Shown piece by piece: positions 1 to 64,000 of a stretch of DNA of 64,000 bases. Source of the stretch: Dehalococcoidia bacterium (GTDB taxonomy: Bacteria > Chloroflexota > Dehalococcoidia > SHYB01); contig OZ253453.1 in assembly GCA_965261455.1 (NCBI GenBank), positions 1,366,374-1,430,373 of the forward strand, in the 5' to 3' direction. Position 1 is the first letter of the stretch. The number at the start of each line of letters is the position of its first letter. The notes below the pieces were generated by a model that searched no databases, had not been told where the DNA came from, and was given only the letters and a program-made list of their open reading frames with translations. Both the position numbers and the translations under genes were made by a program.

Positions 1-80
1 CGGACATCAACCACGCCTTCGGCCAAGCCGATTGGGCTACGGGGAAGTCCGACGTTATCCGAGCCTACCTCGCCCCTTAG
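1..80 (+). CDS. possible 3' end of an upstream gene (frame 3, ...DINHAFGQADWATGKSDVIRAYLAP, TAG at 78-80); function unknown
   Basis: Open frame from window edge to a TAG stop; protein-like composition but too short to classify. Confidence 0.25.
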   Translation, partial: DINHAFGQADWATGKSDVIRAYLAP

Positions 81-254
81 CTGAGGACTTCCCGCCAAAC
101 GCCGCTCGGACGCCCAACAGGTAAGCTGCCATCTGGTTCCGATTGCCCTCGGCTAGCCCGCCCCTCCATCCCTTGCCGAAGGCGGGTAGGCCCATACGGC
201 GGCGCTCAGGCCAGGCGGTCGGTCAAGGGATCGTGATTCTCGGGAGATAGCAAG

Positions 255-2699
255 ATGCACGGCCTCCGTGTGCTCGATCTCAGTCGCGGCATTGCCGGCG
301 AGTTTTGCGCCCGGCTGCTCTGCGGCTATGGCGCTGAGGTCATCAAGGTCGAGCATCCCCAGCACCCCAGCGCCACGCGCGGCATTCCGCCCTTTCTCCG
401 GGACGAGCCTGGGCTGGACCGGAGTGCGCTCTTTTGGCACCTCAACGGCGGCAAGCAGGGAATTACCCTGGACCTGAGTTCCGCCGCCGGTAGGCATGCG
501 GCGATGGGGCTTGCCGCCATTGCCGACGTGGTTATAGAAGACCTGACGCCTGGCGCCCTCGACGACATGGGCCTGGGCTATGCGTCCCTGCGCCGAGCCA
601 GACCGGACGTCATTCTCACTTCGGTCACGCCCTTTGGGCAAAGCGGGCCCATGCGGGGGCACGAGGCCACGGAGCTGGGGTTGCTGGCCGCCGGAGGGGA
701 GCTCTACATCACTGGCGCCCCGGACCGGGAACCCATCAAGCCGGGGGCGCACCTTGCCTCCCACGCCGGCGGCCTCCAGGCCGTCGTAGCCACTTCCGCC
801 GCCCTGTGCCTTCGTCAGGTGACCGGTATGGGCCGGCATATCGACGTCTCAGTCCAGGAGGCCGTCGGAATGTTCCTCAGCGGGGGGCCTGCCTGGGTCC
901 ACCACTTCGGCCAGACCCAGACTCGCGTCGCAGCTCGTGTGGCCCAAGCGATGGTGCGCCATGCCTACTCCGGCAACATTCTGCAGTGCAGCGACGGTTA
1001 CCTCTGGTTCGGCACGGGGCACAACCAGGACATGATTGGACTACTTGTCGGCAGGGATGACTTGGCATCCCCCGAGCTTTGGCGTCAGCCAGGCCTGCAT
1101 GCCGACGAGATCGATGCCGCCATCGAAGCCTGGACAATCTCGCGGACACGACAAGAAGTCACCGCGCTGGCGCAGGAGCTCAACATCGCCGTCGCCCCGG
1201 TGCTCACCCTCCAAGAGGTCTTGGAGAATCCCCAACACGCCGCCCGAGAATTCTTCCAATCGGCGAGGCATCCCGCTTTCGGCGACTTACTGGCCCTTGG
1301 CGCTCCGGTCCGATGCAAGGAACTAGCCTGGCGCGTGGGACCGGCCCCAGCCCTCGGCGAGCACAATGCCCAGGTCTTCCAGCAAGTCTTGGGCGGTTCC
1401 CCAGCGAACGCCAATCCATCGTCCCAGGGGAAGGGCGACGCCCCACCCACGGCTCCGCTCAAGTCCATCCAGCCACTGGAGCGGCTGCGCGTCCTGGACC
1501 TCACCAACAACGTGGCTGGGCCTTTCGGGACGCTGGCACTCGCCAGCTTGGGCGCCGAGGTCATCAAGGTCGAGCGACCGTGGATCTCGGAGCTGCGCGA
1601 GGGGCGGCGAATAACGCCTCCCGCTAAGCCGGGCGCCCCGGACGAATCCTACAATCGCGTCTTGTGGTTCAACGAGGTCAACAGGGGCAAGCGAAGCGTC
1701 CCCATAGATATATCGTCAGACGAGGGGAGGCGACTCCTTCTCGATCTGGCGTCCGTGAGCGACGTTATCGTGAGCAACTTTTCGACCCGCGTCATGAACA
1801 ACCTCGCCCTCGACTACGAGACCCTCGTTAAGGTAAGGCCGGACATCATCTACGCCACGGTGTCGGGATACGGCTCTACCGGTCCGGCAGCGTCCTGGAG
1901 CGCCGCCGGACCGGCCATCGACGCAGCCTCCGGCATTGCCTGGCTGACCGGCTATCCGGACGGCCCACCTCTGCGTCCGGGAAACTTCGTCCCCGACCCC
2001 ATCGCCGGTCTGTATCTCGCTTGGGCCGTGCTGATGGCCGTCTACCGCCGCCGCGAGTCGGGCAAGGGTGAACGCATCGACCTCTCCATGCTCGAGGGCA
2101 TGGAGCACATCGTCGGCGGAGAGCTAGTAGCGGCCGCGGCCGGAGCCGCCGTTCCCGCCAAGACCGGCAACGACATCGAAGGCATGGCGCCCCACGGCTG
2201 CTTTCCCTGCGCGGGCGACGACGCCTGGATCGTCATAGCCGTCGAGAACGACCGACAGTGGCTGTCGCTCTGCGACGTCATGGGCAGGCCCTCCTGGGGC
2301 CGGGACGAGCGGTGGCGTCACGCCCAAGCCCGGTGGGAACAGCGGGAGAGCCTCCATTGGCTCCTAGCAGACTGGACCGCGTCGCAGGACCGTTTCGATC
2401 TGGCGAACCGCCTCCAGGCGGCCGCCGTTCCCGCCGTGGCCGTGCTGAACTCCGCGGACCTGCTTCAGTCGCCGCACCTGTGGGAGCGGGGATATTTCGA
2501 GTTCGACCAGCATCCCCACGTACCCCCTAGTCCATTCGCCGGGTTCGGCTGGGGGCCCTTCACGTCGGAGCCACAACAGCCCGCCCCCCTCTTCAGCCAG
2601 CATCTTGACGACGTAGTTGAGCTATTGGGTATTTCGGCCCAGCAGGTTGAGCAGCTGCTGGCAGGCAGTGTGATCGTCAGAGGGCCCCGGCATGAATAA
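255..2699 (+). CDS. tandem-fused family III CoA-transferase (two complete CaiB/BaiF-type domains in one 814-aa chain)
   Basis: Both halves begin with the family-III signature (LRVLDLSRGIAGEFCARLLCGYGAEVIKVEHP; LRVLDLTNNVAGPFGTLALASLGAEVIKVERP). A Pro/Ser/Ala linker joins them near aa 390-410. RBS-like gggaga upstream. Confidence 0.85.
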   Translation: MHGLRVLDLSRGIAGEFCARLLCGYGAEVIKVEHPQHPSATRGIPPFLRDEPGLDRSALFWHLNGGKQGITLDLSSAAGRHAAMGLAAIADVVIEDLTPGALDDMGLGYASLRRARPDVILTSVTPFGQSGPMRGHEATELGLLAAGGELYITGAPDREPIKPGAHLASHAGGLQAVVATSAALCLRQVTGMGRHIDVSVQEAVGMFLSGGPAWVHHFGQTQTRVAARVAQAMVRHAYSGNILQCSDGYLWFGTGHNQDMIGLLVGRDDLASPELWRQPGLHADEIDAAIEAWTISRTRQEVTALAQELNIAVAPVLTLQEVLENPQHAAREFFQSARHPAFGDLLALGAPVRCKELAWRVGPAPALGEHNAQVFQQVLGGSPANANPSSQGKGDAPPTAPLKSIQPLERLRVLDLTNNVAGPFGTLALASLGAEVIKVERPWISELREGRRITPPAKPGAPDESYNRVLWFNEVNRGKRSVPIDISSDEGRRLLLDLASVSDVIVSNFSTRVMNNLALDYETLVKVRPDIIYATVSGYGSTGPAASWSAAGPAIDAASGIAWLTGYPDGPPLRPGNFVPDPIAGLYLAWAVLMAVYRRRESGKGERIDLSMLEGMEHIVGGELVAAAAGAAVPAKTGNDIEGMAPHGCFPCAGDDAWIVIAVENDRQWLSLCDVMGRPSWGRDERWRHAQARWEQRESLHWLLADWTASQDRFDLANRLQAAAVPAVAVLNSADLLQSPHLWERGYFEFDQHPHVPPSPFAGFGWGPFTSEPQQPAPLFSQHLDDVVELLGISAQQVEQLLAGSVIVRGPRHE

Positions 2700-2866
2700 G
2701 GCGCCATCTCACAATCGCATGACCTCGGGACTTTCGCCTTCATAGTCCCTCGCCACACCCCCGATTATCGGATCTCGCACCTTGACAGGCTCGGCGCACC
2801 CGACATATAAGGCGGATGGTCAGGCTCGGCGGGACGAAGACGCGGCGGCAAGTGAAAGGTGGAAAA

Positions 2867-3676
2867 CGAGTGCCTATCGAATACGAGAAAAAAGACAAGA
2901 TCGCCTATATCACGATCAACGGCCGCAACGAGGTCAATCCGTTCTCGCCCGAGATGTACCAAGAGCTGTACCACGTCTTCAAAGACTTCCGCGACGACCG
3001 GAAGCTGAGCGTCGCCATCATCACCGGCGAGGGAAGCAAGGCGTTCTCGGTGGGCGGCGACCTCAAACGGATGGTGAAGTCGGCGGACGAATTGGACCAC
3101 CTGGAGATCTTCGAGCGGATCTGGTACCCGCACACCGAGCCCTTGGGCTATCCATCCGCCCTTCACGACGTCTTCAGCCTGCAAATGTGGAAGCCTATCG
3201 TTGCGGCGGTCAACGGCTATTGTCTGGCGGCGGGGCTGGAGATCCTTCTGCTCATGACGGATATTCGCGTCGTTTCGGACGACGCCAAGTTCGGCTTCGC
3301 CGAGGTTTTGCGAGGGCTGGCTGGGGGAGCGAACACTGGAGTTACGATGCAGATTCCCCACTGCATCGCCATGGAGCTGTTGCTGACCGGGGAGATGATG
3401 GACGCCCAGGATGCCTGGCGGTCGGGCCTGGTGAACAAAGTCGTTCCCAAGGACCAAGTGTTGCCCGTGGCCGAGGAGTACGCTCGGAAGCTGAGCAAGA
3501 TCCCTCCCCAAGTCCTGCGCGTGCAGAAGGAGATGGCCGCCGTCACCGGCGATGTGCCGCGAAGCATGGTCCTCCAATACGCGAGGATCCTTGGGGCCAT
3601 GCAGCGCGTGGTCCCGGACGCCTACGAGGGCCAGATCTCCTTCCTCGAGCGGCGCGACCCCGATTACAAGGGCTAA
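2867..3676 (+). CDS. enoyl-CoA hydratase/isomerase (crotonase) family protein
   Basis: KIAYITINGRNEVNPFSPEMYQEL...AIITGEGSKAFSVGGDLK crotonase fold motifs. GTG at 2867 with aggtgg 8 nt upstream. Alternative ATG at 2816. Confidence 0.8.
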   Translation, partial: RVPIEYEKKDKIAYITINGRNEVNPFSPEMYQELYHVFKDFRDDRKLSVAIITGEGSKAFSVGGDLKRMVKSADELDHLEIFERIWYPHTEPLGYPSALHDVFSLQMWKPIVAAVNGYCLAAGLEILLLMTDIRVVSDDAKFGFAEVLRGLAGGANTGVTMQIPHCIAMELLLTGEMMDAQDAWRSGLVNKVVPKDQVLPVAEEYARKLSKIPPQVLRVQKEMAAVTGDVPRSMVLQYARILGAMQRVVPDAYEGQISFLERRDPDYKG

Positions 3677-3920
3677 CAGCCGCTAGCGTAGGAGGGTAGG
3701 CGTTCCCCCTGGCTCTCCCTCATGCCAAGGCCGTCGGCGTTGCCACTGTCGGCGTCTTCGCATCTCCCGGCGAAGCGCCCGGCTCGACGACGCTCCGGCC
3801 TGCACGAGCCCGAATCACGTATACTCCTCGGAAATCGAGCCTAGTCGCCGGGGATACGGCTGACTCATTCCTCCCTCGACCGTGCTCGCAGGCGCCTAGG
3901 CGCTGCAGGGACCTTACTTC

Positions 3921-4877
3921 GTGAAGGCCTATATCGTCCGCCGCCTGTTCCTCACGATTCCCACGCTTTTCCTCGTCTCCGTCTTTATCTTCATCATCTT
4001 GCGACTTCTGCCGGGTGACGTCGCCCTCATCATCCTGACCGGCGGCGGGACCACGCAAATCGACCCCCAGCAGTATGCCGAGCTCCGCCAGCAGTTGGGG
4101 CTCAACGACCCCTGGCACGTGCAGTATTTCGACTGGGTATGGGGCATGCTGCGGCTGGAGGGCGGCGACTCCTTGTGGACCGGCAATCCCGTCTTTGAAG
4201 ACATCTCACGAGCTCTGCCGGCGACGCTTCAGTTGACCATCATGGCGTTGCTCATCTCCCTTGTTATCGCGATTCCCCTTGGCGTCCTGAGCGCCATGTA
4301 CCGCAATAGCCTCTTGGACTACGCCATGAGGATCGTCGCGATCTCGGGGCTGGCCATGCCAGACTTTCTGGTGGGGGCGATGCTCATCTTCATCATGGTC
4401 GTCTTCTTTAACTGGATACCGCCCCTCGACTACGCCGGCTTCTTCGAGAACCCCGCCAGCAATCTGCAGCAGATGATCTGGCCGGCCTTGATTCTGGGAT
4501 ACATCCAAGCGGCGTTCCTGGCCCGGATGATCCGGTCGACGACGCTTGAGGTGCTGGGCCAGGACTACATCCGCACCGCCTGGTCCAAGGGGCTGGGCTC
4601 CCGGCACATCTACATTCGGCACGCCCTGCGCAACGCGCTCCTTCCCGTGGTCACGGTGGCCGGCATTCAAACGACTCAACTCCTTGGCGGGGCCGTCATC
4701 GTCGAGAACATCTTCGCCATACCCGGGCTTGGCTTTAAGCTCCTGGAGGCCATCGTCAACCGGGACTGGGTCACCCTCCAGACCGTGGTGACCCTCTTTG
4801 CCCTTGCCATCCTGCTCATCAATCTGTTCATCGATCTTCTCTACGGTTGGCTCGACCCTCGGATTCGGTACGGGTAA
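3921..4877 (+). CDS. ABC transporter permease, DppB/OppB-like
   Basis: N-terminus MKAYIVRRLFLTIPTLFLVSVFIFIILRLLPGDVA and the EAA-region layout are typical of peptide/opine-family ABC permeases. Confidence 0.85.
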   Translation: MKAYIVRRLFLTIPTLFLVSVFIFIILRLLPGDVALIILTGGGTTQIDPQQYAELRQQLGLNDPWHVQYFDWVWGMLRLEGGDSLWTGNPVFEDISRALPATLQLTIMALLISLVIAIPLGVLSAMYRNSLLDYAMRIVAISGLAMPDFLVGAMLIFIMVVFFNWIPPLDYAGFFENPASNLQQMIWPALILGYIQAAFLARMIRSTTLEVLGQDYIRTAWSKGLGSRHIYIRHALRNALLPVVTVAGIQTTQLLGGAVIVENIFAIPGLGFKLLEAIVNRDWVTLQTVVTLFALAILLINLFIDLLYGWLDPRIRYG

Positions 4878-4895
4878 CAGGGAGGCTGCGCGCCG

Positions 4896-5804
4896 TTGCG
4901 GAACGACCAAGCAATCGGGATCACGGCGAGTCTCTCGGGGAGTGCGTACGCCGCGTTGCACCGCTGGGGGGCGAGAGCCGTCCGCTTCGCTAGGGATAAC
5001 CCTGTGGCGGCGATCGCCGCGTTGATTCTGTTCGTCCTGGGATTCCTGGCCGCCTTTGGGCCGCTCATCTCCCCATTTGACCCCCTGGAATTCCACTCCA
5101 AAGAAAGGTTCGCCAGCCCCTCGGGGACCTACCTCATGGGCACGGATGAGTTCGGCCGCGATCAACTCAGCCGGCTGATCGCAGGGACCCGCTCCATCTT
5201 CACCATCGTCGTGGTCTCCGTGGCTATCGGAGTCACCGCCGGAGCCCTGATCGGCCTCATCAGCGGCTATCGCGGCGGATGGCTGGACAGCATTCTGCAG
5301 CGGTTCATGGACAGCATGATGGCCATCCCGCTTCTGGTCCTGACCCTCGCTATCCTGGCGATGCTGGGGCGCAACGACATCAACGTCATCGGGGCCATCG
5401 CCGCGGTCAACGTGCCCATTGCCAACCGGGTGATCCGCTCGGCGACCTTATCCGCCAAAGAAGAGCTCTACGTCACCGCCGCTAAGGCCCTCGGGGCTTC
5501 CGACTGGCGCATCAGTCTGCGGCACATCGGCCCGAACGTGTTGGCCCCATACTTGGTTGTCGTCACCACCCAGTTGAGCTGGGCGATCATCGTTGCGTCC
5601 GCATTGTCGTTCCTGGGAGTCGCCTCGCCCCCGCCCGAGCCTTCCTGGGGAAGAATGATGTCCGAAGGCGCTCGCGAATTCGCCGAACGGGCGCCATGGC
5701 TCGCCGTCTTTCCCGCGGTCTTCGTATTCTTGACCGTGCTAAGCTTCAACCTTGTGGGCGACGTCCTGCGCGACTCCCTGGACCCCAGACTGCGCGGACG
5801 CTGA
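4896..5804 (+). CDS. ABC transporter permease, DppC/OppC-like
   Basis: LMGTDEFGRDQLSRLIAGTRSIF motif and TM layout typical of DppC-type permeases. Immediately downstream of the DppB-like gene. Confidence 0.85.
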   Translation: MRNDQAIGITASLSGSAYAALHRWGARAVRFARDNPVAAIAALILFVLGFLAAFGPLISPFDPLEFHSKERFASPSGTYLMGTDEFGRDQLSRLIAGTRSIFTIVVVSVAIGVTAGALIGLISGYRGGWLDSILQRFMDSMMAIPLLVLTLAILAMLGRNDINVIGAIAAVNVPIANRVIRSATLSAKEELYVTAAKALGASDWRISLRHIGPNVLAPYLVVVTTQLSWAIIVASALSFLGVASPPPEPSWGRMMSEGAREFAERAPWLAVFPAVFVFLTVLSFNLVGDVLRDSLDPRLRGR

Positions 5805-5823
5805 CGGTCCGCCGAGTACGACG

Positions 5824-6138
5824 ATGGCGAAGCAGTATCCGCTTGCCAAGGTATCGGAGTTGCAGCCGGGCGAGATGAAGCTCGTCGTGGCCAACAGGGA
5901 GCGGCTGCTCCTGGCGAACGTCGACGGCGTGTTCCACGTCATCAGCGACACCTGCACCCACAAGAGGACCTCGCTGTCGCAAGGCATGCTCGAGGGCGCT
6001 CTGGTGGAATGCCCCTTGCACTTCGCTCGCTTCGACGTCCGGACCGGTGCGTTCATCGATGGCCCCTACACGACCAACGTGGCCCGCTACGAGGCCACGG
6101 TCAGGGGAGACACGGTGTACGTCGAAATGGATAGCTAG
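5824..6138 (+). CDS. Rieske [2Fe-2S] ferredoxin-domain protein
   Basis: CTHKRTSL...CPLHFARFDVRTG, the CXH...CXXH Rieske cluster-ligand pattern. ATG 5824 in frame with track ORF 5752. Confidence 0.7.
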   Translation: MAKQYPLAKVSELQPGEMKLVVANRERLLLANVDGVFHVISDTCTHKRTSLSQGMLEGALVECPLHFARFDVRTGAFIDGPYTTNVARYEATVRGDTVYVEMDS

Positions 6139-6265
6139 AGACGACCGCTCGTCACGATAACGCAACAGAAGGGAATTCTTGACATCACCTGAGCGCAATG
6201 CTATACCGTGCCTACTTGCCCGGGCATTCAAGCAGGGGTGGCGGGCGTGACGGAGGGGGTGCCCC

Positions 6266-7429
6266 ATGGGCGACTACAAGGTCATTTCGGCGGACACACA
6301 TATCGTCGAGCCACCCGACCTGTACACCTCGAGGTTCGAGCCGGGGTTGAGAGACCGGGCCCCGCGGATAGAGCGCCGGACGACGAAGGCCGGGCAGGAC
6401 TACGACGTGTGGATCGTGGACGGCCAAGAGGCCGGCATGTTGGGCACCTTCGTCAAGGCCGGTCAGCGGTTCGATGACCCAGAGAAGATCGACTTTCTGG
6501 GCTTCTGGGATGACGTGCGCAAGGCGGCCTACGACCCTCACGAGATGCTCAAAGAGTTGGAGATGGACGGGGTCTGGGCGGCATGCCCGCAACCCAGCCA
6601 GGGCCTCTTCTGGTACCGGTTGGACGACCACGAGATTATCACCGCGACCTGCCGCGCCTACAACGACTGGATAGCCGAGTTCTGCCAGCCCTACCCCGAT
6701 CGGCTCAAAGGCATCGGTGTTCTCAACGTCGACGACGTCGACGAGGCCTGCGCCGAGATGGAGCACTGCGCCGAGATGGGGCTGGTAGGCGTCTTCATCC
6801 CGTCGTCGCCCCTCTGGGAGAGGCCCTACCGCGACCCCATATACGAGAAACTGTGGTGGACCGCCCAGGACGTGGACCTACCCCTGCTGCTGCACATCGG
6901 CAGCAATCGTGGCGGCATCCCGGGCTGCGAGCTCACCATCGACACTGCCGACCTCACGGCGGCCGGCTTCGCCACCATCGACTACTGGGTCAGATACTCC
7001 ATGACCTGCATGATCTTCGCCGGTGTGTTCGACCGCTACCCGAAGTTGAAAGTGGGCTCCGTCGAGCACGAGACGGCGTGGATCCCCCACTGGCTCAAAC
7101 AGATGGACTTTATCTACATGGAACGGCCGGCGCAAAGCCGAAAGCTGGGATGGCGCTCCAAGCAAGGGTTCCTCCCCAGCGACTATTGGCGCGAGAACTT
7201 CTTTGTGGAGTTCATGGAAGACGACGCCGGCATCCAGATGCGTCACCTCATCGGGGTGGACAACATGCTCTGGGGGAACGACTTCCCCCACGCGGAGTCC
7301 ACCTGGCCCCAGTCGATGCAGTTCCTGGACAGGATCTTCCAGGGCGTCCCCGACGAGGAACGCCGCAAGATAACCTCGGAGACGGCAGCCAAGATCTTCA
7401 AATTCACACTGCCATTAGGGTTGGCCTGA
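6266..7429 (+). CDS. Amidohydro_2 (ACMSD/LigW-like metal-dependent hydrolase/decarboxylase) family protein
   Basis: ISADTHIVEPPDLY N-terminal metal-ligand motif, about 385 aa, paralogous to four other ORFs in the window. RBS gacggaggggg. Confidence 0.8.
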   Translation: MGDYKVISADTHIVEPPDLYTSRFEPGLRDRAPRIERRTTKAGQDYDVWIVDGQEAGMLGTFVKAGQRFDDPEKIDFLGFWDDVRKAAYDPHEMLKELEMDGVWAACPQPSQGLFWYRLDDHEIITATCRAYNDWIAEFCQPYPDRLKGIGVLNVDDVDEACAEMEHCAEMGLVGVFIPSSPLWERPYRDPIYEKLWWTAQDVDLPLLLHIGSNRGGIPGCELTIDTADLTAAGFATIDYWVRYSMTCMIFAGVFDRYPKLKVGSVEHETAWIPHWLKQMDFIYMERPAQSRKLGWRSKQGFLPSDYWRENFFVEFMEDDAGIQMRHLIGVDNMLWGNDFPHAESTWPQSMQFLDRIFQGVPDEERRKITSETAAKIFKFTLPLGLA

Positions 7430-7461
7430 GCCGCCACCACGATCAAACGGAGGAAGCCGTA

Positions 7462-9234
7462 ATGAACCAGCGGTCTCGATTCCGGAAGCTGCATTTCATG
7501 ATTGGCGCGACGGCCCTGCTTGCGCTCATCGTGGCCGCCTGCGCGGGACCGGCAGGACCGGCAGGACCGGCGGGCCCCGAAGGACCGGCGGGCCAAGCGG
7601 GAGCGGCGGGCCCCGAAGGCCCACAAGGCCCACAAGGGCCGACCGGGGGCGATGCTCCGGCTCCCCCATCGGCGCCGACTGCGACAGCGGTCCCACCCAC
7701 CGCTACGCCCCTGCCCGCTCCGCCGCCGCCCGGGGACGAACCGAAGTACGGTGGAACACTGATTGCCGCCTCGTCGGGCGACCCCCCGAACCTCGACGTG
7801 GCCCGCGCCACCTCCGTTCAGCTCCTGCACATGTGGGGCCAGGCCTACAGCCAGTTGGTCCGCTACAACTTCGAGGAGCCCCTCGAAGAGATCGTCCCCG
7901 ACCTTGCAACGGGGTGGGAGATAAGCGCCGACTCGAAGGTCTACACATTCAAGCTGCGGCAGGGCGTCAAATGGCACGACGGACAAGACTTCACCGCTGA
8001 AGACGCCAGGTTTGCTGTCCAAGTGCTGAAGGACGAAAACCCTCGCCTCATACCGGAGCTGGAGTCGGTCACCGCTATTGAGGCGGTTGGCGACGACACT
8101 CTGCGGATCAGCCTAAGCGCCCCCAGAGCGTCCCTCGTGGCGGTCCTCGGGATCATCCAGGCCCCGACCATAGCCAAGCACGTTTGGGAGGCCGCAGCCG
8201 GCGACCTGTCGGACGGGCCGACGGTGGGTACCGGGCCCTTCCTAGCAGGCGAGTATGTCCGGGGTGAGTCCGTCGACTTCACTCGATTCGACAGCTACTA
8301 CTTGGAAGGCAAGCCCTACCTGGACGCCATCAGATACCTGATGATCGGCGACGAGTCGACCCGTATCGCGGCCTTCCGGACCGGCAGGGTGGACCTTCTG
8401 GGGCCCGGCGTCACCGACATCAACAAGGTCCAGCTTGCGCAGCTCCAAGGCGACGTGCCCGATCTCAGCCCCAACCCCTACGACCGGCTCTCTTCGAAGA
8501 TCGTCATCATCAACACCGACCGTGAGCCGTTCACTGACGTGCGCGTGAGGCGCGCCATCTTCCTCGCCATCGACCGGTTTGAGGCTCTGGAAGTCCTCGA
8601 CGACGTGACCAGGCCCGCGGGTCCCGCATTCGCGCCGGGGTGGGAGCTGCCCGAAGAGGAGCTGCTTTCCATGCCGGGCTACCGCCAGGGCGCTGAAAAA
8701 CAGAAAGACCTGGACGAGGCGAAGAGGCTGCTCACTGAGGCCGGTTTCCCCGACGGGTTCGATACCGAAGCCGTCACCGTAGGACCCGTGGCACGGCTGG
8801 TGAAGCTGCAAGTCTTCGTCGTAGACCAGCTCGCCAAGGTCGGCATCCGCGTGAAGTCGTCGCCGCTTCCCTTCCCTGAACTCGTCCCCAGAGCGGTCTC
8901 CAACGACTTCGACCTGTTCCCGGTGGAGTCCTCCGTTCTCTACATCGACCCCGACGCCAACTCCTACAACATCTCGGTCCAACCCTTCTCCAACGTCCTG
9001 GTCGACGAACGAACCAACGAGCTCTATGCCCAGCAGCGGGCCGAACAAGACCCCACGAAGCGGCGCGAGTTGGTCTACGAGATGCAACGCCGCATGCTCG
9101 AGACGCTAGGGCAGATTCCCATCGCGTGGGGACAGGGCTTCTGGCCCTCTCAGCCGAGAATCAAGGGGTTCTTCCCACCCCTGGGCGTCTGGCTCCACGC
9201 ACCGCGCTTGGACCACGTATGGATAGACGAGTAA
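7462..9234 (+). CDS. ABC transporter substrate-binding lipoprotein (family 5, DppA/OppA-like) with collagen-like GXY linker
   Basis: Signal peptide plus lipobox LIVAAC. GPAGPAGPAGPEGPAGQAGAAGPEGPQGPQGPTGG repeats, then Ala/Pro/Thr linker, then SBP_bac_5-like body (KYGGTL...). ATG 7462 with aacggaggaag RBS. The track's upstream extension to 6583 overlaps the preceding gene. Confidence 0.85.
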   Translation: MNQRSRFRKLHFMIGATALLALIVAACAGPAGPAGPAGPEGPAGQAGAAGPEGPQGPQGPTGGDAPAPPSAPTATAVPPTATPLPAPPPPGDEPKYGGTLIAASSGDPPNLDVARATSVQLLHMWGQAYSQLVRYNFEEPLEEIVPDLATGWEISADSKVYTFKLRQGVKWHDGQDFTAEDARFAVQVLKDENPRLIPELESVTAIEAVGDDTLRISLSAPRASLVAVLGIIQAPTIAKHVWEAAAGDLSDGPTVGTGPFLAGEYVRGESVDFTRFDSYYLEGKPYLDAIRYLMIGDESTRIAAFRTGRVDLLGPGVTDINKVQLAQLQGDVPDLSPNPYDRLSSKIVIINTDREPFTDVRVRRAIFLAIDRFEALEVLDDVTRPAGPAFAPGWELPEEELLSMPGYRQGAEKQKDLDEAKRLLTEAGFPDGFDTEAVTVGPVARLVKLQVFVVDQLAKVGIRVKSSPLPFPELVPRAVSNDFDLFPVESSVLYIDPDANSYNISVQPFSNVLVDERTNELYAQQRAEQDPTKRRELVYEMQRRMLETLGQIPIAWGQGFWPSQPRIKGFFPPLGVWLHAPRLDHVWIDE

Positions 9235-9252
9235 CGCTCCTGACCTAGCAAC

Positions 9253-9292
9253 CGAATCGCCCCTGTTGCGGCAGGGGCGATTCGCTTTAGGC
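9253..9292 (+). terminator. hairpin terminator candidate after SBP gene (GAATCGCCCCTG-ttgcgg-CAGGGGCGATTC)
   Basis: 12-bp perfect inverted repeat directly after the stop at 9234, followed by a short T-containing tract. Confidence 0.5.
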
Positions 9293-9360
9293 GCCTTTCG
9301 GGACGAGGAAAGAGTACCCTCACCACGGCGATGGGTTGGAGGAGGCGGTAGGAAGGAAGT

Positions 9361-11061
9361 ATGGCGATGTACGATCTGGTTATCCGCGGCGGCACTATCG
9401 TCGATGGGAGAGGCCTTCCCCGGTACAAGGCGGACCTCGCCGTCAAGGACGGCAGAATCGCCATGATCAGTGGGAAGATCAACGCGGGGGGTGCCAGAGA
9501 GCTTGACGCCGGCGGCTGCATCGTGGCCCCCGGCGCCGTCGACCTCCACACCCACTACGACGCCCAGGTCAACTGGGACCCCTATTGCTCCATGTCCGGC
9601 TGGTTCGGCGTGACCTCGCTCACCATCGGTCAGTGCGGCTTCGGCTTCGCGCCCACGCGGCCCGATGACCGAGAGTTGAACATGCGCATGATGAACCGCG
9701 TCGAGGCCATCCCCCTCCACTCGATGCAAAAGGGCATGCGTTGGGACTGGGAGACCTTCCCCGAGTACCTCGATAGCCTGGACCGCCAGGGCCTGGGACT
9801 CAATATCGGAGCGCTGTTTCCCATGTCTCCCATGCGCGGCTACGTCATGGGAATGCTGGAGTCCCGGCAGAGAACGTCGGCGACGGATGCGGAGATCAAT
9901 CAGATCAAACAGATCTTCTATGACGCCATGAAGGCTGGGGCCTTCGGATTCTCCGCCAACAAGAGCGCCGAGGACCGGCCCGACGACGGCGGCTACCTGC
10001 CCACCCACGTCACTTCCGATGAAGAATACCTGGCCATGGCCGAGGTCCTCGGAGAGTTCGGCGTCGGTCACATCGGCTGGACCATCGGCGTCCCTATCTT
10101 TGACGACCGCCCTGCTCAGCACAAGCTGGTGAGCAAAATGATGCGGATTTGCGGGCGTCCGGCGCACATCAACTGCATCTTCGCGACCCCCGAGGACATG
10201 GTCTGGCTGAATGAGTCTCGTGAAGAAGGTCTTCCCCTGCTGATCCAGCAGCCCACCATCTACCCCGACGCCATCTTCAAGCTCTCGGAGTACAACCTCT
10301 TCGATATCTACCCCAACTGGGTGCAACCTCTGGTCGGCGGCGCCGAGGAACGGGCGGCCAAGCTGCGAGACCCGGCGACCCGCGCCGCCATGAAGCGCGA
10401 TGTGGAAGGCCAGAGCGGCATTACCACGCGTACGGATTGGGACACCTTCGCCGTCGTGGAAGTCGCTCACGAGCGAAACCGCAAGTACGAGGGCAAAACG
10501 ATTGAAGAGATAGCCCGGATGGACGGGAAACACCCCCTCGACGCGCTCCTCGATCTCGCCCTCGACGAAAACCTCGAGACTGAATTCATGAACAAGTCGG
10601 GTGCCGGGGACCCTGGGGAAGAAGGGCTTGCGCCCCTCATCAAGCACCCCTACTTCCACATCTCCCTGTCGGATGGAGGGGCCCACACCAGATACTTCAC
10701 CGTGAGCACCTGGCCCGTCAACTTCCTGGCGCACTGGGTCCGAGACAAAGAGCTCATGACCCTGGAAGAGGCCCACGTCAAGATGAGCGCCTACCCTGCA
10801 TGGTTTGCCGACTTCAAAGACCGCGGCACCTTACAACTGGGCGCCTGGGCCGACATCATCGTCTACGACTTCGACAAGCTGGGCTACATGTACCCCAAAC
10901 CCGTCTTCGCCACCGACTTCCCCGGCGGGGAGCGGCGGATCATTCAGAAGCCCACCGGCCTCCGCTACACCATCGTCAACGGCACAGTCACGTTCGAGGA
11001 GAACGACTGCACCGGCGCCCTGCCCGGCAAGCTGCTCCGCAGTTACGACATGGTCGCGTAG
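9361..11061 (+). CDS. D-aminoacylase (N-acyl-D-amino-acid deacylase) family amidohydrolase
   Basis: MAMYDLVIRGGTIVDGRGLP...AVDLHTHYDAQ amidohydrolase-3 type N-terminus, 566 aa. ggaaggaagt RBS. Confidence 0.8.
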   Translation: MAMYDLVIRGGTIVDGRGLPRYKADLAVKDGRIAMISGKINAGGARELDAGGCIVAPGAVDLHTHYDAQVNWDPYCSMSGWFGVTSLTIGQCGFGFAPTRPDDRELNMRMMNRVEAIPLHSMQKGMRWDWETFPEYLDSLDRQGLGLNIGALFPMSPMRGYVMGMLESRQRTSATDAEINQIKQIFYDAMKAGAFGFSANKSAEDRPDDGGYLPTHVTSDEEYLAMAEVLGEFGVGHIGWTIGVPIFDDRPAQHKLVSKMMRICGRPAHINCIFATPEDMVWLNESREEGLPLLIQQPTIYPDAIFKLSEYNLFDIYPNWVQPLVGGAEERAAKLRDPATRAAMKRDVEGQSGITTRTDWDTFAVVEVAHERNRKYEGKTIEEIARMDGKHPLDALLDLALDENLETEFMNKSGAGDPGEEGLAPLIKHPYFHISLSDGGAHTRYFTVSTWPVNFLAHWVRDKELMTLEEAHVKMSAYPAWFADFKDRGTLQLGAWADIIVYDFDKLGYMYPKPVFATDFPGGERRIIQKPTGLRYTIVNGTVTFEENDCTGALPGKLLRSYDMVA

Positions 11062-11126
11062 GGCGCCTACCGGGCAACGAACAAGATAACGCTTACAGCG
11101 CTAGACAATTCCCGAGGAGGCAGGAT

Positions 11127-12917
11127 ATGAAGGGCCGACTAGCTGTTTTCATCGCGGCTGCCGCCATTGTCTCCTTGGTGGTCGCCGCCTGCGCCGGTCC
11201 GGCAGGACCGGCGGGCCCAGCGGGACCGGCGGGCCCGGCAGGACCGGCGGGCGCAGCGGGACCGGCGGGCGCAGCGGGACCGGCAGGCCCCGAGGGCCCA
11301 CAAGGGCCGGCCGGGGGCGATGCTCCGGCCCCCCCACCGGCGCCGACTGCGACAGCGGTCCCACCCACGGCCACGCCCACACCGGAGCCGGCCCCAACGC
11401 CGGCTCCGCCCACGGAGTCCCAGCCTCGCCGGGGCGGTATCTTGACGGTCTCTGGAGGCGATCCGCCCAACATCGACCCCATCAAGGCCGTCACCAGCCA
11501 GTATTACCTGCACTGGGGCAATATCTATAGCGGCCTGGTCCAGTACAACCCAAGGCAGCCGGTGAACCAGATCATTCCAGACCTCGCGGAGAGCTGGGAG
11601 ATAGGCGCCGATCTCACCCGGTACACGTTCAAGATGCGCCCCGGCGTCAATTGGCACGATGGCCAGGCATTCAGCGCCGCCGACGCCAAGTGGAGTCTGG
11701 AGACCCTCATGGCGGAGGGCGGCCACGCCGCCGAACTACCCGCTATCGCTACGATTGAGGCCCCCGACGACGGCACCCTGGTGCTCAATCTGGAGCGGCC
11801 GCAGGCCTCGGTGCTCCAGATACTCGGCCTCATCTTCGTCCCCATCGTGGCTCAGCATGTCTACGAAGCGAACGGCGGGGACCTGTCCAACGGCCCGAAC
11901 ATCGGCACCGGCCCCTTCCTAGAAGCGGAGTACCAGAAGGGTGAGGCCGCGGAGCTCATTCGAAACCCCAATTACTTCGAGACGGTCGACGGCACCCAGT
12001 TGCCCTACCTCGATGGAGTCAAGACGTTCATGATCCGCGACTTGGAGACCAGCTTGGCCGCATTCCGCGCCGGGCGGATCATGCTGCTGGACCCGCGCGT
12101 CGGCATCGACAGGGCCCAAGTGGAGCGGCTGAAGGGAAGCGTCCCCGACCTCAAGCCAACGCCGTGGGACATGCTGCAGATATCGACACTCCTGATAAAC
12201 CCCGACGCCGAACCCTGGAACGACCAGCGCGTGCGGCAGGCCGCCAACTTGGCCATCGACCGGTGGGAGGCCGTGGAGCTCAACGAGAACCTGTACAAGC
12301 CCGCCGGCCCCATCGTCTCACCCGGATGGGGTCTCTCCGACGAGGAGCTCTTTGCACTGCCGGGATTCCGTAAGGGGGCAGACAAGGAGCAAGACCGTGA
12401 AGAGGCTCGGCGACTCCTCGCCGAGGCCGGCTACCCCGACGGCTTTGAAAGCGAGTTGATGCACTTCACCCATGCCGCCTGGATGCAGGACCTCGCGGTG
12501 TTTGCCATAGACCAGTTGGCCAAGGTCGGCATAAGGATGAAGTCCAACGGTCTGCCCTTGGCCGAAGCCCTAGACGCCTGGCAGCAACAGGCGTTCAACG
12601 TGACCACCTTTGGACACAACATCTCCTTCCCCGACCCTGACGCCACCGAGAAAAACGTCAAGCCCAACATCTTCCACTTCCTCGAAGACGCCAGACTCAT
12701 CGAGCTCTTCGACCAGCAGGCGGTGGAGGCCGACCTGGACAAGCGCCGGCAGCTTGTGACCGAAATGCAGCGCCTCATGATGGAGACCTCCGCCGTGATC
12801 TATATCGGCTGGCAGGAGAACTTCTCCCCGGTCGCGCCCCAGGTCGAGGGCCACGAGGGCGGCCTTGGGATATGGAGCCGTATCCGCCACCATTACGTCT
12901 GGCTCTCCGACGGATAG
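11127..12917 (+). CDS. ABC transporter substrate-binding lipoprotein (family 5) with collagen-like GXY linker
   Basis: MKGRLAVFIAAAAIVSLVVAAC lipobox, (GPA)n about 14 triplets, Pro/Thr linker, SBP5 body. gaggagg RBS before ATG 11127. Confidence 0.85.
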   Translation: MKGRLAVFIAAAAIVSLVVAACAGPAGPAGPAGPAGPAGPAGAAGPAGAAGPAGPEGPQGPAGGDAPAPPPAPTATAVPPTATPTPEPAPTPAPPTESQPRRGGILTVSGGDPPNIDPIKAVTSQYYLHWGNIYSGLVQYNPRQPVNQIIPDLAESWEIGADLTRYTFKMRPGVNWHDGQAFSAADAKWSLETLMAEGGHAAELPAIATIEAPDDGTLVLNLERPQASVLQILGLIFVPIVAQHVYEANGGDLSNGPNIGTGPFLEAEYQKGEAAELIRNPNYFETVDGTQLPYLDGVKTFMIRDLETSLAAFRAGRIMLLDPRVGIDRAQVERLKGSVPDLKPTPWDMLQISTLLINPDAEPWNDQRVRQAANLAIDRWEAVELNENLYKPAGPIVSPGWGLSDEELFALPGFRKGADKEQDREEARRLLAEAGYPDGFESELMHFTHAAWMQDLAVFAIDQLAKVGIRMKSNGLPLAEALDAWQQQAFNVTTFGHNISFPDPDATEKNVKPNIFHFLEDARLIELFDQQAVEADLDKRRQLVTEMQRLMMETSAVIYIGWQENFSPVAPQVEGHEGGLGIWSRIRHHYVWLSDG

Positions 12918-13081
12918 CGCGGAATCGAAAGTACACCGGGGCTGCCGCCCTAGGGACGGTAGCCCCGCGTCACGTCCGGCCAATGAGGACTGCATCCCCG
13001 GCGAGTGACGAAACCGCGGATGCGGGCAACGTCTGCTGAGGTCGTCATCGACCCGAATAGTCGCGAACTTCGCGGTTCGCC

Positions 13082-14305
13082 TTGATTCGCCGGATACACC
13101 CCGCCTGGTGGGTCCTATCCCTGATCGTGGCGGCCCTGTTCGCCCTCAACGGAGCGCGGGCGTCCTTCGCCGTCTTGTACGGGCCGCTGGAAGAAGAGGC
13201 CGGATGGAGCCGCGTTTCGGTCGCCGGGGCGGCCACCCTCGGCCAGATTGTTATGGGCGTTTCCTTCATCGTCGCCGGCGTGGCCGTCGACCGCTACGGC
13301 CCGCGGCGGGTGTTGCCCATCTTCGCGCTGCTGCACCTTGGGGGCTACCTCCTAGCGGCCCGCGCTACCGAGGTGTGGCAGCTCTATATCGGCTTCGGCC
13401 TGTTAGGCAGCATTGCCTTCGGTATAGGAGTAGGCCCGCTGCTGGCCATCGTCGCCCGGTGGTTTCACCACCATCAGGGCTTGGCTCTGGGCATCGGCTC
13501 CTCCGCCGGACAGGCGGGAGCCGCCCTCTTCTCACCCATGACGGCGTTGCTCGCCGACGGCGTCGGCTGGCGGTGGACCTTCGCGCTGCTGGGTTTCATC
13601 CCATTCGTGCTCCTTCTCCTCGCGGCTGGATTCTTGTATCGCCGGCCTGAAGAGAAGGGCGGGCACCCCTATGGTGCCGAGTCTTCGGCCAGCGGTGAGA
13701 CCGGCGCTCGCCCAACGGTGCCGCAGCCACCCTTCGGACCGTCAGTCCGGGAAGCGCTCCGCCAAAGAGCCCTGTGGTGGGCATGCCTTGTTTATTTCAG
13801 CGCGAACATCAGTACGGGGCTCATCATATTGCACATCGTGAACCATGGACGGGAAGTGGGGCTCTCCGCGGTGACGGCGGCCGGGCTCCTCTCCGTGGTC
13901 ACTGGCGTGAGCGTGGTGGGGAGGATAGGGGGTGGCGCCATCGCCGACCGGGCGGGCTTCGGCAGACTCCTGCCGGTAAGCTGCGTCGTGATGGCGGCAG
14001 GGGTGGGACTCCTGGCGGCCTTCTCCCATCCGGCCTTGCTGTACCTTTCCGCCGCGATTTATGGCATCGGTCTCGGTGGGGCCGTAGTCCTGCAGACCAT
14101 CGTGATCCGGGCCATCGTCGGCGAGCATATCCTGGGAACGGCCGTCGGGATCATCCTGCTGGCGGTCAACCTTGGGGCCGGACTCGGCGTCTTCCTCGGC
14201 GGGCTGATCGATTCCTACCTCCCCTCATTCCTTATCGGCGCCGGTGGAGCAGGCGTCGCCGCGTTGAGCGCCACGCGGTTGAGCGCGGCGCGCCGCCGGG
14301 CTTGA
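13082..14305 (+). CDS. MFS transporter
   Basis: 12-TM-like hydrophobic profile with MFS-like D-R-x-G-P-R-R loop (VDRYGPRRV). TTG start assumed, so start uncertain. Confidence 0.65.
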   Translation: MIRRIHPAWWVLSLIVAALFALNGARASFAVLYGPLEEEAGWSRVSVAGAATLGQIVMGVSFIVAGVAVDRYGPRRVLPIFALLHLGGYLLAARATEVWQLYIGFGLLGSIAFGIGVGPLLAIVARWFHHHQGLALGIGSSAGQAGAALFSPMTALLADGVGWRWTFALLGFIPFVLLLLAAGFLYRRPEEKGGHPYGAESSASGETGARPTVPQPPFGPSVREALRQRALWWACLVYFSANISTGLIILHIVNHGREVGLSAVTAAGLLSVVTGVSVVGRIGGGAIADRAGFGRLLPVSCVVMAAGVGLLAAFSHPALLYLSAAIYGIGLGGAVVLQTIVIRAIVGEHILGTAVGIILLAVNLGAGLGVFLGGLIDSYLPSFLIGAGGAGVAALSATRLSAARRRA

Positions 14306-14468
14306 GCAGCGGTCAGCGAGCGGCCAGCTTCAGGGAGTGCCGATATGTTGTGAGGCGAGGGGGATTCTGCCATTCTTGTGCTGTCCCCGACATCGCAGGC
14401 GAGACTCGGAGCACGCCCTTGGCCGCGTAACATTGGGCGGCCGTGGCACACATTCAAGGAGGCCCCAA

Positions 14469-15698
14469 ATGAGCGGTCCGCTTCACGGAATACGAGTAGC
14501 CGACCTGACCCACTTCATGGCCGGGCCCGTTTGCACGTCATTACTCCGGGACTTGGGGGCGGAGGTGATTAAGGTCGAGCCGCTACAGGGAGAGGCGGGC
14601 CGGTATGGCGGGGCCTACCCTACTCCCTATGGGGAGAGTCTCACCTTCCAAGTCCACAACCGTGGAAAGATGTCCACGACCGTGGACCTGAAGACCGAAG
14701 AAGGCAAGGCCCTCTTTCGCGATCTGATTCGGGTCTCCGACGCATGCGTAGAGAACTTCCGCCCCGGCGTGATGGCCAGGCTCGGCATCGGGTACGAGGA
14801 CCTCAAGAAGATCAACCCCACGATCGTGCTCGCGTCGATCTCCGGCTTCGGCCAGAGTGGGCCGTATTCCCAACTCCCATGCGTTGACTTCATCGCTCAG
14901 GCGATGAGCGGGCTGATGAGCCTCAACGGCCAGCCCGGCGACCCGCCCACGAAGTACGGCGTCGAAATGGCCGACTACTCCGGGGGCATGTTTGGGGCCC
15001 TCAGTGTCGCGGCGGCCCTCTGTCAGCGGGCCATGTCCGGCCGGAGCGAGCACATCGACGTCGGCATGCTCGACGCCATGGTCTACCAATTGAACTATCA
15101 CCCCATCCGCTACAAGTTCGCCGATCTCTTCTATCAACGGATCGGCAACCGGGTGGCGGGGGCCGGCGTGTCCGGTGCCTATCCATGCAAGGACGGCCAC
15201 ATCGTCATCGCGGGCGGCGGCGACGCGAATTGGCAGCGATTGACCAAGGTCATAGGCCACGCGGAGCTTGCCGATGATCCCCGCTACGCCCGCACGCCGA
15301 AGCGCTGGGAGAACCACGATGATCTCGACGTTTTGATCGAGGAGTGGTCTCGCGAGCTTACCGTCGACGAAGCGCTCGCCGCCCTGCGGGAAGAAGACTT
15401 GGTCGTGGGCCCGGTCCGAGAGCTGCCCGACATCTTCGAGGACGAACACCTCAAGGCCCGCGAGATGTTGGTCGAGGTCGAGCACCCATTGCACGGCGCG
15501 CTGACGGTGCCGGGGCCCGTTCCCAAGTTGCGAAACTCGAAGCTTGCGAAGATAGACTCAGCAGCCCCGCTGGTCGCCGAGCACAACGGCTACGTCGTCA
15601 GCGAGCTGCTGGGCCGGTCGACGCAGGAACTTCGCTCTCTGGAGGAGAACGAAGTCATCTTTCCCAAGGTCCCCGGCGCGTTGGCGCAGGACCCGTAG
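14469..15698 (+). CDS. family III CoA-transferase (CaiB/BaiF/Frc-like)
   Basis: MSGPLHGIRVADLTHFMAGPVCTSLLRDLGAEVIKVEP. Conserved Asp in ADYSGGMFGALSVAAAL. caaggagg RBS. Confidence 0.85.
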   Translation: MSGPLHGIRVADLTHFMAGPVCTSLLRDLGAEVIKVEPLQGEAGRYGGAYPTPYGESLTFQVHNRGKMSTTVDLKTEEGKALFRDLIRVSDACVENFRPGVMARLGIGYEDLKKINPTIVLASISGFGQSGPYSQLPCVDFIAQAMSGLMSLNGQPGDPPTKYGVEMADYSGGMFGALSVAAALCQRAMSGRSEHIDVGMLDAMVYQLNYHPIRYKFADLFYQRIGNRVAGAGVSGAYPCKDGHIVIAGGGDANWQRLTKVIGHAELADDPRYARTPKRWENHDDLDVLIEEWSRELTVDEALAALREEDLVVGPVRELPDIFEDEHLKAREMLVEVEHPLHGALTVPGPVPKLRNSKLAKIDSAAPLVAEHNGYVVSELLGRSTQELRSLEENEVIFPKVPGALAQDP

Positions 15699-15706
15699 CC
15701 TGCAGA

Positions 15707-18004
15707 CTACTTGTCGCTGAGGGCGGTCAGCACCTCGGCCGGCGTGATGGGAAGCCGCGTCATCCGGACCCCGATAGCGTCCGACACGGCGTTGGCTACC
15801 GCTGCCAAGGGCGGGACGATCGAGACCTCGCCGACGCCGCGCATACCGAAGGGATGCTCCTGGCTGGGTATCTCCAGCACCACTGGGTCGATGTTGGGCA
15901 CGTCCAAGCTGGTCGGCATCCGGTAGTCCAAGAAGCTGGCGTTGGCCATGATACCGTCGCTCGTGAAACTGTAGGTCTCGGTCAGCGCCCAGCCGATGCC
16001 CTGCACGGTGCCGCCTTGCATCTGGCCTTCGACGTAGCTGGGGTGCGCCGCTTGGCCAACGTCCTGGAACACGGTGACGCGGAGGATGTTGACCTTCCCG
16101 GTCTCGGGCTCCACTTCCACGTCCACGATATTGCCGGCGACCGCGGGGGCCGCCTTCGCGGGGTGGGCTACGGAGGAAACCGAGATAAGGCCGCCCAAGC
16201 GCGGGAGCTGCTCCGCCAGTTCCTTCCAGGTGATTCGTCGACCCTCGCCCTTCGTGCACACAAACTCGCCGTTATCGAAGGCGACGTCTTTGGCCTCCAC
16301 CTCCCAGAGCAGGGCGGCGCGGGCCATCATATGCCGTTTCGCCTCTTCCGCGGCTTGGAGCGCGGCGCGTCCCGTATCGACCGCGACCCGGCTGCCGCCG
16401 GTGAGGCCCGTCCAGCCCACGGAGTCCGTGTCCACGACGACGGGGTGCACGTCGGCGGCCGCCAGCCCCAAGGCTTCCGCCGCTTGCATGGCAACGGCGG
16501 TTCGTGTTCCGCCGATATCGACGGAGCCGGTGACCAAGCTGATCGTCCCGTCGCTGTTCACGTTTATCGCGGCGCAGGACTGCATACTGGCGTTCTTCCA
16601 GTACCCCAGCGCTATGCCGCGTCCGCGGTTCGGCCCTCCCAGATCGGACTGGTAATGCGGATGCCGCTTCATCGCGTCGATCAGTTGCTCGCCCCCATGC
16701 TGCGGTTGCGGGAGACCGTTCGGCATCCGGTCGCCTTTGTGGGCGAGGTTCTCTTTCCGTAGATCGAGCGGGTCCATGTCGAGCCGGCGGGCCAACTCGT
16801 CGAGGACGCTCTCAACGGCGAAGGCCGCGGCCGGCGTTCCGGGCGCTCGGTAGGCGGCCACCTTCGGCTTGTTGCAGACCACATCGCAACCGTCGATGAG
16901 TATGTTGTCGATCTTGTAGGCAGCCGAGCCGCTCATGGCGCCTTCGCCGACCGGCGAACCTGGAAAGGCTCCTGCTTCGTAGATCATCGAGAGCTCGGCG
17001 GCGGTGATCCGCCCCGTATCGGTGGCCCCGATCTTGGCTCGCAGCTGCGTGGCCGACGTCGGGCCCGACGCCTCTAGGACTTCGGCGCGCGTCATGACGA
17101 GCTTCACGGGCTGGCCGCTCTTTTTGGAAAGGATGGCGGCCACCGGGTCGAGATAGGTATCGAGCTTGCCCCCGAAGCCTCCCCCGATCTCCATCGGAAT
17201 GACTCGTACCAGCGATTCGGGAATGCCCAGGATCATGGCGGTCTCGGCCCGGATCGCAAAGGGCCCCTGCGTGCTCGTCCAGACCGTGACCTGCCCGTCC
17301 GGCGCCCACCACGCGGTCGATGTCTGGGGCTCGATGTAGCCCTGATGCACGGTCTGGGTGGTGAACTCGCGCTCGACGATGACGTCGGCTTCCCTAAAGC
17401 CTTCCTCCACGTCGCCGTTCTTGAACTGAATGCGGAACGACACGTTGCTCTTCACCTCGGTATCGTTCCCCCGCTCCAGAAAAGCGAAGGTCGACCGTGT
17501 GGTCATGTCTTCGTGGAGCAAGGGCGCGTCGGGCCGCATCGCGTCGCGGAGAGTGAGCACCGTGGGCAGCACGTCGTATTCGACGTCGATCAGGCCGAGC
17601 GCCTCCTCGGCGACGTGGGGGCTGGTCGCGGCGACCGCGGCCACGGCGTGGCCCTTATAGAGGACCTTCGACCTCGCGAGGACGTTCTCGGCAAGCATCC
17701 TCGCGTTGCCGCGAATCTCGGCGAAGTCAATGGTCCGGTCGGCAAGAATGGGAAGGTCGGCTGCGGTGGTCACGGCTTTGACGTCCGGGTGCGCTTCCGC
17801 CCTGCTCGTGTCGATGCGGCGGATGCGGGCGTGCGGGTGCGGGCTCCGCAGGATCTTGCCGTGCAAGAGACCGGGCATGTGCACGTCGGCGCCGTAGCGG
17901 GCCCGGCCGGTGACCTTCTCCACGCCGTCGTGCCGGATGGGCCTCGTGCCCACGACCCGAAAGCCGGCGTCTGTTTGGCTGGCGGGTCCAACGTCGGTAG
18001 TCAT
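15707..18004 (-). CDS. xanthine dehydrogenase/aldehyde oxidase family molybdopterin-binding subunit (CoxL/XdhB-like)
   Basis: N-terminus RVVGTRPIRHDGVEKVTGRARYGADV typical of the MoCo large subunit, about 765 aa. No FAD or FeS subunit genes adjacent. Confidence 0.8.
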   Translation of the reverse strand: MTTDVGPASQTDAGFRVVGTRPIRHDGVEKVTGRARYGADVHMPGLLHGKILRSPHPHARIRRIDTSRAEAHPDVKAVTTAADLPILADRTIDFAEIRGNARMLAENVLARSKVLYKGHAVAAVAATSPHVAEEALGLIDVEYDVLPTVLTLRDAMRPDAPLLHEDMTTRSTFAFLERGNDTEVKSNVSFRIQFKNGDVEEGFREADVIVEREFTTQTVHQGYIEPQTSTAWWAPDGQVTVWTSTQGPFAIRAETAMILGIPESLVRVIPMEIGGGFGGKLDTYLDPVAAILSKKSGQPVKLVMTRAEVLEASGPTSATQLRAKIGATDTGRITAAELSMIYEAGAFPGSPVGEGAMSGSAAYKIDNILIDGCDVVCNKPKVAAYRAPGTPAAAFAVESVLDELARRLDMDPLDLRKENLAHKGDRMPNGLPQPQHGGEQLIDAMKRHPHYQSDLGGPNRGRGIALGYWKNASMQSCAAINVNSDGTISLVTGSVDIGGTRTAVAMQAAEALGLAAADVHPVVVDTDSVGWTGLTGGSRVAVDTGRAALQAAEEAKRHMMARAALLWEVEAKDVAFDNGEFVCTKGEGRRITWKELAEQLPRLGGLISVSSVAHPAKAAPAVAGNIVDVEVEPETGKVNILRVTVFQDVGQAAHPSYVEGQMQGGTVQGIGWALTETYSFTSDGIMANASFLDYRMPTSLDVPNIDPVVLEIPSQEHPFGMRGVGEVSIVPPLAAVANAVSDAIGVRMTRLPITPAEVLTALSDK

Positions 18005-18032
18005 GACTGTGTCCTTTCTACCGTCGGTCGCG

Positions 18033-18962
18033 TCATCGCATGCGCGGGTCAAGATAGTCGCGGCCCGCGTCGCCCAACAGTGTAAAGCCCAGGATGGTGG
18101 TAAAGATGAAGACGGCCGGACCGATCACCAGCCAAGGCGCTTGCGTCGAATACTGGTCGACACCTTCGGAGAGCATCAGTCCCCAGGAGGGAGTCGGAGG
18201 CGAGTCCGATACGCCGAGGAAGCTCAGCGCCGCGGCGATGATGATGGCGAAGGAGATCCGGTTCGTAACAACGACGAGGAGGGGCGGGATCAGGCTCGGC
18301 CCCACGTGGCGGAACATGACCCTGGCGCTGGAGGCCCCAATCGCCCGAGCGGCTTCCACGTAAGTTTCCTCTTTACTTGACAGCGTGACGGCTCGGGCTA
18401 GGCGGTTGGCTATCGGTATGTTGATCGTCGCGATGGCGATGCCCACGTTGACATCTCCGCGACCCAGCACGGTAACCAGGGCCAACGCGAGAATCAGCGT
18501 CGGCATCGACAGGAGCCCGTCCATTATCCGCTGCGCGGTCAGATCGAGCCATCCTCCGGTGAAACCGCTGACGATCCCGATCAAGCCGCCGAGAATGCTG
18601 CCGATGAGCACGGAGGCGATGGACACGAAGATTGCGGGCCGCGCCCCCGAGATCAAGCGGCTGAACTGGTCTCTCCCCAAGTAGTCGGTGCCGAGAAGGA
18701 AGTCGCCGCCGGGACGCCGGAAGAGGTCGTTGAAGTTCGTGTCCAACGGTCCATACGGCTGTATCCAAGGACCGAAGACCGCCAACACGACCATCGCAAG
18801 GACCATGCCGGCCCCGAGGGCCCCCGCGGGCGAAGTCCGGGCGAACTGATAGGTACGCGTCCCCATCCATTGGAGCCGGCCCAAGGCCCACGACGGCGCC
18901 GCCATGCTCACCGCGGAGCTCACGCCGTTCCGCCTCCGAGGCGGATTCGCGGGTCCAGCCAC
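18033..18962 (-). CDS. ABC transporter permease, DppC/OppC-like
   Basis: LLGTDYLGRDQFSRLISGARPAIF motif. Start may be the internal Met (18905), which would avoid the 43-nt overlap with the upstream permease. Confidence 0.8.
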   Translation of the reverse strand: MAGPANPPRRRNGVSSAVSMAAPSWALGRLQWMGTRTYQFARTSPAGALGAGMVLAMVVLAVFGPWIQPYGPLDTNFNDLFRRPGGDFLLGTDYLGRDQFSRLISGARPAIFVSIASVLIGSILGGLIGIVSGFTGGWLDLTAQRIMDGLLSMPTLILALALVTVLGRGDVNVGIAIATINIPIANRLARAVTLSSKEETYVEAARAIGASSARVMFRHVGPSLIPPLLVVVTNRISFAIIIAAALSFLGVSDSPPTPSWGLMLSEGVDQYSTQAPWLVIGPAVFIFTTILGFTLLGDAGRDYLDPRMR

Positions 18963-19888
18963 CCATAGAGCAGGTCGAGGGCAACGTTGAGCGGCAGGAT
19001 CGAGAGGGCAAAGATCGTGACGATCGTCTGGACGGTCACCCAGTCGCGCACCTCAATGGCCTTGAGGAGTTGGAATCCGATCCCAGGCAACACGAAGATC
19101 CTCTCGACGATGATCGAACCGCCGAGAAGGAAGCCAACCTCCAGTCCGGCAAGCGTCACCAGCGGCAGCAGGGCGTTACGCAATGAGTGCCGCCGCACGA
19201 CGAGGCCCGGGGGGAGGCCCTTGGCCCTGGCGGTTCGAACATAGTCCTGGCGAAGGACCTCCAACATGGAGGAGCGGGTAATCCTGGCCAGCACCGCCGA
19301 TGACGCGAAGCCGAGCACCAGCGCTGGGAAGATCATCTGTTGTAGGTTCGCCACTGGATCTTCGAAGAAGGGCGTGAACTCAAGTGGCGGAATCCAACTG
19401 AATTGGTTGACGAGCAGGAGGAGCAGGAGGGCGCCTGCCAGGAAGCTGGGCATGGCGAGGCCGATGGTCGTAAAGAACCTTCCGGAGAGGTCCCATACGC
19501 CGTTTTGATTGATTGCGCCGATCACGCCCACGGGCACGGCGATACCGACTCCTATGGCGATGGAGAGGACCGCAAGCTCGAGGGTGATCGGCAACGTTCG
19601 CCGAAGGTCGGAGAAGACCGAACTCCGGGTGACCAACGACGTACCGCCGTCGAGCCGGACTAGGTCCCAGAGCCAGCCGCCATACTGGACCATGAGGGGA
19701 TCGTTGAGACCGAGCTCGTCGCGAAGTTCCTGGTACTCCACCGGATCGACGGTCTTGCGTCCATCGTCGGAGAGGATGTTGAGCGCTACGTCGCCGGGCA
19801 GCAGCCGGAAGATCAGAAAGATCGCGAAGGAGATGATGATCACCGTGGGGATGATCAAGAGAAGGCGGCTTACCAGGTAGCGTTGCAC
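18920..19888 (-). CDS. ABC transporter permease, DppB/OppB-like
   Basis: MQRYLVSRLLLIIPTVIIISFAIFLIFRLLPGDVA. Paralogue (about 55% identity by eye) of 3921-4877. Confidence 0.85.
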   Translation of the reverse strand: MQRYLVSRLLLIIPTVIIISFAIFLIFRLLPGDVALNILSDDGRKTVDPVEYQELRDELGLNDPLMVQYGGWLWDLVRLDGGTSLVTRSSVFSDLRRTLPITLELAVLSIAIGVGIAVPVGVIGAINQNGVWDLSGRFFTTIGLAMPSFLAGALLLLLLVNQFSWIPPLEFTPFFEDPVANLQQMIFPALVLGFASSAVLARITRSSMLEVLRQDYVRTARAKGLPPGLVVRRHSLRNALLPLVTLAGLEVGFLLGGSIIVERIFVLPGIGFQLLKAIEVRDWVTVQTIVTIFALSILPLNVALDLLYGWLDPRIRLGGGTA

Positions 19889-20128
19889 GGGTGGGGCCTT
19901 CGTCCTCAGCTATTCAACGATGCGGCCACTACTCACGGGCCGACAATACTGTGCGGCTTGATGCCGGAATGGCAAGGCCAGAACGGCAAGGCCAGACAAG
20001 GCATGAGCTTCGCTCTCGACCGCCGAAGGCTTGATTCCCCGGGCCGAACGCTGCTCCTGGGCCGATCACCGGCCCCGGGGCGGTTCGGTGGCGGTCGGTG
20101 TCTTGAATCGCCCGCCGCTCGGACGACC

Positions 20129-21817
20129 CTAACGGGCCATATCGTAGCTGCGAAGGAGCTTTCCGGGTAGCGCCCCGGTGCACTGATTCTCCTCGAACGT
20201 CACGCTGCCGTTGACGAGGGTGTACCGTAACCCCTTCGGCTTCTGGATCAGGCGGCGCTCACCTCCGGGGAAGTCGTTGGAGTAGACCGGGTCTTCGTTG
20301 AGGACGCCCAGCTCGTCGAGGTTGTAGACCATGATGTCCGCTGCCCGCCCGACGGCCAGGGTCCCGCGGTCGGTGTAGCCGGCGATCCATGCCGGGTAGG
20401 CGCTCATCTTGTAGTGCCCTTGCTCCAGCGACATGATCTCCTTATCGCGGATCCAATAGGCGAGCATGTCCACCACCCACCGCGCGTTCGCCTGGAAGCG
20501 GGTGTGGGCCCCGCCGTCGGACGTGGAGATGTGCGTCGAAGGGTCGCAGAGGTCCGCGATCTTGCTGGCGAGTTCGCCGTCGTCCTCGTAGGACTCTTGA
20601 TTGCTGAATTCGGTGAGGAGGTCCTCGTCGAGCGACAAGTCGAGCAGGGCGTCTACGGGATGCTTGCCCATCATCGCCGCCACTTGCCGCATGGACTTCC
20701 CTTCGTAGGGATAGTTCCGTTCGTCGACGACCTGAAGCACCCTGACGGAGTCCCAGTCGGTCCGGCTGTCCGGCTGCGCTTCGACGGCCCGCTTCATCGC
20801 CTCCCGGACTCCAGGCGCGCGGAGTTTGTCCGCCCGAACGGACGGGGAGCCGACAAGCGGATCGACCCAGGACGGCATATAGTCGAAGAGGTTGTACTCG
20901 GCGAGGGACCATCGGCCGGCAATCCGAAGCGGCGTTTTCTGCGGCGCCACCGGAAGCCCTTCCTCCCGGCACCGCCGATACCACTCGGGGCCGCTGTCGT
21001 TCCGGTCCAAGACCACGTGCAGGGGCCTTCCGCTGGCCCGCAACATCTTCGTGACCATTCGCTCCTGGGCGTCGTGGTTTACCGACCGGATCATCGTCCA
21101 GCCCATCATGCCGACGCCGAACCCGCCGAGCACTTCGGCCAGACCGACGACCTCCGCTTCCGAAGCCATGTGGGTGGGAATCGGGCTGCCGTCCTCGCAG
21201 CGGTCCTCCTCGCTTCGATCGATGGCGAAGCCGAACGAGCCCGCCTGCATCCCCTCGTGGAACAGCTCCTTCAGGCGGTTGAGCTCTTGGTCGGTGACCG
21301 AGGTGCGTTCCCGGGCGGGGATCATCCCCAAGACATAGCCCCGAAGCGAGCAGAAGGGAAGCAAGGAGCCTATGTTGACTCCGAGGCCCTGACGATCGAG
21401 GCTGTCGAGGTATTCGGGGTACGTCTCCCAGTCCCACCGCATGCCCTTGCGCATCGAATCGAGCGGGATTGCCTCGATGCGGTTCATCATGCGCATATTG
21501 AGGTCGCGGTCTTCGGCCCTTGTCGGCGCGAAGCCGAACCCGCACTGGCCGATGGTCATCGTGGTCTGCCCGAACCACCCGTCCAGCGTGGCGTACGGGT
21601 CCCAGTTGAGCTGGGCGTCGTAGTGGGTATGGAGGTTGATGGCGCCCGGCGCCACGATACATCCGCCGGCATCGAGCTCGGTGGCGGAGCCGGCCGAAAT
21701 GTGTCCGCTGACCTTGGCGATCCGTCCGTCCTTGATAGCCAAGTCGGCGCGGTAGCGGGGTACGCCAGTCCCTTCGATGACCGTGCCGCCGCGGATTACG
21801 AGGTCATACTCGGCCAT
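20129..21817 (-). CDS. D-aminoacylase family amidohydrolase (paralogue of 9361-11061)
   Basis: MAEYDLVIRGGTVIEGTGVP...AINLHTHYDAQ. About 75% identical by eye to the plus-strand copy. Confidence 0.8.
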   Translation of the reverse strand: MAEYDLVIRGGTVIEGTGVPRYRADLAIKDGRIAKVSGHISAGSATELDAGGCIVAPGAINLHTHYDAQLNWDPYATLDGWFGQTTMTIGQCGFGFAPTRAEDRDLNMRMMNRIEAIPLDSMRKGMRWDWETYPEYLDSLDRQGLGVNIGSLLPFCSLRGYVLGMIPARERTSVTDQELNRLKELFHEGMQAGSFGFAIDRSEEDRCEDGSPIPTHMASEAEVVGLAEVLGGFGVGMMGWTMIRSVNHDAQERMVTKMLRASGRPLHVVLDRNDSGPEWYRRCREEGLPVAPQKTPLRIAGRWSLAEYNLFDYMPSWVDPLVGSPSVRADKLRAPGVREAMKRAVEAQPDSRTDWDSVRVLQVVDERNYPYEGKSMRQVAAMMGKHPVDALLDLSLDEDLLTEFSNQESYEDDGELASKIADLCDPSTHISTSDGGAHTRFQANARWVVDMLAYWIRDKEIMSLEQGHYKMSAYPAWIAGYTDRGTLAVGRAADIMVYNLDELGVLNEDPVYSNDFPGGERRLIQKPKGLRYTLVNGSVTFEENQCTGALPGKLLRSYDMAR

Positions 21818-21859
21818 GGCTTGTCTCCTCGGGCCGGCTTCAGCGGCCTACCTCTGAGG

Positions 21860-23002
21860 CTAGTTGAACCCAAATACCCTCGCAACGTTGTCGTGGGTCA
21901 TCTTTCGCACCTCATCCTCGGGGACATCGCTGAAGATGTCGCTAATGACGCGGCGCGAGTCGGGCCAGGTGCCTTCGGTGTGCGGATAGTCGGAGCCCCA
22001 CATGAGGTTCTCGACGCCGATCACGTCACGCTCGCGGACCGCCCCCCAGTCCTCCTGGAAGCTCAGGAAGACGTTGCGATGGAAGAAGTCGCTCGGCTTC
22101 ATGTCGTTCTTGAACCGCGGCCACAGCATGCCGCGGTCTCTGTGGTGGAGGTCCATCATGTAAAGGAGGTGCGGGGCCCATCCCGCGTTGTTCTCCACAC
22201 TGGCGACCTTGAGGTCCGGGTACCGCTCGAAGACCTTCGACCAGATCATCGAAGCGATGGACCGCATGATCCGGTACTGCTGCGTGCAGTACATGACCCC
22301 AAGGGGATTGTTGGGGTCTTCGTCGTTGAACTGGTCCATGGGCACGCCGTCGCGGTGGGAGCCCGAGTGGAGGCAAAGGGGCATCCCCAACTCCTGGGCG
22401 GCCGCCCAGAGTGGCTCGTACTCAGGGTTGTGGTACTGCCGCTCGTGCTTCGGGTAGACAGTGATGAGGGCGGCGGTGAGCCCAAGGTCGCGGGCCCGGT
22501 AAAGCTCTCGCACGCCTTCCTCGACGACGTCGAGGTTCAGCATCGCGACGCCCTTAAGGCGATCGGGATAGGGCTTGCAGAAGTCGGCGATCCACTCGTT
22601 GTAGAGGCTGCAGACCACATTGAGCAGGCCGGTATCCTCGATGCGCCAGATCCCGCCGACGCCGGCAGTGGGAAAGATCGTCCCGCCGAACACGCCGTCG
22701 TATTCCATGTCGGCCAACGATTCGTGTGGATCGTAGGCGCCCCGCCGAACGCTTTCCCAGCGCCCCTTGGCGGTCATCTTGTGCGGTTCGTCGCTGGTGT
22801 ACCTATTGCCGGCTTGCGTCGTGTTGCCGATGGATCCCATCGACTGGTTGCCCTCGACACACCACCAATCGAACTCCTCGCCTTTCACGAGCCTGGGCAC
22901 CCGTTCCAGGTACTCCGCGCCGGCGCGGGCCGTCCACAGATCGGGAGGCTCGACGATGTGGTTGTCCGCGGACAGCAGCACCGTCTGGGTGTCGGTGGTC
23001 AT
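21860..23002 (-). CDS. Amidohydro_2 family protein
   Basis: LSADNHIVEPPDLW N-terminal motif, 380 aa. Confidence 0.8.
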   Translation of the reverse strand: MTTDTQTVLLSADNHIVEPPDLWTARAGAEYLERVPRLVKGEEFDWWCVEGNQSMGSIGNTTQAGNRYTSDEPHKMTAKGRWESVRRGAYDPHESLADMEYDGVFGGTIFPTAGVGGIWRIEDTGLLNVVCSLYNEWIADFCKPYPDRLKGVAMLNLDVVEEGVRELYRARDLGLTAALITVYPKHERQYHNPEYEPLWAAAQELGMPLCLHSGSHRDGVPMDQFNDEDPNNPLGVMYCTQQYRIMRSIASMIWSKVFERYPDLKVASVENNAGWAPHLLYMMDLHHRDRGMLWPRFKNDMKPSDFFHRNVFLSFQEDWGAVRERDVIGVENLMWGSDYPHTEGTWPDSRRVISDIFSDVPEDEVRKMTHDNVARVFGFN

Positions 23003-23074
23003 GTCCCAACCCTCCTCAAACCCAGGTGTTTTCCTATCGCCGCAGCGGACCGAGGTTCGCTGCGGCGGCGCTCG

Positions 23075-24826
23075 CTATTGGTCGAGCCAGACGCGGTCCC
23101 AAATGACGTTCCCCCACTGCCCAAGCGGCGACGTGTAGTTCTGGACTTCGGGACGTCCGGGCCAGAACGAGCCGAGCCAGCTCACCGGCACGAAGGGGAT
23201 GGTCTCGAACATGCGCTCCTGCATCTCGATGACGAGCTGGCGCCGTTTCGCCGGGTCGGTCTCGCCACGCTGTTGGGCGAACAGGTCGGCGGTCTGCGCA
23301 TCCACGAGCTTGACGAAGATGCCCGGAATGATCGAGAGGATCGCCCCGTTGGGGTCGGCGTAGTTCATTGCCGGAGAATCGACGTTGAGCGTGAAGTCTC
23401 CGTTGGTCTTGGCCGCGGCGTGCTCGGCGAAGGGCAACTGTACGCCGGTCGCGTTGATGCCCACGGTCTTCAGCTGGTCTTGGGCGAATTGCCAGAATGT
23501 TCCGTTGTACGTGGTGCCGGATACGACCACGTTCTCCACGTCGAGACCATCCGCGAATCCGGCCTCCGCGAGCAACCTCTTGGCCTCGGCGCGGTCCGCC
23601 TCCAGGTCGGCGCCCGAACGGAAGCCGGGCCTCGTGAGCAGCTCGCTTTCGGAGATCCCCCATCCCGGCGGCCCGACCTGGAAGCCGGCAGTCAGGACGT
23701 GCTCGGGGAGCACGTTGAGAGCGACCTGGTGGTCGAACGCGAGGAATGCCGCGCGCCGTACCCGGATGTCGTCCCAAGGCGCCCGCGCGGTATTGAAGAA
23801 GATGCCGGCTACCTCGAGTGAGAAGAACTCGTTCTCGTTCAGGTCGGGAACGGTGCTCTTGAGGTCCGCGATGACCGGCGCCGAGACCGTCGTGGCCCCC
23901 GGGCCGAGGACATGCAGCCTTCCGGCCTTGAACGCCGCGACTCTGGTTCCCTCCTCTGGGATGTACAAGAACTTCACCGCGTCGAGGTAGGGAATGCCGG
24001 GAACGTGGTAGTCCGGATTGGCGGACAGGTCCATGCTCACGTCCGGCGTGAACTCCTCGTACAGGTACGGGCCGGTCCCTATCTGCGGCGCGTTTATGGG
24101 CTCGCCGCTGTAAGCCTCCAGCACGTGCTCCGCGTAGATCGGCGAAAGCTGCATCGCAAGCGGGGCAAGGAAGTTGGAGTTCGGCTCGGCCAGGTTGACG
24201 ACGAGGGTCGTGTCATCCGGCGTGTCGACGCTGCCGATGATCGCGTACTCGGGAGCGACGCGGCCCGACTGGTTCTCCAACGAGTATTTGGCGTCGGAGG
24301 CAGTGAAGGCCTCGCCGTCATGCCACCTGACGCCGGACTTGAGATTGAAGGTGTAACGGTCGGCGGCCGAGCTGATCTCCCAGCTTTCGGCTAGGTGGGG
24401 GAGGATCTCATCTTTCGGATCGCCCCAGTTCCAGCGCACCAGCTTGTCGTAGACGTGGCTGAACATCTGGTTCCCGGAGTAGAACCCAGCTTCGCTTGGC
24501 AGGAACGCCCGAGGGCCGCTCCGCTGCGGGACGAGGAAGGTCCCGCCCCGTTTGACCCCTTCATCGGCCGGAGCTGCGGGCATGGCCGTCGGCGCCGGCA
24601 TGGCCGTTGCCGTCGGCGCCGGTGCCATCGTGGCAGCCGGAGCGGCGCCCCCGGCCGGTCCTTGAGAGCCCGCCGGCCCTTCGGCTCCTGCGGGGCCGGC
24701 CGGTCCTGCGGGGCCAGCCGGTCCTGCGGGCCCTGGCGGCCCTTGCGCGCCCCCACAAGCGGCGACAAGCAAGGCGACGACAATTCCCACGGTAACAAAT
24801 AGAGAAAGTCGCATGGTGCGTCTCAT
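23075..24826 (-). CDS. ABC transporter substrate-binding lipoprotein (family 5) with collagen-like GXY linker
   Basis: MRLSLFVTVGIVVALLVAAC lipobox, GPPGPAGPAGPAGPAGPAGAEGPAGSQGPAGG, Ala/Pro/Thr/Met linker, SBP5 body. Confidence 0.8.
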   Translation of the reverse strand: MRRTMRLSLFVTVGIVVALLVAACGGAQGPPGPAGPAGPAGPAGPAGAEGPAGSQGPAGGAAPAATMAPAPTATAMPAPTAMPAAPADEGVKRGGTFLVPQRSGPRAFLPSEAGFYSGNQMFSHVYDKLVRWNWGDPKDEILPHLAESWEISSAADRYTFNLKSGVRWHDGEAFTASDAKYSLENQSGRVAPEYAIIGSVDTPDDTTLVVNLAEPNSNFLAPLAMQLSPIYAEHVLEAYSGEPINAPQIGTGPYLYEEFTPDVSMDLSANPDYHVPGIPYLDAVKFLYIPEEGTRVAAFKAGRLHVLGPGATTVSAPVIADLKSTVPDLNENEFFSLEVAGIFFNTARAPWDDIRVRRAAFLAFDHQVALNVLPEHVLTAGFQVGPPGWGISESELLTRPGFRSGADLEADRAEAKRLLAEAGFADGLDVENVVVSGTTYNGTFWQFAQDQLKTVGINATGVQLPFAEHAAAKTNGDFTLNVDSPAMNYADPNGAILSIIPGIFVKLVDAQTADLFAQQRGETDPAKRRQLVIEMQERMFETIPFVPVSWLGSFWPGRPEVQNYTSPLGQWGNVIWDRVWLDQ

Positions 24827-25078
24827 GGTGGGCCCTCCCAAATGGCGGCGCCGCGCCGGAGCAACGCTGAGCGTCCGCAGGTACGTCTACTCCGAGAACG
24901 AACCGCTTTATCCGGGGGAGACGTGTGGCGACTCTAACATAGCGCGAGAATCAGGGTCAACACGACGAAAGTCGGCGCGACAGAAACCGGATGAGCGGGA
25001 AGACGACGCAATCGAGCCGCAGGTGCTCGAAGCAAGCGGCGGCGGCGGCTTGCGGAATGAGGCCTGCCGCGGGCGCCG

Positions 25079-25870
25079 CTAGCCGCGGTCTCGACCCCTG
25101 CCCTGACTCGTCTTCCAATCGGCCTCTCGCTCGCGCCAATCGGGGTGAGAATGACCGGCGATCGCGGTGTGTCGTCCGGAGACGAACGCGCCGTCCGGGC
25201 CGCCCATGTTGAACCAAATGCGGTTCATCATCTCGCGCTGCATCGCCATGACGTCCGGCGGAATCTCGGCGATGTCCTCGGCCGTTCGCCAGGCCTCGTC
25301 CATGAGTTGATCGGATGGGACGATTCTGCTAACCAGTCCAATCTCCTTCGCGGTCTTGGCATCCACCTTTGCCCGCCCGATGATGATGTCCTTCGCCCAG
25401 GCGACCGACACGAACTTGTAGAGCAGGGCGCCCATCGTCGGCATGCTCGGGTAACCGTAAGCGATCTGGGGCACGTAGAATTTTGCGTCTTCCGACGCGA
25501 TGAGGATGTCGCTGCAGAGCGCCATACCCAAGGCTCCGCCGGCGCACCACCCGTTTATGGCGGCGATGACAGGCTGGCGAAGCCGGAACAGGGTCTCGCA
25601 GACCTCGCTATGGATGCGTCCGGGGGAATGCCGGCTCAGCCACGCTTCGCCGTCCGGCTGCGGTTCGGACGTGTCGTGCCCGGAGGAAAAGCTGCGGCCC
25701 GCTCCGGTCAGGATGACGCAATGAATGTCTCCATCCTTGTCAATCGCGTCCAGGGCGTCCTTCATTTCAAAGTTCGTTTGCGTCCTGAACGCATTGAGCT
25801 TTTCAGGCCGGTTCATCGTTACGGTGCATATGTGATCGCGGGTCTCCACGATAATGTCATCGAAGTCCAT
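25079..25870 (-). CDS. enoyl-CoA hydratase/isomerase (crotonase) family protein
   Basis: IIVETRDHICTVTMNRPEKLNAF...VILTGAGRSFSSGHD. Confidence 0.8.
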   Translation of the reverse strand: MDFDDIIVETRDHICTVTMNRPEKLNAFRTQTNFEMKDALDAIDKDGDIHCVILTGAGRSFSSGHDTSEPQPDGEAWLSRHSPGRIHSEVCETLFRLRQPVIAAINGWCAGGALGMALCSDILIASEDAKFYVPQIAYGYPSMPTMGALLYKFVSVAWAKDIIIGRAKVDAKTAKEIGLVSRIVPSDQLMDEAWRTAEDIAEIPPDVMAMQREMMNRIWFNMGGPDGAFVSGRHTAIAGHSHPDWREREADWKTSQGRGRDRG

Positions 25871-25890
25871 AGCCGTTACCTCCGGTACTA

Positions 25891-26460
25891 CTAACCAGCG
25901 AGCGCTTCCTGGAATTCACCCACGGTGATCACCTTCGCATGCATCGGCAGCACCTTTTCCATGAGCAGGCGATGCACTTCGGGGTCTTTGTCGGCGCAGC
26001 AGTCCGACAGCACGTACAGATCGTAGTCGAGATCGACCCCGGCCCTCACGGCCGAGAGCACCTGCCCGCCCGTGCTGATCCCCATCAAGGCAAGCGTGTC
26101 GATGTTCTTCGCCCTGAGGACCGCATCGAGATCGGTGGACGCGAAGAGCCCGCTGCGCCGCCTGCGTATGACGGTCTCCCCCGGTTGCGGAGCCAAGTCG
26201 GGGTGCACCTCGACGTCCGGCGTTCCCTTTCGGAAGACCCCGCTGTTCTTCAGCCGATTGAAGCTCCAGTTGCGGGGATGGACCACGGGAAAGTCGTCGG
26301 AGAACTCAACGACCCCGTAGATGATTGAGACGCCCGCCGCGCGGCCGGCCTCGATGGCCGTCTTGGCATTCCTCAGCGCGTCTTCGTCTGGGACCATCCT
26401 CGTGACGGCAACTTCATAGTCCATCACCAGGATCGCGGTTGTGGCGGGATCGATGCCCAT
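25891..26460 (-). CDS. isochorismatase-family cysteine hydrolase
   Basis: AILVMDYEV...LMGISTGGQV...YVLSDCCAD, the D/K/C triad layout of the isochorismatase fold. Confidence 0.7.
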   Translation of the reverse strand: MGIDPATTAILVMDYEVAVTRMVPDEDALRNAKTAIEAGRAAGVSIIYGVVEFSDDFPVVHPRNWSFNRLKNSGVFRKGTPDVEVHPDLAPQPGETVIRRRRSGLFASTDLDAVLRAKNIDTLALMGISTGGQVLSAVRAGVDLDYDLYVLSDCCADKDPEVHRLLMEKVLPMHAKVITVGEFQEALAG

Positions 26461-26586
26461 TGATGACGCTCCTTTGGCTCGCGGTGAGCACGATTATAGT
26501 CCACCCGCCCGTTCCGCCGCGCGTGGAACAAATCGGCCGCCTCGCGCGTCTTAGGCATGTGCGAACACTCCACCGGAGGTCCAGAC

Positions 26587-28557
26587 ATGCCGGCTCGACG
26601 CATCTTCTCGACGCTCAGTTTGATTCTCGGAATAGCCCTCGTCCTCGCGGCGTGCGGCACAGACTCGAACGAAACGATGCCGACCGCAGCCCCGACAGCG
26701 ACGCCGGTGGCAATGCCGACGGGGTTACCGATGGCATCGGCAGTACCGCAAAGCGGGCCATCGGGCCCCAGAGGGGCGACCGGAGCAGATGGCGTCAGCG
26801 GCCCTCAGGGAGAACAAGGCCTCCAGGGAGAACAAGGCCTCGCAGGGTCTCAAGGCAGCTCCCAGGTCACGATGGCGCCGGCGGCGGCGGGCGCCCCAAG
26901 CCCAAGGACGATGAGGGAACCGACGTCGCAGGCAATGATGCCGAAGCCAAGGGCGACAGCGATGGCGGCCCCGACGGCGACGCCGGCGCCAATGATGATG
27001 CAGCCGACGGGGGCGCCGATGGCAACGGCCGCACCACAAGCCGCGCCTTATTCGAGCGGGTCTAGCGGGGCACAAGGAGCGTCGGGACCCAGAGGCGCCC
27101 AGGGCAGCCCCGGGGCGACGACCTTCCAAGATTACCCGCGCTCGCCGGCGGTCGCGACGGCTGAAGACCGGACGTCGACCTTTAGCCTCGATACCGACCG
27201 CACGTCCTACTACCTCGCGCTCAACTGGGCCCAATCGGGCTTCGAGATTGACCCCGCTTCCGTTCGCGCCGAGGAGTGGGTCAACAGCTTCAACTACGCC
27301 TACGAACCGCCGAGCTCCGAGGACCGCTTCGCCATCTCCACCGACATCTTCAGGCATCCGCTGGACGACGGAAAGCGCCTCGCGCGCTTGGCCTTCCAGG
27401 CGCCGGATCTGCACGGAGGCGAGAGAGCGCTCAACGTGACACTCGTGCTCGACGCCTCGGGGTCCATGGGGGACGGCAACCGGGTGGCCATCGCCCGCGA
27501 GGCCGCCGAGAGCATCCGGCGAAGCCTGCGCAGCCACGACCGCATCTCCGTGGTGCACTTCACCACAAACGTTATCCATGAGTACACCGTCGGGCCGCTG
27601 CGACCGGACCACCGCGACGTGAAGTGGTCGATCGCGCAATTGGGGCCGCACGGTTCGACCAACGTGCAGGCCGGTCTCGACCTCGGCGTCCGGCTCGCCG
27701 ACCAAGCCCGCCGCGAACGCCCCGACGCGTTCAACTACGTCGTGCTGATGTCGGACGGCGTGGCGAACGTCGACGCCACCGACCCCTTCGCTATCCTGGA
27801 GTCCACCGGCGGCCGCGACGACGGGAACCCGCTGCGACTCATCACGGTGGGCGTCGGGATCAACAACTACAACGACTATCTGCTGGAGCAGCTCGCCCAG
27901 CACGGCAACGGTTGGTACCGCTACCTCAGCACCACCGCCCAGGCACGGGAGACGTTCGGCCATGGCGCCTGGCTTGCGCTCTCGCTTCCCTTCGCCGATC
28001 AGACCCGCGCCCAGGTGACCTGGGACCCCGATCTCGTCCGGTCGTGGCGCATCATCGGCTACGAGAACCGCATCACGTCCGACGAGTCGTTCACCCAAGA
28101 CCGGAAGGAGTTCGCGGAGATTCCCTCAGGCGCCGCCACCACGGTCTTCTACGAGCTCGATCTCGTGGAAGGCGTGGACGCAAGAAGCGCGGGCGGCGCG
28201 AAGCTGGGCGACATCGAACTGCGCTGGGTCACGCCGGTGAGCGAAGCGTCGGTCCGGCAGCACGCGCCGATCTGGGGCCATTGGGGCACGGACTTCGGCG
28301 CCATGGATGACGCGCGGCTGCGGCTCGGCACCATCGCGGCACTTGCCGCCGACCGCTACGGCGCGCTCCCCTATGCCGACGGCAGGTACGCGCCGGAGGT
28401 CCGCCGCGACCTCTCCGTCCTCATGGACGAGCTCCGGCGCCTGGAGCGCGACCTTGGAACGCTGGAGGCCTACCGCGACTTCGCCTTCCTGCTCGACCAC
28501 ATCGTCCACAGCCTTCCCGCCGAGTCCCGGCCGGGCGATTCGGGATACAGCCGCTAG
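26587..28557 (+). CDS. von Willebrand factor type A (vWA) domain lipoprotein with collagen-like repeats
   Basis: Lipobox LVLAAC. Two GXY runs (GPSGPRGATGADGVSGPQGEQGLQGEQGLAGSQG; GSSGAQGASGPRGAQGSPG) separated by a Met/Ala/Pro-rich tract. MIDAS motif LVLDASGSMGDG. Confidence 0.75.
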   Translation: MPARRIFSTLSLILGIALVLAACGTDSNETMPTAAPTATPVAMPTGLPMASAVPQSGPSGPRGATGADGVSGPQGEQGLQGEQGLAGSQGSSQVTMAPAAAGAPSPRTMREPTSQAMMPKPRATAMAAPTATPAPMMMQPTGAPMATAAPQAAPYSSGSSGAQGASGPRGAQGSPGATTFQDYPRSPAVATAEDRTSTFSLDTDRTSYYLALNWAQSGFEIDPASVRAEEWVNSFNYAYEPPSSEDRFAISTDIFRHPLDDGKRLARLAFQAPDLHGGERALNVTLVLDASGSMGDGNRVAIAREAAESIRRSLRSHDRISVVHFTTNVIHEYTVGPLRPDHRDVKWSIAQLGPHGSTNVQAGLDLGVRLADQARRERPDAFNYVVLMSDGVANVDATDPFAILESTGGRDDGNPLRLITVGVGINNYNDYLLEQLAQHGNGWYRYLSTTAQARETFGHGAWLALSLPFADQTRAQVTWDPDLVRSWRIIGYENRITSDESFTQDRKEFAEIPSGAATTVFYELDLVEGVDARSAGGAKLGDIELRWVTPVSEASVRQHAPIWGHWGTDFGAMDDARLRLGTIAALAADRYGALPYADGRYAPEVRRDLSVLMDELRRLERDLGTLEAYRDFAFLLDHIVHSLPAESRPGDSGYSR

Positions 28558-28608
28558 CCCGCCCCCGTTTCTAGCCGGGGGCGCGGCGCGGCTATCGCCC
28601 GCCCCCGG

Positions 28609-29790
28609 CTAGCCCCGCGGAAGCCCCAGGCCGCGCGTGGCGATGATGTGCTGCTGGACTTCCGTGGTGCCGCCCTGGATCGTGTTCGAGAGCGTATAGA
28701 GGTACTCGCCGGCGGGAAGGCCGGCGAGTACCGCGCCCCGCGACCCTTTGAGCGGCTGGCCGTAGAGGCCCAACATCCGCATGCCCACCTGCGCTATGCG
28801 CTGCGATAGCTGGGAGGAGAGCAACTTGGAGGCCGAGGCTTCCTGGTTCGGTATGAGACCCTCGGCCTGCATCGAGGCGATCCGGTAGGCCAGCATTACG
28901 CCCGCCTGATTGGCGATGGCTGTTTCCGCCAGCGCGTGCCGCAGCGCGGCGGGAAGCGGCGGGCCGCCGTTCGCCGCCTTCCTTCGGGCGAACGCCGCCA
29001 GATCGTCGATGGAGCGCTGGTTGTTGGCGAACCAGCCGACCCCAGAACGCTCGAAGTCGAGCGTCGTGGCGGCGACGTACCAGCCGCGGTTCTCCTCGCC
29101 GAGCATCATCTCCCGCGAGATGCGGACGTCGTCGAAGAAGACCTGATTGAAGTAGTGCACGTCCATCATGTTCACGATCGGGCGCACGGTGATCCCTGGC
29201 AGGTCCATCGGGATGAGGAAGGCGGTGACGCCGCGGTGCTTCGGAGCGTTTGGATCCGTGCGCGTCAGGAGAATCGCGCGGTTGGAGCGGTGCGCGCCGC
29301 TCGTCCATATCTTCGAGCCGTTGACGACGTAGTCGTCGCCGTCCCGCACCGCGGCGCACTGGAGTGACGCGAGGTCCGACCCCGATTCCGGCTCGCTGAA
29401 GCCCTGGCAGTAGACGTGTTCGCCCGACGCGATGGGCGGCAGGAAGACGCGCCTCTGCTCCTCCGTGCCGTGGACCATCAACGTCGGGGCGACGAGATTG
29501 ACCCCTACGACAAGGTCGCGGTCGGGAGCGCGGCGGTAGGCAAGCTCTTGCTTATAGACGACTTGCTCCATGACCGAAGCGCCGCGTCCGCCGTACTCCT
29601 CCGGCCACCCCATGATGGGCCAACCCTGGGCGAGGAGCTTCGCCGAGAAACCGCGCACGAAGTCCCAGTACTCGTCCTCGAACTCCGCGTCGGGGTAGAC
29701 GCCGCTCCAGCCGGGAGGAAGCTCGCGGTCGAAGAAGGCGCGCAACTCCCGCCGGAACGCCTCCTCCCGCTCGGTGAACCGAAACTCCAT
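28609..29790 (-). CDS. acyl-CoA dehydrogenase
   Basis: YCQGFSEPESGSDLASL...GSKIWTSGA ACAD middle and C-terminal signatures, 393 aa. Confidence 0.85.
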   Translation of the reverse strand: MEFRFTEREEAFRRELRAFFDRELPPGWSGVYPDAEFEDEYWDFVRGFSAKLLAQGWPIMGWPEEYGGRGASVMEQVVYKQELAYRRAPDRDLVVGVNLVAPTLMVHGTEEQRRVFLPPIASGEHVYCQGFSEPESGSDLASLQCAAVRDGDDYVVNGSKIWTSGAHRSNRAILLTRTDPNAPKHRGVTAFLIPMDLPGITVRPIVNMMDVHYFNQVFFDDVRISREMMLGEENRGWYVAATTLDFERSGVGWFANNQRSIDDLAAFARRKAANGGPPLPAALRHALAETAIANQAGVMLAYRIASMQAEGLIPNQEASASKLLSSQLSQRIAQVGMRMLGLYGQPLKGSRGAVLAGLPAGEYLYTLSNTIQGGTTEVQQHIIATRGLGLPRG

Positions 29791-29800
29791 CGATGCGGTG

Positions 29801-30589
29801 CTAGGAGTCCTGGTACCACTGGATCGCGCCGCGGAGCCCCCGCTCGTCGATCATGCGGCGGACCTCGCGGACGCCGTCGGTCTGGTGGGAAATGGAGTCC
29901 CACTCCGCGCCGTACATGATGGCGGCGCGGAAACCGTTGAGGTCCATGACGCGGTTCACCGCCGTCTTCTTGATGCGTAGAAGATCGGCGGGCACCTTGG
30001 CGATGCGGGCGGCGTAGCTGTAGGTCTCCGCTTCCAGCGCGTCGGGGGCGAAGGCGCGGGTGGCGAAGCCGAAGGCCTCGGCGTCCTTGCCCGATATCTG
30101 GCTGTTGGGGAGGAACGACATGTACTTGGCGCGGTGGGGCCCGACGTGCCACATCCACGTCTGCCCGATCAGGCCGGCGCCGGCGGGAATCGAAGGGAAG
30201 CCGATCTTGGCGTCCTCGGCGGTGAAGATGACGTCGCAGCAGACGCAGAGCTGCGTCGCTCCCGCGAGGCAGTGGCCGTGAATCATGGCGATCACCGGCT
30301 TCGCTAGGTCGCGGACGCGCAGCCAACGCTCCAGGTTCGCCTGCAGCCGGAGGCGGTCGGCCTCGAGGGAATCGTCCGCGGGGCGGGTGAGGTCGTAACC
30401 CGACGAGAAGGAGCGTCCCGCGCCGCGAATCACCAGTACCTTGATGGAATCGTCGCGCCCCGCCTCGGCGAGGCGCTCATCGAAGGCCGCGAGGACCAGC
30501 GGACTCATCGCGTTGAGCTTCTCGGGCCGGTTCAGCGTGAGCGTGCCCACGCCGCCCTCCTGTTCGAGCAGCACGAGATCGTCAGACAT
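29801..30589 (-). CDS. enoyl-CoA hydratase/isomerase (crotonase) family protein
   Basis: GGVGTLTLNRPEKLNAM...VIRGAGRSFSSGYD. Confidence 0.8.
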   Translation of the reverse strand: MSDDLVLLEQEGGVGTLTLNRPEKLNAMSPLVLAAFDERLAEAGRDDSIKVLVIRGAGRSFSSGYDLTRPADDSLEADRLRLQANLERWLRVRDLAKPVIAMIHGHCLAGATQLCVCCDVIFTAEDAKIGFPSIPAGAGLIGQTWMWHVGPHRAKYMSFLPNSQISGKDAEAFGFATRAFAPDALEAETYSYAARIAKVPADLLRIKKTAVNRVMDLNGFRAAIMYGAEWDSISHQTDGVREVRRMIDERGLRGAIQWYQDS

Positions 30590-30660
30590 GTCGCCCCCCT
30601 ATTCGTCGCGGTCTGGAATGGGCCGAAGGTTAGAGACGCCGGAATGGCGCGTCAACCGGG

Positions 30661-30840
30661 GCCTGCTTCCCCTTCGGCGTCTCCCCCTGGAGACCTTTGC
30701 AAAACCGACTGGGGTTCTGGCGGGGGGAGCGGAGGTGGCATTCACTTAAACCTCTCCCCTGTGGGGGAGACTGAGAGAGGGCACGCGCCGTCAGGCGCGC
30801 AGCGCCCAAGGGGCGCTCCCCCCTCCGCGGCGCAGCTACG
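30661..30840. repeat. modular intergenic hairpin repeat (modules M1+M2), one of at least 9 copies in window
   Basis: Near-identical to 40885-41062, 47703-48070 and 49725-49880. Contains CTCTCCCC-tgt-GGGGGAGA hairpin and GC hairpins. Confidence 0.8.
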
Positions 30841-30844
30841 GCCC

Positions 30845-30850
30845 TATAAT
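30845..30850 (+). promoter_or_regulatory. TATAAT -10 hexamer 36 nt upstream of ATG 30887
   Basis: Perfect sigma-70-type -10 in an otherwise GC-rich context. Good RBS ggagga at 30875. Confidence 0.4.
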
Positions 30851-30886
30851 GCTGCCCACGCCCAAGGAGCGCACGGAGGACGACGC

Positions 30887-31678
30887 ATGCTCAGTCACGA
30901 AAGCCTAGTCGAGGCGCTGCGCTCGGAGTACGAGCGGCTGGCGCGGCATCTGCGCTCGCTCGACGCGGACGGACTCGCCGCGCCCAGCACCTGCGAGGGG
31001 TGGAGCTCCGCCGACGTGGCGGCCCACCTGGCCTGGAACGCCCGGCTCTACATCCGCTCTCTCGGCATGGGGCTCGCGGGTGAGCCGCCCCCGCCGGCTC
31101 CGGCCCCCGGCGGCACGCCCAAGATCACCGCCGACTTCGTCCGCGACCGCGCCGTCGAGCTTCGCGAGAAGCTGGGAGACGGCCTCCTGCAATCGTTCGA
31201 GGAGCACAACGTCGGCTTCATCGACATGCTCGACGCCCTCGACCCGGAGGTCCAAGACACCCTCACCGTCCCCTTTCTTAACGACACGATCCCGCTGCGG
31301 CGGCTCATCGGCCTGCGCATCAACGAGGTGGCGCTCCATTCCTGGGACGTGCGCAGCCCCGGCGACGACCAGGCGGCGCTGGTCGAAGACGCCGCGCTGG
31401 CGTCAATCGAGTTGTGGCGCGACACCATCGGACGCCGGCTGCGGGCCGGACCGGACGCCCGCGTACGCATCGAGCCCGCCGGCAGCGGCGCCTTCGACGT
31501 GACCGGCGGCGATTCGCCCTCCGCCGACCTTCCCTCAGGCGACACGGACGCCGCGCTGATGGGGACAGCGAGCGCCATCGCGCTCTTCCTCAGCGGGCGG
31601 GCGGACCTCGGCGCCGTCGAGGTCGGCGGCGACCGCGCCTCGGCGGAGTCCTTCGCTGCGCGCCTCGTCATCTCCTAA
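30887..31678 (+). CDS. DinB-superfamily / mycothiol-dependent maleylpyruvate isomerase N-terminal-domain family protein
   Basis: STCEGWSSADVAAHLAW motif. ATG 30887 preferred over track start 30644 because the upstream part is the repeat element. Confidence 0.6.
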   Translation: MLSHESLVEALRSEYERLARHLRSLDADGLAAPSTCEGWSSADVAAHLAWNARLYIRSLGMGLAGEPPPPAPAPGGTPKITADFVRDRAVELREKLGDGLLQSFEEHNVGFIDMLDALDPEVQDTLTVPFLNDTIPLRRLIGLRINEVALHSWDVRSPGDDQAALVEDAALASIELWRDTIGRRLRAGPDARVRIEPAGSGAFDVTGGDSPSADLPSGDTDAALMGTASAIALFLSGRADLGAVEVGGDRASAESFAARLVIS

Positions 31679-31698
31679 CCACGTCCGGCGCGGTGTTT

Positions 31699-31704
31699 TA
31701 TAAT
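31699..31704 (+). promoter_or_regulatory. TATAAT -10 hexamer 42 nt upstream of ATG 31747
   Basis: gtgttttataatgggcc. Isolated AT-rich hexamer directly upstream of the Prx gene. Confidence 0.4.
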
Positions 31705-31746
31705 GGGCCGCGCATTCGAGACCACGCAGGATAAAGGCCCATCCCC

Positions 31747-32202
31747 ATGCTGAACATCGGCGACTCCGCCCCCGACTTCACCGCCACCGACCACACCGGC
31801 GCCCAGATGCGCCTCTCCGACCTTCGCGGCAAGAAGGTCTGGCTCTGGTTCTATACCTCTCCCGGAGGCGGGAACTGAACCCGCCACAGTCACGGGTACC
31901 GTGACAACTGGACGGCTTGGCAGGAAAAGGGCGTCGAGGTCTTCGGGGTGAACGACCGGAGTGCCGAGGACGCCGCGGCGTGGGTCGAGCGCGAGCAGCT
32001 CCCCTTCCGCATCCTCGTCGACGCCGACCGCGCCATCGGAACGGCCTTCGGCGTCTCGCAGCCCACCGCCGAGAAGTACGTGGCGAACAACGCCGAGGGC
32101 AGGCGTCCCGGCGTGCTGATCGACGAGGAAGGGAAGATCGCGCTTGCGCTTCCCGACCTCCGCAACGTCGAGGGGCAAGTCGAGGCGCTGAGCGGAATCT
32201 AG
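31747..32202 (+). CDS. Bcp-type peroxiredoxin (AhpC/TSA family) with in-frame TGA at the peroxidatic Cys position (candidate selenoprotein)
   Basis: Aligns to E. coli Bcp across the TGA at 31876 (FYTSPGGGN-U-TRHSHGYRDNW...VNDRS vs [21 protein letters not shown]...ISTDK). The 31948-32202 track ORF continues in the same frame. SECIS-like stem-loop 31884-31911 begins 11 nt after the UGA. Confidence 0.6.
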
Positions 32203-33194
32203 CTCGGGGCCAGCGCCTCGATCGTCCGCGCCATCTGCGCCGGGCTCGCCTGGGCCGGCAGCCGGATGAGCGTGACGTCCCAGCCGGAGGCCGCGCGCCG
32301 CTCGATCCCTTCAAGGATCTCCTCGCGGGAGCCGTAGAGGCAGAAGGCGTCCACCATCGCGTCGGTGACCGCCGCGACAGCCTCGTCGCGGCGCCGGGCG
32401 CGCCAGAGCTCGATCATGCGGCCAACCTCCTCGGCGAAGCCGGCCCGTGCGGCGCGGCGCCCGAAATAGGCCCCCCGCCCGCTCATCGAACGCGCCATCG
32501 TCGCGCGCATCATGTTCCGCGCCTCCGGCTTGTCGTCCGCGACCAGCGCGAGAACGTCAGGGGCCACCACGATGTCCTCGGCAACGCGGCCCGCCGACTC
32601 CGCGCCGGCGCGGAGGGCCTCGAAGTCGCTGCCCATCGCATCCGGCGCGTTCAACACCGGTATCCAGCCGTCCGCGATCTCGCCGGTCAGCCGCACCGCC
32701 TTGGGGCCCAGCGCGCCGACGTAGATCGGGATACGGTCGCGGAGCGGCGTCACCTCGATGACGTGGCCGCCGAGGCGCAGCACCTCGCCTTCGTGCTGTA
32801 CCCGCCAGCCTCCGACGATCTGCCGGATGATCTCGACGTACTCGCGAAGGCGCTGGTAGGGCCGGTGAAAGGGCAGGCCGTGCCAGTCTTCGACGACGAT
32901 CCGGCCGCTCACGCCGAGGCCGAGAAGCAGCCGTCCCTCCGACATGCGGTCGAGCGTCACGGCTGCGGTGGCGATCGCCGCCGGCGTGCGGCTGAAGACG
33001 TTGACCACCGCCGAGCCCAACAGGATTCGCTCGGTGTGGAAGGCCAACTCGGCCAGGGAAAGGAAGATATCGGGAGCGAAGCGCTCGCCCGCCCACAGCG
33101 AGTGATAGCCCAAGCGGTCGGCCCGGGCGAAGAGCTCGATAGCGTCGGCGCGGGCGAGTGAGCCGGGTCCGGTGAACTTGAGTCCGATCTGCAT
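32199..33194 (-). CDS. LLM-class (luciferase-like) F420-dependent oxidoreductase
   Basis: LGYHSLWAGERF...SRTPAAIATAAVTLDRMSEGRLLLGLGVSG, closely parallel to the 54166 paralogue. Start taken at MQIGLKF (33194). Confidence 0.8.
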   Translation of the reverse strand: MQIGLKFTGPGSLARADAIELFARADRLGYHSLWAGERFAPDIFLSLAELAFHTERILLGSAVVNVFSRTPAAIATAAVTLDRMSEGRLLLGLGVSGRIVVEDWHGLPFHRPYQRLREYVEIIRQIVGGWRVQHEGEVLRLGGHVIEVTPLRDRIPIYVGALGPKAVRLTGEIADGWIPVLNAPDAMGSDFEALRAGAESAGRVAEDIVVAPDVLALVADDKPEARNMMRATMARSMSGRGAYFGRRAARAGFAEEVGRMIELWRARRRDEAVAAVTDAMVDAFCLYGSREEILEGIERRAASGWDVTLIRLPAQASPAQMARTIEALAPS

Positions 33195-33234
33195 CTGGAT
33201 GGGTAGCGGGCCCGGGCGACGGCGCGTCTGGAAG

Positions 33235-33440
33235 AGTATACAGACCCGCGACACTCGGTCGGCGCCACCGAGGGGAGGCCTTTGCGCAACCCGCCTGTGC
33301 GCAAGCATGGGTGGGGCCGGGAGGTCTTGCCTCTTCTCCCGTGGGGAGAAGATTGAGATGAGGGGCACCCTCGCAACCGCCACGGGTTATCGAAGCCCGC
33401 CACCTTCACGGTCAGTCAGCCCGGTTACGCAAAAGCCTTG
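33235..33440. repeat. modular intergenic repeat (module M3, hairpin CTTCTCCC-gt-GGGGAGAAG)
   Basis: Copies at 47575-47640, 49440-49600, 49900-50010. Confidence 0.75.
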
Positions 33441-33442
33441 AG

Positions 33443-33451
33443 TGGTAGAAT
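33443..33451 (+). promoter_or_regulatory. extended -10 promoter TGGTAGAAT, 43 nt before ATG 33495
   Basis: TGn plus TAGAAT. The same element recurs at identical spacing before each tandem paralogue. Confidence 0.5.
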
Positions 33452-33494
33452 CCGGCGCAGGGCTTGGCTGGCGGCCCGATACGGGAGGGAAACT

Positions 33495-34979
33495 ATGGCG
33501 GCGGTTTCGAGCAAGTCGGCGGCGATTCGCGCAAAGCTCGATCATCCGATCATCGACTCCGACGGCCACCTCATCGAGGTGACCCCCGTGCTCTACGACT
33601 ACATCCGCGACGAGGGCGGCGAGCAGGCGCTCGCAAGATACAAGGCGGCCATAGAGCCACACTGGACGCACCTCTCGTCCGAAGAACGGCGCGACGGCCG
33701 TGTCACCGCCAATACCTGGTGGCTTGCGCCCACCAAGAACGGCCTCGACCGTGCTACGGCCATGATCCCGCGCCTCCTTTCCGAGCGCCTCGACGATCTC
33801 GGCCTCGACTTCTCCGTCCTGTACCCCTCAGCGGGCTTGCTCTACCCAAGGTGGGCCGAAGAGGACGTCCGGCGCGTCAGCTGCCGGGCTTACAACAGGT
33901 ACGTCGCCGACGCCTACGGCCCCTATTCGTCGCGACTGGCCCCGGCGGCACTCGTCCCGATGCACACCCCGGAAGAGGCCATCGAGGAGATGGAGTTCGC
34001 CGTGCGGGAGCTCGGGCTGAAGGCCGCCATGATCGCGGGCCACGTCCGCCGGCCGGTCGGCAAGGTCCAGTCGCGGCATCCCGGCGCCGTGGCGGGGTAC
34101 GGCTGGTGGTTCGACGCGTTCGGCGAGGATAGCGAGTACGACTACGACCCCGTCTGGGCCAAGGCCATCGAGCTTGGCCTCCCCCTGGCGACGCACCACG
34201 GCGGCTTCGGCTTCACCAACAACTCGAACACCAACAACTTCATGCAAAACCATCTCGGCCACTTCGCCAACGCGGCCAATCTGCTCTGCAAGTCGTTGTT
34301 CTTCAGCGGCGTCACTCACCGCTTCCCCAAGCTCCGCATGGGCTTCCTGGAATGCGGCGCGGGATGGGCCGCCGACCTCTACGGCGGCATCGTCGCCCGC
34401 TGGGAGAAGCGCAACCCCGAGGCGCTGCAACACGTCGACCCGAGACTGCTCGACGAGGACCGCGTCATGGATCTCTTCGCCGCCTACGGCGACGAGAAGG
34501 CGGTGGGCAAGCTCGAAGAGATCAAGGAGTCGCTGCGCGCGCCCAGCGTGTTCGCCGCGCAAAACGCCCCGGAGGAGCTCAACGAATTCGCCCGCGCGGG
34601 CATCACCAAGCCCGAAGACATCCGCGACCGCTTCATCCCCAACTTCTTCTTCGGCTGTGAGGCCGACGACCCCATGAACGCCTCCGCGTTCAACACCAAG
34701 ATCACCCCCTTCGGCGCGAAGATCGGGGCCATGCTCAGCTCCGACATCGGCCACTGGGACGTCCTCGACATGCGCGACGTCGTCGAGGAAGCCTACGAAA
34801 TGGTCGAGCACGGCCTCATGACCGGCGACGACTTCCGCGACTTCACCTTCAACAACCCCCTCCGCTTCTTCACCGACCTCAACCCCACCTTCTTCGACGG
34901 CACCGCCATCGAGGACGCGGCGAAGGCGGCCCTCGCCCCTCCCTCCTCCAACCTCTCCCCCGCGGGGGGAGCACCTTAA
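33495..34979 (+). CDS. Amidohydro_2-superfamily protein, tandem paralogue 1 of 4 (about 495 aa)
   Basis: IIDSDGHLIEVTPV metal-ligand N-terminus, gggaggga RBS. C-terminal tail ...PPSSNLSPAGGAP and stop lie inside the downstream hairpin repeat. Confidence 0.8.
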   Translation: MAAVSSKSAAIRAKLDHPIIDSDGHLIEVTPVLYDYIRDEGGEQALARYKAAIEPHWTHLSSEERRDGRVTANTWWLAPTKNGLDRATAMIPRLLSERLDDLGLDFSVLYPSAGLLYPRWAEEDVRRVSCRAYNRYVADAYGPYSSRLAPAALVPMHTPEEAIEEMEFAVRELGLKAAMIAGHVRRPVGKVQSRHPGAVAGYGWWFDAFGEDSEYDYDPVWAKAIELGLPLATHHGGFGFTNNSNTNNFMQNHLGHFANAANLLCKSLFFSGVTHRFPKLRMGFLECGAGWAADLYGGIVARWEKRNPEALQHVDPRLLDEDRVMDLFAAYGDEKAVGKLEEIKESLRAPSVFAAQNAPEELNEFARAGITKPEDIRDRFIPNFFFGCEADDPMNASAFNTKITPFGAKIGAMLSSDIGHWDVLDMRDVVEEAYEMVEHGLMTGDDFRDFTFNNPLRFFTDLNPTFFDGTAIEDAAKAALAPPSSNLSPAGGAP

Positions 34980-35112
34980 GCCCCCCGCAAGGGGAGCACC
35001 TTAAGTCCCCCGCAGGGGGAGCACCTTAAGCCTCTCCCCCTCTGGGGGAGACTGAGAGAGGGCGCGCGCCGCAGGCGCGCGGGTGCCCGGAGGGCGCCCC
35101 TCCCCTCCGCCG
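34952..35112. repeat. tandem 24-bp hairpin units (CCCCCGCAGGGGGAGCACCTTAAG x3) plus 3-hairpin module M2
   Basis: Directly seen. Conserved after paralogues 1-3 (3, 2 and 1 unit respectively). Confidence 0.85.
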
Positions 35113-35114
35113 GG

Positions 35115-35123
35115 TGATAGAAT
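35115..35123 (+). promoter_or_regulatory. extended -10 promoter TGATAGAAT, 44 nt before ATG 35168
   Basis: Same position relative to ATG as the other three copies. Confidence 0.5.
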
Positions 35124-35167
35124 CCGCCGCAGTAGGGGGCCAACGGCCCCGATCGGAGGCGGAAGCC

Positions 35168-36655
35168 ATGGCGGCAACATCGAGCAAGTCGGCGGCGATT
35201 CGCGCAAAGCTAGACCACCCGATCATCGACTCCGACGGCCACCTCATCGAGGTAACGCCCGTCCTGCACGACTACATCCGCGCCGAGGGCGGCGAGAGCG
35301 TCCTCCAACGGGTCAAGAAGAACGCGGATTTCGCGCACTGGACGCAGCTCTCCGCCGACGAGCGGAGCGACGCGCGAACGACCGCCATCACCTGGTGGCT
35401 CGCTCCCACCAAGAACGGCCTCGACCGGGCCACCGCCATGATCCCCCGCCTCCTCGCCGAGCGTCTTGACGACCTGGGGCTGGACTTCTGCGCGCTCTAC
35501 CCCTCGGGGGGCTTGGGCTATCCCCGGCTGCCCGACGAAGAGCTTCGCCGGGTCTGCTGCCGCGCCTACAACAAGTACGTCGCCGACACCTACGGCCCCT
35601 ATTCGTCGCGCATGACGCCCGCGGCGCTGATCCCGCTGCACAACCCCGAAGAGGGCATCGAGGAGATGGAGTTCGCCGTGCGGGAGCTCGGCCTCAAGGT
35701 CGCTATGATCGCGGGCCACGTCCGGCGCCCTATCGGCAAGGTCCGACGCGAGCACCCCGGCGCCGTGGCGGAGTACGGCTCGTGGTACGACGTCTTCGGC
35801 GAGGACAGCGAGCACGACTACGACCCCTTCTGGGCCAAGTCCATCGAGCTTGGCATGCCCCTGGCCACGCACACCGGCGGCTTCGGCTTCACCAACAATT
35901 CCAACATCAACAACTTCATGCAGAACCACCTCGGCCACTTCGCCAACGCCGGCAACCTGCTCTGCAAGTCGCTCTTCTTCAGCGGCGTCACCCGCCGCCT
36001 CCCCAAGCTCCGCATGGCCTTCCTGGAGTGCGGCGCGGGATGGGCCGCCGACCTCTACGCCGGCATCATCGCCCGCTGGGAGAAACGAAACCCCGAGGCG
36101 CTGCAAAACGTCGACCCCCGGCACCTCGACGAGGACCGCATCATGGATCTCTTCGCCGCCTACGGCGACGAGAAGGCGGTGGGCAAGCTCGAAGAAATCA
36201 AGGAGTCGCTGCGCTCGCCGAGCATGTTCGCCACCCACAACGCGCCGGAGGAACTCAACGACTTCGCCCGCGCCGGTATCACCAAGCCCGAAGATGTCCG
36301 CGACCGCTTCATCCCCAACTTCTTCTTCGGTTGCGAGGCCGACGACCCCATGAACGCCGCCGCGTTCAACACCAAGATCACCCCCTTCGGCGCGAAGGTC
36401 GGCGCAATGCTCAGTTCCGACATCGGCCACTGGGACGTCCTCGACATGCGCGACGTCGTCGACGAGGCCTACGAACTGGTCGAGGACGGCCTCATGACCG
36501 GCGACGACTTCCGCGACTTCACCTTCAACAACCCCCTCCGCTTCTTCACCGACCTCAACCCCGCCTTCTTCGACGGCACCGCCATCGAGGACGCGGCCAA
36601 GGCGGCCCTCGCCCCTCCCTCCTCCAACCTCTCCCCCGCGGGGGGAGCACCTTAA
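35168..36655 (+). CDS. Amidohydro_2-superfamily protein, tandem paralogue 2 of 4
   Basis: About 85% identical to paralogue 1 by eye. ggaggcggaag RBS. Confidence 0.8.
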   Translation: MAATSSKSAAIRAKLDHPIIDSDGHLIEVTPVLHDYIRAEGGESVLQRVKKNADFAHWTQLSADERSDARTTAITWWLAPTKNGLDRATAMIPRLLAERLDDLGLDFCALYPSGGLGYPRLPDEELRRVCCRAYNKYVADTYGPYSSRMTPAALIPLHNPEEGIEEMEFAVRELGLKVAMIAGHVRRPIGKVRREHPGAVAEYGSWYDVFGEDSEHDYDPFWAKSIELGMPLATHTGGFGFTNNSNINNFMQNHLGHFANAGNLLCKSLFFSGVTRRLPKLRMAFLECGAGWAADLYAGIIARWEKRNPEALQNVDPRHLDEDRIMDLFAAYGDEKAVGKLEEIKESLRSPSMFATHNAPEELNDFARAGITKPEDVRDRFIPNFFFGCEADDPMNAAAFNTKITPFGAKVGAMLSSDIGHWDVLDMRDVVDEAYELVEDGLMTGDDFRDFTFNNPLRFFTDLNPAFFDGTAIEDAAKAALAPPSSNLSPAGGAP

Positions 36656-36764
36656 GTCCCCCGCAGGGGGAGCACCTTAAGCCTCTCCCCCTCTGGGGGA
36701 GACTGAGAGAGGGCGCGCGCCGCAGGCACGCGGGTGCCCGGAGGGCGCCCCTCCCCTCCGCCGG
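36628..36764. repeat. 24-bp hairpin units x2 plus module M2
   Basis: Near-identical to 34952-35112. Confidence 0.85.
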
Positions 36765-36765
36765 G

Positions 36766-36774
36766 TGGTAGAAT
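36766..36774 (+). promoter_or_regulatory. extended -10 promoter TGGTAGAAT, 44 nt before ATG 36819
   Basis: Conserved spacing. Confidence 0.5.
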
Positions 36775-36818
36775 CCGGCGCAGTACGGGGCCAACGGCCC
36801 CGATCGGAGGCGGAAGCC

Positions 36819-38303
36819 ATGGCGGCAACATCGAGCAAGTCGGCGGAGATTCGCGCGAAGCTGACGCACCCGATCATCGACTCGGACGGCCACCTCATCG
36901 AGGTGACGCCGGTGCTCTACGACTACATCCGCGCCGAGGGCGGCGAGCAGGTGCTGGAGCGGTTCAAGGCCCAGGGAGGGCCGCACTGGACGCAGGTATC
37001 GCTCGACCAGCGCCGCGACGCGCGGATGACCGCGAGCACCTGGTGGCTCGTCCCCACCAAGAACGGCCTCGACCGCGCCACGGCGATGATCCCCCGCCTT
37101 CTCGCCGAGCGCCTCGACGAGCTCGGTCTGGACTTCTGCGTGCTCTATCCCTCGACGGCGCTGCCCTTCCCGAGCCTCGCCGACGAGGAGCTCCGCCGCG
37201 TCTGCTGTCGGGCGTACAACAAGTACGCCGCCGAAATGTACGCCCCCTACGCGCGGCAGATGACTCCCGCGGCGCTGATCCCGATGCACACGCCCGAGGA
37301 GGGGATCGAGGAGCTGGAGTTCGCCTCGCGGGAGCTTGGCCTGAAGGTGGCCGCGATGGCGGGCTACGTCCGCCGGCCCATCAAGAAGTTGCAGCGCGAG
37401 TTCCCAGGGGCGTCGGGACAGTTCAGCGTCTGGCACGACGTCTACGGCGAGGACAGCGAGTACGACTACGACCCCTTCTGGGCCAAGGCCATCGAGCTTG
37501 GCATGCCGTTGTCGACGCATTCGGCGGGCTTCGGCTTCACCAACAACTCCAACATCAACAACTTCATGCAGAACCACCTCGGCCACTTCGCCAACGCCGC
37601 CAACGTGCTCTGCAAGTCGATGTTCTTTAGCGGCGTGACCCGCCGCTTCCCCGCGCTCCGCATGGCCTTCCTCGAGTGCGGTGCGGGCTGGGCCGCCGAC
37701 CTCTACGCCGGCATCATCGCCCGCTGGGAGAAGCGCAACCCCGAGACCCTGCAGGGCGTCGACCCGAGCCTCATGGACGAGGACCGGATCATGGAGCTCT
37801 TCGCGGCCTACGGCGACGCGCGCGCGGTGAGCAAGCTCGAAGAAATCAAGGAGTCGTTAGTCGGGACCGGAGTCCTCGCCGGGCGGAACGCGCCGGAAGA
37901 CCTCAACGACTTCTCCCGGTCCGGCGTAACCAAGCCGGAAGACATCCGCGACCAGTTCGTCCCCAACTTCTTCTTCGGCTGCGAGGCCGACGACCCCATG
38001 AACGCCATCGCGTTCGACTCCAAGATCGCTCCCCTCCGCGCGCGCGTCGGAGCCATGCTCAGCTCCGACATCGGCCACTGGGACGTCATCGACATGCGCG
38101 ACGTAGTCGAGGAAGCCTACGAGCTGGTGGAGGACGGCGTGATGACCGCCGACGACTTCCGCGACTTCACCTTCGCCAACCCCCTCCGCTTCTTCACCGA
38201 CCTCAACCCCGCCTTCTTCGACGGCACCGTCATCGAAGCCGAGGCCAAGGCGGCCCTCGCCCCTCCCTCCTCCAACCTCTCCCCCGCAGGGGGAGCACCT
38301 TAA
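36819..38303 (+). CDS. Amidohydro_2-superfamily protein, tandem paralogue 3 of 4
   Basis: MAATSSKSAEIRAKLTHPIIDSDGHLIEVTPV.... Confidence 0.8.
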   Translation: MAATSSKSAEIRAKLTHPIIDSDGHLIEVTPVLYDYIRAEGGEQVLERFKAQGGPHWTQVSLDQRRDARMTASTWWLVPTKNGLDRATAMIPRLLAERLDELGLDFCVLYPSTALPFPSLADEELRRVCCRAYNKYAAEMYAPYARQMTPAALIPMHTPEEGIEELEFASRELGLKVAAMAGYVRRPIKKLQREFPGASGQFSVWHDVYGEDSEYDYDPFWAKAIELGMPLSTHSAGFGFTNNSNINNFMQNHLGHFANAANVLCKSMFFSGVTRRFPALRMAFLECGAGWAADLYAGIIARWEKRNPETLQGVDPSLMDEDRIMELFAAYGDARAVSKLEEIKESLVGTGVLAGRNAPEDLNDFSRSGVTKPEDIRDQFVPNFFFGCEADDPMNAIAFDSKIAPLRARVGAMLSSDIGHWDVIDMRDVVEEAYELVEDGVMTADDFRDFTFANPLRFFTDLNPAFFDGTVIEAEAKAALAPPSSNLSPAGGAP

Positions 38304-38387
38304 GCCTCTCCCCCTCTGGGGGAGACTGAGAGAGGGCGCGCGCCGCAGGCGCGCGGGTGCCCGGAGGGCGCCCCTCCCCTCCGCCGG
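38266..38387. repeat. 24-bp hairpin unit x1 plus module M2
   Basis: Near-identical to the preceding two intergenic modules. Confidence 0.85.
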
Positions 38388-38388
38388 G

Positions 38389-38397
38389 TGGTAGAAT
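38389..38397 (+). promoter_or_regulatory. extended -10 promoter TGGTAGAAT, 44 nt before ATG 38442
   Basis: Conserved spacing. Confidence 0.5.
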
Positions 38398-38441
38398 CCG
38401 GCGCAGTACGGGGCCAACGGCCCCGATCGGAGGCGGAAGCC

Positions 38442-39899
38442 ATGGCGGCGGCTTCGAGCAAATCGGCGGCGATTCGCGCAAAGCTGACGCATCCGATCAT
38501 CGATGCGGACGGCCACCTCATCGAGGTCACGCCGGTGCTCTACGACTATGTCCGCGCCGAGGGCGGCGAGGGAGTGGTCCGGCGGCTCAAGGCGGAGATT
38601 GAGCAGTCTCACTGGACGCGGCTCTCGCCCGGCGAACGGCGCGGCGCGCGGGTGCCCGCCATCACGTGGTGGCTTGTCCCCGCCAAGAACGGTCTCGACC
38701 GGGCGACGGCAATGATCCCCCGCCTTCTCGCCGAGCGTCTCGACGGTCTCGGTCTCGACTTCTGCGTCCTCTACCCCTCGCTAGGGCTGGACTTCCCCCA
38801 TCTGGCCGACGAGGAGCTCCGGCGGGTCTCCTGCCGGGCCTACAACAAGTACGTCGCCGAGATGTACGCCCCCTATGCGCGGCAAATGACGACGGCTGCG
38901 GTGATTCCGATGCACACCCCCGAAGAGGGGATCGAGGAGCTTGAGTTCGCCTCGCGGACGCTTGGCCTGAAGACCGCCATGATCGCGGGCCACGTCCACC
39001 GCCCCATCGGCGAGGCCCGGCGCGAGCATCTGGGGGCGATTGGGCAATACGGCCCTCAGCGCGGCTCGTGGTACGACACCTTCGGCGAGGACAGCGAGTA
39101 CGACTACGATCCCTTCTGGGCCAAGGCCGTCGAGCTAGGGATGCCTCTGGCGGCGCACTCGTCCGGTTTTGGGTTCACCAACAACTCCAACGTCAACAAT
39201 TTCATGCAGAACCACCTCGGCCACTTCGCCAATGCGGCCAACCTACTGTGCAAGTCGCTGTTCTTTAGTGGAGTAACCCATCGCTTCCCCGCGCTCCGCA
39301 TCGCCTTCCTGGAATGTGGAGCGGGTTGGGCCGCCGACCTCTACGCCGGCATCATCGCCCGCTGGGAGAAGCGCAACCCCGAGGCCCTGCAAGGCATCGA
39401 CCCTCGCCAGCTTGACGAGGACCGTGTCATGGAGCTTTTCGCGGCCTACGGCGACGAGAAGACCGCGGGCAGGGTCGAAGAGATCAAGGCGTCGCTTCGT
39501 TCGCCGAGCCTGTTCGCCGCGCAGAACGCGCCCGATGATCTCAACGACTTCTCCCGGTCCGGCATCACGAAGCCGGAGGACATCCACGACCGCTTCGTCC
39601 CCAACTTCTTCTTCGGCTGCGAGGCCGACGACCCCATGAACGCCGTCGCCTTCGACTCCAAGATCGCCCCGTTCGGCGCGCGCGTCGGCGCAATGCTCAG
39701 CTCCGACATCGGCCACTGGGACGTCATCGACATGCGTGACGTAGTCGAGGAAGCCTACGAGATGGTCGAGCACGGCCTCATGACCGCCGACGACTTCCGC
39801 GACTTCACCTTCGCCAACCCCCTCCGCTTCTTCACCGACCTCAACCCCGCCTTCTTCGACGGCACCGTCATCGAAGCCGAGGCCAAGGCCGCGCGGTAA
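38442..39899 (+). CDS. Amidohydro_2-superfamily protein, tandem paralogue 4 of 4 (lacks the repeat-encoded C-terminal tail)
   Basis: MAAASSKSAAIRAKLTHPIIDADGHLIEVTPV.... Ends ...AEAKAAR. Confidence 0.8.
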   Translation: MAAASSKSAAIRAKLTHPIIDADGHLIEVTPVLYDYVRAEGGEGVVRRLKAEIEQSHWTRLSPGERRGARVPAITWWLVPAKNGLDRATAMIPRLLAERLDGLGLDFCVLYPSLGLDFPHLADEELRRVSCRAYNKYVAEMYAPYARQMTTAAVIPMHTPEEGIEELEFASRTLGLKTAMIAGHVHRPIGEARREHLGAIGQYGPQRGSWYDTFGEDSEYDYDPFWAKAVELGMPLAAHSSGFGFTNNSNVNNFMQNHLGHFANAANLLCKSLFFSGVTHRFPALRIAFLECGAGWAADLYAGIIARWEKRNPEALQGIDPRQLDEDRVMELFAAYGDEKTAGRVEEIKASLRSPSLFAAQNAPDDLNDFSRSGITKPEDIHDRFVPNFFFGCEADDPMNAVAFDSKIAPFGARVGAMLSSDIGHWDVIDMRDVVEEAYEMVEHGLMTADDFRDFTFANPLRFFTDLNPAFFDGTVIEAEAKAAR

Positions 39900-39935
39900 G
39901 CAAGGCCACCGCACAACCGTGCCGACCCTCTCGTA

Positions 39936-39957
39936 GGGGCGAGTCGCGACTCGCCCT
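39936..39957. terminator. bidirectional hairpin terminator candidate between convergent genes (GGGCGAGTC-gc-GACTCGCCC)
   Basis: 9-bp perfect stem located between the stop at 39899 (+) and the stop at 39967 (-). Confidence 0.45.
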
Positions 39958-39966
39958 CCCCCGCCG

Positions 39967-40806
39967 CTACGCCTTCCAGGGCGTGGCAAGCTCCTCCGGG
40001 GTAGCGAGCCCCATCTCCTCGACGAACGGGCGGGCGACGATCGACTTGCCGGTGAACGCGATGGGGTTGGCGCAGGTGGCGATGTAGGCCGCGGCCTTCG
40101 CCGGTATCCACACGCCGTGCGTGTCCGACCTATCGATATTGACGTTCGACACATTGCCGCCCTGGGTGTCGGTGTGGCGCTCGGTGAGCGTGTGGCCCGG
40201 GTCGAGGTTGAGCACGGCAATGTTGTGCTCCGCGACCTCCTTGGCGAGGGCCGGGGCGATCCGGTGCGACGCCGCCTTGGTCACGGGATAGCCGATGCCC
40301 GTCGAGCCCTTGCCCGGCATGCCCGCGGTGTCGTGCTGCGCGGCCCCCGAGGTCAGGTTGATGATGACGCCGCCTCCCTGCTCGATCATCACCGGCAGGC
40401 AAAGGTGATGGAAGAGAAGGACGGCACGGAAGTTCGTGTCGATCATCGCTTCGAGGTCGCTCCAGTCGGTATCGACGAGCTTGCTCACGTAGCCGCTGTC
40501 GGCGTAGCGCGCGTTGTTCACCATCACGTCGAGGCGCCCAAGCTGGCTGATCGTGTCATCGAAGACTTGGCGGACATTGTCCATGTCACGCAGGTCGAGG
40601 CGCATGGGAACGGCCCGCCCGCCCGCGGCCTCGACCTCCTCAGCGGTCTGCCCGATCGTGCCCGGCCAGTTATTCACCGCACGCTCCGCCACAGACCGCG
40701 CCGTCACGACGACCGTGAACCCCAGCCGCCCAAGCTCAATCGAGATTCCCTTGCCCACGCCCCGGCTCGCGCCGGTCACCAACGCCACCTTTGATTCGTT
40801 CGCCAT
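39967..40806 (-). CDS. SDR-family (short-chain dehydrogenase/reductase) oxidoreductase
   Basis: VALVTGASRGVGKGI (TGxxxGxG) and YPVTKAA (YxxxK). Confidence 0.8.
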   Translation of the reverse strand: MANESKVALVTGASRGVGKGISIELGRLGFTVVVTARSVAERAVNNWPGTIGQTAEEVEAAGGRAVPMRLDLRDMDNVRQVFDDTISQLGRLDVMVNNARYADSGYVSKLVDTDWSDLEAMIDTNFRAVLLFHHLCLPVMIEQGGGVIINLTSGAAQHDTAGMPGKGSTGIGYPVTKAASHRIAPALAKEVAEHNIAVLNLDPGHTLTERHTDTQGGNVSNVNIDRSDTHGVWIPAKAAAYIATCANPIAFTGKSIVARPFVEEMGLATPEELATPWKA

Positions 40807-40884
40807 AGCATCCCTCCGCAATCGCATTGCTCCAGACCGCCCCTATGCTATAGTCAGCCCGCAACCCCTTCAAGAAGCCGGCGC

Positions 40885-41062
40885 GAAGTCTTTACTCCTC
40901 TCCCTCTGGAGACCCTTGCAAAACCGACTGGGGTCCTGGCGGGGGGAGCGGAGGTGGCATTCACTTAAACCTCTCCCCCTCTGGGGGAGACTGAGAGAGG
41001 GTGGGGGAGGCGGGGGCCGTGCGACCTTGCTGAAGCCCGCCCGTCGAGTTACGCAAAGGTCT
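40885..41062. repeat. modular intergenic hairpin repeat (M1+M2 variant)
   Basis: ctctccctctggagacccttgcaaaaccgactggggtcctggcggggggagcggaggtggcattcacttaaacctctccccctctgggggagactgagagaggg..., matching the 30661 copy. Confidence 0.8.
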
Positions 41063-41091
41063 CCTCTGGGAGCGGGTTGGGGCGAGAGCAC

Positions 41092-42243
41092 ATGCACTAC
41101 GAAGTCATCTCGACCGACGACCACCTGCAGGAATCTTCGACGGTGTGGACCGACCGCATGTCGAAGAGCAAGTGGGGCGGCAAGGTCCCCCACATACGTG
41201 AAGTCGAGGGCGGCAACGAGCGGTGGCACATCTGGGACATCCCGATGCAGCGGAGCCTGGGCACCGTGCAAGGCGCCGTCGCCGGTGAGTTCCCCGACGG
41301 ACTCGGCCCCGACCGCTGGGAGGACATGCCCAGGAAGACCTACGTCCCCACGGAGCGCCTCAAGGCGATGGAAGAGGACGGCGTCGACGTCCACACGTTC
41401 TTCAGCAACATCGCCGGCGTCGCCGGGCAGACGTTCAGCAACCCCATCTATGCGGACGTCGACTTCCGCATGGAGTGCATCCGCGCCTACAACGATTGGC
41501 AGATCGAAGAATGGGCCGATCCCTACCCCGGACGCTTCATCACCATCGCGCTCGTGCCGCTGTGGGACGCCGAGCTCGCCGCCGCCGAAGTCCGCCGGAT
41601 GCACGAGCGCGGCGTGAAGGCGATCTCCTTCTCCTTCCCCCAGCAGTTCAACTATCCCCACATCTCCGACCCATTCTGGGACCCGTTCTGGCAGGCGGCG
41701 CAGGACGCCGGCCTGTCGGTCAACCTCCACATCGGCTCGGGCGGCAGCATCGGCATCATCAACGAAAGCTGGAGCGGACGGGGCCGCATGGTGCAGGTCG
41801 CCGACGGCAGCACCAAGGGGCTGGCGTCGAACATCCAGGTGATGAGCACCCTCCTCTACTCCGGCATCTTCGACCGCTTCCCCACCCTCAAATTCGTCTC
41901 ATCGGAAAGCGGCCTGGGGTGGGCGCCCTATCTGCTGGAGACCGCCGACCACCAGTGGGAGTCGCAGCGCCTCTACAAGCACGGCATGCCCACCAAGCCG
42001 AGCGAGCTCTTCCACCGCCAGTGTTACATCAACTTCTGGTATGAAGAGACCGGCATCGCCCTCCGCCACGCCATCGGCATCGACAACATCATGTGGGAGT
42101 CCGACTTCCCCCACCCCACCGGCTCCTACCCCAACTCGCGCGCCTACATCGAGCGCACCCTCGCCGGCGTTCCCGAGGACGAGCGGCGCAAGATGCTCGT
42201 CGAGAACGCCATCCGCGTCTTCAACCTCGACGCGCAAGCCTAG
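41092..42243 (+). CDS. Amidohydro_2 family protein
   Basis: ISTDDHLQESSTVW N-terminal motif. ATG 41092 preferred over TTG 41077. Confidence 0.8.
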   Translation: MHYEVISTDDHLQESSTVWTDRMSKSKWGGKVPHIREVEGGNERWHIWDIPMQRSLGTVQGAVAGEFPDGLGPDRWEDMPRKTYVPTERLKAMEEDGVDVHTFFSNIAGVAGQTFSNPIYADVDFRMECIRAYNDWQIEEWADPYPGRFITIALVPLWDAELAAAEVRRMHERGVKAISFSFPQQFNYPHISDPFWDPFWQAAQDAGLSVNLHIGSGGSIGIINESWSGRGRMVQVADGSTKGLASNIQVMSTLLYSGIFDRFPTLKFVSSESGLGWAPYLLETADHQWESQRLYKHGMPTKPSELFHRQCYINFWYEETGIALRHAIGIDNIMWESDFPHPTGSYPNSRAYIERTLAGVPEDERRKMLVENAIRVFNLDAQA

Positions 42244-42336
42244 CCGGAACGGAGGCGCGGCCCTTGGCGCAACTCTCACGGGACGTGAAGGTCGTGGAGT
42301 CGGGAGAATCTATACGGCAGACGGCGGCGGCGATAT

Positions 42337-43356
42337 CTAAACGGCTGGGGCGGCCCAGTCGGCCAAGGCCTGGAGATCATGCGCCCAGAAGAGTATCAAT
42401 CCTTGCTTTTGGGCGGCCTGGAGATTGTGCACTTTGTAGACGCCGCTCAACACCGCGACTGGTACGATCTGACGTTCGCCGAACTCACGGAGCCACACTT
42501 CGGCCTTCGCAGCCGCGTCGTTGTTCAGCCTCTTAACTGAGTTGGTTGACGAATTCGACACCTTGCACTCGATCGCCACCAGACGGCTGTCCCGCAGAGT
42601 CACGACAAAGTCCGCCTTTCGGCTCCCAAGCAGGCTTTCGCCACAGAACTCACCCGGTCTCGGCGCGTTCGACATCGTTGTGATCGTCCTCTGCTCGACC
42701 TGAGTGAATCCATTGGAAGAAAAAAGCTCCCCAACCTTCTTCTCCTGCGCTTCCTTCCCCTCGCTGCGCCTCTTGGTCGCCGCGCGGCTCGCGGCGATGA
42801 GCGCCGCCGACGCCAAGACCGCGCCTTCCCGCTCAGGCCCAGTTGGGCCGCGGCCCTCAGACACCCAAGCGAAACGGCGGCGATCTAGCGCCTGAAGCAC
42901 TACCTCGACGATTCGCTGTGCGAGGTCTGGGTCTTCGCGAAGACGCTTCGCGGAGAGAGAACCTTCTACGAGGACTTTCAAGTCGTCCACGGAAATCGGC
43001 GGGCCCGCGAGATAGCGGACCGCATCCAACAAGTGTTCGTCGGTGAGAACTTGGACAGCTTGCTCTTGAAGCTCCGCGAGGTCGTCCGTTGTCTCCAGCA
43101 GTGTTTTGATGTGCTTTTCGTACGCATCAAACGCTTGGAGGTAGCCCTCCAACGACTCGTCTAGGCGCTCCGTGCGGAATTGCTCTATGGCGAGGAGCCG
43201 GTCGCGCTCTAACTCCTCAGCACTCCAGCGGGGCGGGCTCTGCCGGCTAACCAACCGTAACAACTCCAGAAGCCAGCATCTCGGGAGCCGGAACGAGGAC
43301 TCGCTCCATCTCTTTCGGCTCGAACTTGACGAGCCCGCCGGCGTAGGTCCGTCCAT
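42337..43356 (-). CDS. type II restriction endonuclease candidate (PD-(D/E)xK fold), partner of adjacent MTase
   Basis: RKADFVVTLRDSRLVAIECKVSNSS fits D...(E/D)xK. Overlaps the 3' end of the MTase gene. AT-rich codons (tta, ata, aaa). Start uncertain (43374/43356, or TTG near 43240). Confidence 0.55.
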   Translation of the reverse strand: MDGPTPAGSSSSSRKRWSESSFRLPRCWLLELLRLVSRQSPPRWSAEELERDRLLAIEQFRTERLDESLEGYLQAFDAYEKHIKTLLETTDDLAELQEQAVQVLTDEHLLDAVRYLAGPPISVDDLKVLVEGSLSAKRLREDPDLAQRIVEVVLQALDRRRFAWVSEGRGPTGPEREGAVLASAALIAASRAATKRRSEGKEAQEKKVGELFSSNGFTQVEQRTITTMSNAPRPGEFCGESLLGSRKADFVVTLRDSRLVAIECKVSNSSTNSVKRLNNDAAAKAEVWLREFGERQIVPVAVLSGVYKVHNLQAAQKQGLILFWAHDLQALADWAAPAV

Positions 43357-44971
43357 CGCTGAGACGCACCTCATTCGACAGGTAGTCGCGGAGCGTTTCC
43401 AAGGCGAGCGGCGACAGGGGCTCCCTCGGATATATTCCGTGCGCGATGTTGAGAAGCCGCGCCCCGATGGGATTCAGGGCAAAGGCCGGCGGGCGCCTCG
43501 CCATATAGGTAGCGACGATCGGCGCGGGAGGGCGCAAGTTCACCGCCCACCAGCACTTCCGGTTCTTCGCCACGTAGCCTTCGTGAGCGCCCAAGAGTCG
43601 GGCAACGTGCAGGAATCGTTCGACGGACTTTCGGTCCTCTGTATCAAGGACATCAAGGCCCTCCGGCAGATCAATTACGTACCGGAGGCGCGCCGCATCC
43701 GTCAATACCCCCGACGAGTCGATGATTTCTCTGGCCCTCGTAACGGTGGGGGTGAGGACCCTCGCCGGAAGGCCCTGACTGTGGGCTCCCGCTATCCAAA
43801 CGCGGTTGCTCCCCGTCACAGACCCCCTATGTACACGGCACAACTCGCCAAGCTCGACAAAACCGGCGGGTGCCGCCCGGCGCTTCCCAGGCAGATTGCT
43901 CCAGCGCCTTTCAGTTGCTAGCTGCTCCCGGGGAACGGGATGGCCAGTCTCTAGGTTGCCAAGGTCGTCAATGGTGCCGACCTTTCGGAACCTCACATGC
44001 TCGGAAGGGCTCCCCACCTTGAACGTGGTAATGACGCCCGTTGTGGCTGCGTCGGGAAACGGCTGCGCGGCAGGGTCTACGATCGTGAGCGTCTGCGCGT
44101 GCAAAGACCTGACCAACAGGTCTCGCACGAGCCGTCCATAGTTGACGTCGAGCCACTCCGCCGCGGTAACGAATACGCCATAGTCGCCAGGCTGCGCTTT
44201 TAGTAACGTCGAGAGGAAGAAGTGTGCGTGCAGTCCAGCTAGCTGGCTCGCTCGGAAATCCCGCGCGTCTGCCTCGCGCGTAAGCCATTCCTTCCACTGC
44301 GAATCGATTAGGTGATGCCTAACGTACGGAGGGTTGCCGACAAACAACGTCGGCCCGTCGGCTAGAGGAATCTCAACGCTCCTGTAGTCCTCGACGAGGA
44401 CACTGCTTCGCTGCGAGAAGCCGGCGAGGGCCAGATTGGCGCGGGACACCATGGCGGCCAAGGGATCCACCTCGACGCCGACGAGGTCCGCCTTCGGGAA
44501 GGCGCTACCGGCGGCTAGCAGGAAGCGGCCGGACCCGGCGCCGACATCTACGACGCGATCCGGCGGGCCGTGTCGCCGCCCCCAAGCGATCATCGCTTCG
44601 ACAATCGGCCATGGCGTATAGGTGGCCCCCAACTTGCGGCGCTCGGCGCGGCTCCGGACGATAGCGAAGGCTGCACCCAATGGATCACCGCCCGCAAGCA
44701 CGCGGCGGCGCACTTCGTTCAACTCCGGTGCGGATGGCCGCCACTGCGAGGCAGCCAAGAACGGCGACTCATGCGCTCCGGCGGCAAGGGCGGCCGTTAT
44801 TGCTAGGCGCTCCTCGGTCGCCGCGCAACTCAGCGCGCTTTCCAGACCTTCCGAGGCCGACGCCTCAGCAGTGGACCTCCAGGATTCGAGCGGCGTAAGA
44901 AGGGGCGGACGAAAGACGCCAGTCGCCAAAGCCGAGCGATCGGATTCGGTTGCCGCTGTGAGCCTCGCCAT
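43247..44971 (-). CDS. gamma-class N6-adenine DNA methyltransferase (Eco57I/TaqI-like N6_Mtase with C-terminal target-recognition region)
   Basis: Motif I VVDVGAGSGRFLL and motif IV LFVGNPPYVRH in gamma order. 574 aa. Confidence 0.8.
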   Translation of the reverse strand: MARLTAATESDRSALATGVFRPPLLTPLESWRSTAEASASEGLESALSCAATEERLAITAALAAGAHESPFLAASQWRPSAPELNEVRRRVLAGGDPLGAAFAIVRSRAERRKLGATYTPWPIVEAMIAWGRRHGPPDRVVDVGAGSGRFLLAAGSAFPKADLVGVEVDPLAAMVSRANLALAGFSQRSSVLVEDYRSVEIPLADGPTLFVGNPPYVRHHLIDSQWKEWLTREADARDFRASQLAGLHAHFFLSTLLKAQPGDYGVFVTAAEWLDVNYGRLVRDLLVRSLHAQTLTIVDPAAQPFPDAATTGVITTFKVGSPSEHVRFRKVGTIDDLGNLETGHPVPREQLATERRWSNLPGKRRAAPAGFVELGELCRVHRGSVTGSNRVWIAGAHSQGLPARVLTPTVTRAREIIDSSGVLTDAARLRYVIDLPEGLDVLDTEDRKSVERFLHVARLLGAHEGYVAKNRKCWWAVNLRPPAPIVATYMARRPPAFALNPIGARLLNIAHGIYPREPLSPLALETLRDYLSNEVRLSDGRTYAGGLVKFEPKEMERVLVPAPEMLASGVVTVG

Positions 44972-45131
44972 TCTCGTTCAGCCCTGCTCGAACTTGATTG
45001 CCCCAGCTCTCGCAGCTTCTCATCGAGCCAAGGTTACGGCGCCAGCTTGCGAGAGCTGGGCCGCTTCGTCAAGGGCGACGTGTCAACGCCGTAACATGGT
45101 ACGCGGCGGTGTTACCCACCACCCCGCGCTA

Positions 45132-46271
45132 CTACGCGCTGATGCCGTACAGCCCCGCGGCGTTGTCGTGGAGGATCGCGCGGCGCTCGTCAGCGGCGAC
45201 GTCGGCGTAGTTCTTTTCCAGCGTCTTCGCGGAGTCGGGGAAGGTCGAGCTCTCCAGGGGAAACTCGGAGTACCACATCACGTTCTTGGCCCCGATGACG
45301 TACAGCAGCTTCAGGCCCACCTGGTCGAACGACGTTGTCACGAAGCCCTGGCGATGGAAGATCTCGCTGGGCGCGGTCTTCATCTCGACGTTCTCGCTCT
45401 TCAGGCAGATGCGCTCCCACTCGTGATCGGACACTTCGAGCATGAACGCGAACCAATCGATGCCGGTGGCGCTAAACACGAACTTCACGTCCGGGTGGCG
45501 CTCGCCGACGCCGGAGAAGAGGAAGCGGCAGACGATCATGCCGCTGCTCGAAGGACGGCGCACCACGTCGAACGCCTTGGCCACGGCGGGGTCGAAGCCC
45601 TCGTAGATATGCATCATCAGACTCGGCACGCTGCCCGAGTGGAAGCAGACCGGTACGTCGAGGTCGCCAATCTGCTTCCAGAACAGGTCCCAGTCGGGGT
45701 CGTAGAGGTGCGGCGTGCCGTCGTTGATACGCCACGGAGCCGCGGGGAGAACGATCCCCTTATGACCAGCCTTCACGGCCTTGACCGCGCCCGCCCTCGC
45801 CGCCTCGATTGAGCTGATCGGCACCAGCGCCTGCGGGACGAGGCGGTCGCTGCTCCATGTCTCCAGGAGCCAATCGTTATAGGCGTCGACGCAGGCGGCT
45901 TGGAGCTCGGGGTCTTTGATCGCACCGAGAATCTCGCCGCCGAGGCCCGCGATGTAGGGGTAGAGCACGGCGGCGGCGATGCCGTCCTCGTCCATGGCCT
46001 TCAGGCGCTCGGCGGGATCGTAGCTCGCCGCGGGGACCTGGTCCCACGTCTCGATGTCGAGGTACCGGTCGCCGTTAGAGATAGCGCGGGCGCGGGAGAC
46101 GGGCCACTCGGCCAGGACTTCGCCATCGACCAGCCAGCGGTCACGGCCGTCGGATTGGCGCTCAATGCGGGGGCCGCGCTCCGCCAGGCTCTTGGGCAAG
46201 CGCGACATCCAGAGGTCGGGCGGCTCCTGCACGTGGTCGTCTGAGGAGATGATCGGGAAGTCGAGAGCCAT
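45132..46271 (-). CDS. Amidohydro_2 family protein
   Basis: ISSDDHVQEPPDLW N-terminal motif, 379 aa. Confidence 0.8.
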   Translation of the reverse strand: MALDFPIISSDDHVQEPPDLWMSRLPKSLAERGPRIERQSDGRDRWLVDGEVLAEWPVSRARAISNGDRYLDIETWDQVPAASYDPAERLKAMDEDGIAAAVLYPYIAGLGGEILGAIKDPELQAACVDAYNDWLLETWSSDRLVPQALVPISSIEAARAGAVKAVKAGHKGIVLPAAPWRINDGTPHLYDPDWDLFWKQIGDLDVPVCFHSGSVPSLMMHIYEGFDPAVAKAFDVVRRPSSSGMIVCRFLFSGVGERHPDVKFVFSATGIDWFAFMLEVSDHEWERICLKSENVEMKTAPSEIFHRQGFVTTSFDQVGLKLLYVIGAKNVMWYSEFPLESSTFPDSAKTLEKNYADVAADERRAILHDNAAGLYGISA

Positions 46272-46306
46272 GAGTCGCGCCCCTTCGCCGGCGAGTCGCC
46301 GCGGTG

Positions 46307-47437
46307 TTAGTTGAGCTTGAAGACCTTCTTAGGGTTCTCCACCAGTATCTGGTACTGCTCCTCCTCCGGCACGTTCTGGAACGCCTTGGCCACGAACTCG
46401 TTGGTGTTGGGCCACAGGGAGGTCGGATGGGGGAAGTCGGTCTCCCACATGATCCGGTCGACGCCGATGACGTGGCGGTAGTGTTCCACCGCCGAGCGCT
46501 CGTACCAGAAGTCGACGTAGCAATGCTGCTTGAAGAGGTCGGTGGGACGGGTGGGCAGGCCCTTGTTCCACAACTGGCCCTGCTCCCAAGCGTAATCGCA
46601 GGATTCGAGGAGCCAGGGGAGCCAGCCGATGCCGGTCTCGGCAGCGACCAGGGTGAGCGTGGGGTAGCGGTCGAAGACGCCCGCGAACAGGAAGTTGGCG
46701 AAGTACTGGGGCTGGATGCTGAAGCCCGAGGCGGCGAGCGCGGCGTCGTTGCGGCGATGCTCCTGCGTGGCGTGCTTCTCAATGCGCATGCTCTGCGGGG
46801 CCGCGCCCGAGCCGTGGACGGTGAGCACGAGGTCGAGATCGACGACCGTCTGCCACAGCGGCTCCCAGTAGGGCGAGCTGTAGTTTTCCAGCCCGCGGGT
46901 GTGCGGCGTCCCCACCAGCATCACACCGCGGTGCCCGTTCTTCGCGTTGTGATGGACCTCTTCCAGCGTCTTCTCCATCGAGTAGTAGACAGGGACGGTG
47001 AGGGCCACGAACCGGTTGGGGTTGACGTTGACCCACTCCTCGGTCTGGTAGTCGTTATACACGCGGACGCACGCGGCCTCGAACTCGGGGTCGAGGCCCT
47101 GGAAGCGGTCACCCGAGACGCCCGTCGTGTTGGCGTACATGACCTGGCAGTCGGTGCCCTCGGAGTCCATCGCCTTCATGCGTTCCTCAGCGACGTACAC
47201 GGACGGGGGGATCATGTCCCACCGGTTCGGGTTGGTGACGCGGTCGGGCATGACGGCGGGGCACGTCGAGAGATAGCCCGTCGGCTTGCCATCCACCCAC
47301 CACTCATCACGCTCGGCACTCTGGCGGATGTGGGGGATGCGGTCGCCCCATTTCTCTTTCGACATGCGGCTGGTCCAGGTGTTGGGTTTTTCCTGAATAT
47401 GCGAATCGACGTCGATCCTGCGATAGGGATAGCCCAC
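46307..47437 (-). CDS. Amidohydro_2 family protein
   Basis: IDVDSHIQEKPNTW motif. GTG 47437 with AGGAGG 8 nt upstream. The track's upstream extension to 47692 runs into the repeat element. Confidence 0.75.
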   Translation of the reverse strand: MGYPYRRIDVDSHIQEKPNTWTSRMSKEKWGDRIPHIRQSAERDEWWVDGKPTGYLSTCPAVMPDRVTNPNRWDMIPPSVYVAEERMKAMDSEGTDCQVMYANTTGVSGDRFQGLDPEFEAACVRVYNDYQTEEWVNVNPNRFVALTVPVYYSMEKTLEEVHHNAKNGHRGVMLVGTPHTRGLENYSSPYWEPLWQTVVDLDLVLTVHGSGAAPQSMRIEKHATQEHRRNDAALAASGFSIQPQYFANFLFAGVFDRYPTLTLVAAETGIGWLPWLLESCDYAWEQGQLWNKGLPTRPTDLFKQHCYVDFWYERSAVEHYRHVIGVDRIMWETDFPHPTSLWPNTNEFVAKAFQNVPEEEQYQILVENPKKVFKLN

Positions 47438-47506
47438 GGTATTCCTCCTGAATTGCGGCCCGCGTTCCCGCGCTCTGATTCGGCCCGCCTGCGCCCCTGA
47501 GAGTAG

Positions 47507-48255
47507 CATAATCCGGCAGCGGAAACCACGACGAACGCCGCCCTTCCCCTCCTGTCTCCTCTCTCCCTCTGGAGACCTTGCGCAACCCGCCCGCGGGCAA
47601 GCATGGGTGGGGCCGGGAGCTCTTGCCTCTTCTCCCGTGGGAGGCCTTTGCAAAACCGACTGGGGTTCTGGCGGGGGGAGCGGAGGTGGCATTCACTTAA
47701 ACCTCTCCCCCTCTGGAGACCTTGCAAAACCGACTGGGGTCCTGGCGGGGGGAGCGGGGGTGGCATTCACTTAAACCTCTCCCCCTCTGGAGACCTTTGC
47801 AAAACCGACTGGGGTCCTGGCGGGGGGAGCGGGGGTGGCATTCACTTAAACCTCTCCCTCACGGAGACCTTTGCAAAACCGACTGGGGTCCTGGCGGGGG
47901 GAGCGGGGGTGGCATTCACTTAAACCTCTCCCCCTCTGGAGACCTTTCCAAAACCGACTGGGGTCCTGGCGGGGGGAGCGGGGGTGGCATTCACTTAAAC
48001 CTCTCCCCCTCTGGGGGAGACTGAGAGAGGGCGGGGGGAGGCGGGGGCCGCGCGACCTTGCTGAAGCCCGCCCGCCGAGTTACGCAAAAGTCTCCTCTCG
48101 GGGAAACTGAAAGAAGGCACACGCCCCAGGCGCGTTGGAGGCGGGCGGGGGCGGCCAGCGGCGCGCCAAAGCCCATCGAAGCCCGCCCCCTTCCGCTCTC
48201 TCCCCCTCTGGAGGACACTGAGAGAGAGCGCCGCCGCGCCCGCCTCCAAGGCCGC
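47507..48255. repeat. composite repeat block: M3 fragment, then 75-bp direct tandem repeat x about 5 (47641-48001), then M2-type hairpin modules
   Basis: Unit ctctccccctctggagacctttgcaaaaccgactggggtcctggcggggggagcgggggtggcattcacttaaac repeated head-to-tail with 1-3 mismatches. No unique spacers between copies. Confidence 0.85.
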
Positions 48256-48285
48256 CGAAAGAGCAGAGAAAGCAAGACTCCCTTG

Positions 48286-49374
48286 ATGCAGCAAGACGTA
48301 CGCGCGATCGTTTTCACCGGCGACGGACGGCACGAAGTGCGGCGGTTCGCCAAGCCCGACCCGCCGGAGGGCGGGCTCGTGCTGCGCGTCGAGGCCGTGG
48401 GCCTCTGCGGCAGCGACGCCGCCCAGCTTCACGGCCATCGCCTCGTCGGCAACGCCGTCTTCCCCGTCGTTCCCGGCCACGAGACCATCGGCCGGGTGGA
48501 GCGCATCGACCCCGCCGGCGACTGGACCGTGCGCGAGGGCGACCGCGTCGCCGTGGACGAAGTGCTCCGCTGCGGAACGTGCCGCTTCTGCCGCGCCGCT
48601 AGCACCCGCTGCGAGCGGCTCAAAGTCTACGGCTACTCCTTCGGCGCGGACGACGGCCCCGGCCTGTGGGGCGGCTTCGGCGAGTACATGGCGATTCTCC
48701 CCGGCACACACCTCATACCGGCGACGGACGCCATGCCCGCCGAGGAGCTCACCCTCTTCGAGCCCCTCGCCAACGCGCTCAACTGGGCCGGCATCGCACG
48801 CATCGCGCCCGGCGACACCGTCGTCGTCCAGGGCCCGGGCCACCAAGGGCTCTGCTGCGCCGCGGCGGCGCAACTCGCGGGCGCCGCCGAGATCATCGTG
48901 ACCGGCACGGGCCGGGACGGTCTCCGCCTCGAAACCGCCGCCGCCGCCTTCGACGCCAAGACCATCGACGTCGACGCGGCAGACCCCGTCCAGCGCGTCG
49001 CCGAGCTCACCGGCGGGGTCATGGCCGACGTGGTCATGGACCTCGCCGACGGCGCCCCCTCGACGGTGCCCCTAGCGGTCAAGATGGCGCGCCGAGGAGG
49101 CCGGGTGCTGCTCGCGGGACTCAAGCACGGCAAGCCCGTCGATGGCCTGTCGAGCGACGAAATCGTCAGCAAGATGCTCACCATTAACGGAGGCGCGGGC
49201 GCGACCCCAGAGACGATGGAGCGCGCCGTGCGCCTCCTCGGCGCGGGCCGCATCCCCTCGAAAGCCCTCCTCGGCAACGTCTACTCCATCGACGACGTAG
49301 ACACCGCCATAGCAGCCCTAGAACGCCGCATCCCCGCCAAAGACGCCGTCCGCGTAAGCCTCAAGCTAAGCTGA
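48286..49374 (+). CDS. zinc-binding alcohol dehydrogenase (MDR) family oxidoreductase
   Basis: GHETIGRV catalytic-zinc motif and CGTCRFCRAASTRC structural-zinc motif. ATG 48286. The track's upstream extension lies in the repeats. Confidence 0.8.
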   Translation: MQQDVRAIVFTGDGRHEVRRFAKPDPPEGGLVLRVEAVGLCGSDAAQLHGHRLVGNAVFPVVPGHETIGRVERIDPAGDWTVREGDRVAVDEVLRCGTCRFCRAASTRCERLKVYGYSFGADDGPGLWGGFGEYMAILPGTHLIPATDAMPAEELTLFEPLANALNWAGIARIAPGDTVVVQGPGHQGLCCAAAAQLAGAAEIIVTGTGRDGLRLETAAAAFDAKTIDVDAADPVQRVAELTGGVMADVVMDLADGAPSTVPLAVKMARRGGRVLLAGLKHGKPVDGLSSDEIVSKMLTINGGAGATPETMERAVRLLGAGRIPSKALLGNVYSIDDVDTAIAALERRIPAKDAVRVSLKLS

Positions 49375-49384
49375 GCGAGGGCGC

Positions 49385-50010
49385 TGGAGCGCGGCGCGGC
49401 GGCGCTGGGGCGCGGCGGAGAGGTCTTGCCCCCTCTCCCGCTGGAGACCTTTGCGTAACCCCCCGCGGGCTCAAGCATGGGTGGGGCCGGCAGGTCTTGC
49501 CTCTTCTCCCCACGGGAGAAGATTGAGATGAGGGGCCCCCTCGCAACCACCACGGGTTAACGAAGTCCGCCACCCTCGCGGTCAGCCCCTCCGCCAACGC
49601 CAAGTCCTCGCCGAAGTGCACCTTCAACCTTTCCCCCTCTGGGGGAAACTGAAAGAGGGCACGCGCCCCAGGCGCGTCGGAGGCGGGCGGGGGGCGGCCA
49701 GCGGCGCGCCAAAGCCCATCGAAGCCCGCCCCCTTCCGCTCTCTCCCTCTGGAGACCTTTGCAAAACCGACTGGGGTCCTGGCGGGGGGAGCGGGGGTGG
49801 CATTCACTTAAACCTCTCCCCCTCTGGGGGAGACTGAGAGAGGGCGGGGGGAGGCGGGGGCCGCGCGACCTTGCTGAAACCCGCCCGCCGGTTACGCAAA
49901 GGTCTCCCCACGGGAGAAGATTGAGATGAGGGGCCCCCTCGCAACCACCACGGGTTATCGAAGCCCGCCACCTTCGCGGTCAGTCACCCCGGTTGCGCAA
50001 AGGCCTCCGC
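49385..50010. repeat. composite block of M1, M3, M2-variant and M3 modules
   Basis: Direct match to modules at 30661, 33235 and 47507-48255. Confidence 0.8.
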
Positions 50011-50194
50011 TGGGAGAGGGTTAGCATGACGGCGCAGCATGGCGGGGTTCGTCGAACGCCAAACCTCACGGCCCGACACTACGCCGAGCTCCTCCCAGGC
50101 TTAGAGGTGGGGTATGCTATCCAGCCGTAGAGGGCAACACGACAGAACAAGGTTGGGGCATTGAAGGAGATGGCAAAGCCAGAGGGACAGGTCA

Positions 50195-51208
50195 ATGTCA
50201 AGCAAGATAGAAGAGTGCATCATTTGGCCGGGGTCTTTCGCGATCGGAGAGCATTTGCCATCAACTGGAATTTATCGTGTGCCCTATTCTTTCCGAGCGG
50301 CTGGAGCATACGAGGTTGCAGACAATCCAAGCTTGATAGATGCACTCAAGGATCTAACCGATGAAGAACGGTCACGTCTGACTACCTGGCTTATTGATCA
50401 AAGGTCGCTGGGTGTTAGGCGTCCCATAGTAACCCAAGAAATCATCGATTACGCTAAGCATCGCCGCCCATTCCTGGTTCACGAGAGAGCCAATAGACTC
50501 TTGAGGTACCTTGTAGAACAAACGAACTCGATAGGTCAGGAAATAGAGATTGGCTGCGAAGGTTCTCGCAATAATTTTGGAGAGTGGCTTCCGTCTGATT
50601 CTCAAAGCCTCTGGAGCGCGACGGCTTGGTCTGAGTCAGTACAGTCGAGCGAAGTCAAACCCTTCGCCAAATATCTAGAGGAAAAGGGCTGGATTACATT
50701 TTCCCTCGCTGGCAGATGCGGACGATTGACTGTAACAGTCGACGGATACAGCCACATTGAAGATATCGCAACGAGAACTGACTCCGCACAGGCCTTCGTC
50801 GCCATGTGGTTTCACGACGAAATGAATGAGGCCTATAAGAAGGGTATCGAGCCAGGTATAGAAGCGGCGGGCTACAAAGCACTGAGAATCGATCAGAAAG
50901 AACACACGAATAAGATCGACGACGAGATCATTGCCGGAATTAGGCGCTCGCGGTTCTTGGTAGCCGACTTCACTCAAGGAGAAGACGGGGCACGAGGTGG
51001 TGTCTACTTTGAGGCAGGTTTCGCGTTTGGACTGAACATCCCCATCATCTACACTTGCCGAAAGGACGTGAAGGACAAACTGGCCTTCGATACCAGGCAA
51101 TACAACCACATCCTGTGGGAAACGCCCGAAGAACTGCGGGATGCCCTAACCAAGCGGATTGGCGCCGTGATCGAAGACGGCCCGCTGCTACAAAATGAGC
51201 TCCCATAG
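50195..51208 (+). CDS. two-domain protein: unrecognised N-terminal domain (about 190 aa) plus C-terminal TIR-like/SLOG (NDT-like Rossmannoid) domain; candidate defence or nucleotide-processing effector
   Basis: C-terminus FVAMWFHDEM...RFLVADFTQGEDGARGGVYFEAGFAFGLNIPIIYT matches the F-I-x-H-G-H ... a-R-x-N-V-x-F-E-x-G-y-f-x-G-x-L signature of TIR-like (DUF2321-type) / nucleoside 2-deoxyribosyltransferase-like domains. The gene is visibly AT-richer (about 50% GC, aga/ata/tta codons) than its flanks. Confidence 0.6.
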   Translation: MSSKIEECIIWPGSFAIGEHLPSTGIYRVPYSFRAAGAYEVADNPSLIDALKDLTDEERSRLTTWLIDQRSLGVRRPIVTQEIIDYAKHRRPFLVHERANRLLRYLVEQTNSIGQEIEIGCEGSRNNFGEWLPSDSQSLWSATAWSESVQSSEVKPFAKYLEEKGWITFSLAGRCGRLTVTVDGYSHIEDIATRTDSAQAFVAMWFHDEMNEAYKKGIEPGIEAAGYKALRIDQKEHTNKIDDEIIAGIRRSRFLVADFTQGEDGARGGVYFEAGFAFGLNIPIIYTCRKDVKDKLAFDTRQYNHILWETPEELRDALTKRIGAVIEDGPLLQNELP

Positions 51209-51394
51209 ACCCCCCCACGCGCCATCCGCCCCTTCCCCATCCCCACCCCCGCCCCCTACCATGTCCCCATGCGAAACCAGCCCATTGGCGCCGGCCGAGA
51301 CGGCCGTGGGCGCGCGAGCGCGAGAGAGCTCCTTCGGGAAGCTCCCGCGCGTAGGCGCGCCGAGCGCTGACCCGTCGGCGCCTTGAGCGAGTCG

Positions 51395-51420
51395 GACGCT
51401 GACCTCAGCGTCCGACTTGA
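51395..51420 (+). terminator. strong hairpin (GTCGGACGCTGA-cc-TCAGCGTCCGAC) downstream of the TIR-like gene
   Basis: 12-bp perfect stem. A second 9-bp hairpin sits at 51527-51551. Confidence 0.4.
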
Positions 51421-51710
51421 AGAACTTCAGCGTGGCCGGTCTCCTAGGGACCAACAAGGCCACGCCGGAGTTGCAGAGCGGAGTTTAGAGAGACGGCCCC
51501 CCGCGGCTATCCCCCCGCCGGGCCCGTGACCGCCACCGCGCGGCGGTCACTCCCCAAACTCAGCTGAAAAGAGTACGCGTTGGCCCCCCTATGCCTTCCG
51601 TGGCTCTTTCTCCTCTAGTGGACCGGCCTCATGTTGCCGCCGCCCTCCATACCACGTAACATCTGCCCATATCCGGCGAGGCCGCGTTCAGCGGCGCGAA
51701 AGGAAGCGTC

Positions 51711-52253
51711 ATGGCGAAGATCGAGCTGCTCGACCCTACCGGCGTCATGCCCAAGTTGGACAAGACCGACACCCCCACCCTCGACACCATCGACGGGAAG
51801 CGGATCGGCTTCCGCGTGGACTGGGCCAACTTCGATGTCTTCTGTGACGAGGTCGACGCCCACCTCAAGGAGAACTACGAGCCCCTCGAGGTCAAGCACT
51901 ACTACCCGAGCGGCCGGAGCCAGACCGACTCGGGCGCCCAGGAACTGGCCGACTTCGTAGAAAGCGTGGATGCCGTCGCCGTCGGCCTCGCGGCCTGAGG
52001 CTCCTGCACAGCGTGGAGTGTCCACGACACAATTGCCGTCAACGAGTTGGGTAAGCCGGCGGTCCTCATGGTGACCTCCGAGTTCGTCAAGCTGGCCGAG
52101 AGCCTGCTGCGCGCCCGCAACCGCAGCGACATCCCGATGGTCGTCCTGCCTCATCCCTTCGAGCCCCTGCCCAAGGACGACATCAAGGCGCTGGCCAAAG
52201 AGAAGTACGAGGCCGTGGCCAGGGCGCTGACCGACGGCGAGACGAGCGCTTAG
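51711..52253 (+). CDS. UGSC-motif protein with single in-frame TGA (candidate selenoprotein, 180 aa)
   Basis: ATG 51711 with aggaag RBS. The 51711-51998 and 52047-52253 track ORFs are one frame interrupted only by TGA 51996-51998, giving ...AVGLAA-U-GSCTAW.... Stem-loop CGTGGA-gtg-TCCACG at 52012-52026 lies 13 nt after the UGA. Confidence 0.55.
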
Positions 52254-52262
52254 GAGGCCCCG

Positions 52263-53321
52263 ATGCCGGACCCAACCCTGACGGCGGAGATCGTCGCCCT
52301 CGACGACGACTCAATCGAGGCCGTCTACGAGCGCGCCGCGGAACTCGGCTGGATCGACGGCCTGCCCATCATCCCGCCGACCCCGGACCGCGTGAAGCGG
52401 ATGATGGCGGGCGTCAACCGCGAACCGCAGGACAACGTCGCCAACATCCCGCCCAACAACGCCCCGGCGACCATCGAGAAGATCGCCATCAACGCGGTGA
52501 TGGCGGGCTGCAAGCCGGAGTACATGCCGGTCGTGGTCGGCGCCATCGAGGCCTGCGCCGACCCGCAGTTCAACCTCTACGCGCTCAACACCACGACGAG
52601 CAGCGTAGGCCAGTTGCTCATCGTCAACGGCCCCATCCGCAACGAGCTGGAGATCAACTGCGGCTACAGCGTGTTCGGCGGGGCCAACGCCCGCGCCAAC
52701 ACCACCATCGGGCGCGCCGTGCGCCTGGTGATGCGGAACGTGGGCGGCTCCATCGAGGGCATCGTCAGCAAGAGCACGATGGGCAACCCGCTGCGCATCA
52801 CGGGCTGCGTCGGCGAGTGGGAGGAGCAGAGCCCCTGGCCGGCGCTCAGCGTCCAGCGCGGCCTCGCCGAAGGCCAGGACGCGGTCACCGTCTTCGGCGC
52901 GCAGGGCACGCTCAACCTGCAGGACGTCGCATGCAAGACGGCGGCGGGCCTGCTGACCGTCCTGGCGCACTCCATCGACTGCTCGGCCACCAACATGGTG
53001 CTCGGCAAGCTGGAGTCGGCGCAGATCCTGCTCGCGCTGTGCCCCGACTTCGCCTACATCGTGTCGCGCGACGGCTGGTCGGTCGAGGACGCGCGCCAGT
53101 TCATCTTCGAACAGACAAGCGCGGTCCCGCTCGACCGCTGGCCCGAGGAGCTGCACGGCCCCATGGAGGAGCGCGGGCGCATCGTCAACGGCGTCGTGCC
53201 CATGGCGGCAAACCCCGATCAGTTCCTCATCATCGTCAACGGCGGCCTCGGCGGGCTGCACGCCATCGCGTGCCACTCCTTCGCGGAGACGGACGCGGTG
53301 ACCCGCCCCATCGTGCGGTAG
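52263..53321 (+). CDS. hypothetical protein (352 aa), translationally coupled to the UGSC gene
   Basis: Starts 9 nt after the UGSC stop with gaggcc RBS-like sequence. Cys-containing, no recognisable family. Confidence 0.55.
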   Translation: MPDPTLTAEIVALDDDSIEAVYERAAELGWIDGLPIIPPTPDRVKRMMAGVNREPQDNVANIPPNNAPATIEKIAINAVMAGCKPEYMPVVVGAIEACADPQFNLYALNTTTSSVGQLLIVNGPIRNELEINCGYSVFGGANARANTTIGRAVRLVMRNVGGSIEGIVSKSTMGNPLRITGCVGEWEEQSPWPALSVQRGLAEGQDAVTVFGAQGTLNLQDVACKTAAGLLTVLAHSIDCSATNMVLGKLESAQILLALCPDFAYIVSRDGWSVEDARQFIFEQTSAVPLDRWPEELHGPMEERGRIVNGVVPMAANPDQFLIIVNGGLGGLHAIACHSFAETDAVTRPIVR

Positions 53322-53367
53322 CGCGCCGCGCCGGGCCCAAGACGAACGCACAGCCTAGGAGGCAATC

Positions 53368-54159
53368 ATGGCGGATTCACTGCTCGGCTTGGAGGATAAG
53401 GTCTGCCTCGTCACCGGTTCGGGGCAGGGGATGGGCGAAGGGATCGCCACCGTCCTCGCCGAGGCCGGCTGCCACGCGGCGGTCGTCGATCTGAACCCGG
53501 AAAAGGCCGAGCGCGTCGCCGCCAAGATCCGCGGCATGGGCCGCCGGGCCATCGCCCTCACCGCCGACGCGCGGTCGGAGGACGCCGTCCGCAAAATGGT
53601 GGAAGACACCGTGGCCGAGCTCGGCGGGCTGGACATCGGCGTGTGCAACATCGGCGGGCTGAGCCAGGAGCACCCCGCGCTGGTGGTCGACTCATCGCTC
53701 GAGTTCTGGGACTACGTGGTCAATCAGAACCTGCGCTCGACGTACCTCTGCTCCCGCGAAATGGCCCGGTCTATGGTCGAGCGCGGCGTGAAGGGCGCCA
53801 TCGTCAACATCGCCTCGATCAGCGGGCTGCGGGCGTCCGCGCGGCTCTCGCCCTACGGCGCGTCGAAGGCGGGGATCATGCACTACACCCAGACGCTGGC
53901 CATGGAACTCGCCCCGCGCGGCATCCGCGTGAACTGCGTCTCGCCGGCGTCGATCAACACGCCGGAGGCGCTGGGGCACTCGGGCCGGACGGAGATGGAC
54001 GCCTCGGTCATCCCTATCGGGCGCGCGGGGCAGCCGGAGGACATCGGCTTCCTCGTCGCCATGCTCGCCTCCGACCGCGCCGGCTACGTCGGCCAGACCA
54101 TCCACGCCGACGGCGGCCTCAGCTGCACCTCGGCCCGCCCCCAGATGGCCGGCGGCTAG
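53368..54159 (+). CDS. SDR-family oxidoreductase
   Basis: VCLVTGSGQGMGEGIA and YGASKAG motifs. Confidence 0.85.
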   Translation: MADSLLGLEDKVCLVTGSGQGMGEGIATVLAEAGCHAAVVDLNPEKAERVAAKIRGMGRRAIALTADARSEDAVRKMVEDTVAELGGLDIGVCNIGGLSQEHPALVVDSSLEFWDYVVNQNLRSTYLCSREMARSMVERGVKGAIVNIASISGLRASARLSPYGASKAGIMHYTQTLAMELAPRGIRVNCVSPASINTPEALGHSGRTEMDASVIPIGRAGQPEDIGFLVAMLASDRAGYVGQTIHADGGLSCTSARPQMAGG

Positions 54160-54165
54160 CGCGGC

Positions 54166-55176
54166 ATGCTCGAACGCATCGGGGTCAACCTCACGCTGCG
54201 GGAGGACCGCCCGGTCCCCGAGATCGTCGAGTTCGTCCAGCGGCTCGAAGGGGCGGGCTACGACTCGGTGTGGGTGGGGGAGTCGTGGGGGCGGGAGCTG
54301 TTCGTCATGCTCACCGCGCTGGCGTGCCACACCTCGCGCATCCAGATCGCGGCGGGCATCGCCAACGTCTACAGCCGCACCCCCGCGCTGGTGGCGCAGT
54401 GCGCCGCGACCCTCGACGAAGTCTCCGGCAAGCGGGCCATCCTCGGCCTCGGAACCAGCGGGGCGAAGGTTATCCGTGACTGGCACGGCGTCCCCTACGA
54501 CAGGCCCCTGCAGCGCACGCGGGAGTACGTCGAGATCGTCCGGCTGGCGCTGAGCGGTCAGCGGGTCAACTACGACGGCGAGATCTACAAGCTGCGCGAC
54601 TTCCGGATCGCGACGAAGCCGCCCCGCTCCGACACGCCCATCTTCGTCGCCTCGCTGGGCCCGAAGAACGTCCGCTTGACCGGCGAGCTCGCCGACGGAT
54701 GGGCGCCGCTCTACGTCTCGCCCAACTATCTGCCCCAGTTGCAGGCCTGGCTGGCCGAGGGCGCGACACGGGCCGGACGCGACCCGCGCGAGGTGGACCT
54801 GCGCCCCTACGTCGTCGCCTGCGTGGACGACGACCCCCAGGTGGCGCGCAAGCTCATCAAGGGGCACCTCGCCTTCTACATCGGCGGGATGGGCCGGTAC
54901 TACCGCGACCTCATCGCGCGGTACGGCTACGTCGAGGAGACCGACCGCATCACCGACCTGTGGTCGAAGCGCGAGCGCGCACAGGCCGCCGACGTCGTCA
55001 CCGACGCCATGGTCGACGAGTTCTGCGCCGGCGGCACACCGGAACAGGCACGGCAGAAGCTGGCCGACCTCGCGGACAAGGGGCTGGACTCGCCCGTCCT
55101 CTACGTACCTAACGGCTCGCCGATGGAGACGATGCTGCGGACCGTCGACGAGCTGGCGCCGGCGAAGTTCCGCTAG
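54166..55176 (+). CDS. LLM-class F420-dependent oxidoreductase
   Basis: GYDSVWVGESWGRE...SRTPALVAQCAATLDEVSGKRAILGLGTSG luciferase-like TIM-barrel signature. Confidence 0.85.
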   Translation: MLERIGVNLTLREDRPVPEIVEFVQRLEGAGYDSVWVGESWGRELFVMLTALACHTSRIQIAAGIANVYSRTPALVAQCAATLDEVSGKRAILGLGTSGAKVIRDWHGVPYDRPLQRTREYVEIVRLALSGQRVNYDGEIYKLRDFRIATKPPRSDTPIFVASLGPKNVRLTGELADGWAPLYVSPNYLPQLQAWLAEGATRAGRDPREVDLRPYVVACVDDDPQVARKLIKGHLAFYIGGMGRYYRDLIARYGYVEETDRITDLWSKRERAQAADVVTDAMVDEFCAGGTPEQARQKLADLADKGLDSPVLYVPNGSPMETMLRTVDELAPAKFR

Positions 55177-55186
55177 CCCGCGCGTC

Positions 55187-56488
55187 TTGGACCTCTCCTC
55201 ACTTCGCTTGACGCCGCCGGAGTCGATCCTGGGGCGCCACGTCTTCTACGGATGGTGGATCGTCACCGCCGTCTTCGGCCTGACCTCGATGGTATCGGGC
55301 TTCTACTTCCTCGGCTTCTCCGCCTTCGTGCTCCCCCTCTCTGAGACGTTCGACGTGGGGCGCGACAGCGTCGGGCTCCTCTTTGGCGTCTCAAGCTCCG
55401 TCGCCGCCGTCTTCGGGCTGGCGGCGGCGCGAATAAGTCCCCGCGTCATGACCTTCGCCGGCGTGCTCATGATGGGCGTCGGTTTCCTGCTCCTGGGGCG
55501 GGCGGAGTCGTTCCTGGCCTACGCCTTCATCCAAGCGCCGCTGGTGGCCACGGGCGGCTTCCTAATCGTGATGTACGGCTCGGGGACGATCATTAACAAC
55601 TGGTTCTCCAAGCGGCGCGGGCTCGCCTTCGCCATCGGGATGACGGGAGTGAGCTTCGGAGCGCTGCTGGTCAACCTGACGCAGTTCCTCATCGACGGCA
55701 TGGGGTGGCGCGACACGACGCTGGTGCTCGGCATCATCGTGCTCACCGCGGGGTTGCCCCTGGCGGCGATCATGCGAACGCGCCCCGAGGATGAGGGGCT
55801 GCTGCCTGACGGAGAGCAGCCGCGCCCCGGCGTCCAAGCCCCCGCAACGTCCGCCGCCGTGCCAGTCCTGCCTGCCGACAGCGGCCACACGGTGCGTCAG
55901 GCCCTGGCTACGCGGACGTTTTGGGTGATGAGCCTCGCGTTCATGGCGCGGAACTTCGTCACCACCGGCCTCGGCGGACACTTCATCCCCGCCATCGAAG
56001 ACAAGGGCTTCACCGCCGCTGCCGCCGCCGCGCTGCTGATCGCCTTCGCGGCGATGACCGTGCCCAGCCGGCTGACCTCCGGGTACCTCGGCGACCGTTG
56101 GCGGCGCAACATCATCGCGGGCGTTCTCATGGTGGTCATCGCGGGCTCGATGCTGATCATGATCTGGGCCCAGGCGCTGGCACTCATCATCGTCTTCGTG
56201 CTCCTCTACGGCGCCGCCTGGGGCGGCATCGGCGGCGCGATGTCGATGGCGCTCCGCGGCGAGTTCTTCGGACGGCGCGACTTCGCCGCCATCGCCAGCG
56301 TCACCACGCTCGTCATCGGGCTCGGCGAGATCTCCGGCCCTTTCGTGGCCGGGCGCATCTTCGAGGAGACCGGCTCCTACCGGCTGGCCTACGTCGCCTT
56401 CGCCGTGGCAGCCCTCATCTCCGCGATCGGCCTCCTCTCCCTGCGCCCGCCCCAGCGCGGTACGCCGACGGAACCGGTGACGGACTAG
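55187..56488 (+). CDS. MFS transporter
   Basis: 12-TM profile, 433 aa. TTG start assumed. Its last about 55 bp are duplicated at 57283-57345. Confidence 0.75.
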   Translation: MDLSSLRLTPPESILGRHVFYGWWIVTAVFGLTSMVSGFYFLGFSAFVLPLSETFDVGRDSVGLLFGVSSSVAAVFGLAAARISPRVMTFAGVLMMGVGFLLLGRAESFLAYAFIQAPLVATGGFLIVMYGSGTIINNWFSKRRGLAFAIGMTGVSFGALLVNLTQFLIDGMGWRDTTLVLGIIVLTAGLPLAAIMRTRPEDEGLLPDGEQPRPGVQAPATSAAVPVLPADSGHTVRQALATRTFWVMSLAFMARNFVTTGLGGHFIPAIEDKGFTAAAAAALLIAFAAMTVPSRLTSGYLGDRWRRNIIAGVLMVVIAGSMLIMIWAQALALIIVFVLLYGAAWGGIGGAMSMALRGEFFGRRDFAAIASVTTLVIGLGEISGPFVAGRIFEETGSYRLAYVAFAVAALISAIGLLSLRPPQRGTPTEPVTD

Positions 56489-56520
56489 CGCTGCCTAGAC
56501 ACGCCTTGCTGCTGTTACTA

Positions 56521-56540
56521 CTATTATCTAATAATAGAAT
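56521..56540 (+). promoter_or_regulatory. AT-rich palindromic operator (CTATTAT-cta-ATAATAG) overlapping a TAGAAT -10, upstream of hicB
   Basis: Perfect 7-bp inverted repeat in a locally AT-rich stretch, 15 nt before ATG 56555. Confidence 0.5.
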
Positions 56541-56554
56541 CGAGGGTTGGCGAG

Positions 56555-57055
56555 ATGAACTTCCAGATAGGCGGCAAGCGTTATGAGGTGGCCCGGGACG
56601 ACGTGATAAACGCCACGCGCGGGAGGACTCCCACGACGACCGACGGGCGTCACAAGTACTTCGTCCAGCTCCACGGTCGTCACTACCCCATCAAGCAGGT
56701 CGTCCAACTGGCCACCGGCTTGACGCCGCCCGAATTCACCTCGCAATACGCGCATGGGATTCTCACCGCGCTGGATTTCGACATCTCCGACCGTTCCTCA
56801 CCCGGTTCGGTGTCCGCCGATGACTCCAATGGAGAGCAATCGCTGAAGCTTCTCGTCGTATTCGAGACCGATGAGGACGGCTGGGAGGTTGCGAGCTGTC
56901 CGACACTCCCAGGGTGTCACAGCCAGGGCCGGACGAGAAGCGAAGCGCTGGCGAACATCCAAGAGGCCATCAGGGGCTACCTGGCGAGTATGCGCGAGCA
57001 CGGCGCCCCCCCGCCTTCCTCGTCCGAGTTCCAAGTCGTGGACGCGACCGCCTAG
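56555..57055 (+). CDS. hicB: HicB-family antitoxin with about 90-aa N-terminal extension
   Basis: C-terminal half LKLLVVFETDEDGWEVASCPTLPGCHSQGRTRSEALANIQEAIRGYL is HicB/UPF0150-like. The N-terminal half is unassigned. Confidence 0.7.
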   Translation: MNFQIGGKRYEVARDDVINATRGRTPTTTDGRHKYFVQLHGRHYPIKQVVQLATGLTPPEFTSQYAHGILTALDFDISDRSSPGSVSADDSNGEQSLKLLVVFETDEDGWEVASCPTLPGCHSQGRTRSEALANIQEAIRGYLASMREHGAPPPSSSEFQVVDATA

Positions 57056-57276
57056 TGGCCCGCTTGCCTCTGCTGTCGGGCGACGAGTTCGTCCGGGCCG
57101 TCGCCAAGATCGGATTCGCCCTCGACCGCACCGAGGGCTGCCACATGATCTTGCTAGGCCCGGCGGGACGAAGGCTCTCGGTCCCTCGTCACAAGGAGTT
57201 AGGCCGCGGCCTGTTGCGGGCGCTGATTCGCGACGCCGGCCTGACGAGGGAAGAGTTCCTGGACCTACTCCCCTGA
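57055..57276 (+). CDS. hicA: HicA-family mRNA-interferase toxin
   Basis: LSGDEFVRAVAKIGFALDRTEGCHMILLGPAGRRLSVPRHKELGRGLLRALIRDAGL. GTG overlaps the hicB stop by 1 nt. Confidence 0.75.
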   Translation: MARLPLLSGDEFVRAVAKIGFALDRTEGCHMILLGPAGRRLSVPRHKELGRGLLRALIRDAGLTREEFLDLLP

Positions 57277-57282
57277 ACCTTC

Positions 57283-57345
57283 GGGCACCTTCGCCATCGC
57301 CGCGCTCATCTCCGCCATCGGCCTCCTCTCCCTGCGCCCGCCGCG
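57283..57345 (+). repeat. direct duplicate of the MFS gene 3' end (matches about 56393-56450) flanking the hicBA cassette
   Basis: cttcgccatcgccgcgctcatctccgccatcggcctcctctccctgcgcccgcc vs cttcgccgtggcagccctcatctccgcgatcggcctcctctccctgcgcccgcc. Confidence 0.8.
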
Positions 57346-57390
57346 CCGCCGTTGACCCCACCCCGCGCGAGCCGGTAGGGTGACCACGTC

Positions 57391-58497
57391 ATGCGCGTCG
57401 AACGGCTCGCCGTCACCACCATCGATCTGCCCATCGACCTCGACTTGGGGTCGAAGTACGGCACGCTCTCCATCTTGCGCTACGTCGTCGTCGGTCTCAC
57501 CGGCTCGGGCGGCGAGCAGGGCGTGGGCTTCACCTTCGCCATGCGGCCGGACGGCGGGGACGCCATCGCCCGCACCCTCGCAGCGGTCGAGGACGCGGTC
57601 GTGGGGCTCGACCCCTCCAACACCGAGGCGAACTGGGCCGCGCTGCGCGCCGAGGTCGAGCGCGCCGTCGCGGCAGAAGGGGGCGGGCCGGAGGAACGCG
57701 AGGCGGGCGCTGCGGCCACGCTGTCGGCGCTCGACATCGCCCTGTGGGACCTTCTCGGCAAGGCCGAGGGCGCGCCGGTGCATCGCCTCCTCGGAGCGCG
57801 TCGGGAGTCGGTTCCCACCTACGCCAGCTACGACATGTGGGAGTCCGTCCCCGACCAAGAAGCGGCGCGCGCCGCCAAACGCTTCGTCGATGAAGGCTTC
57901 CAGGCCGTCAAGATCCGCACCGGCGGCTCGAAGGACCCCGACGCCGAGGCCCGCCGCGTCGCCATCGTGCGCGACGCCATCGGCCCCGACGTGCAGCTCA
58001 TGTACGACGCCTTGCAGTACTACACCGAGGACGAGGCGGTCGCCATCGCCCGGGCCCTGGAGCTCTACGACCTGACGTGGGTCGAAGACCTGCTGCCGGA
58101 GCGCAATGTCGAGGGCTATGCGCGGGTCCGCGAGGCCGTCGGCGTTCCCATCACCACCGGGGAGAGCACGCGCTTCCCCGAAGGCCTGCGGCGGCTCGTG
58201 GAGGCGGAGGCCGTCGATATCCTCATGATCGACGGCAAGGAAGCGGGCGGGATCACACCCTGGATGCGCGTGGCGCGGGAGTCGGGCGGTCTGCCCATCA
58301 TCAGCCACATCATGCCCGAGATCAGCGCCCCGGTCATCGCGGCGCTCCCCAACGGAATGATCCTCGAGTGGTTCCCCTGGAGCTTCGGCCTCTTCGAGAC
58401 GCCCCCGGCCGCCGAGCGCGGCCTCTACCGTCTCCCCGCCGAGCCCGGCTTCGGCCTGCGCTACCGCCCCGACCTCCTCGGCCGCCTGTTCGGCTAG
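57391..58497 (+). CDS. enolase-superfamily enzyme (mandelate racemase/muconate-lactonizing enzyme family)
   Basis: N-terminal capping domain plus KIRTGG...D..E..D metal-ligand layout. 368 aa. Confidence 0.8.
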   Translation: MRVERLAVTTIDLPIDLDLGSKYGTLSILRYVVVGLTGSGGEQGVGFTFAMRPDGGDAIARTLAAVEDAVVGLDPSNTEANWAALRAEVERAVAAEGGGPEEREAGAAATLSALDIALWDLLGKAEGAPVHRLLGARRESVPTYASYDMWESVPDQEAARAAKRFVDEGFQAVKIRTGGSKDPDAEARRVAIVRDAIGPDVQLMYDALQYYTEDEAVAIARALELYDLTWVEDLLPERNVEGYARVREAVGVPITTGESTRFPEGLRRLVEAEAVDILMIDGKEAGGITPWMRVARESGGLPIISHIMPEISAPVIAALPNGMILEWFPWSFGLFETPPAAERGLYRLPAEPGFGLRYRPDLLGRLFG

Positions 58498-58696
58498 CGC
58501 TGCCCCCTAATAGAGACCCTTGCATAACTTGATGCAGGGGCGGGGCTCTTACCCCCTTGTATCTTGGGGAGGAGAGCGGTAGACCGATACCCCCCTGGTC
58601 CAAGAAAGACCGTGGGAGAGCGATGGTCGCCGCTCCTACTCCAAGGAAGAGCCCGAACAGTTGCCAGGGCATGCAAAGCCCGAATCTGCAAGGTAG

Positions 58697-59686
<990 letters not shown>

Positions 59687-59689
59687 CTT

Positions 59690-59835
59690 TCAACACAGTT
59701 GCTCTCCCGCTGGGAGAGGGTTGGGGTGAGGGCGGGGGGCGGCGGGGCGCGCCAAGGTGGACGAAGCGCGCCGCTATCAAGGATGGACGCTTAGAGGGCG
59801 CCACAGGGCGGCGCCCCTCCCGTCCCTGAGAGTGT
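59690..59835. repeat. REP-like hairpin module copy (CTCTCCC-gct-GGGAGAG; GGGCGCC...GGCGCCC) abutting the IS110 3' end
   Basis: Related to M1/M2 modules elsewhere in the window. Confidence 0.6.
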
Positions 59836-59848
59836 CTTGCAAAAGCCC

Positions 59849-60880
59849 CTAGTAGCCCTTCTCCTTGTCCACGACGTGGCGCATGGGCTCGCCGTCGATG
59901 TAGCGGCGGAGGTTGGCGGCGAACTCCTTGGCCACCTGGTAGCCGTAGTCACTGACGGAGGCGGACGCGTGGGGCGTGATGATGACGTTGTCGAGGTCCC
60001 ACAGCGGGCTTTCTTTGTCCAGCGGCTCGTTCTCCACGACGTCGATGGCCGCGCCGGCGATCTCGCCGTTCTTGAGCGCCTCGGCCATCTCGGCTTCAAC
60101 AACCTGCACCCCGCGCGCGACGTTGATGAAGACGGCGGACGACTTCATGGCGCGGAACTCCTCCGCGCCGATGATGTCGATCGTCTCCGGTATCGAAGGG
60201 AGGGCGAGGACGACGTAGTCGGACTCCCCAAGCATCTCGTGGAGCCCGTCGGGGCCGTACAGCCGGTCGACGTAGGGCGGCGGCTCACCGGGCGAGCGCC
60301 GGTTGGCGAGCACACGCATGCCGACCCCCTTGCACAGCTTGGCCGCCTCGGTGCCGATGCGTCCCAGGCCGATCACGCCCACCGTCCGGCCAGCGACCAT
60401 GACGCTGCGGCTCCGCTTCCAAAGGTGACTCTGCTGGTTAATCACGTACCCTCGGATCCCCTTCGAGAAGACGATGATCATCCCCAGCGCGTACTCTGCG
60501 ATGGCGCGGGAGTTGAAGCCGCCCATGTTGGTCAGGATGATGGGGTTCTCCCAGACGCCGGAGCCGCGGTCTTCGAAGTACTGCTCGATGCCCGCGCCGA
60601 TGTTCTGCACCCAACGAAGGTTGGGCGAGCCTGCCACGGCGTTATGGGGAAGCACTAGGCTGACGATGACCTCCGCCTCGGCCATCGCTTCGAGCATCCC
60701 GTCGGGCAAGTCCTCGTTGGCCGGCGGACCGGCGAGGCCCGCGTGGCGCGCCTGCCTGCGCTCCACCGATTCGTAGTAGGGAACGCGCGTGATGACCGCC
60801 TCGGGGCAGACCTCGGAGATCACCTCCACGGCATCCTCTCCAAGCATTGGCGCGACGATCAGCACGTTGACGCGGCGCAT
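59849..60880 (-). CDS. D-isomer-specific 2-hydroxyacid dehydrogenase family (NAD-binding)
   Basis: VGVIGLGRIGTEAAKL GxGxxG and catalytic R/E/H layout. 343 aa. Confidence 0.8.
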   Translation of the reverse strand: MRRVNVLIVAPMLGEDAVEVISEVCPEAVITRVPYYESVERRQARHAGLAGPPANEDLPDGMLEAMAEAEVIVSLVLPHNAVAGSPNLRWVQNIGAGIEQYFEDRGSGVWENPIILTNMGGFNSRAIAEYALGMIIVFSKGIRGYVINQQSHLWKRSRSVMVAGRTVGVIGLGRIGTEAAKLCKGVGMRVLANRRSPGEPPPYVDRLYGPDGLHEMLGESDYVVLALPSIPETIDIIGAEEFRAMKSSAVFINVARGVQVVEAEMAEALKNGEIAGAAIDVVENEPLDKESPLWDLDNVIITPHASASVSDYGYQVAKEFAANLRRYIDGEPMRHVVDKEKGY

Positions 60881-60962
60881 GACGCCTCCTCGATTCGAGT
60901 ATCGGAGCTAGGGTAGCCAGGCACGGGGGCCGCGTCCACTCCCGCGCTTTCCCGCCCGTATA

Positions 60963-63900
60963 ATGGCGACGAGACGATCACTGGACGGAAGAAACAAGGA
61001 CTTGGGTTCAGGGACAGAACGACTAGAAACGGTCAACCGCGCGGTAGACCGGTGGAAAGAACAGTTGGTAGACGTCTCCGGACGCAACCGACTGCTGAAC
61101 TACCGCGACCTGCAGCGGGGGACGCTGGATCTAACGCCTCGCTGGAACGCGGGCGTCGATCCCCGCGTCCTAGACTCCCTGCTTGGCGGGGATACGGTCC
61201 GGCTGACCCGCCTTCTCCCGAACGAGGAGTCCCAGACCGACGCCCGCAAGCGGTTGACGGTGATCCAACGAAAGACCCAAGAGCACTTGGAAGAGAAGGG
61301 CATCGACACCCTGTTCGCCGCCGCGGGTCTGGCGTCGTGGGCGGTGGAAAGCGGGGCCACACCCAGGGCCCCGGTCTTGCTGTTGCCCCTCGCCGTGCAC
61401 CCCGAAGGCGCCGCGCGGCGGGATTTCACGATCGAGCTGTCCAGCGAGCCGCATCTCAATCCGGTGCTCGCGCATGTGCTCCGAACCCAACAAGGCATCG
61501 GTCCCGGAGTAGAGGAAGGCGGCCTTGACGACGACGTCAACGCGGCATTTTCCGAGATAACCCAGTTCGGCTTGGGTAAGCAGCGGGCGTCATCGGTTAC
61601 CGACGACATTCCCAAGTCCTATGCCGGAATAACTGACTTCTTGCGGGAATTAGAGGTTCAATGGTCGAAGGTCCAAGGCTTGAGCATCGAGCCCCGCTTG
61701 GTGGTGAGTAACTTCCGGTACGCCACCATGCCGATGGTGGCCGACCTCGAACGCAGCCGCGAAACCATTGCCGGCAACGACCTCCTCGCCGCTATCGCCG
61801 GCGTGGACGAAGCCCGCCGGGCCCTCGCCGACAGAATCCACGACCCCTCCCCCAATCGGCCCGATATCGACCCGCCCGAGTCGGAGTTCCTCGTGCTCGA
61901 CGCCGACTCAAGCCAGCACCGGGCGATCAATCGTGCCTTGGGCGGCGAGTCTGTGGTGATCTGGGGACCGCCGGGGACGGGAAAGTCGCAGACCATCGCG
62001 AACTTGATCGCCGCCCTCATCGCCCAAGGAAAACGCATTCTGTTTGTGGCCGAAAAGCGGGCCGCCATCGACATGGTGGTCGGACGCCTCCGGCGCGCGG
62101 GGCTGTCGGATCTCGTCCTCGACGTCCACGGAGGCGGCAAGTCGAAACGCGAGTTCGCCCAAAGCATGGCCGCCTCAATTCGCAGCATCGGATCGATTCC
62201 CGAGCCCGACCATGCCATCCTTCACCGCCAACTTTCGGAGCGCCGCAGCGAGCTCATTGCTCACAAGGACGCGCTTCACGAGCCTCTGTTCCCCTGGAAT
62301 GTAACCTTGTTCGACGTGCAGAATGGCTTAATCGGCGCCCCAGAAGCCGCCCAGACGAGTTTTCGGCTTCCGTCCGGCAAGGCACGAAAACTAGACAGGG
62401 AGAAGGCCGATCGGCTCAAAGAGCAAATAACGGAATGGGTCCGGCTAGAGGGTCCGTATGTGAGAACCCGCTATGCCGACTGGGCACGGCTCTCCGCAAC
62501 AACGCCAGAAGAAGCCCGCGACGCATTCGAGTTGGTCAGAGGCTTAGCCGACGATCTCCCTAACACGCAGCGGCGGCTGGCTGACGACGTTGGTGAGCTG
62601 GGTCTGGCTTGCCCCGGAACGGTAGCGGACTGGTCTGAGCTCGCGGAAGACCTATCGGTACTGTTCCCCAACATCAGGCGTCTGCTCGAATGCTTCAGCC
62701 CCGAGATTTACGACCGAAAACGCGCGGGCCAGTTGGTAGGACACCTGTCCGTCGACTTCTCCAAAGCACGCTGCTCGCTTTCCGCCACCGCCGACGAGGA
62801 AGTTCCCGCTCTAGGGCAATCGGTCAACTGGCCTGAGCTTGTTGACAAGTTGTCGGCATTGTTCCAAGACATTGAGCGCCTGCTCACGCGCTTCGGATTC
62901 GAGATTTACGACCGCGAACGCGCGGACCAGTTGGTAGGACACCCGTCCGCCGACTTCTCCAAGGTGCGCCGTTTGCTTCCCGTCGCCGACGAGGAAGGTT
63001 CTGTTCCAGGAGAATCGGTCAACTGGCCCAATCGAGCGGCCGAGCTATCGGCGTTGTTCGCGGACATTGCACGCTTGCTTGAACGTTTCGGAACCGACAT
63101 CTATGAACTCGACCACGCCGCCTTGTCGGCCGCGCTGGCGCCGTCCAAGAGTTGGCGGGGCCTGATTGCGGGCCTTCTCTCGAAGGACTACCGCGCCGCC
63201 AGAGACTCGGTGCGAGCCGTCCACCGGGCCCCGCAGAGCATCTCCGCCGCCGAAGCACTCAGCGCTGTCGAGGAAGCGGCGCGTCATCGTCTGGAATGGC
63301 GACGGCTGGGCGCGGCCCACGCCCTCAATGCTATTGAAGAAGCCACGCGACACCGTCTGGAATGGGAGCGGCTGGGCGCGGCCCACGCGCTTGACGCCGT
63401 CGAGGAGGCAGCACGCCACTGGCGCGAATGGGAACGCCTAGGCGCCAATGGCAACCCTCGAGTGTCACCGGACCTCGAAAACGTCCGGAAAGCCGTCGAT
63501 TCCCTGAGGGGGCGCCTCGCCAAGCTGCGGGACTTGCTGTCATGCAAAGACCTAACGCGCGAGCCTTACGGAGAGGTGGAGCAAAAGCTGCAACGCATGG
63601 CCTCCCAACAGAACGTGGCGGCGAACTTGCCGCGCATCCAGGCGCTGGAGCGCCAGTTCAAGAAGGCCGGTATCGACAAGATCGCCGCCGCCGTAGGAGG
63701 AGAAATCCTACCGGAGTACGCCGCCGAAGCCTTCGAATACGCCTGGCTGCGGACGATATGGGACGACAAGCTCTTCGATGATTCCAACTTGGCTAGCTTC
63801 ACGAGCGACGGGCACAATCGCCGAGAGGAGGCATTCGCCGGCCTCGACCGTCACCACTTGGAGATCACCCCTCAGCGGATCAAGCGGGCGGCCGCCGAAG

Positions 63901-64000
63901 CCGCAATTCAGGTGATGAACGAACACTCGATAGAAACCGATCTTGTGAGGAGGGAAGCGGCAAAGAAGAGCCGCCACCTTCCGGTTCGACGACTGTTCAC
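60963..64000 (+). CDS. large SF1 (Upf1/DNA2-like) helicase-family protein with DUF4011-like N-terminus; 5' partial, runs off window end (over 1012 aa). Absent from the supplied ORF track.
   Basis: Manual translation of frame 0 from ATG 60963 has no stop to 64000. N-terminus WKEQLVDVSGRNRLLNYRDLQRGTLDL (DUF4011-like). Walker A VVIWGPPGTGKSQTIANLIAAL. Internal 45-aa and 20-aa tandem repeats at about 62600-63450. Confidence 0.7.
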   Translation, partial: MATRRSLDGRNKDLGSGTERLETVNRAVDRWKEQLVDVSGRNRLLNYRDLQRGTLDLTPRWNAGVDPRVLDSLLGGDTVRLTRLLPNEESQTDARKRLTVIQRKTQEHLEEKGIDTLFAAAGLASWAVESGATPRAPVLLLPLAVHPEGAARRDFTIELSSEPHLNPVLAHVLRTQQGIGPGVEEGGLDDDVNAAFSEITQFGLGKQRASSVTDDIPKSYAGITDFLRELEVQWSKVQGLSIEPRLVVSNFRYATMPMVADLERSRETIAGNDLLAAIAGVDEARRALADRIHDPSPNRPDIDPPESEFLVLDADSSQHRAINRALGGESVVIWGPPGTGKSQTIANLIAALIAQGKRILFVAEKRAAIDMVVGRLRRAGLSDLVLDVHGGGKSKREFAQSMAASIRSIGSIPEPDHAILHRQLSERRSELIAHKDALHEPLFPWNVTLFDVQNGLIGAPEAAQTSFRLPSGKARKLDREKADRLKEQITEWVRLEGPYVRTRYADWARLSATTPEEARDAFELVRGLADDLPNTQRRLADDVGELGLACPGTVADWSELAEDLSVLFPNIRRLLECFSPEIYDRKRAGQLVGHLSVDFSKARCSLSATADEEVPALGQSVNWPELVDKLSALFQDIERLLTRFGFEIYDRERADQLVGHPSADFSKVRRLLPVADEEGSVPGESVNWPNRAAELSALFADIARLLERFGTDIYELDHAALSAALAPSKSWRGLIAGLLSKDYRAARDSVRAVHRAPQSISAAEALSAVEEAARHRLEWRRLGAAHALNAIEEATRHRLEWERLGAAHALDAVEEAARHWREWERLGANGNPRVSPDLENVRKAVDSLRGRLAKLRDLLSCKDLTREPYGEVEQKLQRMASQQNVAANLPRIQALERQFKKAGIDKIAAAVGGEILPEYAAEAFEYAWLRTIWDDKLFDDSNLASFTSDGHNRREEAFAGLDRHHLEITPQRIKRAAAEAAIQVMNEHSIETDLVRREAAKKSRHLPVRRLF

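Follow-up and report, generated by a model that had tools for sequence, protein, structure and literature searches.

Probable gene conversion of repeat-laden spacers in an old array of four Amidohydro_2 paralogues

Modular repeats with a variable number of internal units are known from Streptococcus pneumoniae (BOX elements, with boxB) and Mycobacterium (MIRU-VNTRs, with MIRU copies); they lie intergenically within operons and differ in copy number among strains, and MIRU units can extend into adjacent genes, covering their stop or start codons. Tandem or duplicated bacterial genes, such as tuf and rrn, are known to evolve in concert through gene conversion. REPs and BIMEs are short, GC-rich, dispersed multi-copy hairpins found in E. 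coli, Pseudomonas and others (Di Nocera et al. 2013, PMC3733652; REPINs, PMC3116915); they lie mostly between unidirectional or convergent genes, are clustered in mosaics, and often abut or overlap ORF ends, where they can provide the stop codon (PMC3733652). Here, we compare these systems with an array from a soil Dehalococcoidia bacterium, in which four old copies of the gene for an uncharacterised metal enzyme (P1 to P4) lie side by side. Like REPs and BIMEs, the array modules are short, GC-rich, dispersed hairpins that are clustered, overlap ORF ends and provide stop codons, and the tag of GTAG-tagged REPs is also found on the hairpin 3′ of P4 and on many elements in relatives. In contrast to REPs, the M2 module and the 25-nt unit described below carry no GTAG or CGTC tag, and a native promoter is joined to the REP-laden spacer, which has spread in one array by apparent conversion, not demonstrably by transposition. 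BOX elements and MIRU-VNTRs resemble this spacer in their modular build and variable unit number but are unrelated to it in sequence, and the 25-nt unit, in one to three copies, is tied to one paralogue array in the available data. As in tuf and rrn, non-reciprocal copying between paralogues would leave segments far more alike than the duplication age allows; however, conversion here would have affected a spacer outside the coding sequence (the hairpins on the terminator side, the promoter and the leader), with the coding bodies still diverged, and one event appears to have made an operonic junction promoter-bearing. Such spacer copying is an ordinary kind of genome dynamics, resolved here in unusual detail.

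The window, that is, the whole stretch of 64,000 nt analysed from contig OZ253453.1, carries the four genes as intact, head-to-tail ORFs, and P4 forms a convergent pair with an SDR gene. All four score above the PF04909 (Amidohydro_2) gathering score, in agreement with their first assignment:

33495..34979, + strand: P1, 494 aa, PF04909; a repeat supplies the last 12 aa and the stop codon
35168..36655, + strand: P2, 495 aa, PF04909; repeat-encoded tail
36819..38303, + strand: P3, 494 aa, PF04909; repeat-encoded tail
38442..39899, + strand: P4, 485 aa, PF04909; native C-terminus ...AKAAR*

The proteins are 76-85% identical (P2 against P1, 85%), not 80-90% as given in the preliminary description. 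Its claim that the spacers are better conserved than the ORFs held, with the three spacers (IG1 to IG3) 98-99.5% identical to each other against 82-88% nucleotide identity among the CDSs.

The preliminary description suggested amplification by unequal crossing-over through the repeats, which would make the repeats the cause of the copy number; the repeats do flank every unit head-to-tail, the spacers are nearly identical, and the number of 25-nt units varies (3, 2, 1). However, the copies are older than the repeats. In a neighbour-joining tree, the genes formed four orthologue groups with one gene per genome in each and the order kept, a pattern found in at least five species-level genomes: L001, L003, L005, L078 and L079 carry 1:1 orthologues of all of P1 to P4 in unchanged order, and L002 and L004 do so in part. 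The paralogue dS is 0.33-0.47 (dN/dS 0.25-0.35), and the orthologue pN/pS of about 0.06-0.16 indicates that all four genes are under purifying selection. More distant relatives retain the array with quite different spacers; those of L003 and L005 are unrelated and leave an 18-nt gap between P3 and P4, and the IG3 cassette is missing even in the closest relatives. These comparisons argue for an ancient array conserved in a Dehalococcoidia lineage, and recent amplification is highly improbable. An assembly artefact, in which collapsed or expanded repeats produced the four copies or the 3/2/1 unit counts, is very improbable, and the expansion that had been named as a possible refutation is not borne out. 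Near-identical spacers of 138 nt can confuse short-read assemblers, and probable long-read errors occur in L078, where P2 is frameshifted (549 aa) and 8 nt are inserted; yet the CDSs differ by 12-18% and are easily placed, arrays of 25-75 nt are far below read length, and relatives show the four-gene order as well, on a chromosome of 2.79 Mb (OZ242299.1), on a contig of 1.46 Mb and on two long contigs from ENA.

We consider it likely that this old array, which probably encodes oxygenase-like enzymes, combines a native promoter layer with an invading repeat layer, and that its spacers were homogenised by conversion. In the native layer, an extended -10 element (TGnTAGAAT) that lacks a -35 would be followed by a leader with a GC stem-loop, about 36 nt long, and by a GGAGG RBS, all homologous across paralogues and orthologues:

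33443..33451, + strand: TGGTAGAAT, extended -10-like element of P1, 43 nt 5′ of the ATG; kept ahead of P1 orthologues in all relatives
35115..35123, + strand: TGATAGAAT, -10 element of P2; variant shared by L078 and L079
36766..36774, + strand: TGGTAGAAT, -10 element of P3
38389..38397, + strand: TGGTAGAAT, -10 element of P4; missing here in L078, L079, L003, L005 and L002
35136..35150, + strand: leader hairpin GGGGCC-aac-GGCCCC before P2, of the P3 type; L001, L003 and L005 retain a different P2 type
36787..36801, + strand: leader hairpin before P3, ancestral to P3 orthologues
38410..38424, + strand: leader hairpin before P4, apparently a copy from IG2

TGRTAGAAT lies 43-44 nt before each ATG, at the spacing first reported, with four matches in the window where chance alone would give 0.21; the element of P2 has to be corrected to TGATAGAAT. 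The strong RBS was likewise recovered, as GGAGG 6-8 nt ahead of each ATG. TGGTAGAAT is kept 29-46 nt 5′ of the ATG in P1, P2 and P3 orthologues with differing flanks, and this conserved footprint indicates that it is native to the genes and not part of a repeat; more distant homologues carry TGCTACAAT, TGATATAGT or TATACT. A leader hairpin at every gene had been described, which is true for P2 to P4 and not for P1, whose leader was not more structured than shuffles. Ahead of P3 orthologues, the stem is 5-6 bp with a 4-nt loop in other relatives, while L001 carries a compensatory G-C to A-U change. The leader hairpin on its own showed no significance against shuffles (z about -1), and the RNA fold of the whole cassette gave z = -4.4 to -4.8. 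No -35 element and no terminator-like or two-hexamer promoter-like site was found in the spacers, and no U-tract follows any hairpin.

The second layer would be made of lineage-specific, dispersed REP/BIME-like modules (25-nt unit, M2, GC hairpin, and a GTAG-REP after P4):

34957..35031, + strand: three 25-nt hairpin units in tandem (CCCCCGCRRGGGGAGCACCTTAAGY); the P1 stop codon TAA lies in the first
36633..36682, + strand: two 25-nt units in tandem; the P2 stop codon lies in the first
38281..38305, + strand: one 25-nt unit, containing the P3 stop codon
35031..35063, + strand: M2 module (CCTCTCCCCC-tct-GGGGGAGA plus CTGAGAGAGGGC), a dispersed family member
36682..36714, + strand: M2 module ahead of P3
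38305..38337, + strand: M2 module ahead of P4
35062..35114, + strand: GC hairpin CGCGCGCC-gca-GGCGCGCG plus GGAGGG-cgc-CCCTCC (module D), between M2 and the -10 element
36713-36765 and 38336-38388: further copies of the GC hairpin and module D pair
33290..33438, + strand: repeat modules 5′ of the P1 promoter; more copies at 49460-49608 and 49858-50006

The unit repeats with a period of 25 nt, not 24, and the reported three, two and one copies, each followed by M2, were found as such. M2 had been placed ahead of each promoter; this is so for P2 to P4, and P1 has repeat modules of other kinds upstream. As described, the repeat encodes the end of P1 to P3, namely 12 final residues (PSSNLSPAGGAP*), rather than about 10, together with the stop codon, and P4 lacks this tail. 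Outside the array, M2 occurs at no fewer than five window sites, including 40971, 48001 and 49814, with degenerate copies at 30751, 48198 and 49629; L001 has seven sites. M2 is found in both orientations in L003-L005, and also on eight contigs of another metagenome, where a hairpin like the 25-nt unit usually precedes it. Compensatory stem variants are present in the family, though covariation is modest. M2 and the 25-nt unit are members of a dispersed REP/BIME-like hairpin family, whose modules would have spread into the 3′ ends of the ORFs, where they provide last residues and stop codons.

In L078 and L079, whose CDSs are 96-98% identical in nucleotides to this genome, IG1 and IG2 are 138 nt with one 25-nt unit each, and IG3 is 33 nt without a -10 element; the IG3 gap is 33 nt or 18 nt in L078, L079, L003, L005 and L002. 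Thus, the claim that each paralogue has its own cloned module is true of this genome only; in L078 and L079, the closest relatives, P4 lies 33 nt past P3 with no cassette in between. The IG3 of the window is identical to the IG2 of L079 at 138 of 138 positions, with GC(C/G)AAGGCGGC and the RBS/ATG as its junctions. In L078 and L079, the P3 orthologues have 480 aa, with ...AKAAR* as the C-terminus. These observations suggest that the spacers are nearly identical because short-patch gene conversion within the array, recent and repeated, keeps copying an IG2-type cassette, with the conserved CDS ends (...AAGGCGGC and RBS/ATGGCGGC...) as presumed homology arms. IG1 would have received its copy of the leader first, in the common ancestor of L078, L079 and this genome; P3-type leaders in L001-L005 stand ahead of P3 orthologues only. 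Then, in this genome only, the whole 138-nt cassette would have been copied from IG2 to IG3, replacing the 33-nt operonic gap. The absence of TGGTAGAAT before P4 in the five relatives implies that the element of P4 was acquired with the copied cassette, which probably also brought the 14-aa extension of P3 with its repeat-encoded tail. Slippage would have raised the 25-nt unit from one copy to two and three. The direction of each conversion was assigned by outgroup parsimony over few genomes.

We also considered a mobile composite element (MITE/REPIN-like) that inserts itself 5′ of genes as a mobile promoter facing outward. M2 and unit-25-like hairpins are dispersed and form composites at unrelated loci, and P4 gained a -10-bearing piece independently in L001 and this genome; in L001, an IS5-like insertion lies between P3 and P4, followed by module D and TGATAGAAT joined to the old spacer, a different fusion. 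However, the array was the only place with TGGTAGAAT, the leader, the GC hairpin and module D, none of which was found beside M2 at other loci, and an exact scan of JGI metagenomes for module D plus the -10 element gave no match. Moreover, orthologues keep the -10 element without flanking M2, and the IG3 junctions fall in sequence homologous between donor and recipient, with no target duplication and no terminal inverted repeats. Self-insertion is therefore unlikely, and conversion within the array remains our preferred reading.

Selection on the regulatory module had also been proposed, and at orthologous loci synonymous sites change 3-10 times faster than the cassette: this genome and L079 differ at 0-1 of 138 nt (pS 0.06-0.12), and this genome and L001 at 5 of 138 nt (pS 0.08-0.20), two of the five in a loop and two forming a compensatory pair. 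This is consistent with selection, although the slow change could partly stem from homogenisation to the multi-copy family consensus or from strain-to-strain recombination, not function. Purifying selection without conversion, on a cassette ancestral to all three spacers, is very unlikely, given the short IG3 gaps in five relatives, the different P2 leader type in L001, L003, L004 and L005, and the GTAG-REP in place of the 25-nt unit in L001. It is contradicted for IG3 and the IG1 leader, and selection is a contributing factor in the best explanation, which is conversion. In function, the message of the upstream gene may have its 3′ end marked or shielded by the stacked hairpins past the stop codon, which may also dampen read-through; the -10 element may then restart transcription, and the 5′ stem-loop may stabilise the new message. 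We infer these promoter, leader and terminator/insulator roles from the sequence, and each paralogue, including P4 with its presumed new promoter, would then be its own transcription unit.

AROs (PtmU3, AibH2, SfbO, DitZ) are amidohydrolase-related dinuclear oxygenases (PMC7782822, PMC10401708, PMC13154177) and represent the closest solved folds to P1-P4. Common to both are the PF04909 TIM barrel and its ligands: D-x-H (strand 1), His (after strand 5), Glu (after strand 6) and Asp...His-x-Asp (after strand 8). In P1, the ARO-like ligands are D23-G-H25, H234, E286 and D417-I-G-H420-W-D422, a pattern invariant in 45 homologues; the P1 structure model has a pLDDT of 89 with a disordered tail. P1-P4 differ from AROs in the C-terminal D-I-G-H-W-D (D-x-G-H-x-D against D-x-P-H-x-[D/E]), with an invariant Gly for the ARO Pro, and are about 140 aa longer, with helical insertions; by sequence E-value, they match AROs no better than they match ACMSD. 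Structural modelling places this branch of about 490 aa next to PtmU3, DitZ and AibH2, and P1-P4 are most likely dinuclear-metal oxygenase-like proteins whose substrate range diversified in lid insertions. As stated earlier for this branch, neither database names nor solved close relatives give a substrate, and no Rieske partner or Rieske ferredoxin was seen among the annotated neighbours.

The element that follows P4 had been called a bidirectional terminator:

39932..39956, no strand: GTAG-tagged REP-like palindrome CGTAG-GGGCGAGTCG/CGACTCGCCC, between the convergent P4 and SDR gene; kept in L078 and L079

This palindrome is perfect and lacks a T-run, and it appears to be a GTAG-tagged REP, not a canonical terminator. 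In relatives, GTAG-REPs provide TAG stop codons, and in L001 one occupies the position of this genome's 25-nt unit.

The four head-to-tail Amidohydro_2 (PF04909) paralogues, named P1 to P4, were all recovered as intact open reading frames. They scored 41.7-52.9 bits against the PF04909 HMM (gathering score 26.4), and the precomputed annotation of 120/120 homologues listed was PF04909.

The four paralogues of the array
33495-34979, + strand: P1, intact PF04909 ORF, 494 aa
35168-36655, + strand: P2, intact PF04909 ORF, 495 aa
36819-38303, + strand: P3, intact PF04909 ORF, 494 aa
38442-39899, + strand: P4, intact PF04909 ORF, 485 aa

Pairwise identity among the four is 76-85% for protein and 82-88% for DNA, with a dS of 0.33-0.47 and a dN/dS of 0.25-0.35 (Nei-Gojobori). 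The preliminary description had suggested that the array was amplified through its repeats, and had named expansion during assembly as what would undo the finding. Relatives were taken from a scan with one genome per species, in which the window falls within Dehalococcoidia; the exact P1 sequence had no record among public assemblies, and two entries 97% identical to P1 (P0001 and P0003) were used for comparison. Four tandem copies were found in the relatives' loci L001 (a 1.46-Mb contig), L003 and L005 (a 2.79-Mb chromosome), three on the short contig L002, and three full-length copies in mixed orientation, plus fragmentary matches, in L004. The still closer L078 and L079, both long contigs, carry four copies each with the neighbours seen in the window, namely a luciferase-like monooxygenase gene upstream and an SDR gene and a fifth Amidohydro_2 gene downstream. 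In a neighbour-joining tree, the copies formed four clean orthologue groups with one gene per genome and a conserved order. Orthologues of the window and L079 or L001 share 93-98% of their DNA at a pN/pS of about 0.06-0.16, indicating that all four genes are maintained. Orthologue groups in a fixed order and maintained genes therefore rule out both a recent amplification and an assembly expansion. An integron would consist of unrelated promoterless ORFs, each followed by an attC site, with an adjacent IntI and a variable cassette order. This reading was rejected, because the ORFs are paralogues, their orthologous order is fixed across genomes and predicted promoters are present in the spacers; neither the window neighbours scanned nor the L078 and L079 gene tables include an integrase.

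The spacers P1-P2, P2-P3 and P3-P4 (IG1, IG2 and IG3) measure 188, 163 and 138 nt, and differ solely in carrying 3, 2 and 1 copies of a 25-nt unit, CCCCCGCRRGGGGAGCACCTTAAGY. The copy counts reported earlier were thus right, while the period is 25 rather than 24 nt. The stop codon sits in the first unit of each run, and the final 12 residues of P1-P3, PSSNLSPAGGAP, are encoded by the repeat and disordered in the structure model. The units are followed by the hairpin module M2 (CCTCTCCCCC-tct-GGGGGAGA-CTGAGAGAGGGC), an 8-bp GC hairpin, module D (GGAGGG-cgc-CCCTCC), a -10 element, the leader hairpin GGGGCC-aac-GGCCCC and a ribosome-binding site; with a single 25-nt unit, this order makes up what we call the 138-nt cassette. 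The aligned spacers are 98-99.5% identical, and GGAGG lies 6-8 nt 5′ of every ATG from P1 to P4. A module and leader hairpin had been described before each gene; this is correct for P2-P4, while P1 has another upstream region without such a leader hairpin. The earlier observation therefore holds in corrected form.

The cassette RNA is far more structured than shuffled sequences (z = -4.4 to -4.8), with a predicted fold in which the arms of the 25-nt unit and M2 are nested in one long stem; the leader hairpin alone was indistinguishable from shuffles. For M2, pairing CCTCTC with GAGAGG as an alternative outer stem did no better than shuffles or slid controls and was dropped. No intrinsic terminator, that is, a GC-rich hairpin followed by a T/U run, was found in the spacers or downstream of P4; three weak matches came up, all within the P1 and P2 coding regions, against an average of 4.5 in shuffles. 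The bidirectional terminator claimed after P4 accordingly lacks the canonical form, since no T-run follows any hairpin. Consensus scans of the spacers returned no two-hexamer promoter. A search of Rfam at E<=1 over 30-51 kb gave no match near a gathering score; the top matches were mir-188 (25.6 bits, threshold 72) and Whalefall-1 on M2 (20-24 bits, threshold 37), and with scores below the gathering threshold the reading of the spacers as a riboswitch or known leader was rejected. Whalefall-1 and M2 are both short GC hairpins known from metagenomes, and this likeness does not amount to family membership.

Sub-threshold Whalefall-1 matches on M2 copies
30750-30782: M2 copy
35030-35063: M2 copy
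36681-36714: M2 copy
38304-38337: M2 copy

The window holds four matches to the motif TGRTAGAAT, where chance would give 0.21; each lies 43-44 nt 5′ of an ATG, which bears out the extended -10 element proposed before each gene. The sigma-70 extended -10 type has TGn directly 5′ of a TAnAAT-like hexamer and can dispense with a -35; TGGTAGAAT or TGATAGAAT has this form at the four sites, and no -35-like hexamer was found near them. The -10 element before the P1-P3 orthologues is kept in seven genomes despite diverged flanks. In every relative compared, TGGTAGAAT(CC) stands 29-46 nt 5′ of the P1, P2 and P3 orthologue ATGs, with a 5′ flank that is wholly different between genomes, and more distant homologues have TGCTACAAT, TGATATAGT or TATACT at the corresponding place. 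On this sequence comparison, the conserved TGGTAGAAT(CC) is the phylogenetic footprint of a putative extended -10 promoter. A literature search for Dehalococcoides promoters yielded nothing usable. The leader of P3 keeps a GC stem of 5-7 bp with a loop of 3 or 4 nt in six of six orthologues, with one compensatory change from G-C to A-U in L001. The P2 leader hairpin (35132-35150) is preceded by GTAG (GTAGGGGGCC...), a variant common to the window, L078 and L079, and the P3 (36783-36801) and P4 copies by GTAC. The P2 hairpin therefore formally resembles a small GTAG-tagged palindrome, and the leader hairpin may itself be derived from a REP. A further extended -10-like element, TGCTATAGT (40846-40854), adjoins the start of the divergent SDR gene about 240 nt 5′ of the fifth Amidohydro_2 gene; were a transcript to start from it, its leader would be full of repeat modules, including the M2 at 40971.

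Comparison with the closest relatives showed that the spacers are young and pass from gap to gap inside the array. L079 carries the same 138-nt cassette, with one 25-nt unit, at both IG1 and IG2; its IG3 is only 33 nt (ccgagacggcgcgcccaagcgaaggcggtatcc) without a -10 element, and its P3 has 480 aa and ends in ...AKAAR*. The L078 spacers are the same save for probable long-read errors, and the P3-P4 gap is 18 nt in L003, L005 and L002. IG3 of the window is identical to IG2 of L079 at 138/138 positions. The replaced tract runs from inside GC(C/G)AAGGCGGC at the end of P3 to the RBS/ATGGCGGC of P4, and the bodies of P3 and P4 are still orthologous to their L079 counterparts. Judged from these alignments, the apparent IG2-to-IG3 transfer is a short-patch conversion and not a crossover. 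An earlier putative event of the same kind is visible at P2: the GGGGCC-aac-GGCCCC leader stands only before P3 orthologues in L001-L005, where P2 keeps another leader, while P2 in the window, L078 and L079 bears the P3-type leader. In L001, an IS5-like transposase gene lies between P3 and P4, and P4 is preceded by a different fusion, in which module D and TGATAGAAT are joined to the old 33-nt spacer tail. The cassette in IG3 of the window and this distinct fusion indicate that P4 gained a -10 element twice, independently. The L001 insertion (13070-14743) encodes a 357-aa IS5-like transposase (MHQQTGLPTFVDAFVPEGLG...) with repeat modules on both flanks, and the TGATAGAAT of the L001 P4 lies 29 nt 5′ of its ATG. 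In the window, the 25-nt units of IG1 and IG2 have in common the variant GCGGGGGG and a T where two units join. The pair of units therefore had a single origin, common to both spacers, and only later did IG1 acquire its third unit. The P2 orthologue of L078 (11632-13281) was called at 549 aa with a frameshifted end, and its IG1 carries an 8-nt insertion (caccttaa); coverage is 11x, and both are probably errors in the long-read consensus, not biology.

Orthologous cassettes of the window and L079 differ at 0-1 of 138 positions at a synonymous divergence of 0.06-0.12, and those of the window and L001 at 5 of 138 at a synonymous divergence of 0.08-0.20, with two of the five differences in the M2 loop and two forming a compensatory pair. 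Conversion within a genome alone cannot slow divergence between genomes, so the slow change points to selection on the cassette, although recombination between strains, or homogenisation toward the consensus of a multi-copy family, could contribute to that slowness. The earlier idea of selection on the module thus gains partial support from cassettes that diverge more slowly than synonymous sites.

The repeat modules are not confined to the array. At least eight M2 copies were counted in the window, with exact or near-exact copies beyond the array at 40971, 48001 and 49814 and degenerate ones at 30751, 48198 and 49629; L001 has seven sites, and in L003-L005 copies lie in both orientations. In the unrelated metagenome LXNJ01, M2 was found in eight contigs at different loci, usually with a hairpin like the 25-nt unit before it and varied GC hairpins after it, and never with TAGAAT. 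Stem variants are often compensatory (TTTCCCCC/GGGGGAAA, TCTCTCCC/GGGAGAGA, TCCCTCCC/GGGAGGGA); 94% of the stem cells are paired and three are double changes, which 10 of 500 shuffles equalled, a modest support. M2 and the 25-nt unit thus have the character of REP/BIME-like elements, with dispersed intergenic hairpin mosaics and compensatory stems, indicating that the layer invading the array is a REP/BIME-like mosaic family of the lineage. No exact match to module D joined to the -10 element turned up in a scan of the JGI metagenomes, which counts weakly against a mobile promoter, given that the collection may lack the lineage.

A second type of repeat was found downstream of P4.

GTAG-tagged REP-like element
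39932-39956, after P4: palindrome CGTAG-GGGCGAGTCG/CGACTCGCCC, conserved in L078 and L079

GTAG-tagged REPs are short palindromes with a stem of 5-13 bp, a short loop and an unpaired GTAG at one end, dispersed through a genome in many copies and associated with a RAYT (Y1) transposase (PMC3733652). The palindrome at 39932-39956 has this form, whereas neither M2 nor the 25-nt unit bears a GTAG or CGTC tag. One clear copy is present in the 64-kb window, four in L001 and 4-5 in the L002 and L006 loci (2.6-5 kb); no RAYT (Y1) transposase was found among the window ORFs scanned. Such elements are numerous in relatives; in L001, P1, P2 and P4 take their TAG stop and final residues (...EIPPLP*) from three of them, and the provision of stop codons and ORF ends is a described behaviour of REPs (PMC3733652). 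Related modules also form a tandem array of five 75-nt units (47640-48014, 96% matches) in the gap that separates two divergent genes, one for an Amidohydro_2 protein (46307-47692, - strand) and one for a Zn-dependent alcohol dehydrogenase (48058-49374, + strand). Its unit joins a "GGAGACCTTTGCAAAACCGACTGGGG..." module to an M2-like hairpin, with single copies at 30689, 40908 and 49751. Another module of about 150 nt lies directly 5′ of the P1 promoter (33290-33438; …GAGAAGATTGAGATGAGGGGC…GGTTATCGAAGCCCGCC…GGTTACGCAAA), and recurs at 49460-49608 and 49858-50006, within the 49375-50100 region, as well as in L001, L002, L005 and L006. No ORF between 49.4 and 51.7 kb passed the coding filter.

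Taken together, the array is old, its repeats overrun the ORF ends, the -10 element leaves a footprint, the copying is recent and the cassettes change slowly. The finding is real and mostly ordinary: an ancient array with a native promoter and REP-like repeats of the lineage, homogenised by gene conversion. It offers a clean, dated case of non-coding concerted evolution, in which a cassette of terminator-side, promoter and leader parts passes from gap to gap in an old paralogue array; this would make a separate transcription unit out of an operonic junction, and it adds a disordered tail to a protein. It also documents a modular REP/BIME-like family in uncultured soil Dehalococcoidia. In the working that we propose, the hairpin stack, starting 3-6 nt 3′ of the stop, would define or protect the upstream message at its 3′ end and cut read-through; transcription would start anew from the extended -10 element, with the 5′ stem-loop and the strong RBS serving the next gene. 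Copied into IG3, the cassette would split the co-transcribed P3-P4 into two units. Liang, Rudd and Deutscher reportedly found in 2015 that stop-proximal hairpins of E. coli REPs lower translation; a like effect of the hairpin 3-6 nt after the stop is, by analogy, a lead only.

Sequence searches for P1-P4 gave only "amidohydrolase family" names and weak PDB matches, NCBIfam held no family for P1 or P4, and a literature search for Dehalococcoidia amidohydrolase paralogues found nothing usable. The modelled fold is a (beta/alpha)8 TIM barrel like that of solved PF04909 members. We compared the proteins with the amidohydrolase-related dinuclear oxygenases (AROs; PtmU3, AibH2, SfbO, DitZ), which carry D-x-H on strand 1 and D-x-P-H-x-[D/E] after strand 8 (PMC13154177); AibH2 uses Asp25, His27, His211, Glu265, Asp337 and His340, with Asp342 in the second sphere (PMC7782822). 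Across P1-P4 and a further 41 homologues of at least 50% identity, D23-G-H25, H234, E286 and D417-I-G419-H420-W-D422 are invariant and fall at matching strand ends in the model. D23-G24-H25, within model strand 20-26, provides the D-x-H in all 45 homologues, and H234 and E286, after strands 231-233 and 282-285, are the equivalents of His211 and Glu265 of AibH2 and line up with the His and Glu in AibH1. The C-terminal motif reads S-S-D417-I-G419-H420-W-D422: whereas AROs have Pro in D-x-P-H-x-[D/E], this branch has an invariant Gly there with the three ligand positions present. The proteins therefore fall outside the strict ARO definition, and the published motif filter would skip the branch. 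Aligned and modelled in this way, the predicted ligand set is ARO-like.

Divergence among the paralogues is concentrated at about aa 40-80, 180-220 and 340-360, in or near helical insertions of the model, which suggests that their substrate range has diversified. The neighbours encode an acyl-CoA dehydrogenase, two enoyl-CoA hydratases, an SDR, a luciferase-like monooxygenase and a Zn-ADH, joined in relatives by thiolase-like and DUF35 genes, a set that fits a putative catabolism of CoA-activated or alicyclic compounds. Adjacency to a Rieske ferredoxin is typical of the Mn-type ARO subgroup and not of the diiron subgroup (PMC13154177), and no Rieske ferredoxin gene was found among the 18 window neighbours (Pfam) or in the L078/L079 gene tables. 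A wider reading, which we consider rather unlikely, would join these threads: the D-x-H/D-x-G-H-x-D proteins of about 490 aa would be an unrecognised sister branch of the AROs, the array an expansion of substrate range and the spacer a selected portable unit. Under this joint reading, the branch, with thousands of sequences in Dehalococcoidia, Binatia and others, may activate O2 at an Fe2 or Mn/Fe centre, and the array would serve the oxidation of recalcitrant alicyclic or CoA-activated compounds. The spacer of stop-hairpins, promoter and leader would turn operonic genes into separately transcribed ones, a unit gained by P4 twice, in this genome and in L001 following an IS insertion. Apart from that reading, the analysis flags a widespread uncharacterised PF04909 branch that has the ligands and nearest folds of the newly defined dinuclear oxygenases and that their current motif definition would overlook. 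General principles are unchanged, and each point is a concrete lead; most worth keeping are the well-resolved conversion of a promoter cassette, gained twice by P4, and the ARO-like placement of a large enzyme branch.

Four more PF04909 genes, at 6266-7429 (+), 41092-42243 (+), 45132-46271 (-) and 46307-47692 (-), bring the number to eight in 64 kb. The first has the canonical ARO motifs D-T-H and D-F-P-H-A-E, and those at 41092 and 46307 have D-F-P-H-P-T. The segment 42337-44971 (-) encodes a XamI-type restriction endonuclease (PF09572, E 2e-39) and an Eco57I/MTS-type methyltransferase at lower GC3; L078 and L079 have thiolase-like, DUF35 and SBP_bac_5 genes at the corresponding place, and from this gene content the segment looks like a strain-specific R-M insertion or replacement. 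Collagen-like 9/18-nt repeats (GGACCGGCGGGCCCAGCG = Gly-X-Y) occur at 7543-7732, 11199-11290 and 26557-28557, and a VWA-domain protein also matches the Collagen Pfam.

Follow-up and report, generated by a model that had tools for sequence, protein, structure and literature searches.

A variable-number tandem array, probably arisen inside a non-autonomous mobile element, in an uncultured Dehalococcoidia bacterium

Small extragenic repeats of bacteria include the MIRU-VNTR loci of Mycobacterium tuberculosis, reportedly described by Supply et al. in 1997 and 2000, and the REP/BIME sequences, for which the targeting insertion sequences IS1397 and ISKpn1 are said to have been characterised by Bachellier, Clement, Wilde and Hofnung. 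MIRUs are found in operons, where they run in the same direction as the genes, and their small open reading frames (ORFs) overlap the flanking stop and start codons. The Correia elements of Neisseria duplicate TA and carry promoter and IHF sites. The BOX element of pneumococcus has the structure boxA-(boxB)n-boxC (Croucher et al. 2011, PMC3049150).

BOX and the MIRU-VNTR loci are the closest analogues of the tandem array analysed here, which lies in a stretch of 64,000 nucleotides from an uncultured Dehalococcoidia bacterium (the window, to which all coordinates refer). The mosaic repeat system of this lineage (hairpin modules, a loop-targeting MITE and hairpin-targeting IS481-family elements) is previously undescribed; a literature search on REP or MITE sequences of Dehalococcoidia and Chloroflexota found nothing relevant.

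Anatomy of the array and of the MITE

TRF reported a single array, which spans 47640-48014 with a period of 75 and 5.0 copies (96% matches, score of 694). This confirmed the proposal, made from the letters alone, of a 75-bp tandem array between a minus-strand amidohydrolase gene (start 47437) and a plus-strand alcohol dehydrogenase (ADH) gene (48286). The locus comprises the following features:

46307-47437, minus strand: Amidohydro_2 gene (Pfam PF04909, E=2e-28), which flanks the array
47500-47508, minus strand: probable extended -10 of the amidohydrolase promoter, outside the array, read from the sequence
47558-47639, plus strand: older truncated MITE copy, with a half hairpin, left TIR GGAGACCTTGCGCAACC (47571-47587) and the 5' half of a type-2 hairpin (CTCTTCTCCC GTG)
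47640-48012, plus strand: array of five MITE left halves, head-to-tail (from TRF, module splitting, unit alignment and TIR coordinates)
47628-47701, 47702-47775, 47776-47850, 47851-47924 and 47925-47999, plus strand: the units in hairpin-first phase
47938-48095, plus strand: complete 158-bp MITE made of the last unit and the tail, with right TIR GTTACGCAAAAGTCTCC at 48079-48095 and TCT on each side
48000-48031, plus strand: type-1 hairpin module CCTCTCCCCC-TCT-GGGGGAGA-CTG-AGAGAGGG (Y-arm, loop, R-arm, linker, purine tail)
48096-48228, plus strand: further hairpin modules in the gap between the MITE and ADH (type-1v 3' half GGGGAAACTGAAAGAAGG, GC-rich trailer, type-1-like hairpin at 48198-48228)
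48286-49374, plus strand: Zn-dependent ADH gene (Pfam ADH_N, ADH_zinc_N)

Each array unit is the left half of a MITE of about 157 bp and consists of the left TIR GGAGRCCTTTGCAAAACC, a body of 44 nt, and the 5' arm and loop of a hairpin (CCTCTCCCCC TCT). All units have identical 56-nt stretches between their hairpins, and every internal junction is exactly ...CCTCTCCCCC TCT/GGAGACC... The sequence-only reading had described a uniform 75-bp unit, repeated about 4.8 times with 1-3 substitutions per copy. The array itself stands, but its units measure 74, 74, 75, 74 and 75 bp, and the low divergence holds for units 2-5 and not for unit 1. As the unit alignment revealed, the latter has a strongly divergent hairpin (TCTTCTCCCGTGGGAGG) and two diagnostic substitutions absent from units 2-5, which agree with the copy at 49751. 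The three ORFs that had been noted across the array (47603-47923, 47722-48024 and 47871-48110) do exist, but the argument that all frames stay open fails, since a TAA within CACTTAAAC closes one frame in every unit; the ORFs remain open solely because the 1-bp differences in unit length shift the frame. Annotators should be aware that the array yields such spurious ORFs (79-106 codons) and artificially lengthens the amidohydrolase ORF to 461 codons. A CRISPR array was rejected on account of the lack of unique spacers, and no cas genes were seen nearby.

The MITE is non-coding and intergenic, 157-158 bp in length, and is built of a TIR (GGAGACCTTTGCRNAAC), a body, an internal CT/GA hairpin, a tail and an inverted TIR, so that the pair of 17-nt TIRs reads GGAGACCTTTGCRNAAC ... 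GTTNYGCAAAGGTCTCC. Its ends pair with each other in the DNA fold. At 40908/41064 the TIRs (GGAGACCCTTGCAAAAC and inverted GTTACGCAAAGGTCTCC) match in 14 of their 17 positions, and those at 49751/49907 and 47938/48095 are similar. The element is inserted in the loops of similar hairpins, 3 bp of the target being duplicated. Across about 1 Mb of related sequence we counted 75 occurrences of its TIR motif, nearly always adjoining a half-hairpin (5' arm and loop), and a perfect 3-bp direct duplication (TCT, GCT, TCT, GTG, AAG) accompanies five of the 18 candidate left/right pairs (about 11 of them independent), with complementary hairpin arms directly outside. Several other TIR pairs are devoid of a target site duplication (TSD), and their flanks look recombinant.

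MITE copies were found at three or four sites in the window, as well as in L024, L052, L073 and L105. Besides those at the array, the window contains:

40908-41064, plus strand: single, intact MITE of 157 bp, located in another amidohydrolase gene's 5' leader and showing a TCT/TCT duplication
49443-50008, plus strand: nested MITE cluster 3' of ADH, whose outer element lies inside a type-3 hairpin and has a GCT/GCT duplication
49751-49907, plus strand: inner intact 157-bp MITE of this cluster
30689-30782, plus strand: truncated copy with left TIR, body and type-1-like hairpin, without the right TIR

Among the single copies of the unit that had been listed previously, those at about 30677, 40896 and 49739 proved real and intergenic; that at 59690 is a related hairpin module (CTCTCCCGCTGGGAGAGGGTTGGGGTGAGGGC). 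The 40.9-kb site exists in three allelic forms: empty, with an intact type-3 hairpin (L003); occupied by the full 157-bp element (the window, L004, L005, L008, L009 and L010); and with a 75-bp internal deletion (L001, L002 and L007). The element therefore shows the features of a MITE, i.e. a small, non-coding and dispersed sequence with TIRs, TSDs and an empty site. None of the TIR pairs 0.8-4 kb apart in the approximately 1 Mb of sequence scanned encloses a transposase-like gene and, because no autonomous element was found there, mobility is deduced only from the TSDs and the presence/absence alleles.

The array-bearing MITE is placed within the type-2 hairpin of the older copy at 47558-47639, whose other, 3' half (GTG GGGAGAAGATTGAG) comes after the single-unit MITE in L010. 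The last unit and tail are 98% identical to the copy at 49751-49907 (repeat search: 47926-48077 versus 49739-49890), and 48100-48196 has a duplicate at 49642-49738. Comparison with shuffled sequences gave eight occurrences of the 58-nt body in the window versus 0 expected and 15 of the hairpin motif versus 0.42 expected, all on the plus strand. The window copies of the MITE all share this orientation; in related genomes the hairpin is found on both strands. No replichore pattern of the hairpin was observed along the 2.79-Mb chromosome OZ242299.1, whose distribution leaves a replichore or strand cause of the uniform orientation unsupported.

Hairpin modules and MITE ends are pervasive in at least five Dehalococcoidia MAG species. 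The type-1 module is the commonest repeat of the family and a target of IS481; the window has six exact copies of it, and Dehalococcoidia MAGs contain it in at least 97 stretches. The hairpins have the form CTCTCCCCC-NNN-GGGGGAGA and carry no GTAG, whereas REP/REPIN sequences are recognised as imperfect palindromes by their conserved GTAG/CTAC head; a separate, canonical-looking GTAG palindrome (GTAGGGGCGATTCGCGAATCGCCC) occurs in the same MAGs. The hairpin clusters are in direct orientation. Tandem amplification is general in the lineage: the window and the related loci contain 72 tandem arrays with a period of at least 20 bp, most of them made of hairpin modules (periods of 25-31, 42-46, 58, 74-75, 83-84 and 148-288 bp), and the 25-bp array has three repeats in the window and six in L006. 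Two further observations concern these modules. Each hairpin is followed by a purine tail that is the mirror of its R-arm (3' arm), and IS481-family elements insert specifically at the hairpin foot; their ends (GTACAGACCGGGGAGATAGGTAAC) differ from the MITE TIRs and their duplications are 5-6 bp.

The hairpin-bearing intergenic regions (n=91) comprised 40 convergent, 40 tandem and 11 divergent ones, approximate figures obtained with a crude gene caller. BOX, RUP and SPRITE elements show a like bias in their placement relative to gene orientation (PMC3049150). The distribution of the hairpin is that of a selfish repeat. An exact 32-mer of the array unit gave no matches in genome or metagenome contigs, nor did the invariant 21-mer GCGGRGGTGGCATTCACTTAA in metagenome contigs, so that beyond the few assemblies found the unit is rare.

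Copy number and gene content among strains

The 376-aa product of the amidohydrolase gene has exact matches on at least 22 ENA contigs, and the identical protein served as an anchor for orthologous loci in other strains. We compared the window with ten other assemblies (L001-L010), in each case beside a 100% identical amidohydrolase. The array has five units in the window, four in L007, two in L002, L006 and L008, and one in L010; L001, L003, L004, L005 and L009 have none. The strain-variable copy number that had been predicted was thus borne out: with 0, 1, 2, 4 or 5 units at the same locus in 11 assemblies, the array is an ordinary VNTR (minisatellite). Both units of L008 share a private variant (GACTGCGG), which indicates duplication or homogenisation in situ. 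In practical terms, the array may serve as a strain marker.

The ADH gene is present in only some strains. It was found in L006 and L008, is cut to a 3' remnant in L001, L003, L005 and L009, and was not called in L002, L004, L007 and L010 (in L004 the stretch read contains no remnant). MITE/hairpin clusters lie on both sides of the gene, and TIR pairs span it. A noncoding repeat of about 800 bp bearing an SOS box fills the array site in other strains. Exact-protein look-ups of ADH, an SDR and two other amidohydrolases returned no record, the 46307-47437 product alone being matched. The repeat system marks hot spots of gene-content difference between strains whose proteins are otherwise identical; if the repeats drive gene turnover, this would help to explain the diversification of these paralogue-rich genomes.

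Origin and function of the array

We consider it probable that the array is a VNTR minisatellite that arose inside a non-autonomous mobile element, in agreement with the earlier suggestion of a minisatellite derived from a mobile REP/MITE, the unit being the left half of a MITE. In the proposed scenario, the intergenic DNA of an uncultured Dehalococcoidia lineage, full of short CT-arm/GA-arm hairpin modules, would be entered by the MITE-like element of about 157 bp at 3-nt hairpin loops, the loop being duplicated. After such an insertion, the left flank (5' arm and loop) together with the start of the TIR (GGAGA) would closely resemble the internal hairpin 75 bp downstream, generating a direct repeat of 15-20 bp. 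Most likely, a resident MITE (unit 1) and another copy (units 2-5, of the 49751 type) were united at the hairpin, whether through nested insertion or through recombination between hairpins. From there the 75-bp duplication probably grew and shrank by replication slippage or unequal crossover, to give 1, 2, 4 or 5 units in different strains. These two mechanisms are favoured over repeated nested transposition because only left halves are repeated; both they and the order of events are inferred.

The CT/GA modules, the one at the end of the array included, may, though this is speculative, be more than plain hairpins: foldbacks of a Y-arm, an R-arm and a mirrored R segment able to form an intramolecular purine-motif triple helix. 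This unusual DNA structure would then offer a specific landing and recombination site to the MITE and to IS481-family elements, and serve likewise in the turnover of gene cassettes observed at this locus. The proposal is based on a mirror relation: in 251 of 252 instances, the three purines that come first after a YYG linker repeat in mirror order the three at the end of the R-arm, across five distinct sequence classes (AAA, AGA, AGG, GGA and GGG), which Watson-Crick pairing cannot explain. If true, the family would form a class of bacterial interspersed repeats with a new kind of structure, and the array would be a recombination footprint.

A function of the array as a cis-regulatory or non-coding RNA element is unlikely, be it as a structured multi-hairpin 5' leader of ADH whose copy number tunes translation or stability, or as a tandem array of units processed into small RNAs. 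The array does lie upstream of ADH in the same orientation, and the CT arm can pair with a G-rich segment in each unit (-30.6 kcal/mol). The single-copy MITE at 40908-41064 has a promoter-like TGCTATAGT on one side and the start codon on the other, from which it follows that such elements are tolerated in transcribed leaders, and the 56-nt body is 89-95% conserved across species, which could reflect constraint and not only recent spread. Against this, the folding energies are no better than those of shuffled controls (z = -1.1 to -1.3); z-scores for RNA and DNA folding of the array, the unit and the hairpin modules ranged from -1.1 to -1.7 without reaching significance, the type-2 hairpin being the sole significant fold (z = -2.45). 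Rfam 15 gave no matches in the whole window at the gathering score and, at E<=10 in 47400-48300, only chance sub-threshold matches (the best, whalefall-1, at E = 0.048; most others to eukaryotic miRNA families). A search of the window for tRNA and tmRNA found none, and terminator-like matches fell outside the array and were not above shuffled controls. The variant copies are too few for covariation, 0-5 units occur beside an identical flanking protein, and array and ADH are both lost in half of the strains.

Modulation of the flanking promoters by the array, also suggested previously, was not upheld either, as the promoter scan found no sigma-70-like site in or upstream of the array. The amidohydrolase is probably transcribed from the extended -10 TGCTACTCT at 47508-47500, a sequence not called by the consensus scan but resembling TGn-TAnnnT motifs found at 40843 and 35113, upstream of other genes; it is kept in all 11 alleles, with or without the array. 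Since the array is missing altogether from half of the strains, a dedicated role is unlikely, and the array appears to have no function of its own beyond changing the spacing and the untranslated sequence upstream of ADH.

Also unlikely is an origin purely by repeated transposition of the MITE into the loop of the previous copy, without slippage. The element carries its own preferred target (the type-1 hairpin), all internal junctions are as loop insertion predicts, nested MITEs do exist (e.g. 49443-50008), and unit 1 belongs to another variant than units 2-5. However, nested transposition should also repeat the right half (R-arm, tail and right TIR, about 85 bp), and the window has one right half for five left halves, a single right half being present in every other allele too. 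That the two L008 units have a private variant in common speaks for local duplication, and module arrays devoid of TIRs (25-31-bp periods) show that amplification needs no transposition.

A protein-binding array organising or insulating the divergent genes (a cluster of nucleoid-protein, gyrase or IHF sites as in BIMEs, or an iteron-like or centromere-like array) is highly improbable. The REP/BIME clusters of enterobacteria bind IHF, gyrase and Pol I, and a regular array in a divergent intergenic region might by analogy be viewed in the same way. No evidence for this earlier suggestion was found: there are no replication or partition genes nearby, the copy number is unconstrained, half of the strains dispense with the array, and the unit is single-copy elsewhere. 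An iteron or partition array was rejected for want of a replicon context.

Tandem repeats are a classic assembly problem, yet a mis-expanded or collapsed repeat is virtually out of the question here, for orthologous loci carry 0, 1, 2 or 4 units, six of the 11 assemblies (the window and five of the ten related contigs), derived from several ENA runs, share the structure with 1, 2, 4 or 5 units, flanks are identical and unit variants internally consistent, and the 375-bp array is far shorter than the long reads of what we take, from contig names of the type ctgN_10x_l, to be metaMDBG output. Neither of the findings that the sequence-only reading had regarded as fatal to it, an assembly artefact or a unit restricted to one locus, was encountered.

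Comparison with known repeat systems

The Correia elements/NIMEs of Neisseria and the cyanobacterial Nezha elements resemble the system in being MITEs, 100-160 bp long, that have TIRs and short TSDs and abound in intergenic regions, in their co-transcription with neighbouring genes (predicted here) and in acting as recombination sites. Unlike our element, Correia elements are not known to undergo internal tandem amplification or to target hairpin loops. REP/BIME sequences, as generally described, are likewise mosaics of short extragenic hairpins and linker motifs, whose hairpin loops are specific targets of mobile elements with duplications of 3-4 bp; the parallel here is the MITE in the loops and the IS481-family elements at the hairpin foot. 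However, the GTAG head that is conserved in RAYT-type REPs is missing from the CT/GA hairpins, and their clusters are direct and not inverted.

MIRU-VNTR loci, as they are usually portrayed, share with our array intergenic units of 40-100 bp that are dispersed, in tandem at some loci and polymorphic among close strains. MIRUs differ in having no TIRs, TSDs or hairpin-loop targeting, and there is no sequence similarity.

The architecture of BOX is similar in many respects: it is a modular, non-coding, MITE-like repeat with terminal inverted modules and TSDs, an internal module of which is tandemly repeated, with a copy number that varies among strains by slippage or unequal crossover; it is found in excess between convergent genes, clusters and undergoes mutual insertion, and its large copies give spurious ORFs (PMC3049150). 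The Dehalococcoidia element is GC-rich, whereas RUP and SPRITE are rich in AT, which BOX is not stated to be (PMC3049150). The repeated part is here the left half, including the TIR, and not a separate middle module, insertion occurs into hairpin loops with a 3-bp duplication, and the host is an uncultured Dehalococcoidia bacterium. The two have no apparent sequence relationship; compared by architecture, and given the differences in composition and host, the element described in this study is best regarded as an analogue of BOX and not as a member of that family.

The array and its parent element

Tandem Repeats Finder returned a single array at 47640-48014 (period 75, 5.0 copies, 96% matches, score 694). 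The tandem array of about five 75-bp copies described in the sequence-only reading is therefore real, and it lies between the two genes named there:

46307-47437, minus strand, Amidohydro_2 gene (start 47437), one flank of the array
48286, plus strand, start of the Zn-dependent alcohol dehydrogenase (ADH) gene, the other flank

The unit is not uniformly 75 bp long, as had been assumed: the lengths are 74, 74, 75, 74 and 75 bp, with one TAA inside each unit. The three ORFs reported across the array do exist, but they run on because these 1-bp differences shift the frame, and not because 75 is divisible by 3. The 58-nt unit body occurs eight times in the window (none in shuffles) and the hairpin motif CTCTCCCCCTCTGGAGA, with up to 3 mismatches, 15 times (0.42 in shuffles), always on the plus strand; the supposed single copy of the unit at 59690 is merely a related hairpin module. 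Comparison of the units set unit 1 clearly apart from units 2-5.

Rather than standing alone, the unit makes up the left half of an element of about 157 bp, whose layout was read from intergenic regions carrying single copies of the unit:

left terminal inverted repeat (TIR), GGAGACCTTTGCAAAACC
body, 44 nt, G-rich, ending in CATTCACTTAAAC
internal hairpin module, CCTCTCCCCC-TCT-GGGGGAGA-CTGAGAGAGGG
tail, GC-rich, between the internal hairpin module and the right TIR
right TIR, GGTTACGCAAAGGTCTCC
40908-41064, intact copy
49751-49907, intact copy
47938-48095, third intact copy (the last array unit and its tail), 98% identical to the copy at 49751-49907

Roughly 1 Mb of related sequence contained the TIR motif 75 times, nearly always adjoining a hairpin 5' arm and loop. 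Five left/right TIR pairs show a perfect 3-bp direct duplication (TCT, GCT, TCT, GTG and AAG) with complementary hairpin arms directly outside; the target of the element is therefore the hairpin loop, which is duplicated on insertion. Direct population evidence for the element is provided by the 40.9-kb site, which is empty, with an intact hairpin, in one assembly (L003), holds the full element in six, and in three holds a form that has lost 75 bp internally, between short direct repeats. The TIRs, the loop duplications and the empty, full and deleted alleles are defining features of a MITE. No cognate transposase-bearing element was found for it in the approximately 1 Mb of related sequence.

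Copy number and origin of the array

Across several ENA metagenome assemblies, no fewer than 22 contigs encode a protein identical to the product of 46307-47437, and ten of these loci (L001-L010) were fetched for unit counts. Upstream of the identical gene we found five units in the window, four in L007, two in L002, L006 and L008, one in L010, and none in L001, L003, L004, L005 and L009. These counts (0, 1, 2, 4 or 5 units) therefore rule out an assembly artefact and confirm the strain-variable copy number that had been suspected. The earlier proposal of a minisatellite derived from a mobile MITE was the correct one.

Only the left halves are repeated, five of them with one right half. The first unit retains its own hairpin TCTTCTCCCGTGGGAGG in every allele; in the window it carries two diagnostic substitutions, and the added units match the type found at 49751. 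A private variant, GACTGCGG, is common to both L008 units. An origin by nested transposition alone seems improbable to us, and we infer instead a joining of two elements followed by slippage or unequal crossover. A resident MITE copy would first have lain inside a type-2 hairpin, a state that L010 keeps with its GTG/GTG duplication. Next, nested insertion or hairpin-to-hairpin recombination would have fused this copy, at its internal hairpin, with a second MITE; the same event probably carried in the ADH segment, on either side of which MITE and hairpin repeats lie. The resulting 75-bp duplication would finally have grown and shrunk through slippage or unequal crossover.

The repeat family and its surroundings

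With one genome scanned per species, the internal hairpin module (a 28-mer) turned up in at least 97 stretches, on both strands, all in Dehalococcoidia MAGs and in at least five species. The 121 instances inspected form part of mosaics assembled from a few hairpin types; in each type a CT-rich 5' arm and a GA-rich 3' arm (R-arm) enclose a 3-nt loop. The 56-nt unit body is rarer (four loci of one related MAG, 89-95% identity), and in two sequence scans the array unit was absent from JGI metagenome contigs. Of 91 intergenic regions with the hairpin, a crude GC-frame gene caller placed 40 between convergent genes, 40 between tandem genes (15 sense, 25 antisense) and 11 between divergent genes. 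The selfish small repeats BOX, RUP and SPRITE are enriched downstream of genes without an orientation rule (PMC3049150), and the hairpin regions appear to follow the same pattern. No replichore pattern of the hairpin was seen along the 2.79-Mb chromosome OZ242299.1. Across the window and the fetched loci there are 72 tandem arrays with a period of at least 20 bp, most of them built of hairpin-bounded modules (periods of 25-31, 42-46, 58, 74-75, 83-84 and 148-288 bp); such arrays are common in the lineage.

A second VNTR, with the 25-bp unit CCCCCGCAGGGGGAGCACCTTAAGC, is present in three (34957-35032) and two copies (36632-36681) in the window, six in L006 (17230-17380) and two in other strains. 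At 33438-39899, hairpin modules separate four tandem paralogous Amidohydro_2-like genes (period about 1.65 kb, 80-93% DNA identity), and at least the first of these genes ends at a stop codon within the TTAAG of the 25-bp repeat. A GTAG-headed, canonical-looking REP, GTAGGGGCGATTCGCGAATCGCCC (variant GTAGGGGCAACCCTCGTGGTTGCCC), is frequent in related MAGs, interleaved with the CT/GA hairpin modules. In these modules, the purine tail that follows the hairpin and a YYG linker is the mirror, not the complement, of the R-arm: its first three positions mirror the R-arm in 251 of 252 instances, in five triplet classes. Watson-Crick pairing cannot explain this relation; such a mirrored tail would be required by an intramolecular purine-motif triplex, a possible reading based on few independent classes.

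The type-1 hairpin also receives IS481-family elements (Pfam rve and LZ_Tnp_IS481 domains). One is inserted in L002 directly after GAGAGAGGG, with a 6-bp duplication (AGAGGG), and its left junction recurs at unrelated loci in two further MAGs (L012, L103). L007 carries an independent insertion in the opposite orientation, inside the R-arm, with a GGGGG duplication. Insertion of these elements is specific to the type-1 module. A type-1 loop in L010 (about 9511-8822, reverse strand) has taken up some 700 bp of inserted DNA with the ends CTTTGCA.../...GCAAAG, duplicating about 12 bp (CCCCTCTGGGGG); no transposase gene was seen in this insert, which is perhaps related to the MITE but longer.

In the five array-less strains, the place of the array and of the 5' portion of ADH is taken by a noncoding element some 800 bp long, with further copies (about 90% identical) at three loci of other MAG species. 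It opens with a predicted promoter (TTGACA-N18-TACCAT) followed by the palindrome GAACATATGTTC, which we take to match a Gram-positive/Dehalococcoides-type LexA box (LexA/Cheo-box-like). The element had no Rfam match, and its copies are too conserved for covariation.

Repeats and variable spots in the window and in related loci
48000-48031, 35031-35062, 49504-49535 and 59702-59735, mirror-tail hairpins (about 250 further instances in the related MAG loci L011-L107)
39933, GTAG-headed REP (also L011, L015, L025, L027, L033, L035, L067, L080, L085 and others)
L002 about 9625 and 8330, L006 about 9637, L007 about 9493 and 8210, L012 about 2126, L103 about 111, IS481-family junctions
L003 about 9130-9881, L065 4299-5135, L011 6352-7115, L064 3569-4331, element of about 800 bp
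L001-L010 about 6800-10000 (window 47438-50200 and beyond), gene-content hot spot

This hot spot, with the amidohydrolase on one side and conserved UGSC-like genes on the other, holds different cargo in almost every strain: ADH with a Nuc_deoxyrib_tr-like gene, a UvrD-like helicase, a GIY-YIG protein, an SLFN/AlbA_2 protein, a PhD/PIN toxin-antitoxin pair, IS481 copies or unknown ORFs, flanked by hairpin and MITE repeats in the window and the loci read. The genes at 42337-44971, for an Eco57I-like methyltransferase of 574 aa and its neighbour (RE_XamI in L002), are found in the window and L002 only, whereas most other strains have thiolase and ChsH2-like genes there; this is therefore a second variable spot. 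Elsewhere, 9/18-bp coding repeats, GGACCGGCGGGCCCAGCG (Gly-Pro-Ala-type triplets), at 7543-7637 and 11199-11290 suggest that two large ORFs encode collagen-like repeat proteins.

Function and comparison with known systems

The evidence we found does not support a dedicated function for the array. It matched no Rfam family, and the array, its single units and the type-1 and type-3 modules folded no better than dinucleotide shuffles (z about -1.7 to +0.1); the type-2 hairpin was the sole module that did (z = -2.45). That the array acts as a regulatory RNA has, in our judgement, only a small chance of being right. The suggestions that it modulates the flanking promoters or binds protein gained no support: no sigma-70-like site lies within or adjoining it, and the extended -10 TGCTACTCT (47508-47500, minus strand), likely the amidohydrolase promoter, stands outside it and is conserved with or without the array. 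A protein-binding array is highly improbable. In half of the strains the array is missing, together with most of the ADH gene. Most likely the effect of the array is passive: it makes the untranscribed or leader DNA ahead of ADH different in length and in sequence, and it supplies homology for further rearrangement. The array itself is ordinary; it is the surrounding repeat system that may reward further work.

Among known systems, MIRU-VNTR loci are akin to the array in size and polymorphism, and the REP/BIME-IS1397 system is akin to the MITE in its use of hairpin loops as insertion sites. A RAYT-type REP was rejected, as the hairpins lack GTAG, and a CRISPR, as the array lacks spacers. The element belongs to none of the BOX, MIRU-VNTR or REP/BIME sequence families. 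Its best analogue is the pneumococcal BOX element, a modular MITE that clusters with other repeats, generates spurious ORFs and differs between strains in the tandem copy number of boxB, a change ascribed to the same mechanisms as we propose for the array (PMC3049150).

Follow-up and report, generated by a model that had tools for sequence, protein, structure and literature searches.

A predicted stand-alone anti-phage gene joining a winged-helix module to an NDT-like domain in a Dehalococcoidia genome

Introduction

In Retron-Eco1, an NDT-like effector stays inactive until the arrival of a phage cue, and its activation depletes adenine derivatives (PMC7736814; 10.1101/2023.08.16.553469). Swarozyc (KpSwz) achieves immunity with a single gene: it is a DUF4062 TIR-like NADase with an HTH/winged auxiliary domain that is found in defense islands, and binding of the phage portal by its sensor domain switches on NAD+ hydrolysis (10.64898/2026.05.01.722283). 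A third design is that of AbiJ-NTD, a non-catalytic N-terminal domain interchangeably fused to toxins (HEPN (Abi_C), TIR, REase, kinase and NDT), which was predicted by Anantharaman, Makarova, Burroughs, Koonin and Aravind in 2013 to sense a viral component and to restrain the toxin (PMC3710099).

Here we analyze a gene located in a 64-kb stretch of Dehalococcoidia DNA (the window, meaning the whole of that stretch) which shares features with all three. Like the retron type II effectors (Retron-Eco1/Ec86, Sen2), its product combines an NDT-clan domain and a winged helix within about 300 aa. Like Swarozyc, it is one gene with a TIR/NDT-superfamily domain carrying a catalytic Glu, which is predicted in our protein, and an HTH/winged-helix domain. 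Like AbiJ-NTD, its N-terminal module is shared among proteins with different C-terminal toxins or effectors.

Results

An AT-rich single-gene insertion

The complete gene (50195-51208, + strand) is an intact ORF with an ATG start that encodes 337 aa: a putative N-terminal sensor module followed by a C-terminal NDT-like domain, predicted to be an N-glycosidase. In the family alignment, the N-termini of homologues coincide with the start of this ORF (e.g., 'MSSEIDHCIIWPD'), which supports the ATG as its start codon. The protein keeps 34 of the 34 family-invariant residues, and its AF2 model reaches a pLDDT of 90.3. Measured in 300-nt segments, GC is 0.48-0.54 across the gene versus 0.65-0.75 on both sides, returning to 0.64-0.70 in segments beginning at the stop codon or shortly upstream of it. 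GC3 of the ORF is 0.55 versus 0.80-0.97 for host ORFs, the latter being a GC3-selected set, and the 1-kb bin 50001-51000 (GC 0.523) is the lowest of the 64 bins in the window, the second lowest being at 0.608. The gene is an AT-rich single-gene insertion. A preliminary description of this DNA had reported that the ORF is AT-richer than its surroundings and that host-like composition resumes right after its stop, and both observations are borne out by these measurements.

Immediately upstream lies a unique leader of intermediate GC (50018-50194, + strand), in which a GAGGG Shine-Dalgarno-like motif precedes the ATG by about 10 nt. A scan upstream of the gene detected no sigma-70-like promoter, which is uninformative because the host is non-proteobacterial. 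The leader adjoins a REP-like repeat block (49380-50017; repeat families D1-D7) that delimits the variable segment on the left. The REP-like repeats described earlier beside the gene are therefore real, but they form two blocks (47546-48253 and 49380-50017) that bracket a Zn-ADH gene, and only the second abuts the upstream region of our gene. Downstream, folding confirmed both of the strong hairpins that had been proposed. One (51388-51419, + strand) is located 180 nt past the stop and has a 14-bp stem (-26.9 kcal/mol, z -6.0); it lies in host-like DNA, in a stretch that is 97% identical in a close relative, L004. The other (51526-51550) has a 9-bp stem (z -3.3). A U-run is absent after either hairpin.

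The R-M system previously placed about 5 kb away is present as a pair of an XamI-type REase (42337-43374) and an Eco57I-like MTase (43247-44971) about 5.2 kb upstream. The hicB/hicA genes are also there (56555-57276), at a distance of about 5.4 kb rather than the 10 kb or so first given, while the IS110 element that was thought to lie about 10 kb off could not be located among the ORFs tested. ORF 61658-62218 looks like a fragment of DUF4011/DUF3320 instead. The neighbors of the gene in the window are ADH, amidohydrolases, UGSC and SDR. An Rfam scan of 47-53 kb gave no matches, the 64-kb window contains no tRNAs, and a SECIS-like structure after the UGSC TGA is unsupported, folding no better than shuffled sequence.

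A distant NDT-clan domain with a presumed catalytic glutamate

The C-terminal part (50777-51208, + strand) is an NDT-clan, TIR-related Rossmannoid domain and the predicted N-glycosidase effector of the protein. Residues 217-290 match PF05014 (Nuc_deoxyrib_tr) with E 1.4e-5 and 25.7 bits, short of the gathering cut-off of 28.8 bits, which one of five tested homologues (P0097) just reaches. Since its score is under the cut-off, we consider the protein a distant relative of the NDT clan (CL0498) rather than a bona fide member. The PADLOC CBASS 'Effector TIR' model matches the same domain (E 2e-11); only the effector part of that resource's model PDLC00733 matches, and PADLOC gave no match outside the effector domain. 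PF05014 was the sole result of a Pfam scan at E <= 10, which returned no TIR-clan model (PF13676, PF01582, PF08937, PF10137, DUF4062), NCBIfam had no match to the 337-aa protein, and SLOG (SMF/DprA-LOG) was not the best match for the domain by either fold or HMM. The initial assignment of this domain to a TIR-like, NDT or SLOG group holds through PF05014 and the PADLOC Effector TIR model; it fails for SLOG and for the Pfam TIR models.

Structurally, the domain has the flavodoxin-like NDT fold, and its best matches are MilB and Rcl/DNPH1 at about 11-18% identity. Both of these N-glycosidases use hydroxymethylated pyrimidine nucleotides as substrates. Sequence searches of PDB gave no meaningful match, whether the query was the protein itself, the full-family profile or the C-domain profile. 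The domain has a PHROG match, and BFVD revealed similarity to phage NDT and CMP-hydrolase proteins at the level of the C-domain only.

The protein contains 'FVAMWFHD' and 'ARGGVYFEAGFAFG', two motifs that hardly vary across the family alignment, in keeping with the C-terminal signature proposed from the letters of this DNA, in which only the [DE]-x-x-x spacing was off by one. The alignment further defines an invariant motif, D258...G-x-x-G-A-R-G-G-V-Y-x-E273-A-G-F, and both D243 and D258, upstream of E273, are invariant. Glu273 (codon GAG, 51011-51013, + strand), the invariant Glu of 'VY[YF]EAGFA', is conserved in 60 of 60 aligned sequences and is the presumed catalytic nucleophile. In the NDT of L. 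leichmannii, the catalytic nucleophile is Glu98, accompanied by upstream aspartates. Glu273 is the putative counterpart of this Glu98 and of the TIR catalytic Glu, an equivalence based on the motif and the Pfam match and not on residue-level structural alignment.

A swappable N-terminal module

The N-terminal module (residues 1-194; 50195-50776, + strand) comprises a four-stranded β cap (residues ~3-42), a helical linker with the conserved motifs 'ARLTTWLxDQR' and 'HERAxRLL', and a winged helix. Its AF2 model (pLDDT 95.9, pTM 0.89) predicts a small β module joined to a MarR/PadR-type winged helix. The winged helix-turn-helix (residues ~95-180; 50477-50734, + strand) is built of helices 95-108, 137-145 and 151-163 and a β-hairpin wing at 167-180. 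Within it lies a length-variable insert (residues ~109-136; 50519-50602, + strand; 'GCEGSRNNFGEW...') that is present in some homologues and absent from others, and that appears as a large indel region in the family alignment. No Pfam family matches the module, and the AbiJ_NTD3/4/5 Pfam models match 0 of 35 family members tested. The N-terminal ~190 aa had been called unrecognizable, which is accurate with respect to sequence families but not to the fold, a β module with a MarR-like winged helix.

An exhaustive profile search identified 1,212 cluster representatives with the N-terminal module. Among 373 such proteins retrieved, 288 have an NDT-like C-terminal domain and nine carry a TIR_2/TIR fusion, one of the nine also with SEFIR. 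Three further fusions were found once each: CAP12/Pycsar-TIR, Abi_C, and Schlafen-AlbA_2 together with putAbiC. Fusions to alternative effectors are a minority (12 of 303 non-fragment proteins), and some paralogues with the module match TIR_2/TIR and PF10137. In the TIR fusions, a TIR NADase takes the position held by the NDT-like domain. Thus, the module is a swappable unit common to proteins with differing C-terminal effectors. Its fusion to TIR, SEFIR, Abi_C and Schlafen domains backs a sensor-effector reading more strongly than did the evidence of the preliminary description, whose proposal of a single-gene sensor-effector, still a prediction, we judge to be supported by these swaps among canonical immune effectors. 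Against a sensor role counts that the winged helix could merely bind DNA.

Family distribution, neighborhoods and allelic variation

Clustering of the family gives more than 7,000 groups at 90% identity and about 1,200 groups at 50%. Its members come from many phyla and from at least 571 genomes at the species level, and are particularly frequent in Chloroflexota and in other MAG lineages that have been little studied. Full-length homologues at 50-59% identity were found, and the distribution among phyla is patchy, at 42-54% identity. Named members are annotated only as 'hypothetical protein', on plasmids, some homologues of the C-terminal part bear the label 'nucleoside 2-deoxyribosyltransferase', and our literature search found no characterized family member. 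The family occurs on a conjugative plasmid and on some viral/prophage contigs; tblastn against 50,697 GenBank phage genomes gave no match. GC of the gene is consistently 7-15 points under that of the host locus, and the gene still occupies one and the same slot in genomes with flanks that have diverged to ~80%.

Across 93 loci, there is no flanking gene that most of them share, and the family has no conserved partner. In ~16 of these loci, the gene is embedded between hsdM/S and hsdR of a type I R-M system. We then listed the 25 commonest families among 150 nearest neighbors from 76 species-level genomes: HsdS (8), Polβ-NTase (6), type ISP (4) and N6_Mtase (4) lead, with UvrD-helicase (3), N6_N4_Mtase (3), DUF433 (3) and AbiEii-like AAA_21 (2) further down. 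Metabolic families in this list reach at most 2 each, cyclase families are absent from it, and reverse transcriptase is absent both from the list and from the flanks in the window. Overall, the nearest neighbors belong most often to R-M and TA families, an enrichment judged against the general frequency of R-M genes rather than against a random-gene set. Individual loci adjoin DarTG and BglII R-M, DndB/SMODS/BREX, or a TIR_2 gene, and several homologues, including the gene studied here, sit among metabolic genes with no adjacent defense gene. Homologues lie in variable R-M/TA/defense neighborhoods, as had been anticipated, or are isolated insertions; they are not in nucleoside-salvage operons, the setting that would have spoken against the original proposal.

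The two halves of the protein differ in conservation, with a mean pairwise identity of 42% for the N-terminal half and 66% for the C-terminal half, and with discordant pairs both ways (e.g., N 39% and C 90%; N 87% and C 62%). By these comparisons, the N-terminal half evolves faster than, and recombines independently of, the C-terminal half. In L004, whose flanks are ~96-97% identical, a different allele occupies the same slot: it shares ~30% identity with our protein over residues 1-180 and ~90% over residues 241-320, and is 13 residues shorter in the wHTH insert (~109-136). By BLAST, the REP-like block 49380-50017 and the 5' half of the gene have no DNA counterpart in L004, as if a sharp junction fell at the domain boundary. 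This was rejected by a finer nucleotide comparison (~45% identity over the N-half, 80-87% over the C-half and ~97% over the flanks), which revealed an identity gradient; the whole gene is thus a divergent allele and not a clean half-gene swap. A second syntenic slot displays the same allele pattern.

Comparison with known immune and metabolic proteins

Retron type II effectors carry the NDT domain at the N-terminus, whereas it is C-terminal in our protein, and sensing is performed by the msDNA-RT complex in the retron versus a proposed in-protein sensor here. No sequence similarity was detectable between our protein and the solved Ec86 effector chains. We rejected a retron type II effector given the lack of an RT in the window flanks, the lack of an msr/msd ncRNA (Rfam, 47-53 kb) and the reversed domain order. 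Unlike Swarozyc, the protein matches no DUF4062 or STIR-clan model and its catalytic domain groups with the NDT clan; its N-terminal module has a β cap that is extra to the Swarozyc sensor. Compared by description only, AbiJ-NTD1, the NDT-fused type, has ~140 aa and is mostly α-helical, whereas our module has ~190 aa with a β cap and wHTH.

TIR effectors of CBASS, Pycsar and Thoeris (Cap12 TIR-STING, TIR-SAVED, PycTIR, ThsB) have signal-making partner genes, none of which is conserved by our gene, and, unlike them, the protein lacks a cyclic-nucleotide sensor domain (STING, SAVED, SLOG). An effector of these systems was rejected because the gene's neighbors in the window include no cyclase, ThsA/ThsB or other signaling partner, none is conserved across the 93 loci, and the protein has no signal-binding domain. 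Finally, the protein is ~11-18% identical to metabolic NDT-clan enzymes (nucleoside 2-deoxyribosyltransferase, MilB/BlsM CMP hydrolases, Rcl/DNPH1) and under the Pfam cut-off. It differs from them in its fusion to a putative sensor, its horizontal mobility, its association with defense islands, and its location outside salvage and antibiotic-biosynthesis clusters.

Discussion

The domain folds, the family size, the absence of a conserved partner, the R-M/TA neighbors, the evolution of the N-terminal half and the fusions of the N-terminal module lead us to a stand-alone immune reading, in which the gene probably encodes a single-polypeptide anti-phage protein of the abortive-infection type. The trigger, substrate and phenotype that we infer are as follows. 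The β cap and winged helix (residues 1-194) would act as an infection sensor that holds the enzyme silent and recognizes a cue derived from the phage (one of its proteins or a nucleic-acid feature). Binding of the cue might then free or oligomerize the C-terminal domain; NDT active sites span a dimer, and TIR enzymes need assembly. With Glu273, the NDT-clan domain would attack an abundant nucleotide (NAD+, ATP/dATP or (d)NMPs) at its N-glycosidic bond, and this cleavage would starve the infected cell and the phage. Such a protein is a variation on a known design, a winged-helix sensor with a nucleotide-cleaving effector, and not a new principle.

A more far-reaching version, which we regard as unlikely, is that the β-cap and winged-helix module is an unnamed and very widespread phage-sensing domain that arms at least five kinds of effectors, and that its commonest effector, the divergent NDT-clan domain, has a chemistry undocumented in single-gene immunity. 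Two candidate chemistries may be envisaged for it: hydrolysis or base exchange in the deoxynucleotide pool, or base excision from DNA. The matches to MilB and DNPH1 suggest phage-specific hydroxymethylated dNMPs among the candidate substrates. TIR proteins typically deplete NAD+, and either chemistry would depart from this.

Several other explanations have to be weighed. As the wHTH fold of the N-terminal domain is of the MarR type, which is characteristic of DNA binders, the protein might be a DNA-directed glycosylase resembling type IV restriction, whose winged helix binds (perhaps modified) phage DNA while the NDT-like domain excises bases and leaves abasic sites, with no depletion of a soluble pool. 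The top structural matches, with their hydroxymethylated pyrimidine nucleotide substrates, and the frequent location inside type I R-M operons would suit such an activity, and Abi-linked NDT domains were proposed to act on DNA 'like ricin on RNA' (PMC3710099). We nevertheless find it decidedly unlikely. Known NDT-clan enzymes use mononucleotides or nucleosides, and the G-x-x-G-A-R-G-G loop before Glu273 looks phosphate-binding, as would befit a small nucleotide. The module also drives TIR, SEFIR, Abi_C (a HEPN RNase) and Schlafen effectors with unrelated substrates, so a trigger sensor fits better than a substrate-targeting domain. Moreover, the wHTH of the analogous Swarozyc binds a phage protein, not DNA (10.64898/2026.05.01.722283).

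The foreign composition in every host examined, the presence on plasmids and prophage-like contigs, the co-localization with TA pairs and the several loci without adjacent defense genes could also describe a selfish or addiction toxin module, or a passenger on mobile DNA that is in decay, either of which would have no net role in phage defense and would merely share insertion hot spots with its neighbors. This is very improbable for a gene that is intact with all family-invariant residues and is retained in its slot despite the divergence of the flanks. It also has no cognate antitoxin, as no neighbor is conserved across loci, and its fast-evolving, recombining N-terminal half points to selection by a changing external target. 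Hardly credible, in our view, is a housekeeping role, either as a ligand-responsive transcription factor or as a nucleotide-salvage or sanitizing enzyme, with the winged helix on an operator and the NDT-like domain sensing or processing a nucleoside. The wHTH fold, the 'nucleoside 2-deoxyribosyltransferase' annotation of plasmid homologues of the C-terminal part and the metabolic neighbors in the window are compatible with it, but the gene has no conserved operon or neighbor to regulate and is absent from salvage operons. Its patchy phylum distribution and foreign composition, the fusion of its module to TIR, Abi_C and Schlafen toxin domains, and the allelic replacement between near-identical genomes likewise argue against it.

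If the stand-alone immune reading is true, the family would offer a retron-independent setting for finding what NDT-like immune effectors cleave, a question unsettled even for Retron-Eco1. The N-terminal module would become a new portable sensor domain, whose fusions to NDT-like, TIR, SEFIR, HEPN and Schlafen domains would be a handle for finding the phage trigger, and a large family would join the catalogue of single-gene abortive-infection systems.

A low-GC gene in a variable neighborhood

The target ORF (50195-51208, plus strand) encodes 337 aa, and its start codon is supported because homologues start at the matching position. It is intact and, as the preliminary description had proposed, an AT-rich single gene: its kilobase has the lowest GC of the 64 one-kb bins of the window (0.523; runner-up 0.608), GC is 0.48-0.54 across the gene versus 0.65-0.75 on either side, and GC3 is 0.55 versus 0.80-0.97 in a GC3-selected set of host ORFs. 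Two strong downstream hairpins were likewise recovered (z -6.0 and -3.3), both lacking a U-tail. The REP-like blocks that were said to bracket the gene exist, as arrays of 74-75-nt units with internal palindromes (47546-48253 and 49380-50017), but they flank a Zn-dependent alcohol dehydrogenase (Zn-ADH) gene, and just the second adjoins the upstream leader of the target. L004, the homologous locus of a close relative, keeps only a 138-nt 3' remnant of the Zn-ADH gene, which suggests repeat-mediated deletion or insertion.

The restriction-modification (R-M) system expected about 5 kb away lies 5.2 kb upstream, where a slightly lower-GC stretch (42299-45127) carries a XamI-type endonuclease (42337-43374) and an Eco57I-like methylase (43247-44971), both on the minus strand. 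A CoA-transferase/thiolase/ChsH2/SBP_bac_5 block stands in its place in L004, which makes the pair the second strain-specific replacement seen near the target. The predicted hicBA is also present (hicB 56555-57055, hicA ~56914-57276), about 5.4 kb downstream rather than about 10 kb; this toxin-antitoxin pair forms a lower-GC insertion of ~840 bp (56452-57287) between MFS transporter and MR_MLE genes that is missing from L004. The IS110 element claimed beside it was not found among the ORFs tested.

Other features of the window deserve mention. Next downstream of the target is a UGSC-family gene (51711-52256, plus strand) whose in-frame TGA (51996-51998) coincides precisely with the 'U' position of U-G-S-C ('AVGLAA*GSCTAW'), so that it probably encodes a selenoprotein that naive translation breaks into two ORFs; in a simple fold the 60 nt following the TGA did no better than shuffles, and a SECIS element was not detected. 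A 186-aa ORF in a lower-GC stretch (61658-62218, minus strand), with no IS110 found nearby, resembles plasmid-annotated DUF4011/DUF3320-domain protein fragments and may be what is left of a large helicase-like gene. Nine kb upstream of the target, 46 nt (40970-41015) are 87% identical to L004 7836-7879, just upstream of the L004 allele, and may represent a dispersed repeat. Finally, the plus strand carries four paralogous genes in tandem, each of 503-513 aa (33438-34979, 35114-36655, 36765-38303 and 38388-39899, the last matching Amidohydro_2). With three further Amidohydro_2 genes close by, they indicate strong local paralogue expansion around 33438-39899.

Domain architecture of the target protein

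The sole Pfam match of the protein is to PF05014 (nucleoside 2-deoxyribosyltransferase, NDT; E 1.4e-5), at 25.7 bits slightly under the 28.8-bit cut-off, which one of five tested homologues reached. Residues 210-333 match the PADLOC CBASS 'Effector TIR' model (E 2e-11) and residues 180-325 match PHROG 16139 (E 2e-44), while an NCBIfam scan gave no match. These matches make the C-terminal domain an outlying relative of the NDT clan with kinship to TIR; of its initial TIR-like/SLOG label, the SLOG part does not describe it best. The motif D258-F...G-x-x-G-A-R-G-G-V-Y-[YF]-E273-A-G-F is invariant across 60 sequences, and E273 (codon 51011-51013) is, by apparent equivalence, the presumed nucleophile. 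PDB sequence searches found no solved structure of a sequence-level relative; the AlphaFold model built from 60 homologues is confident (pLDDT 90.3).

The N-terminal ~190 aa had been described as matching no recognized family, and indeed none of 35 members matched in a Pfam scan. Modeled by itself, this domain is predicted very confidently (pLDDT 95.9, pTM 0.89), and in the model the N-module (residues 1-194) comprises a four-stranded β cap, a helical segment in which the motifs 'ARLTTWLxDQR' and 'HERAxRLL' are conserved, and a winged helix, with an insert of variable length.

Distribution and genomic context of the family

The whole protein is matched by >7,000 90%-identity clusters, and the N-module alone by 1,212 50%-identity representatives in an exhaustive profile search. 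Relatives are found in at least 571 species-level reference genomes; the best 80 of these are mostly Dehalococcoidia/Chloroflexota MAGs and also include Latescibacterota, Acidobacteriota, Alpha- and Gammaproteobacteria, Opitutales, Rhodothermales, Binatia, Nitrospirales, Spirochaetia and Bdellovibrionales, at only 42-54% identity. A conjugative Bradyrhizobium plasmid and 33 IMG/VR viral contigs carry homologues; a search of GenBank phage genomes found none. Named members are all annotated merely as 'hypothetical protein', and the exact target sequence is absent from a 15-billion-protein collection.

Flanking-ORF clustering revealed no partner gene conserved in the majority of 93 loci. In ~16 of the 93, a type I R-M operon houses the gene, with hsdM/S on one side and hsdR on the other. 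The Pfam families seen most often, by raw count, among the 150 nearest neighbors (76 species-level genomes) were Methylase_S (8), Polβ-NTase (6), NTP_transf_2 (5), Type_ISP_C (4) and N6_Mtase (4), followed by UvrD-helicase, N6_N4_Mtase and DUF433 (3 each) and Resolvase, AAA_21 and ResIII (2 each); metabolic families among the 25 listed reached counts of at most 2, and PADLOC agreed with this survey. Single loci carry DarTG with BglII R-M and an IS, DndB/HsdR/SMODS/BREX, an adjoining TIR_2 gene, or two DndB genes with methylases; other loci, the window included, are isolated insertions amid metabolic genes. In one type I R-M-embedded locus (L001, 6158-8004), the gene shares a 4-bp overlap with a 257-aa gene upstream, which has no assigned family and follows a Polβ-type nucleotidyltransferase; this trio is repeated in ~10 loci, and its members could work together as a module in that sub-lineage.

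Independent variation of the two halves

In L004 the corresponding slot also holds a family member, between flanks ~96-97% identical to the window. Nucleotide identity drops to ~45% in the N-half, stands at 80-87% across the C-half and is back at ~97% about 200 bp past the stop codon; the proteins are ~30% identical over residues 1-180 and ~90% over 241-320. At a second syntenic slot (homologues P0059 and P0120), the flanks are ~80-83% identical and the mid N-half is unalignable. Across the family, N-halves share a mean pairwise identity of 42% and C-halves one of 66%; strongly discordant pairs of either kind (N 39%/C 90%; N 87%/C 62%) indicate recombination between the halves. In eight other genomes (L001, L005-L007, L009, L011-L013) the gene (8001-~8960, GC 0.49-0.56) lies 7-15 GC points under its 17-kb host locus (0.59-0.67), so that low GC seems to be a trait of the family, not just a sign of recent transfer in each case.

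A candidate sensor-effector family

We fetched 373 N-module proteins, 70 of them fragments. The NDT-like domain is present in 288 and a different C-terminal region in 15: TIR_2/TIR in nine (one also with SEFIR), a CAP12/Pycsar-type TIR (E 3e-39), Abi_C, and Schlafen-AlbA_2 with putAbiC in one each, a region without Pfam match in two, and an unassigned 65-residue tail in one. The TIR fusions place a bona fide TIR NADase domain in the NDT-like position, the strongest evidence for reading the N-module as a sensor and the C-domain as an interchangeable immune effector. The sensor-effector interpretation offered earlier is supported, with refinements.

The evidence best fits a single-polypeptide system of abortive infection, in which the N-module would sense a phage cue, sensing would relieve inhibition or drive oligomerization, and the NDT-like domain would then cleave N-glycosidic bonds of an essential nucleotide. 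Folds, modularity, genomic context and evolutionary pattern are results of the analysis; trigger, substrate and phenotype are predictions. A glycosylase directed at DNA is an unlikely alternative; a selfish toxin with no defense role is somewhat less probable again, and a housekeeping regulator or enzyme quite improbable.

The abortive-infection design resembles those of type II retron NDT-like effectors (PMC7736814; 10.1101/2023.08.16.553469), of Swarozyc, a TIR-like NADase whose HTH/winged sensor binds the phage portal (10.64898/2026.05.01.722283), and of the 'Abi-NTD + toxin' class, predicted in 2013 with an NDT fusion already listed (PMC3710099). Membership in the retron, CBASS, Pycsar, Thoeris and DUF4062 families was rejected because their defining features, when tested, were absent. 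We regard the proteins as a large, unnamed candidate defense family with a putatively new sensor module, which was compared with AbiJ-NTD1 by description; the family's interest would grow if the effector chemistry or trigger turns out to be unusual.
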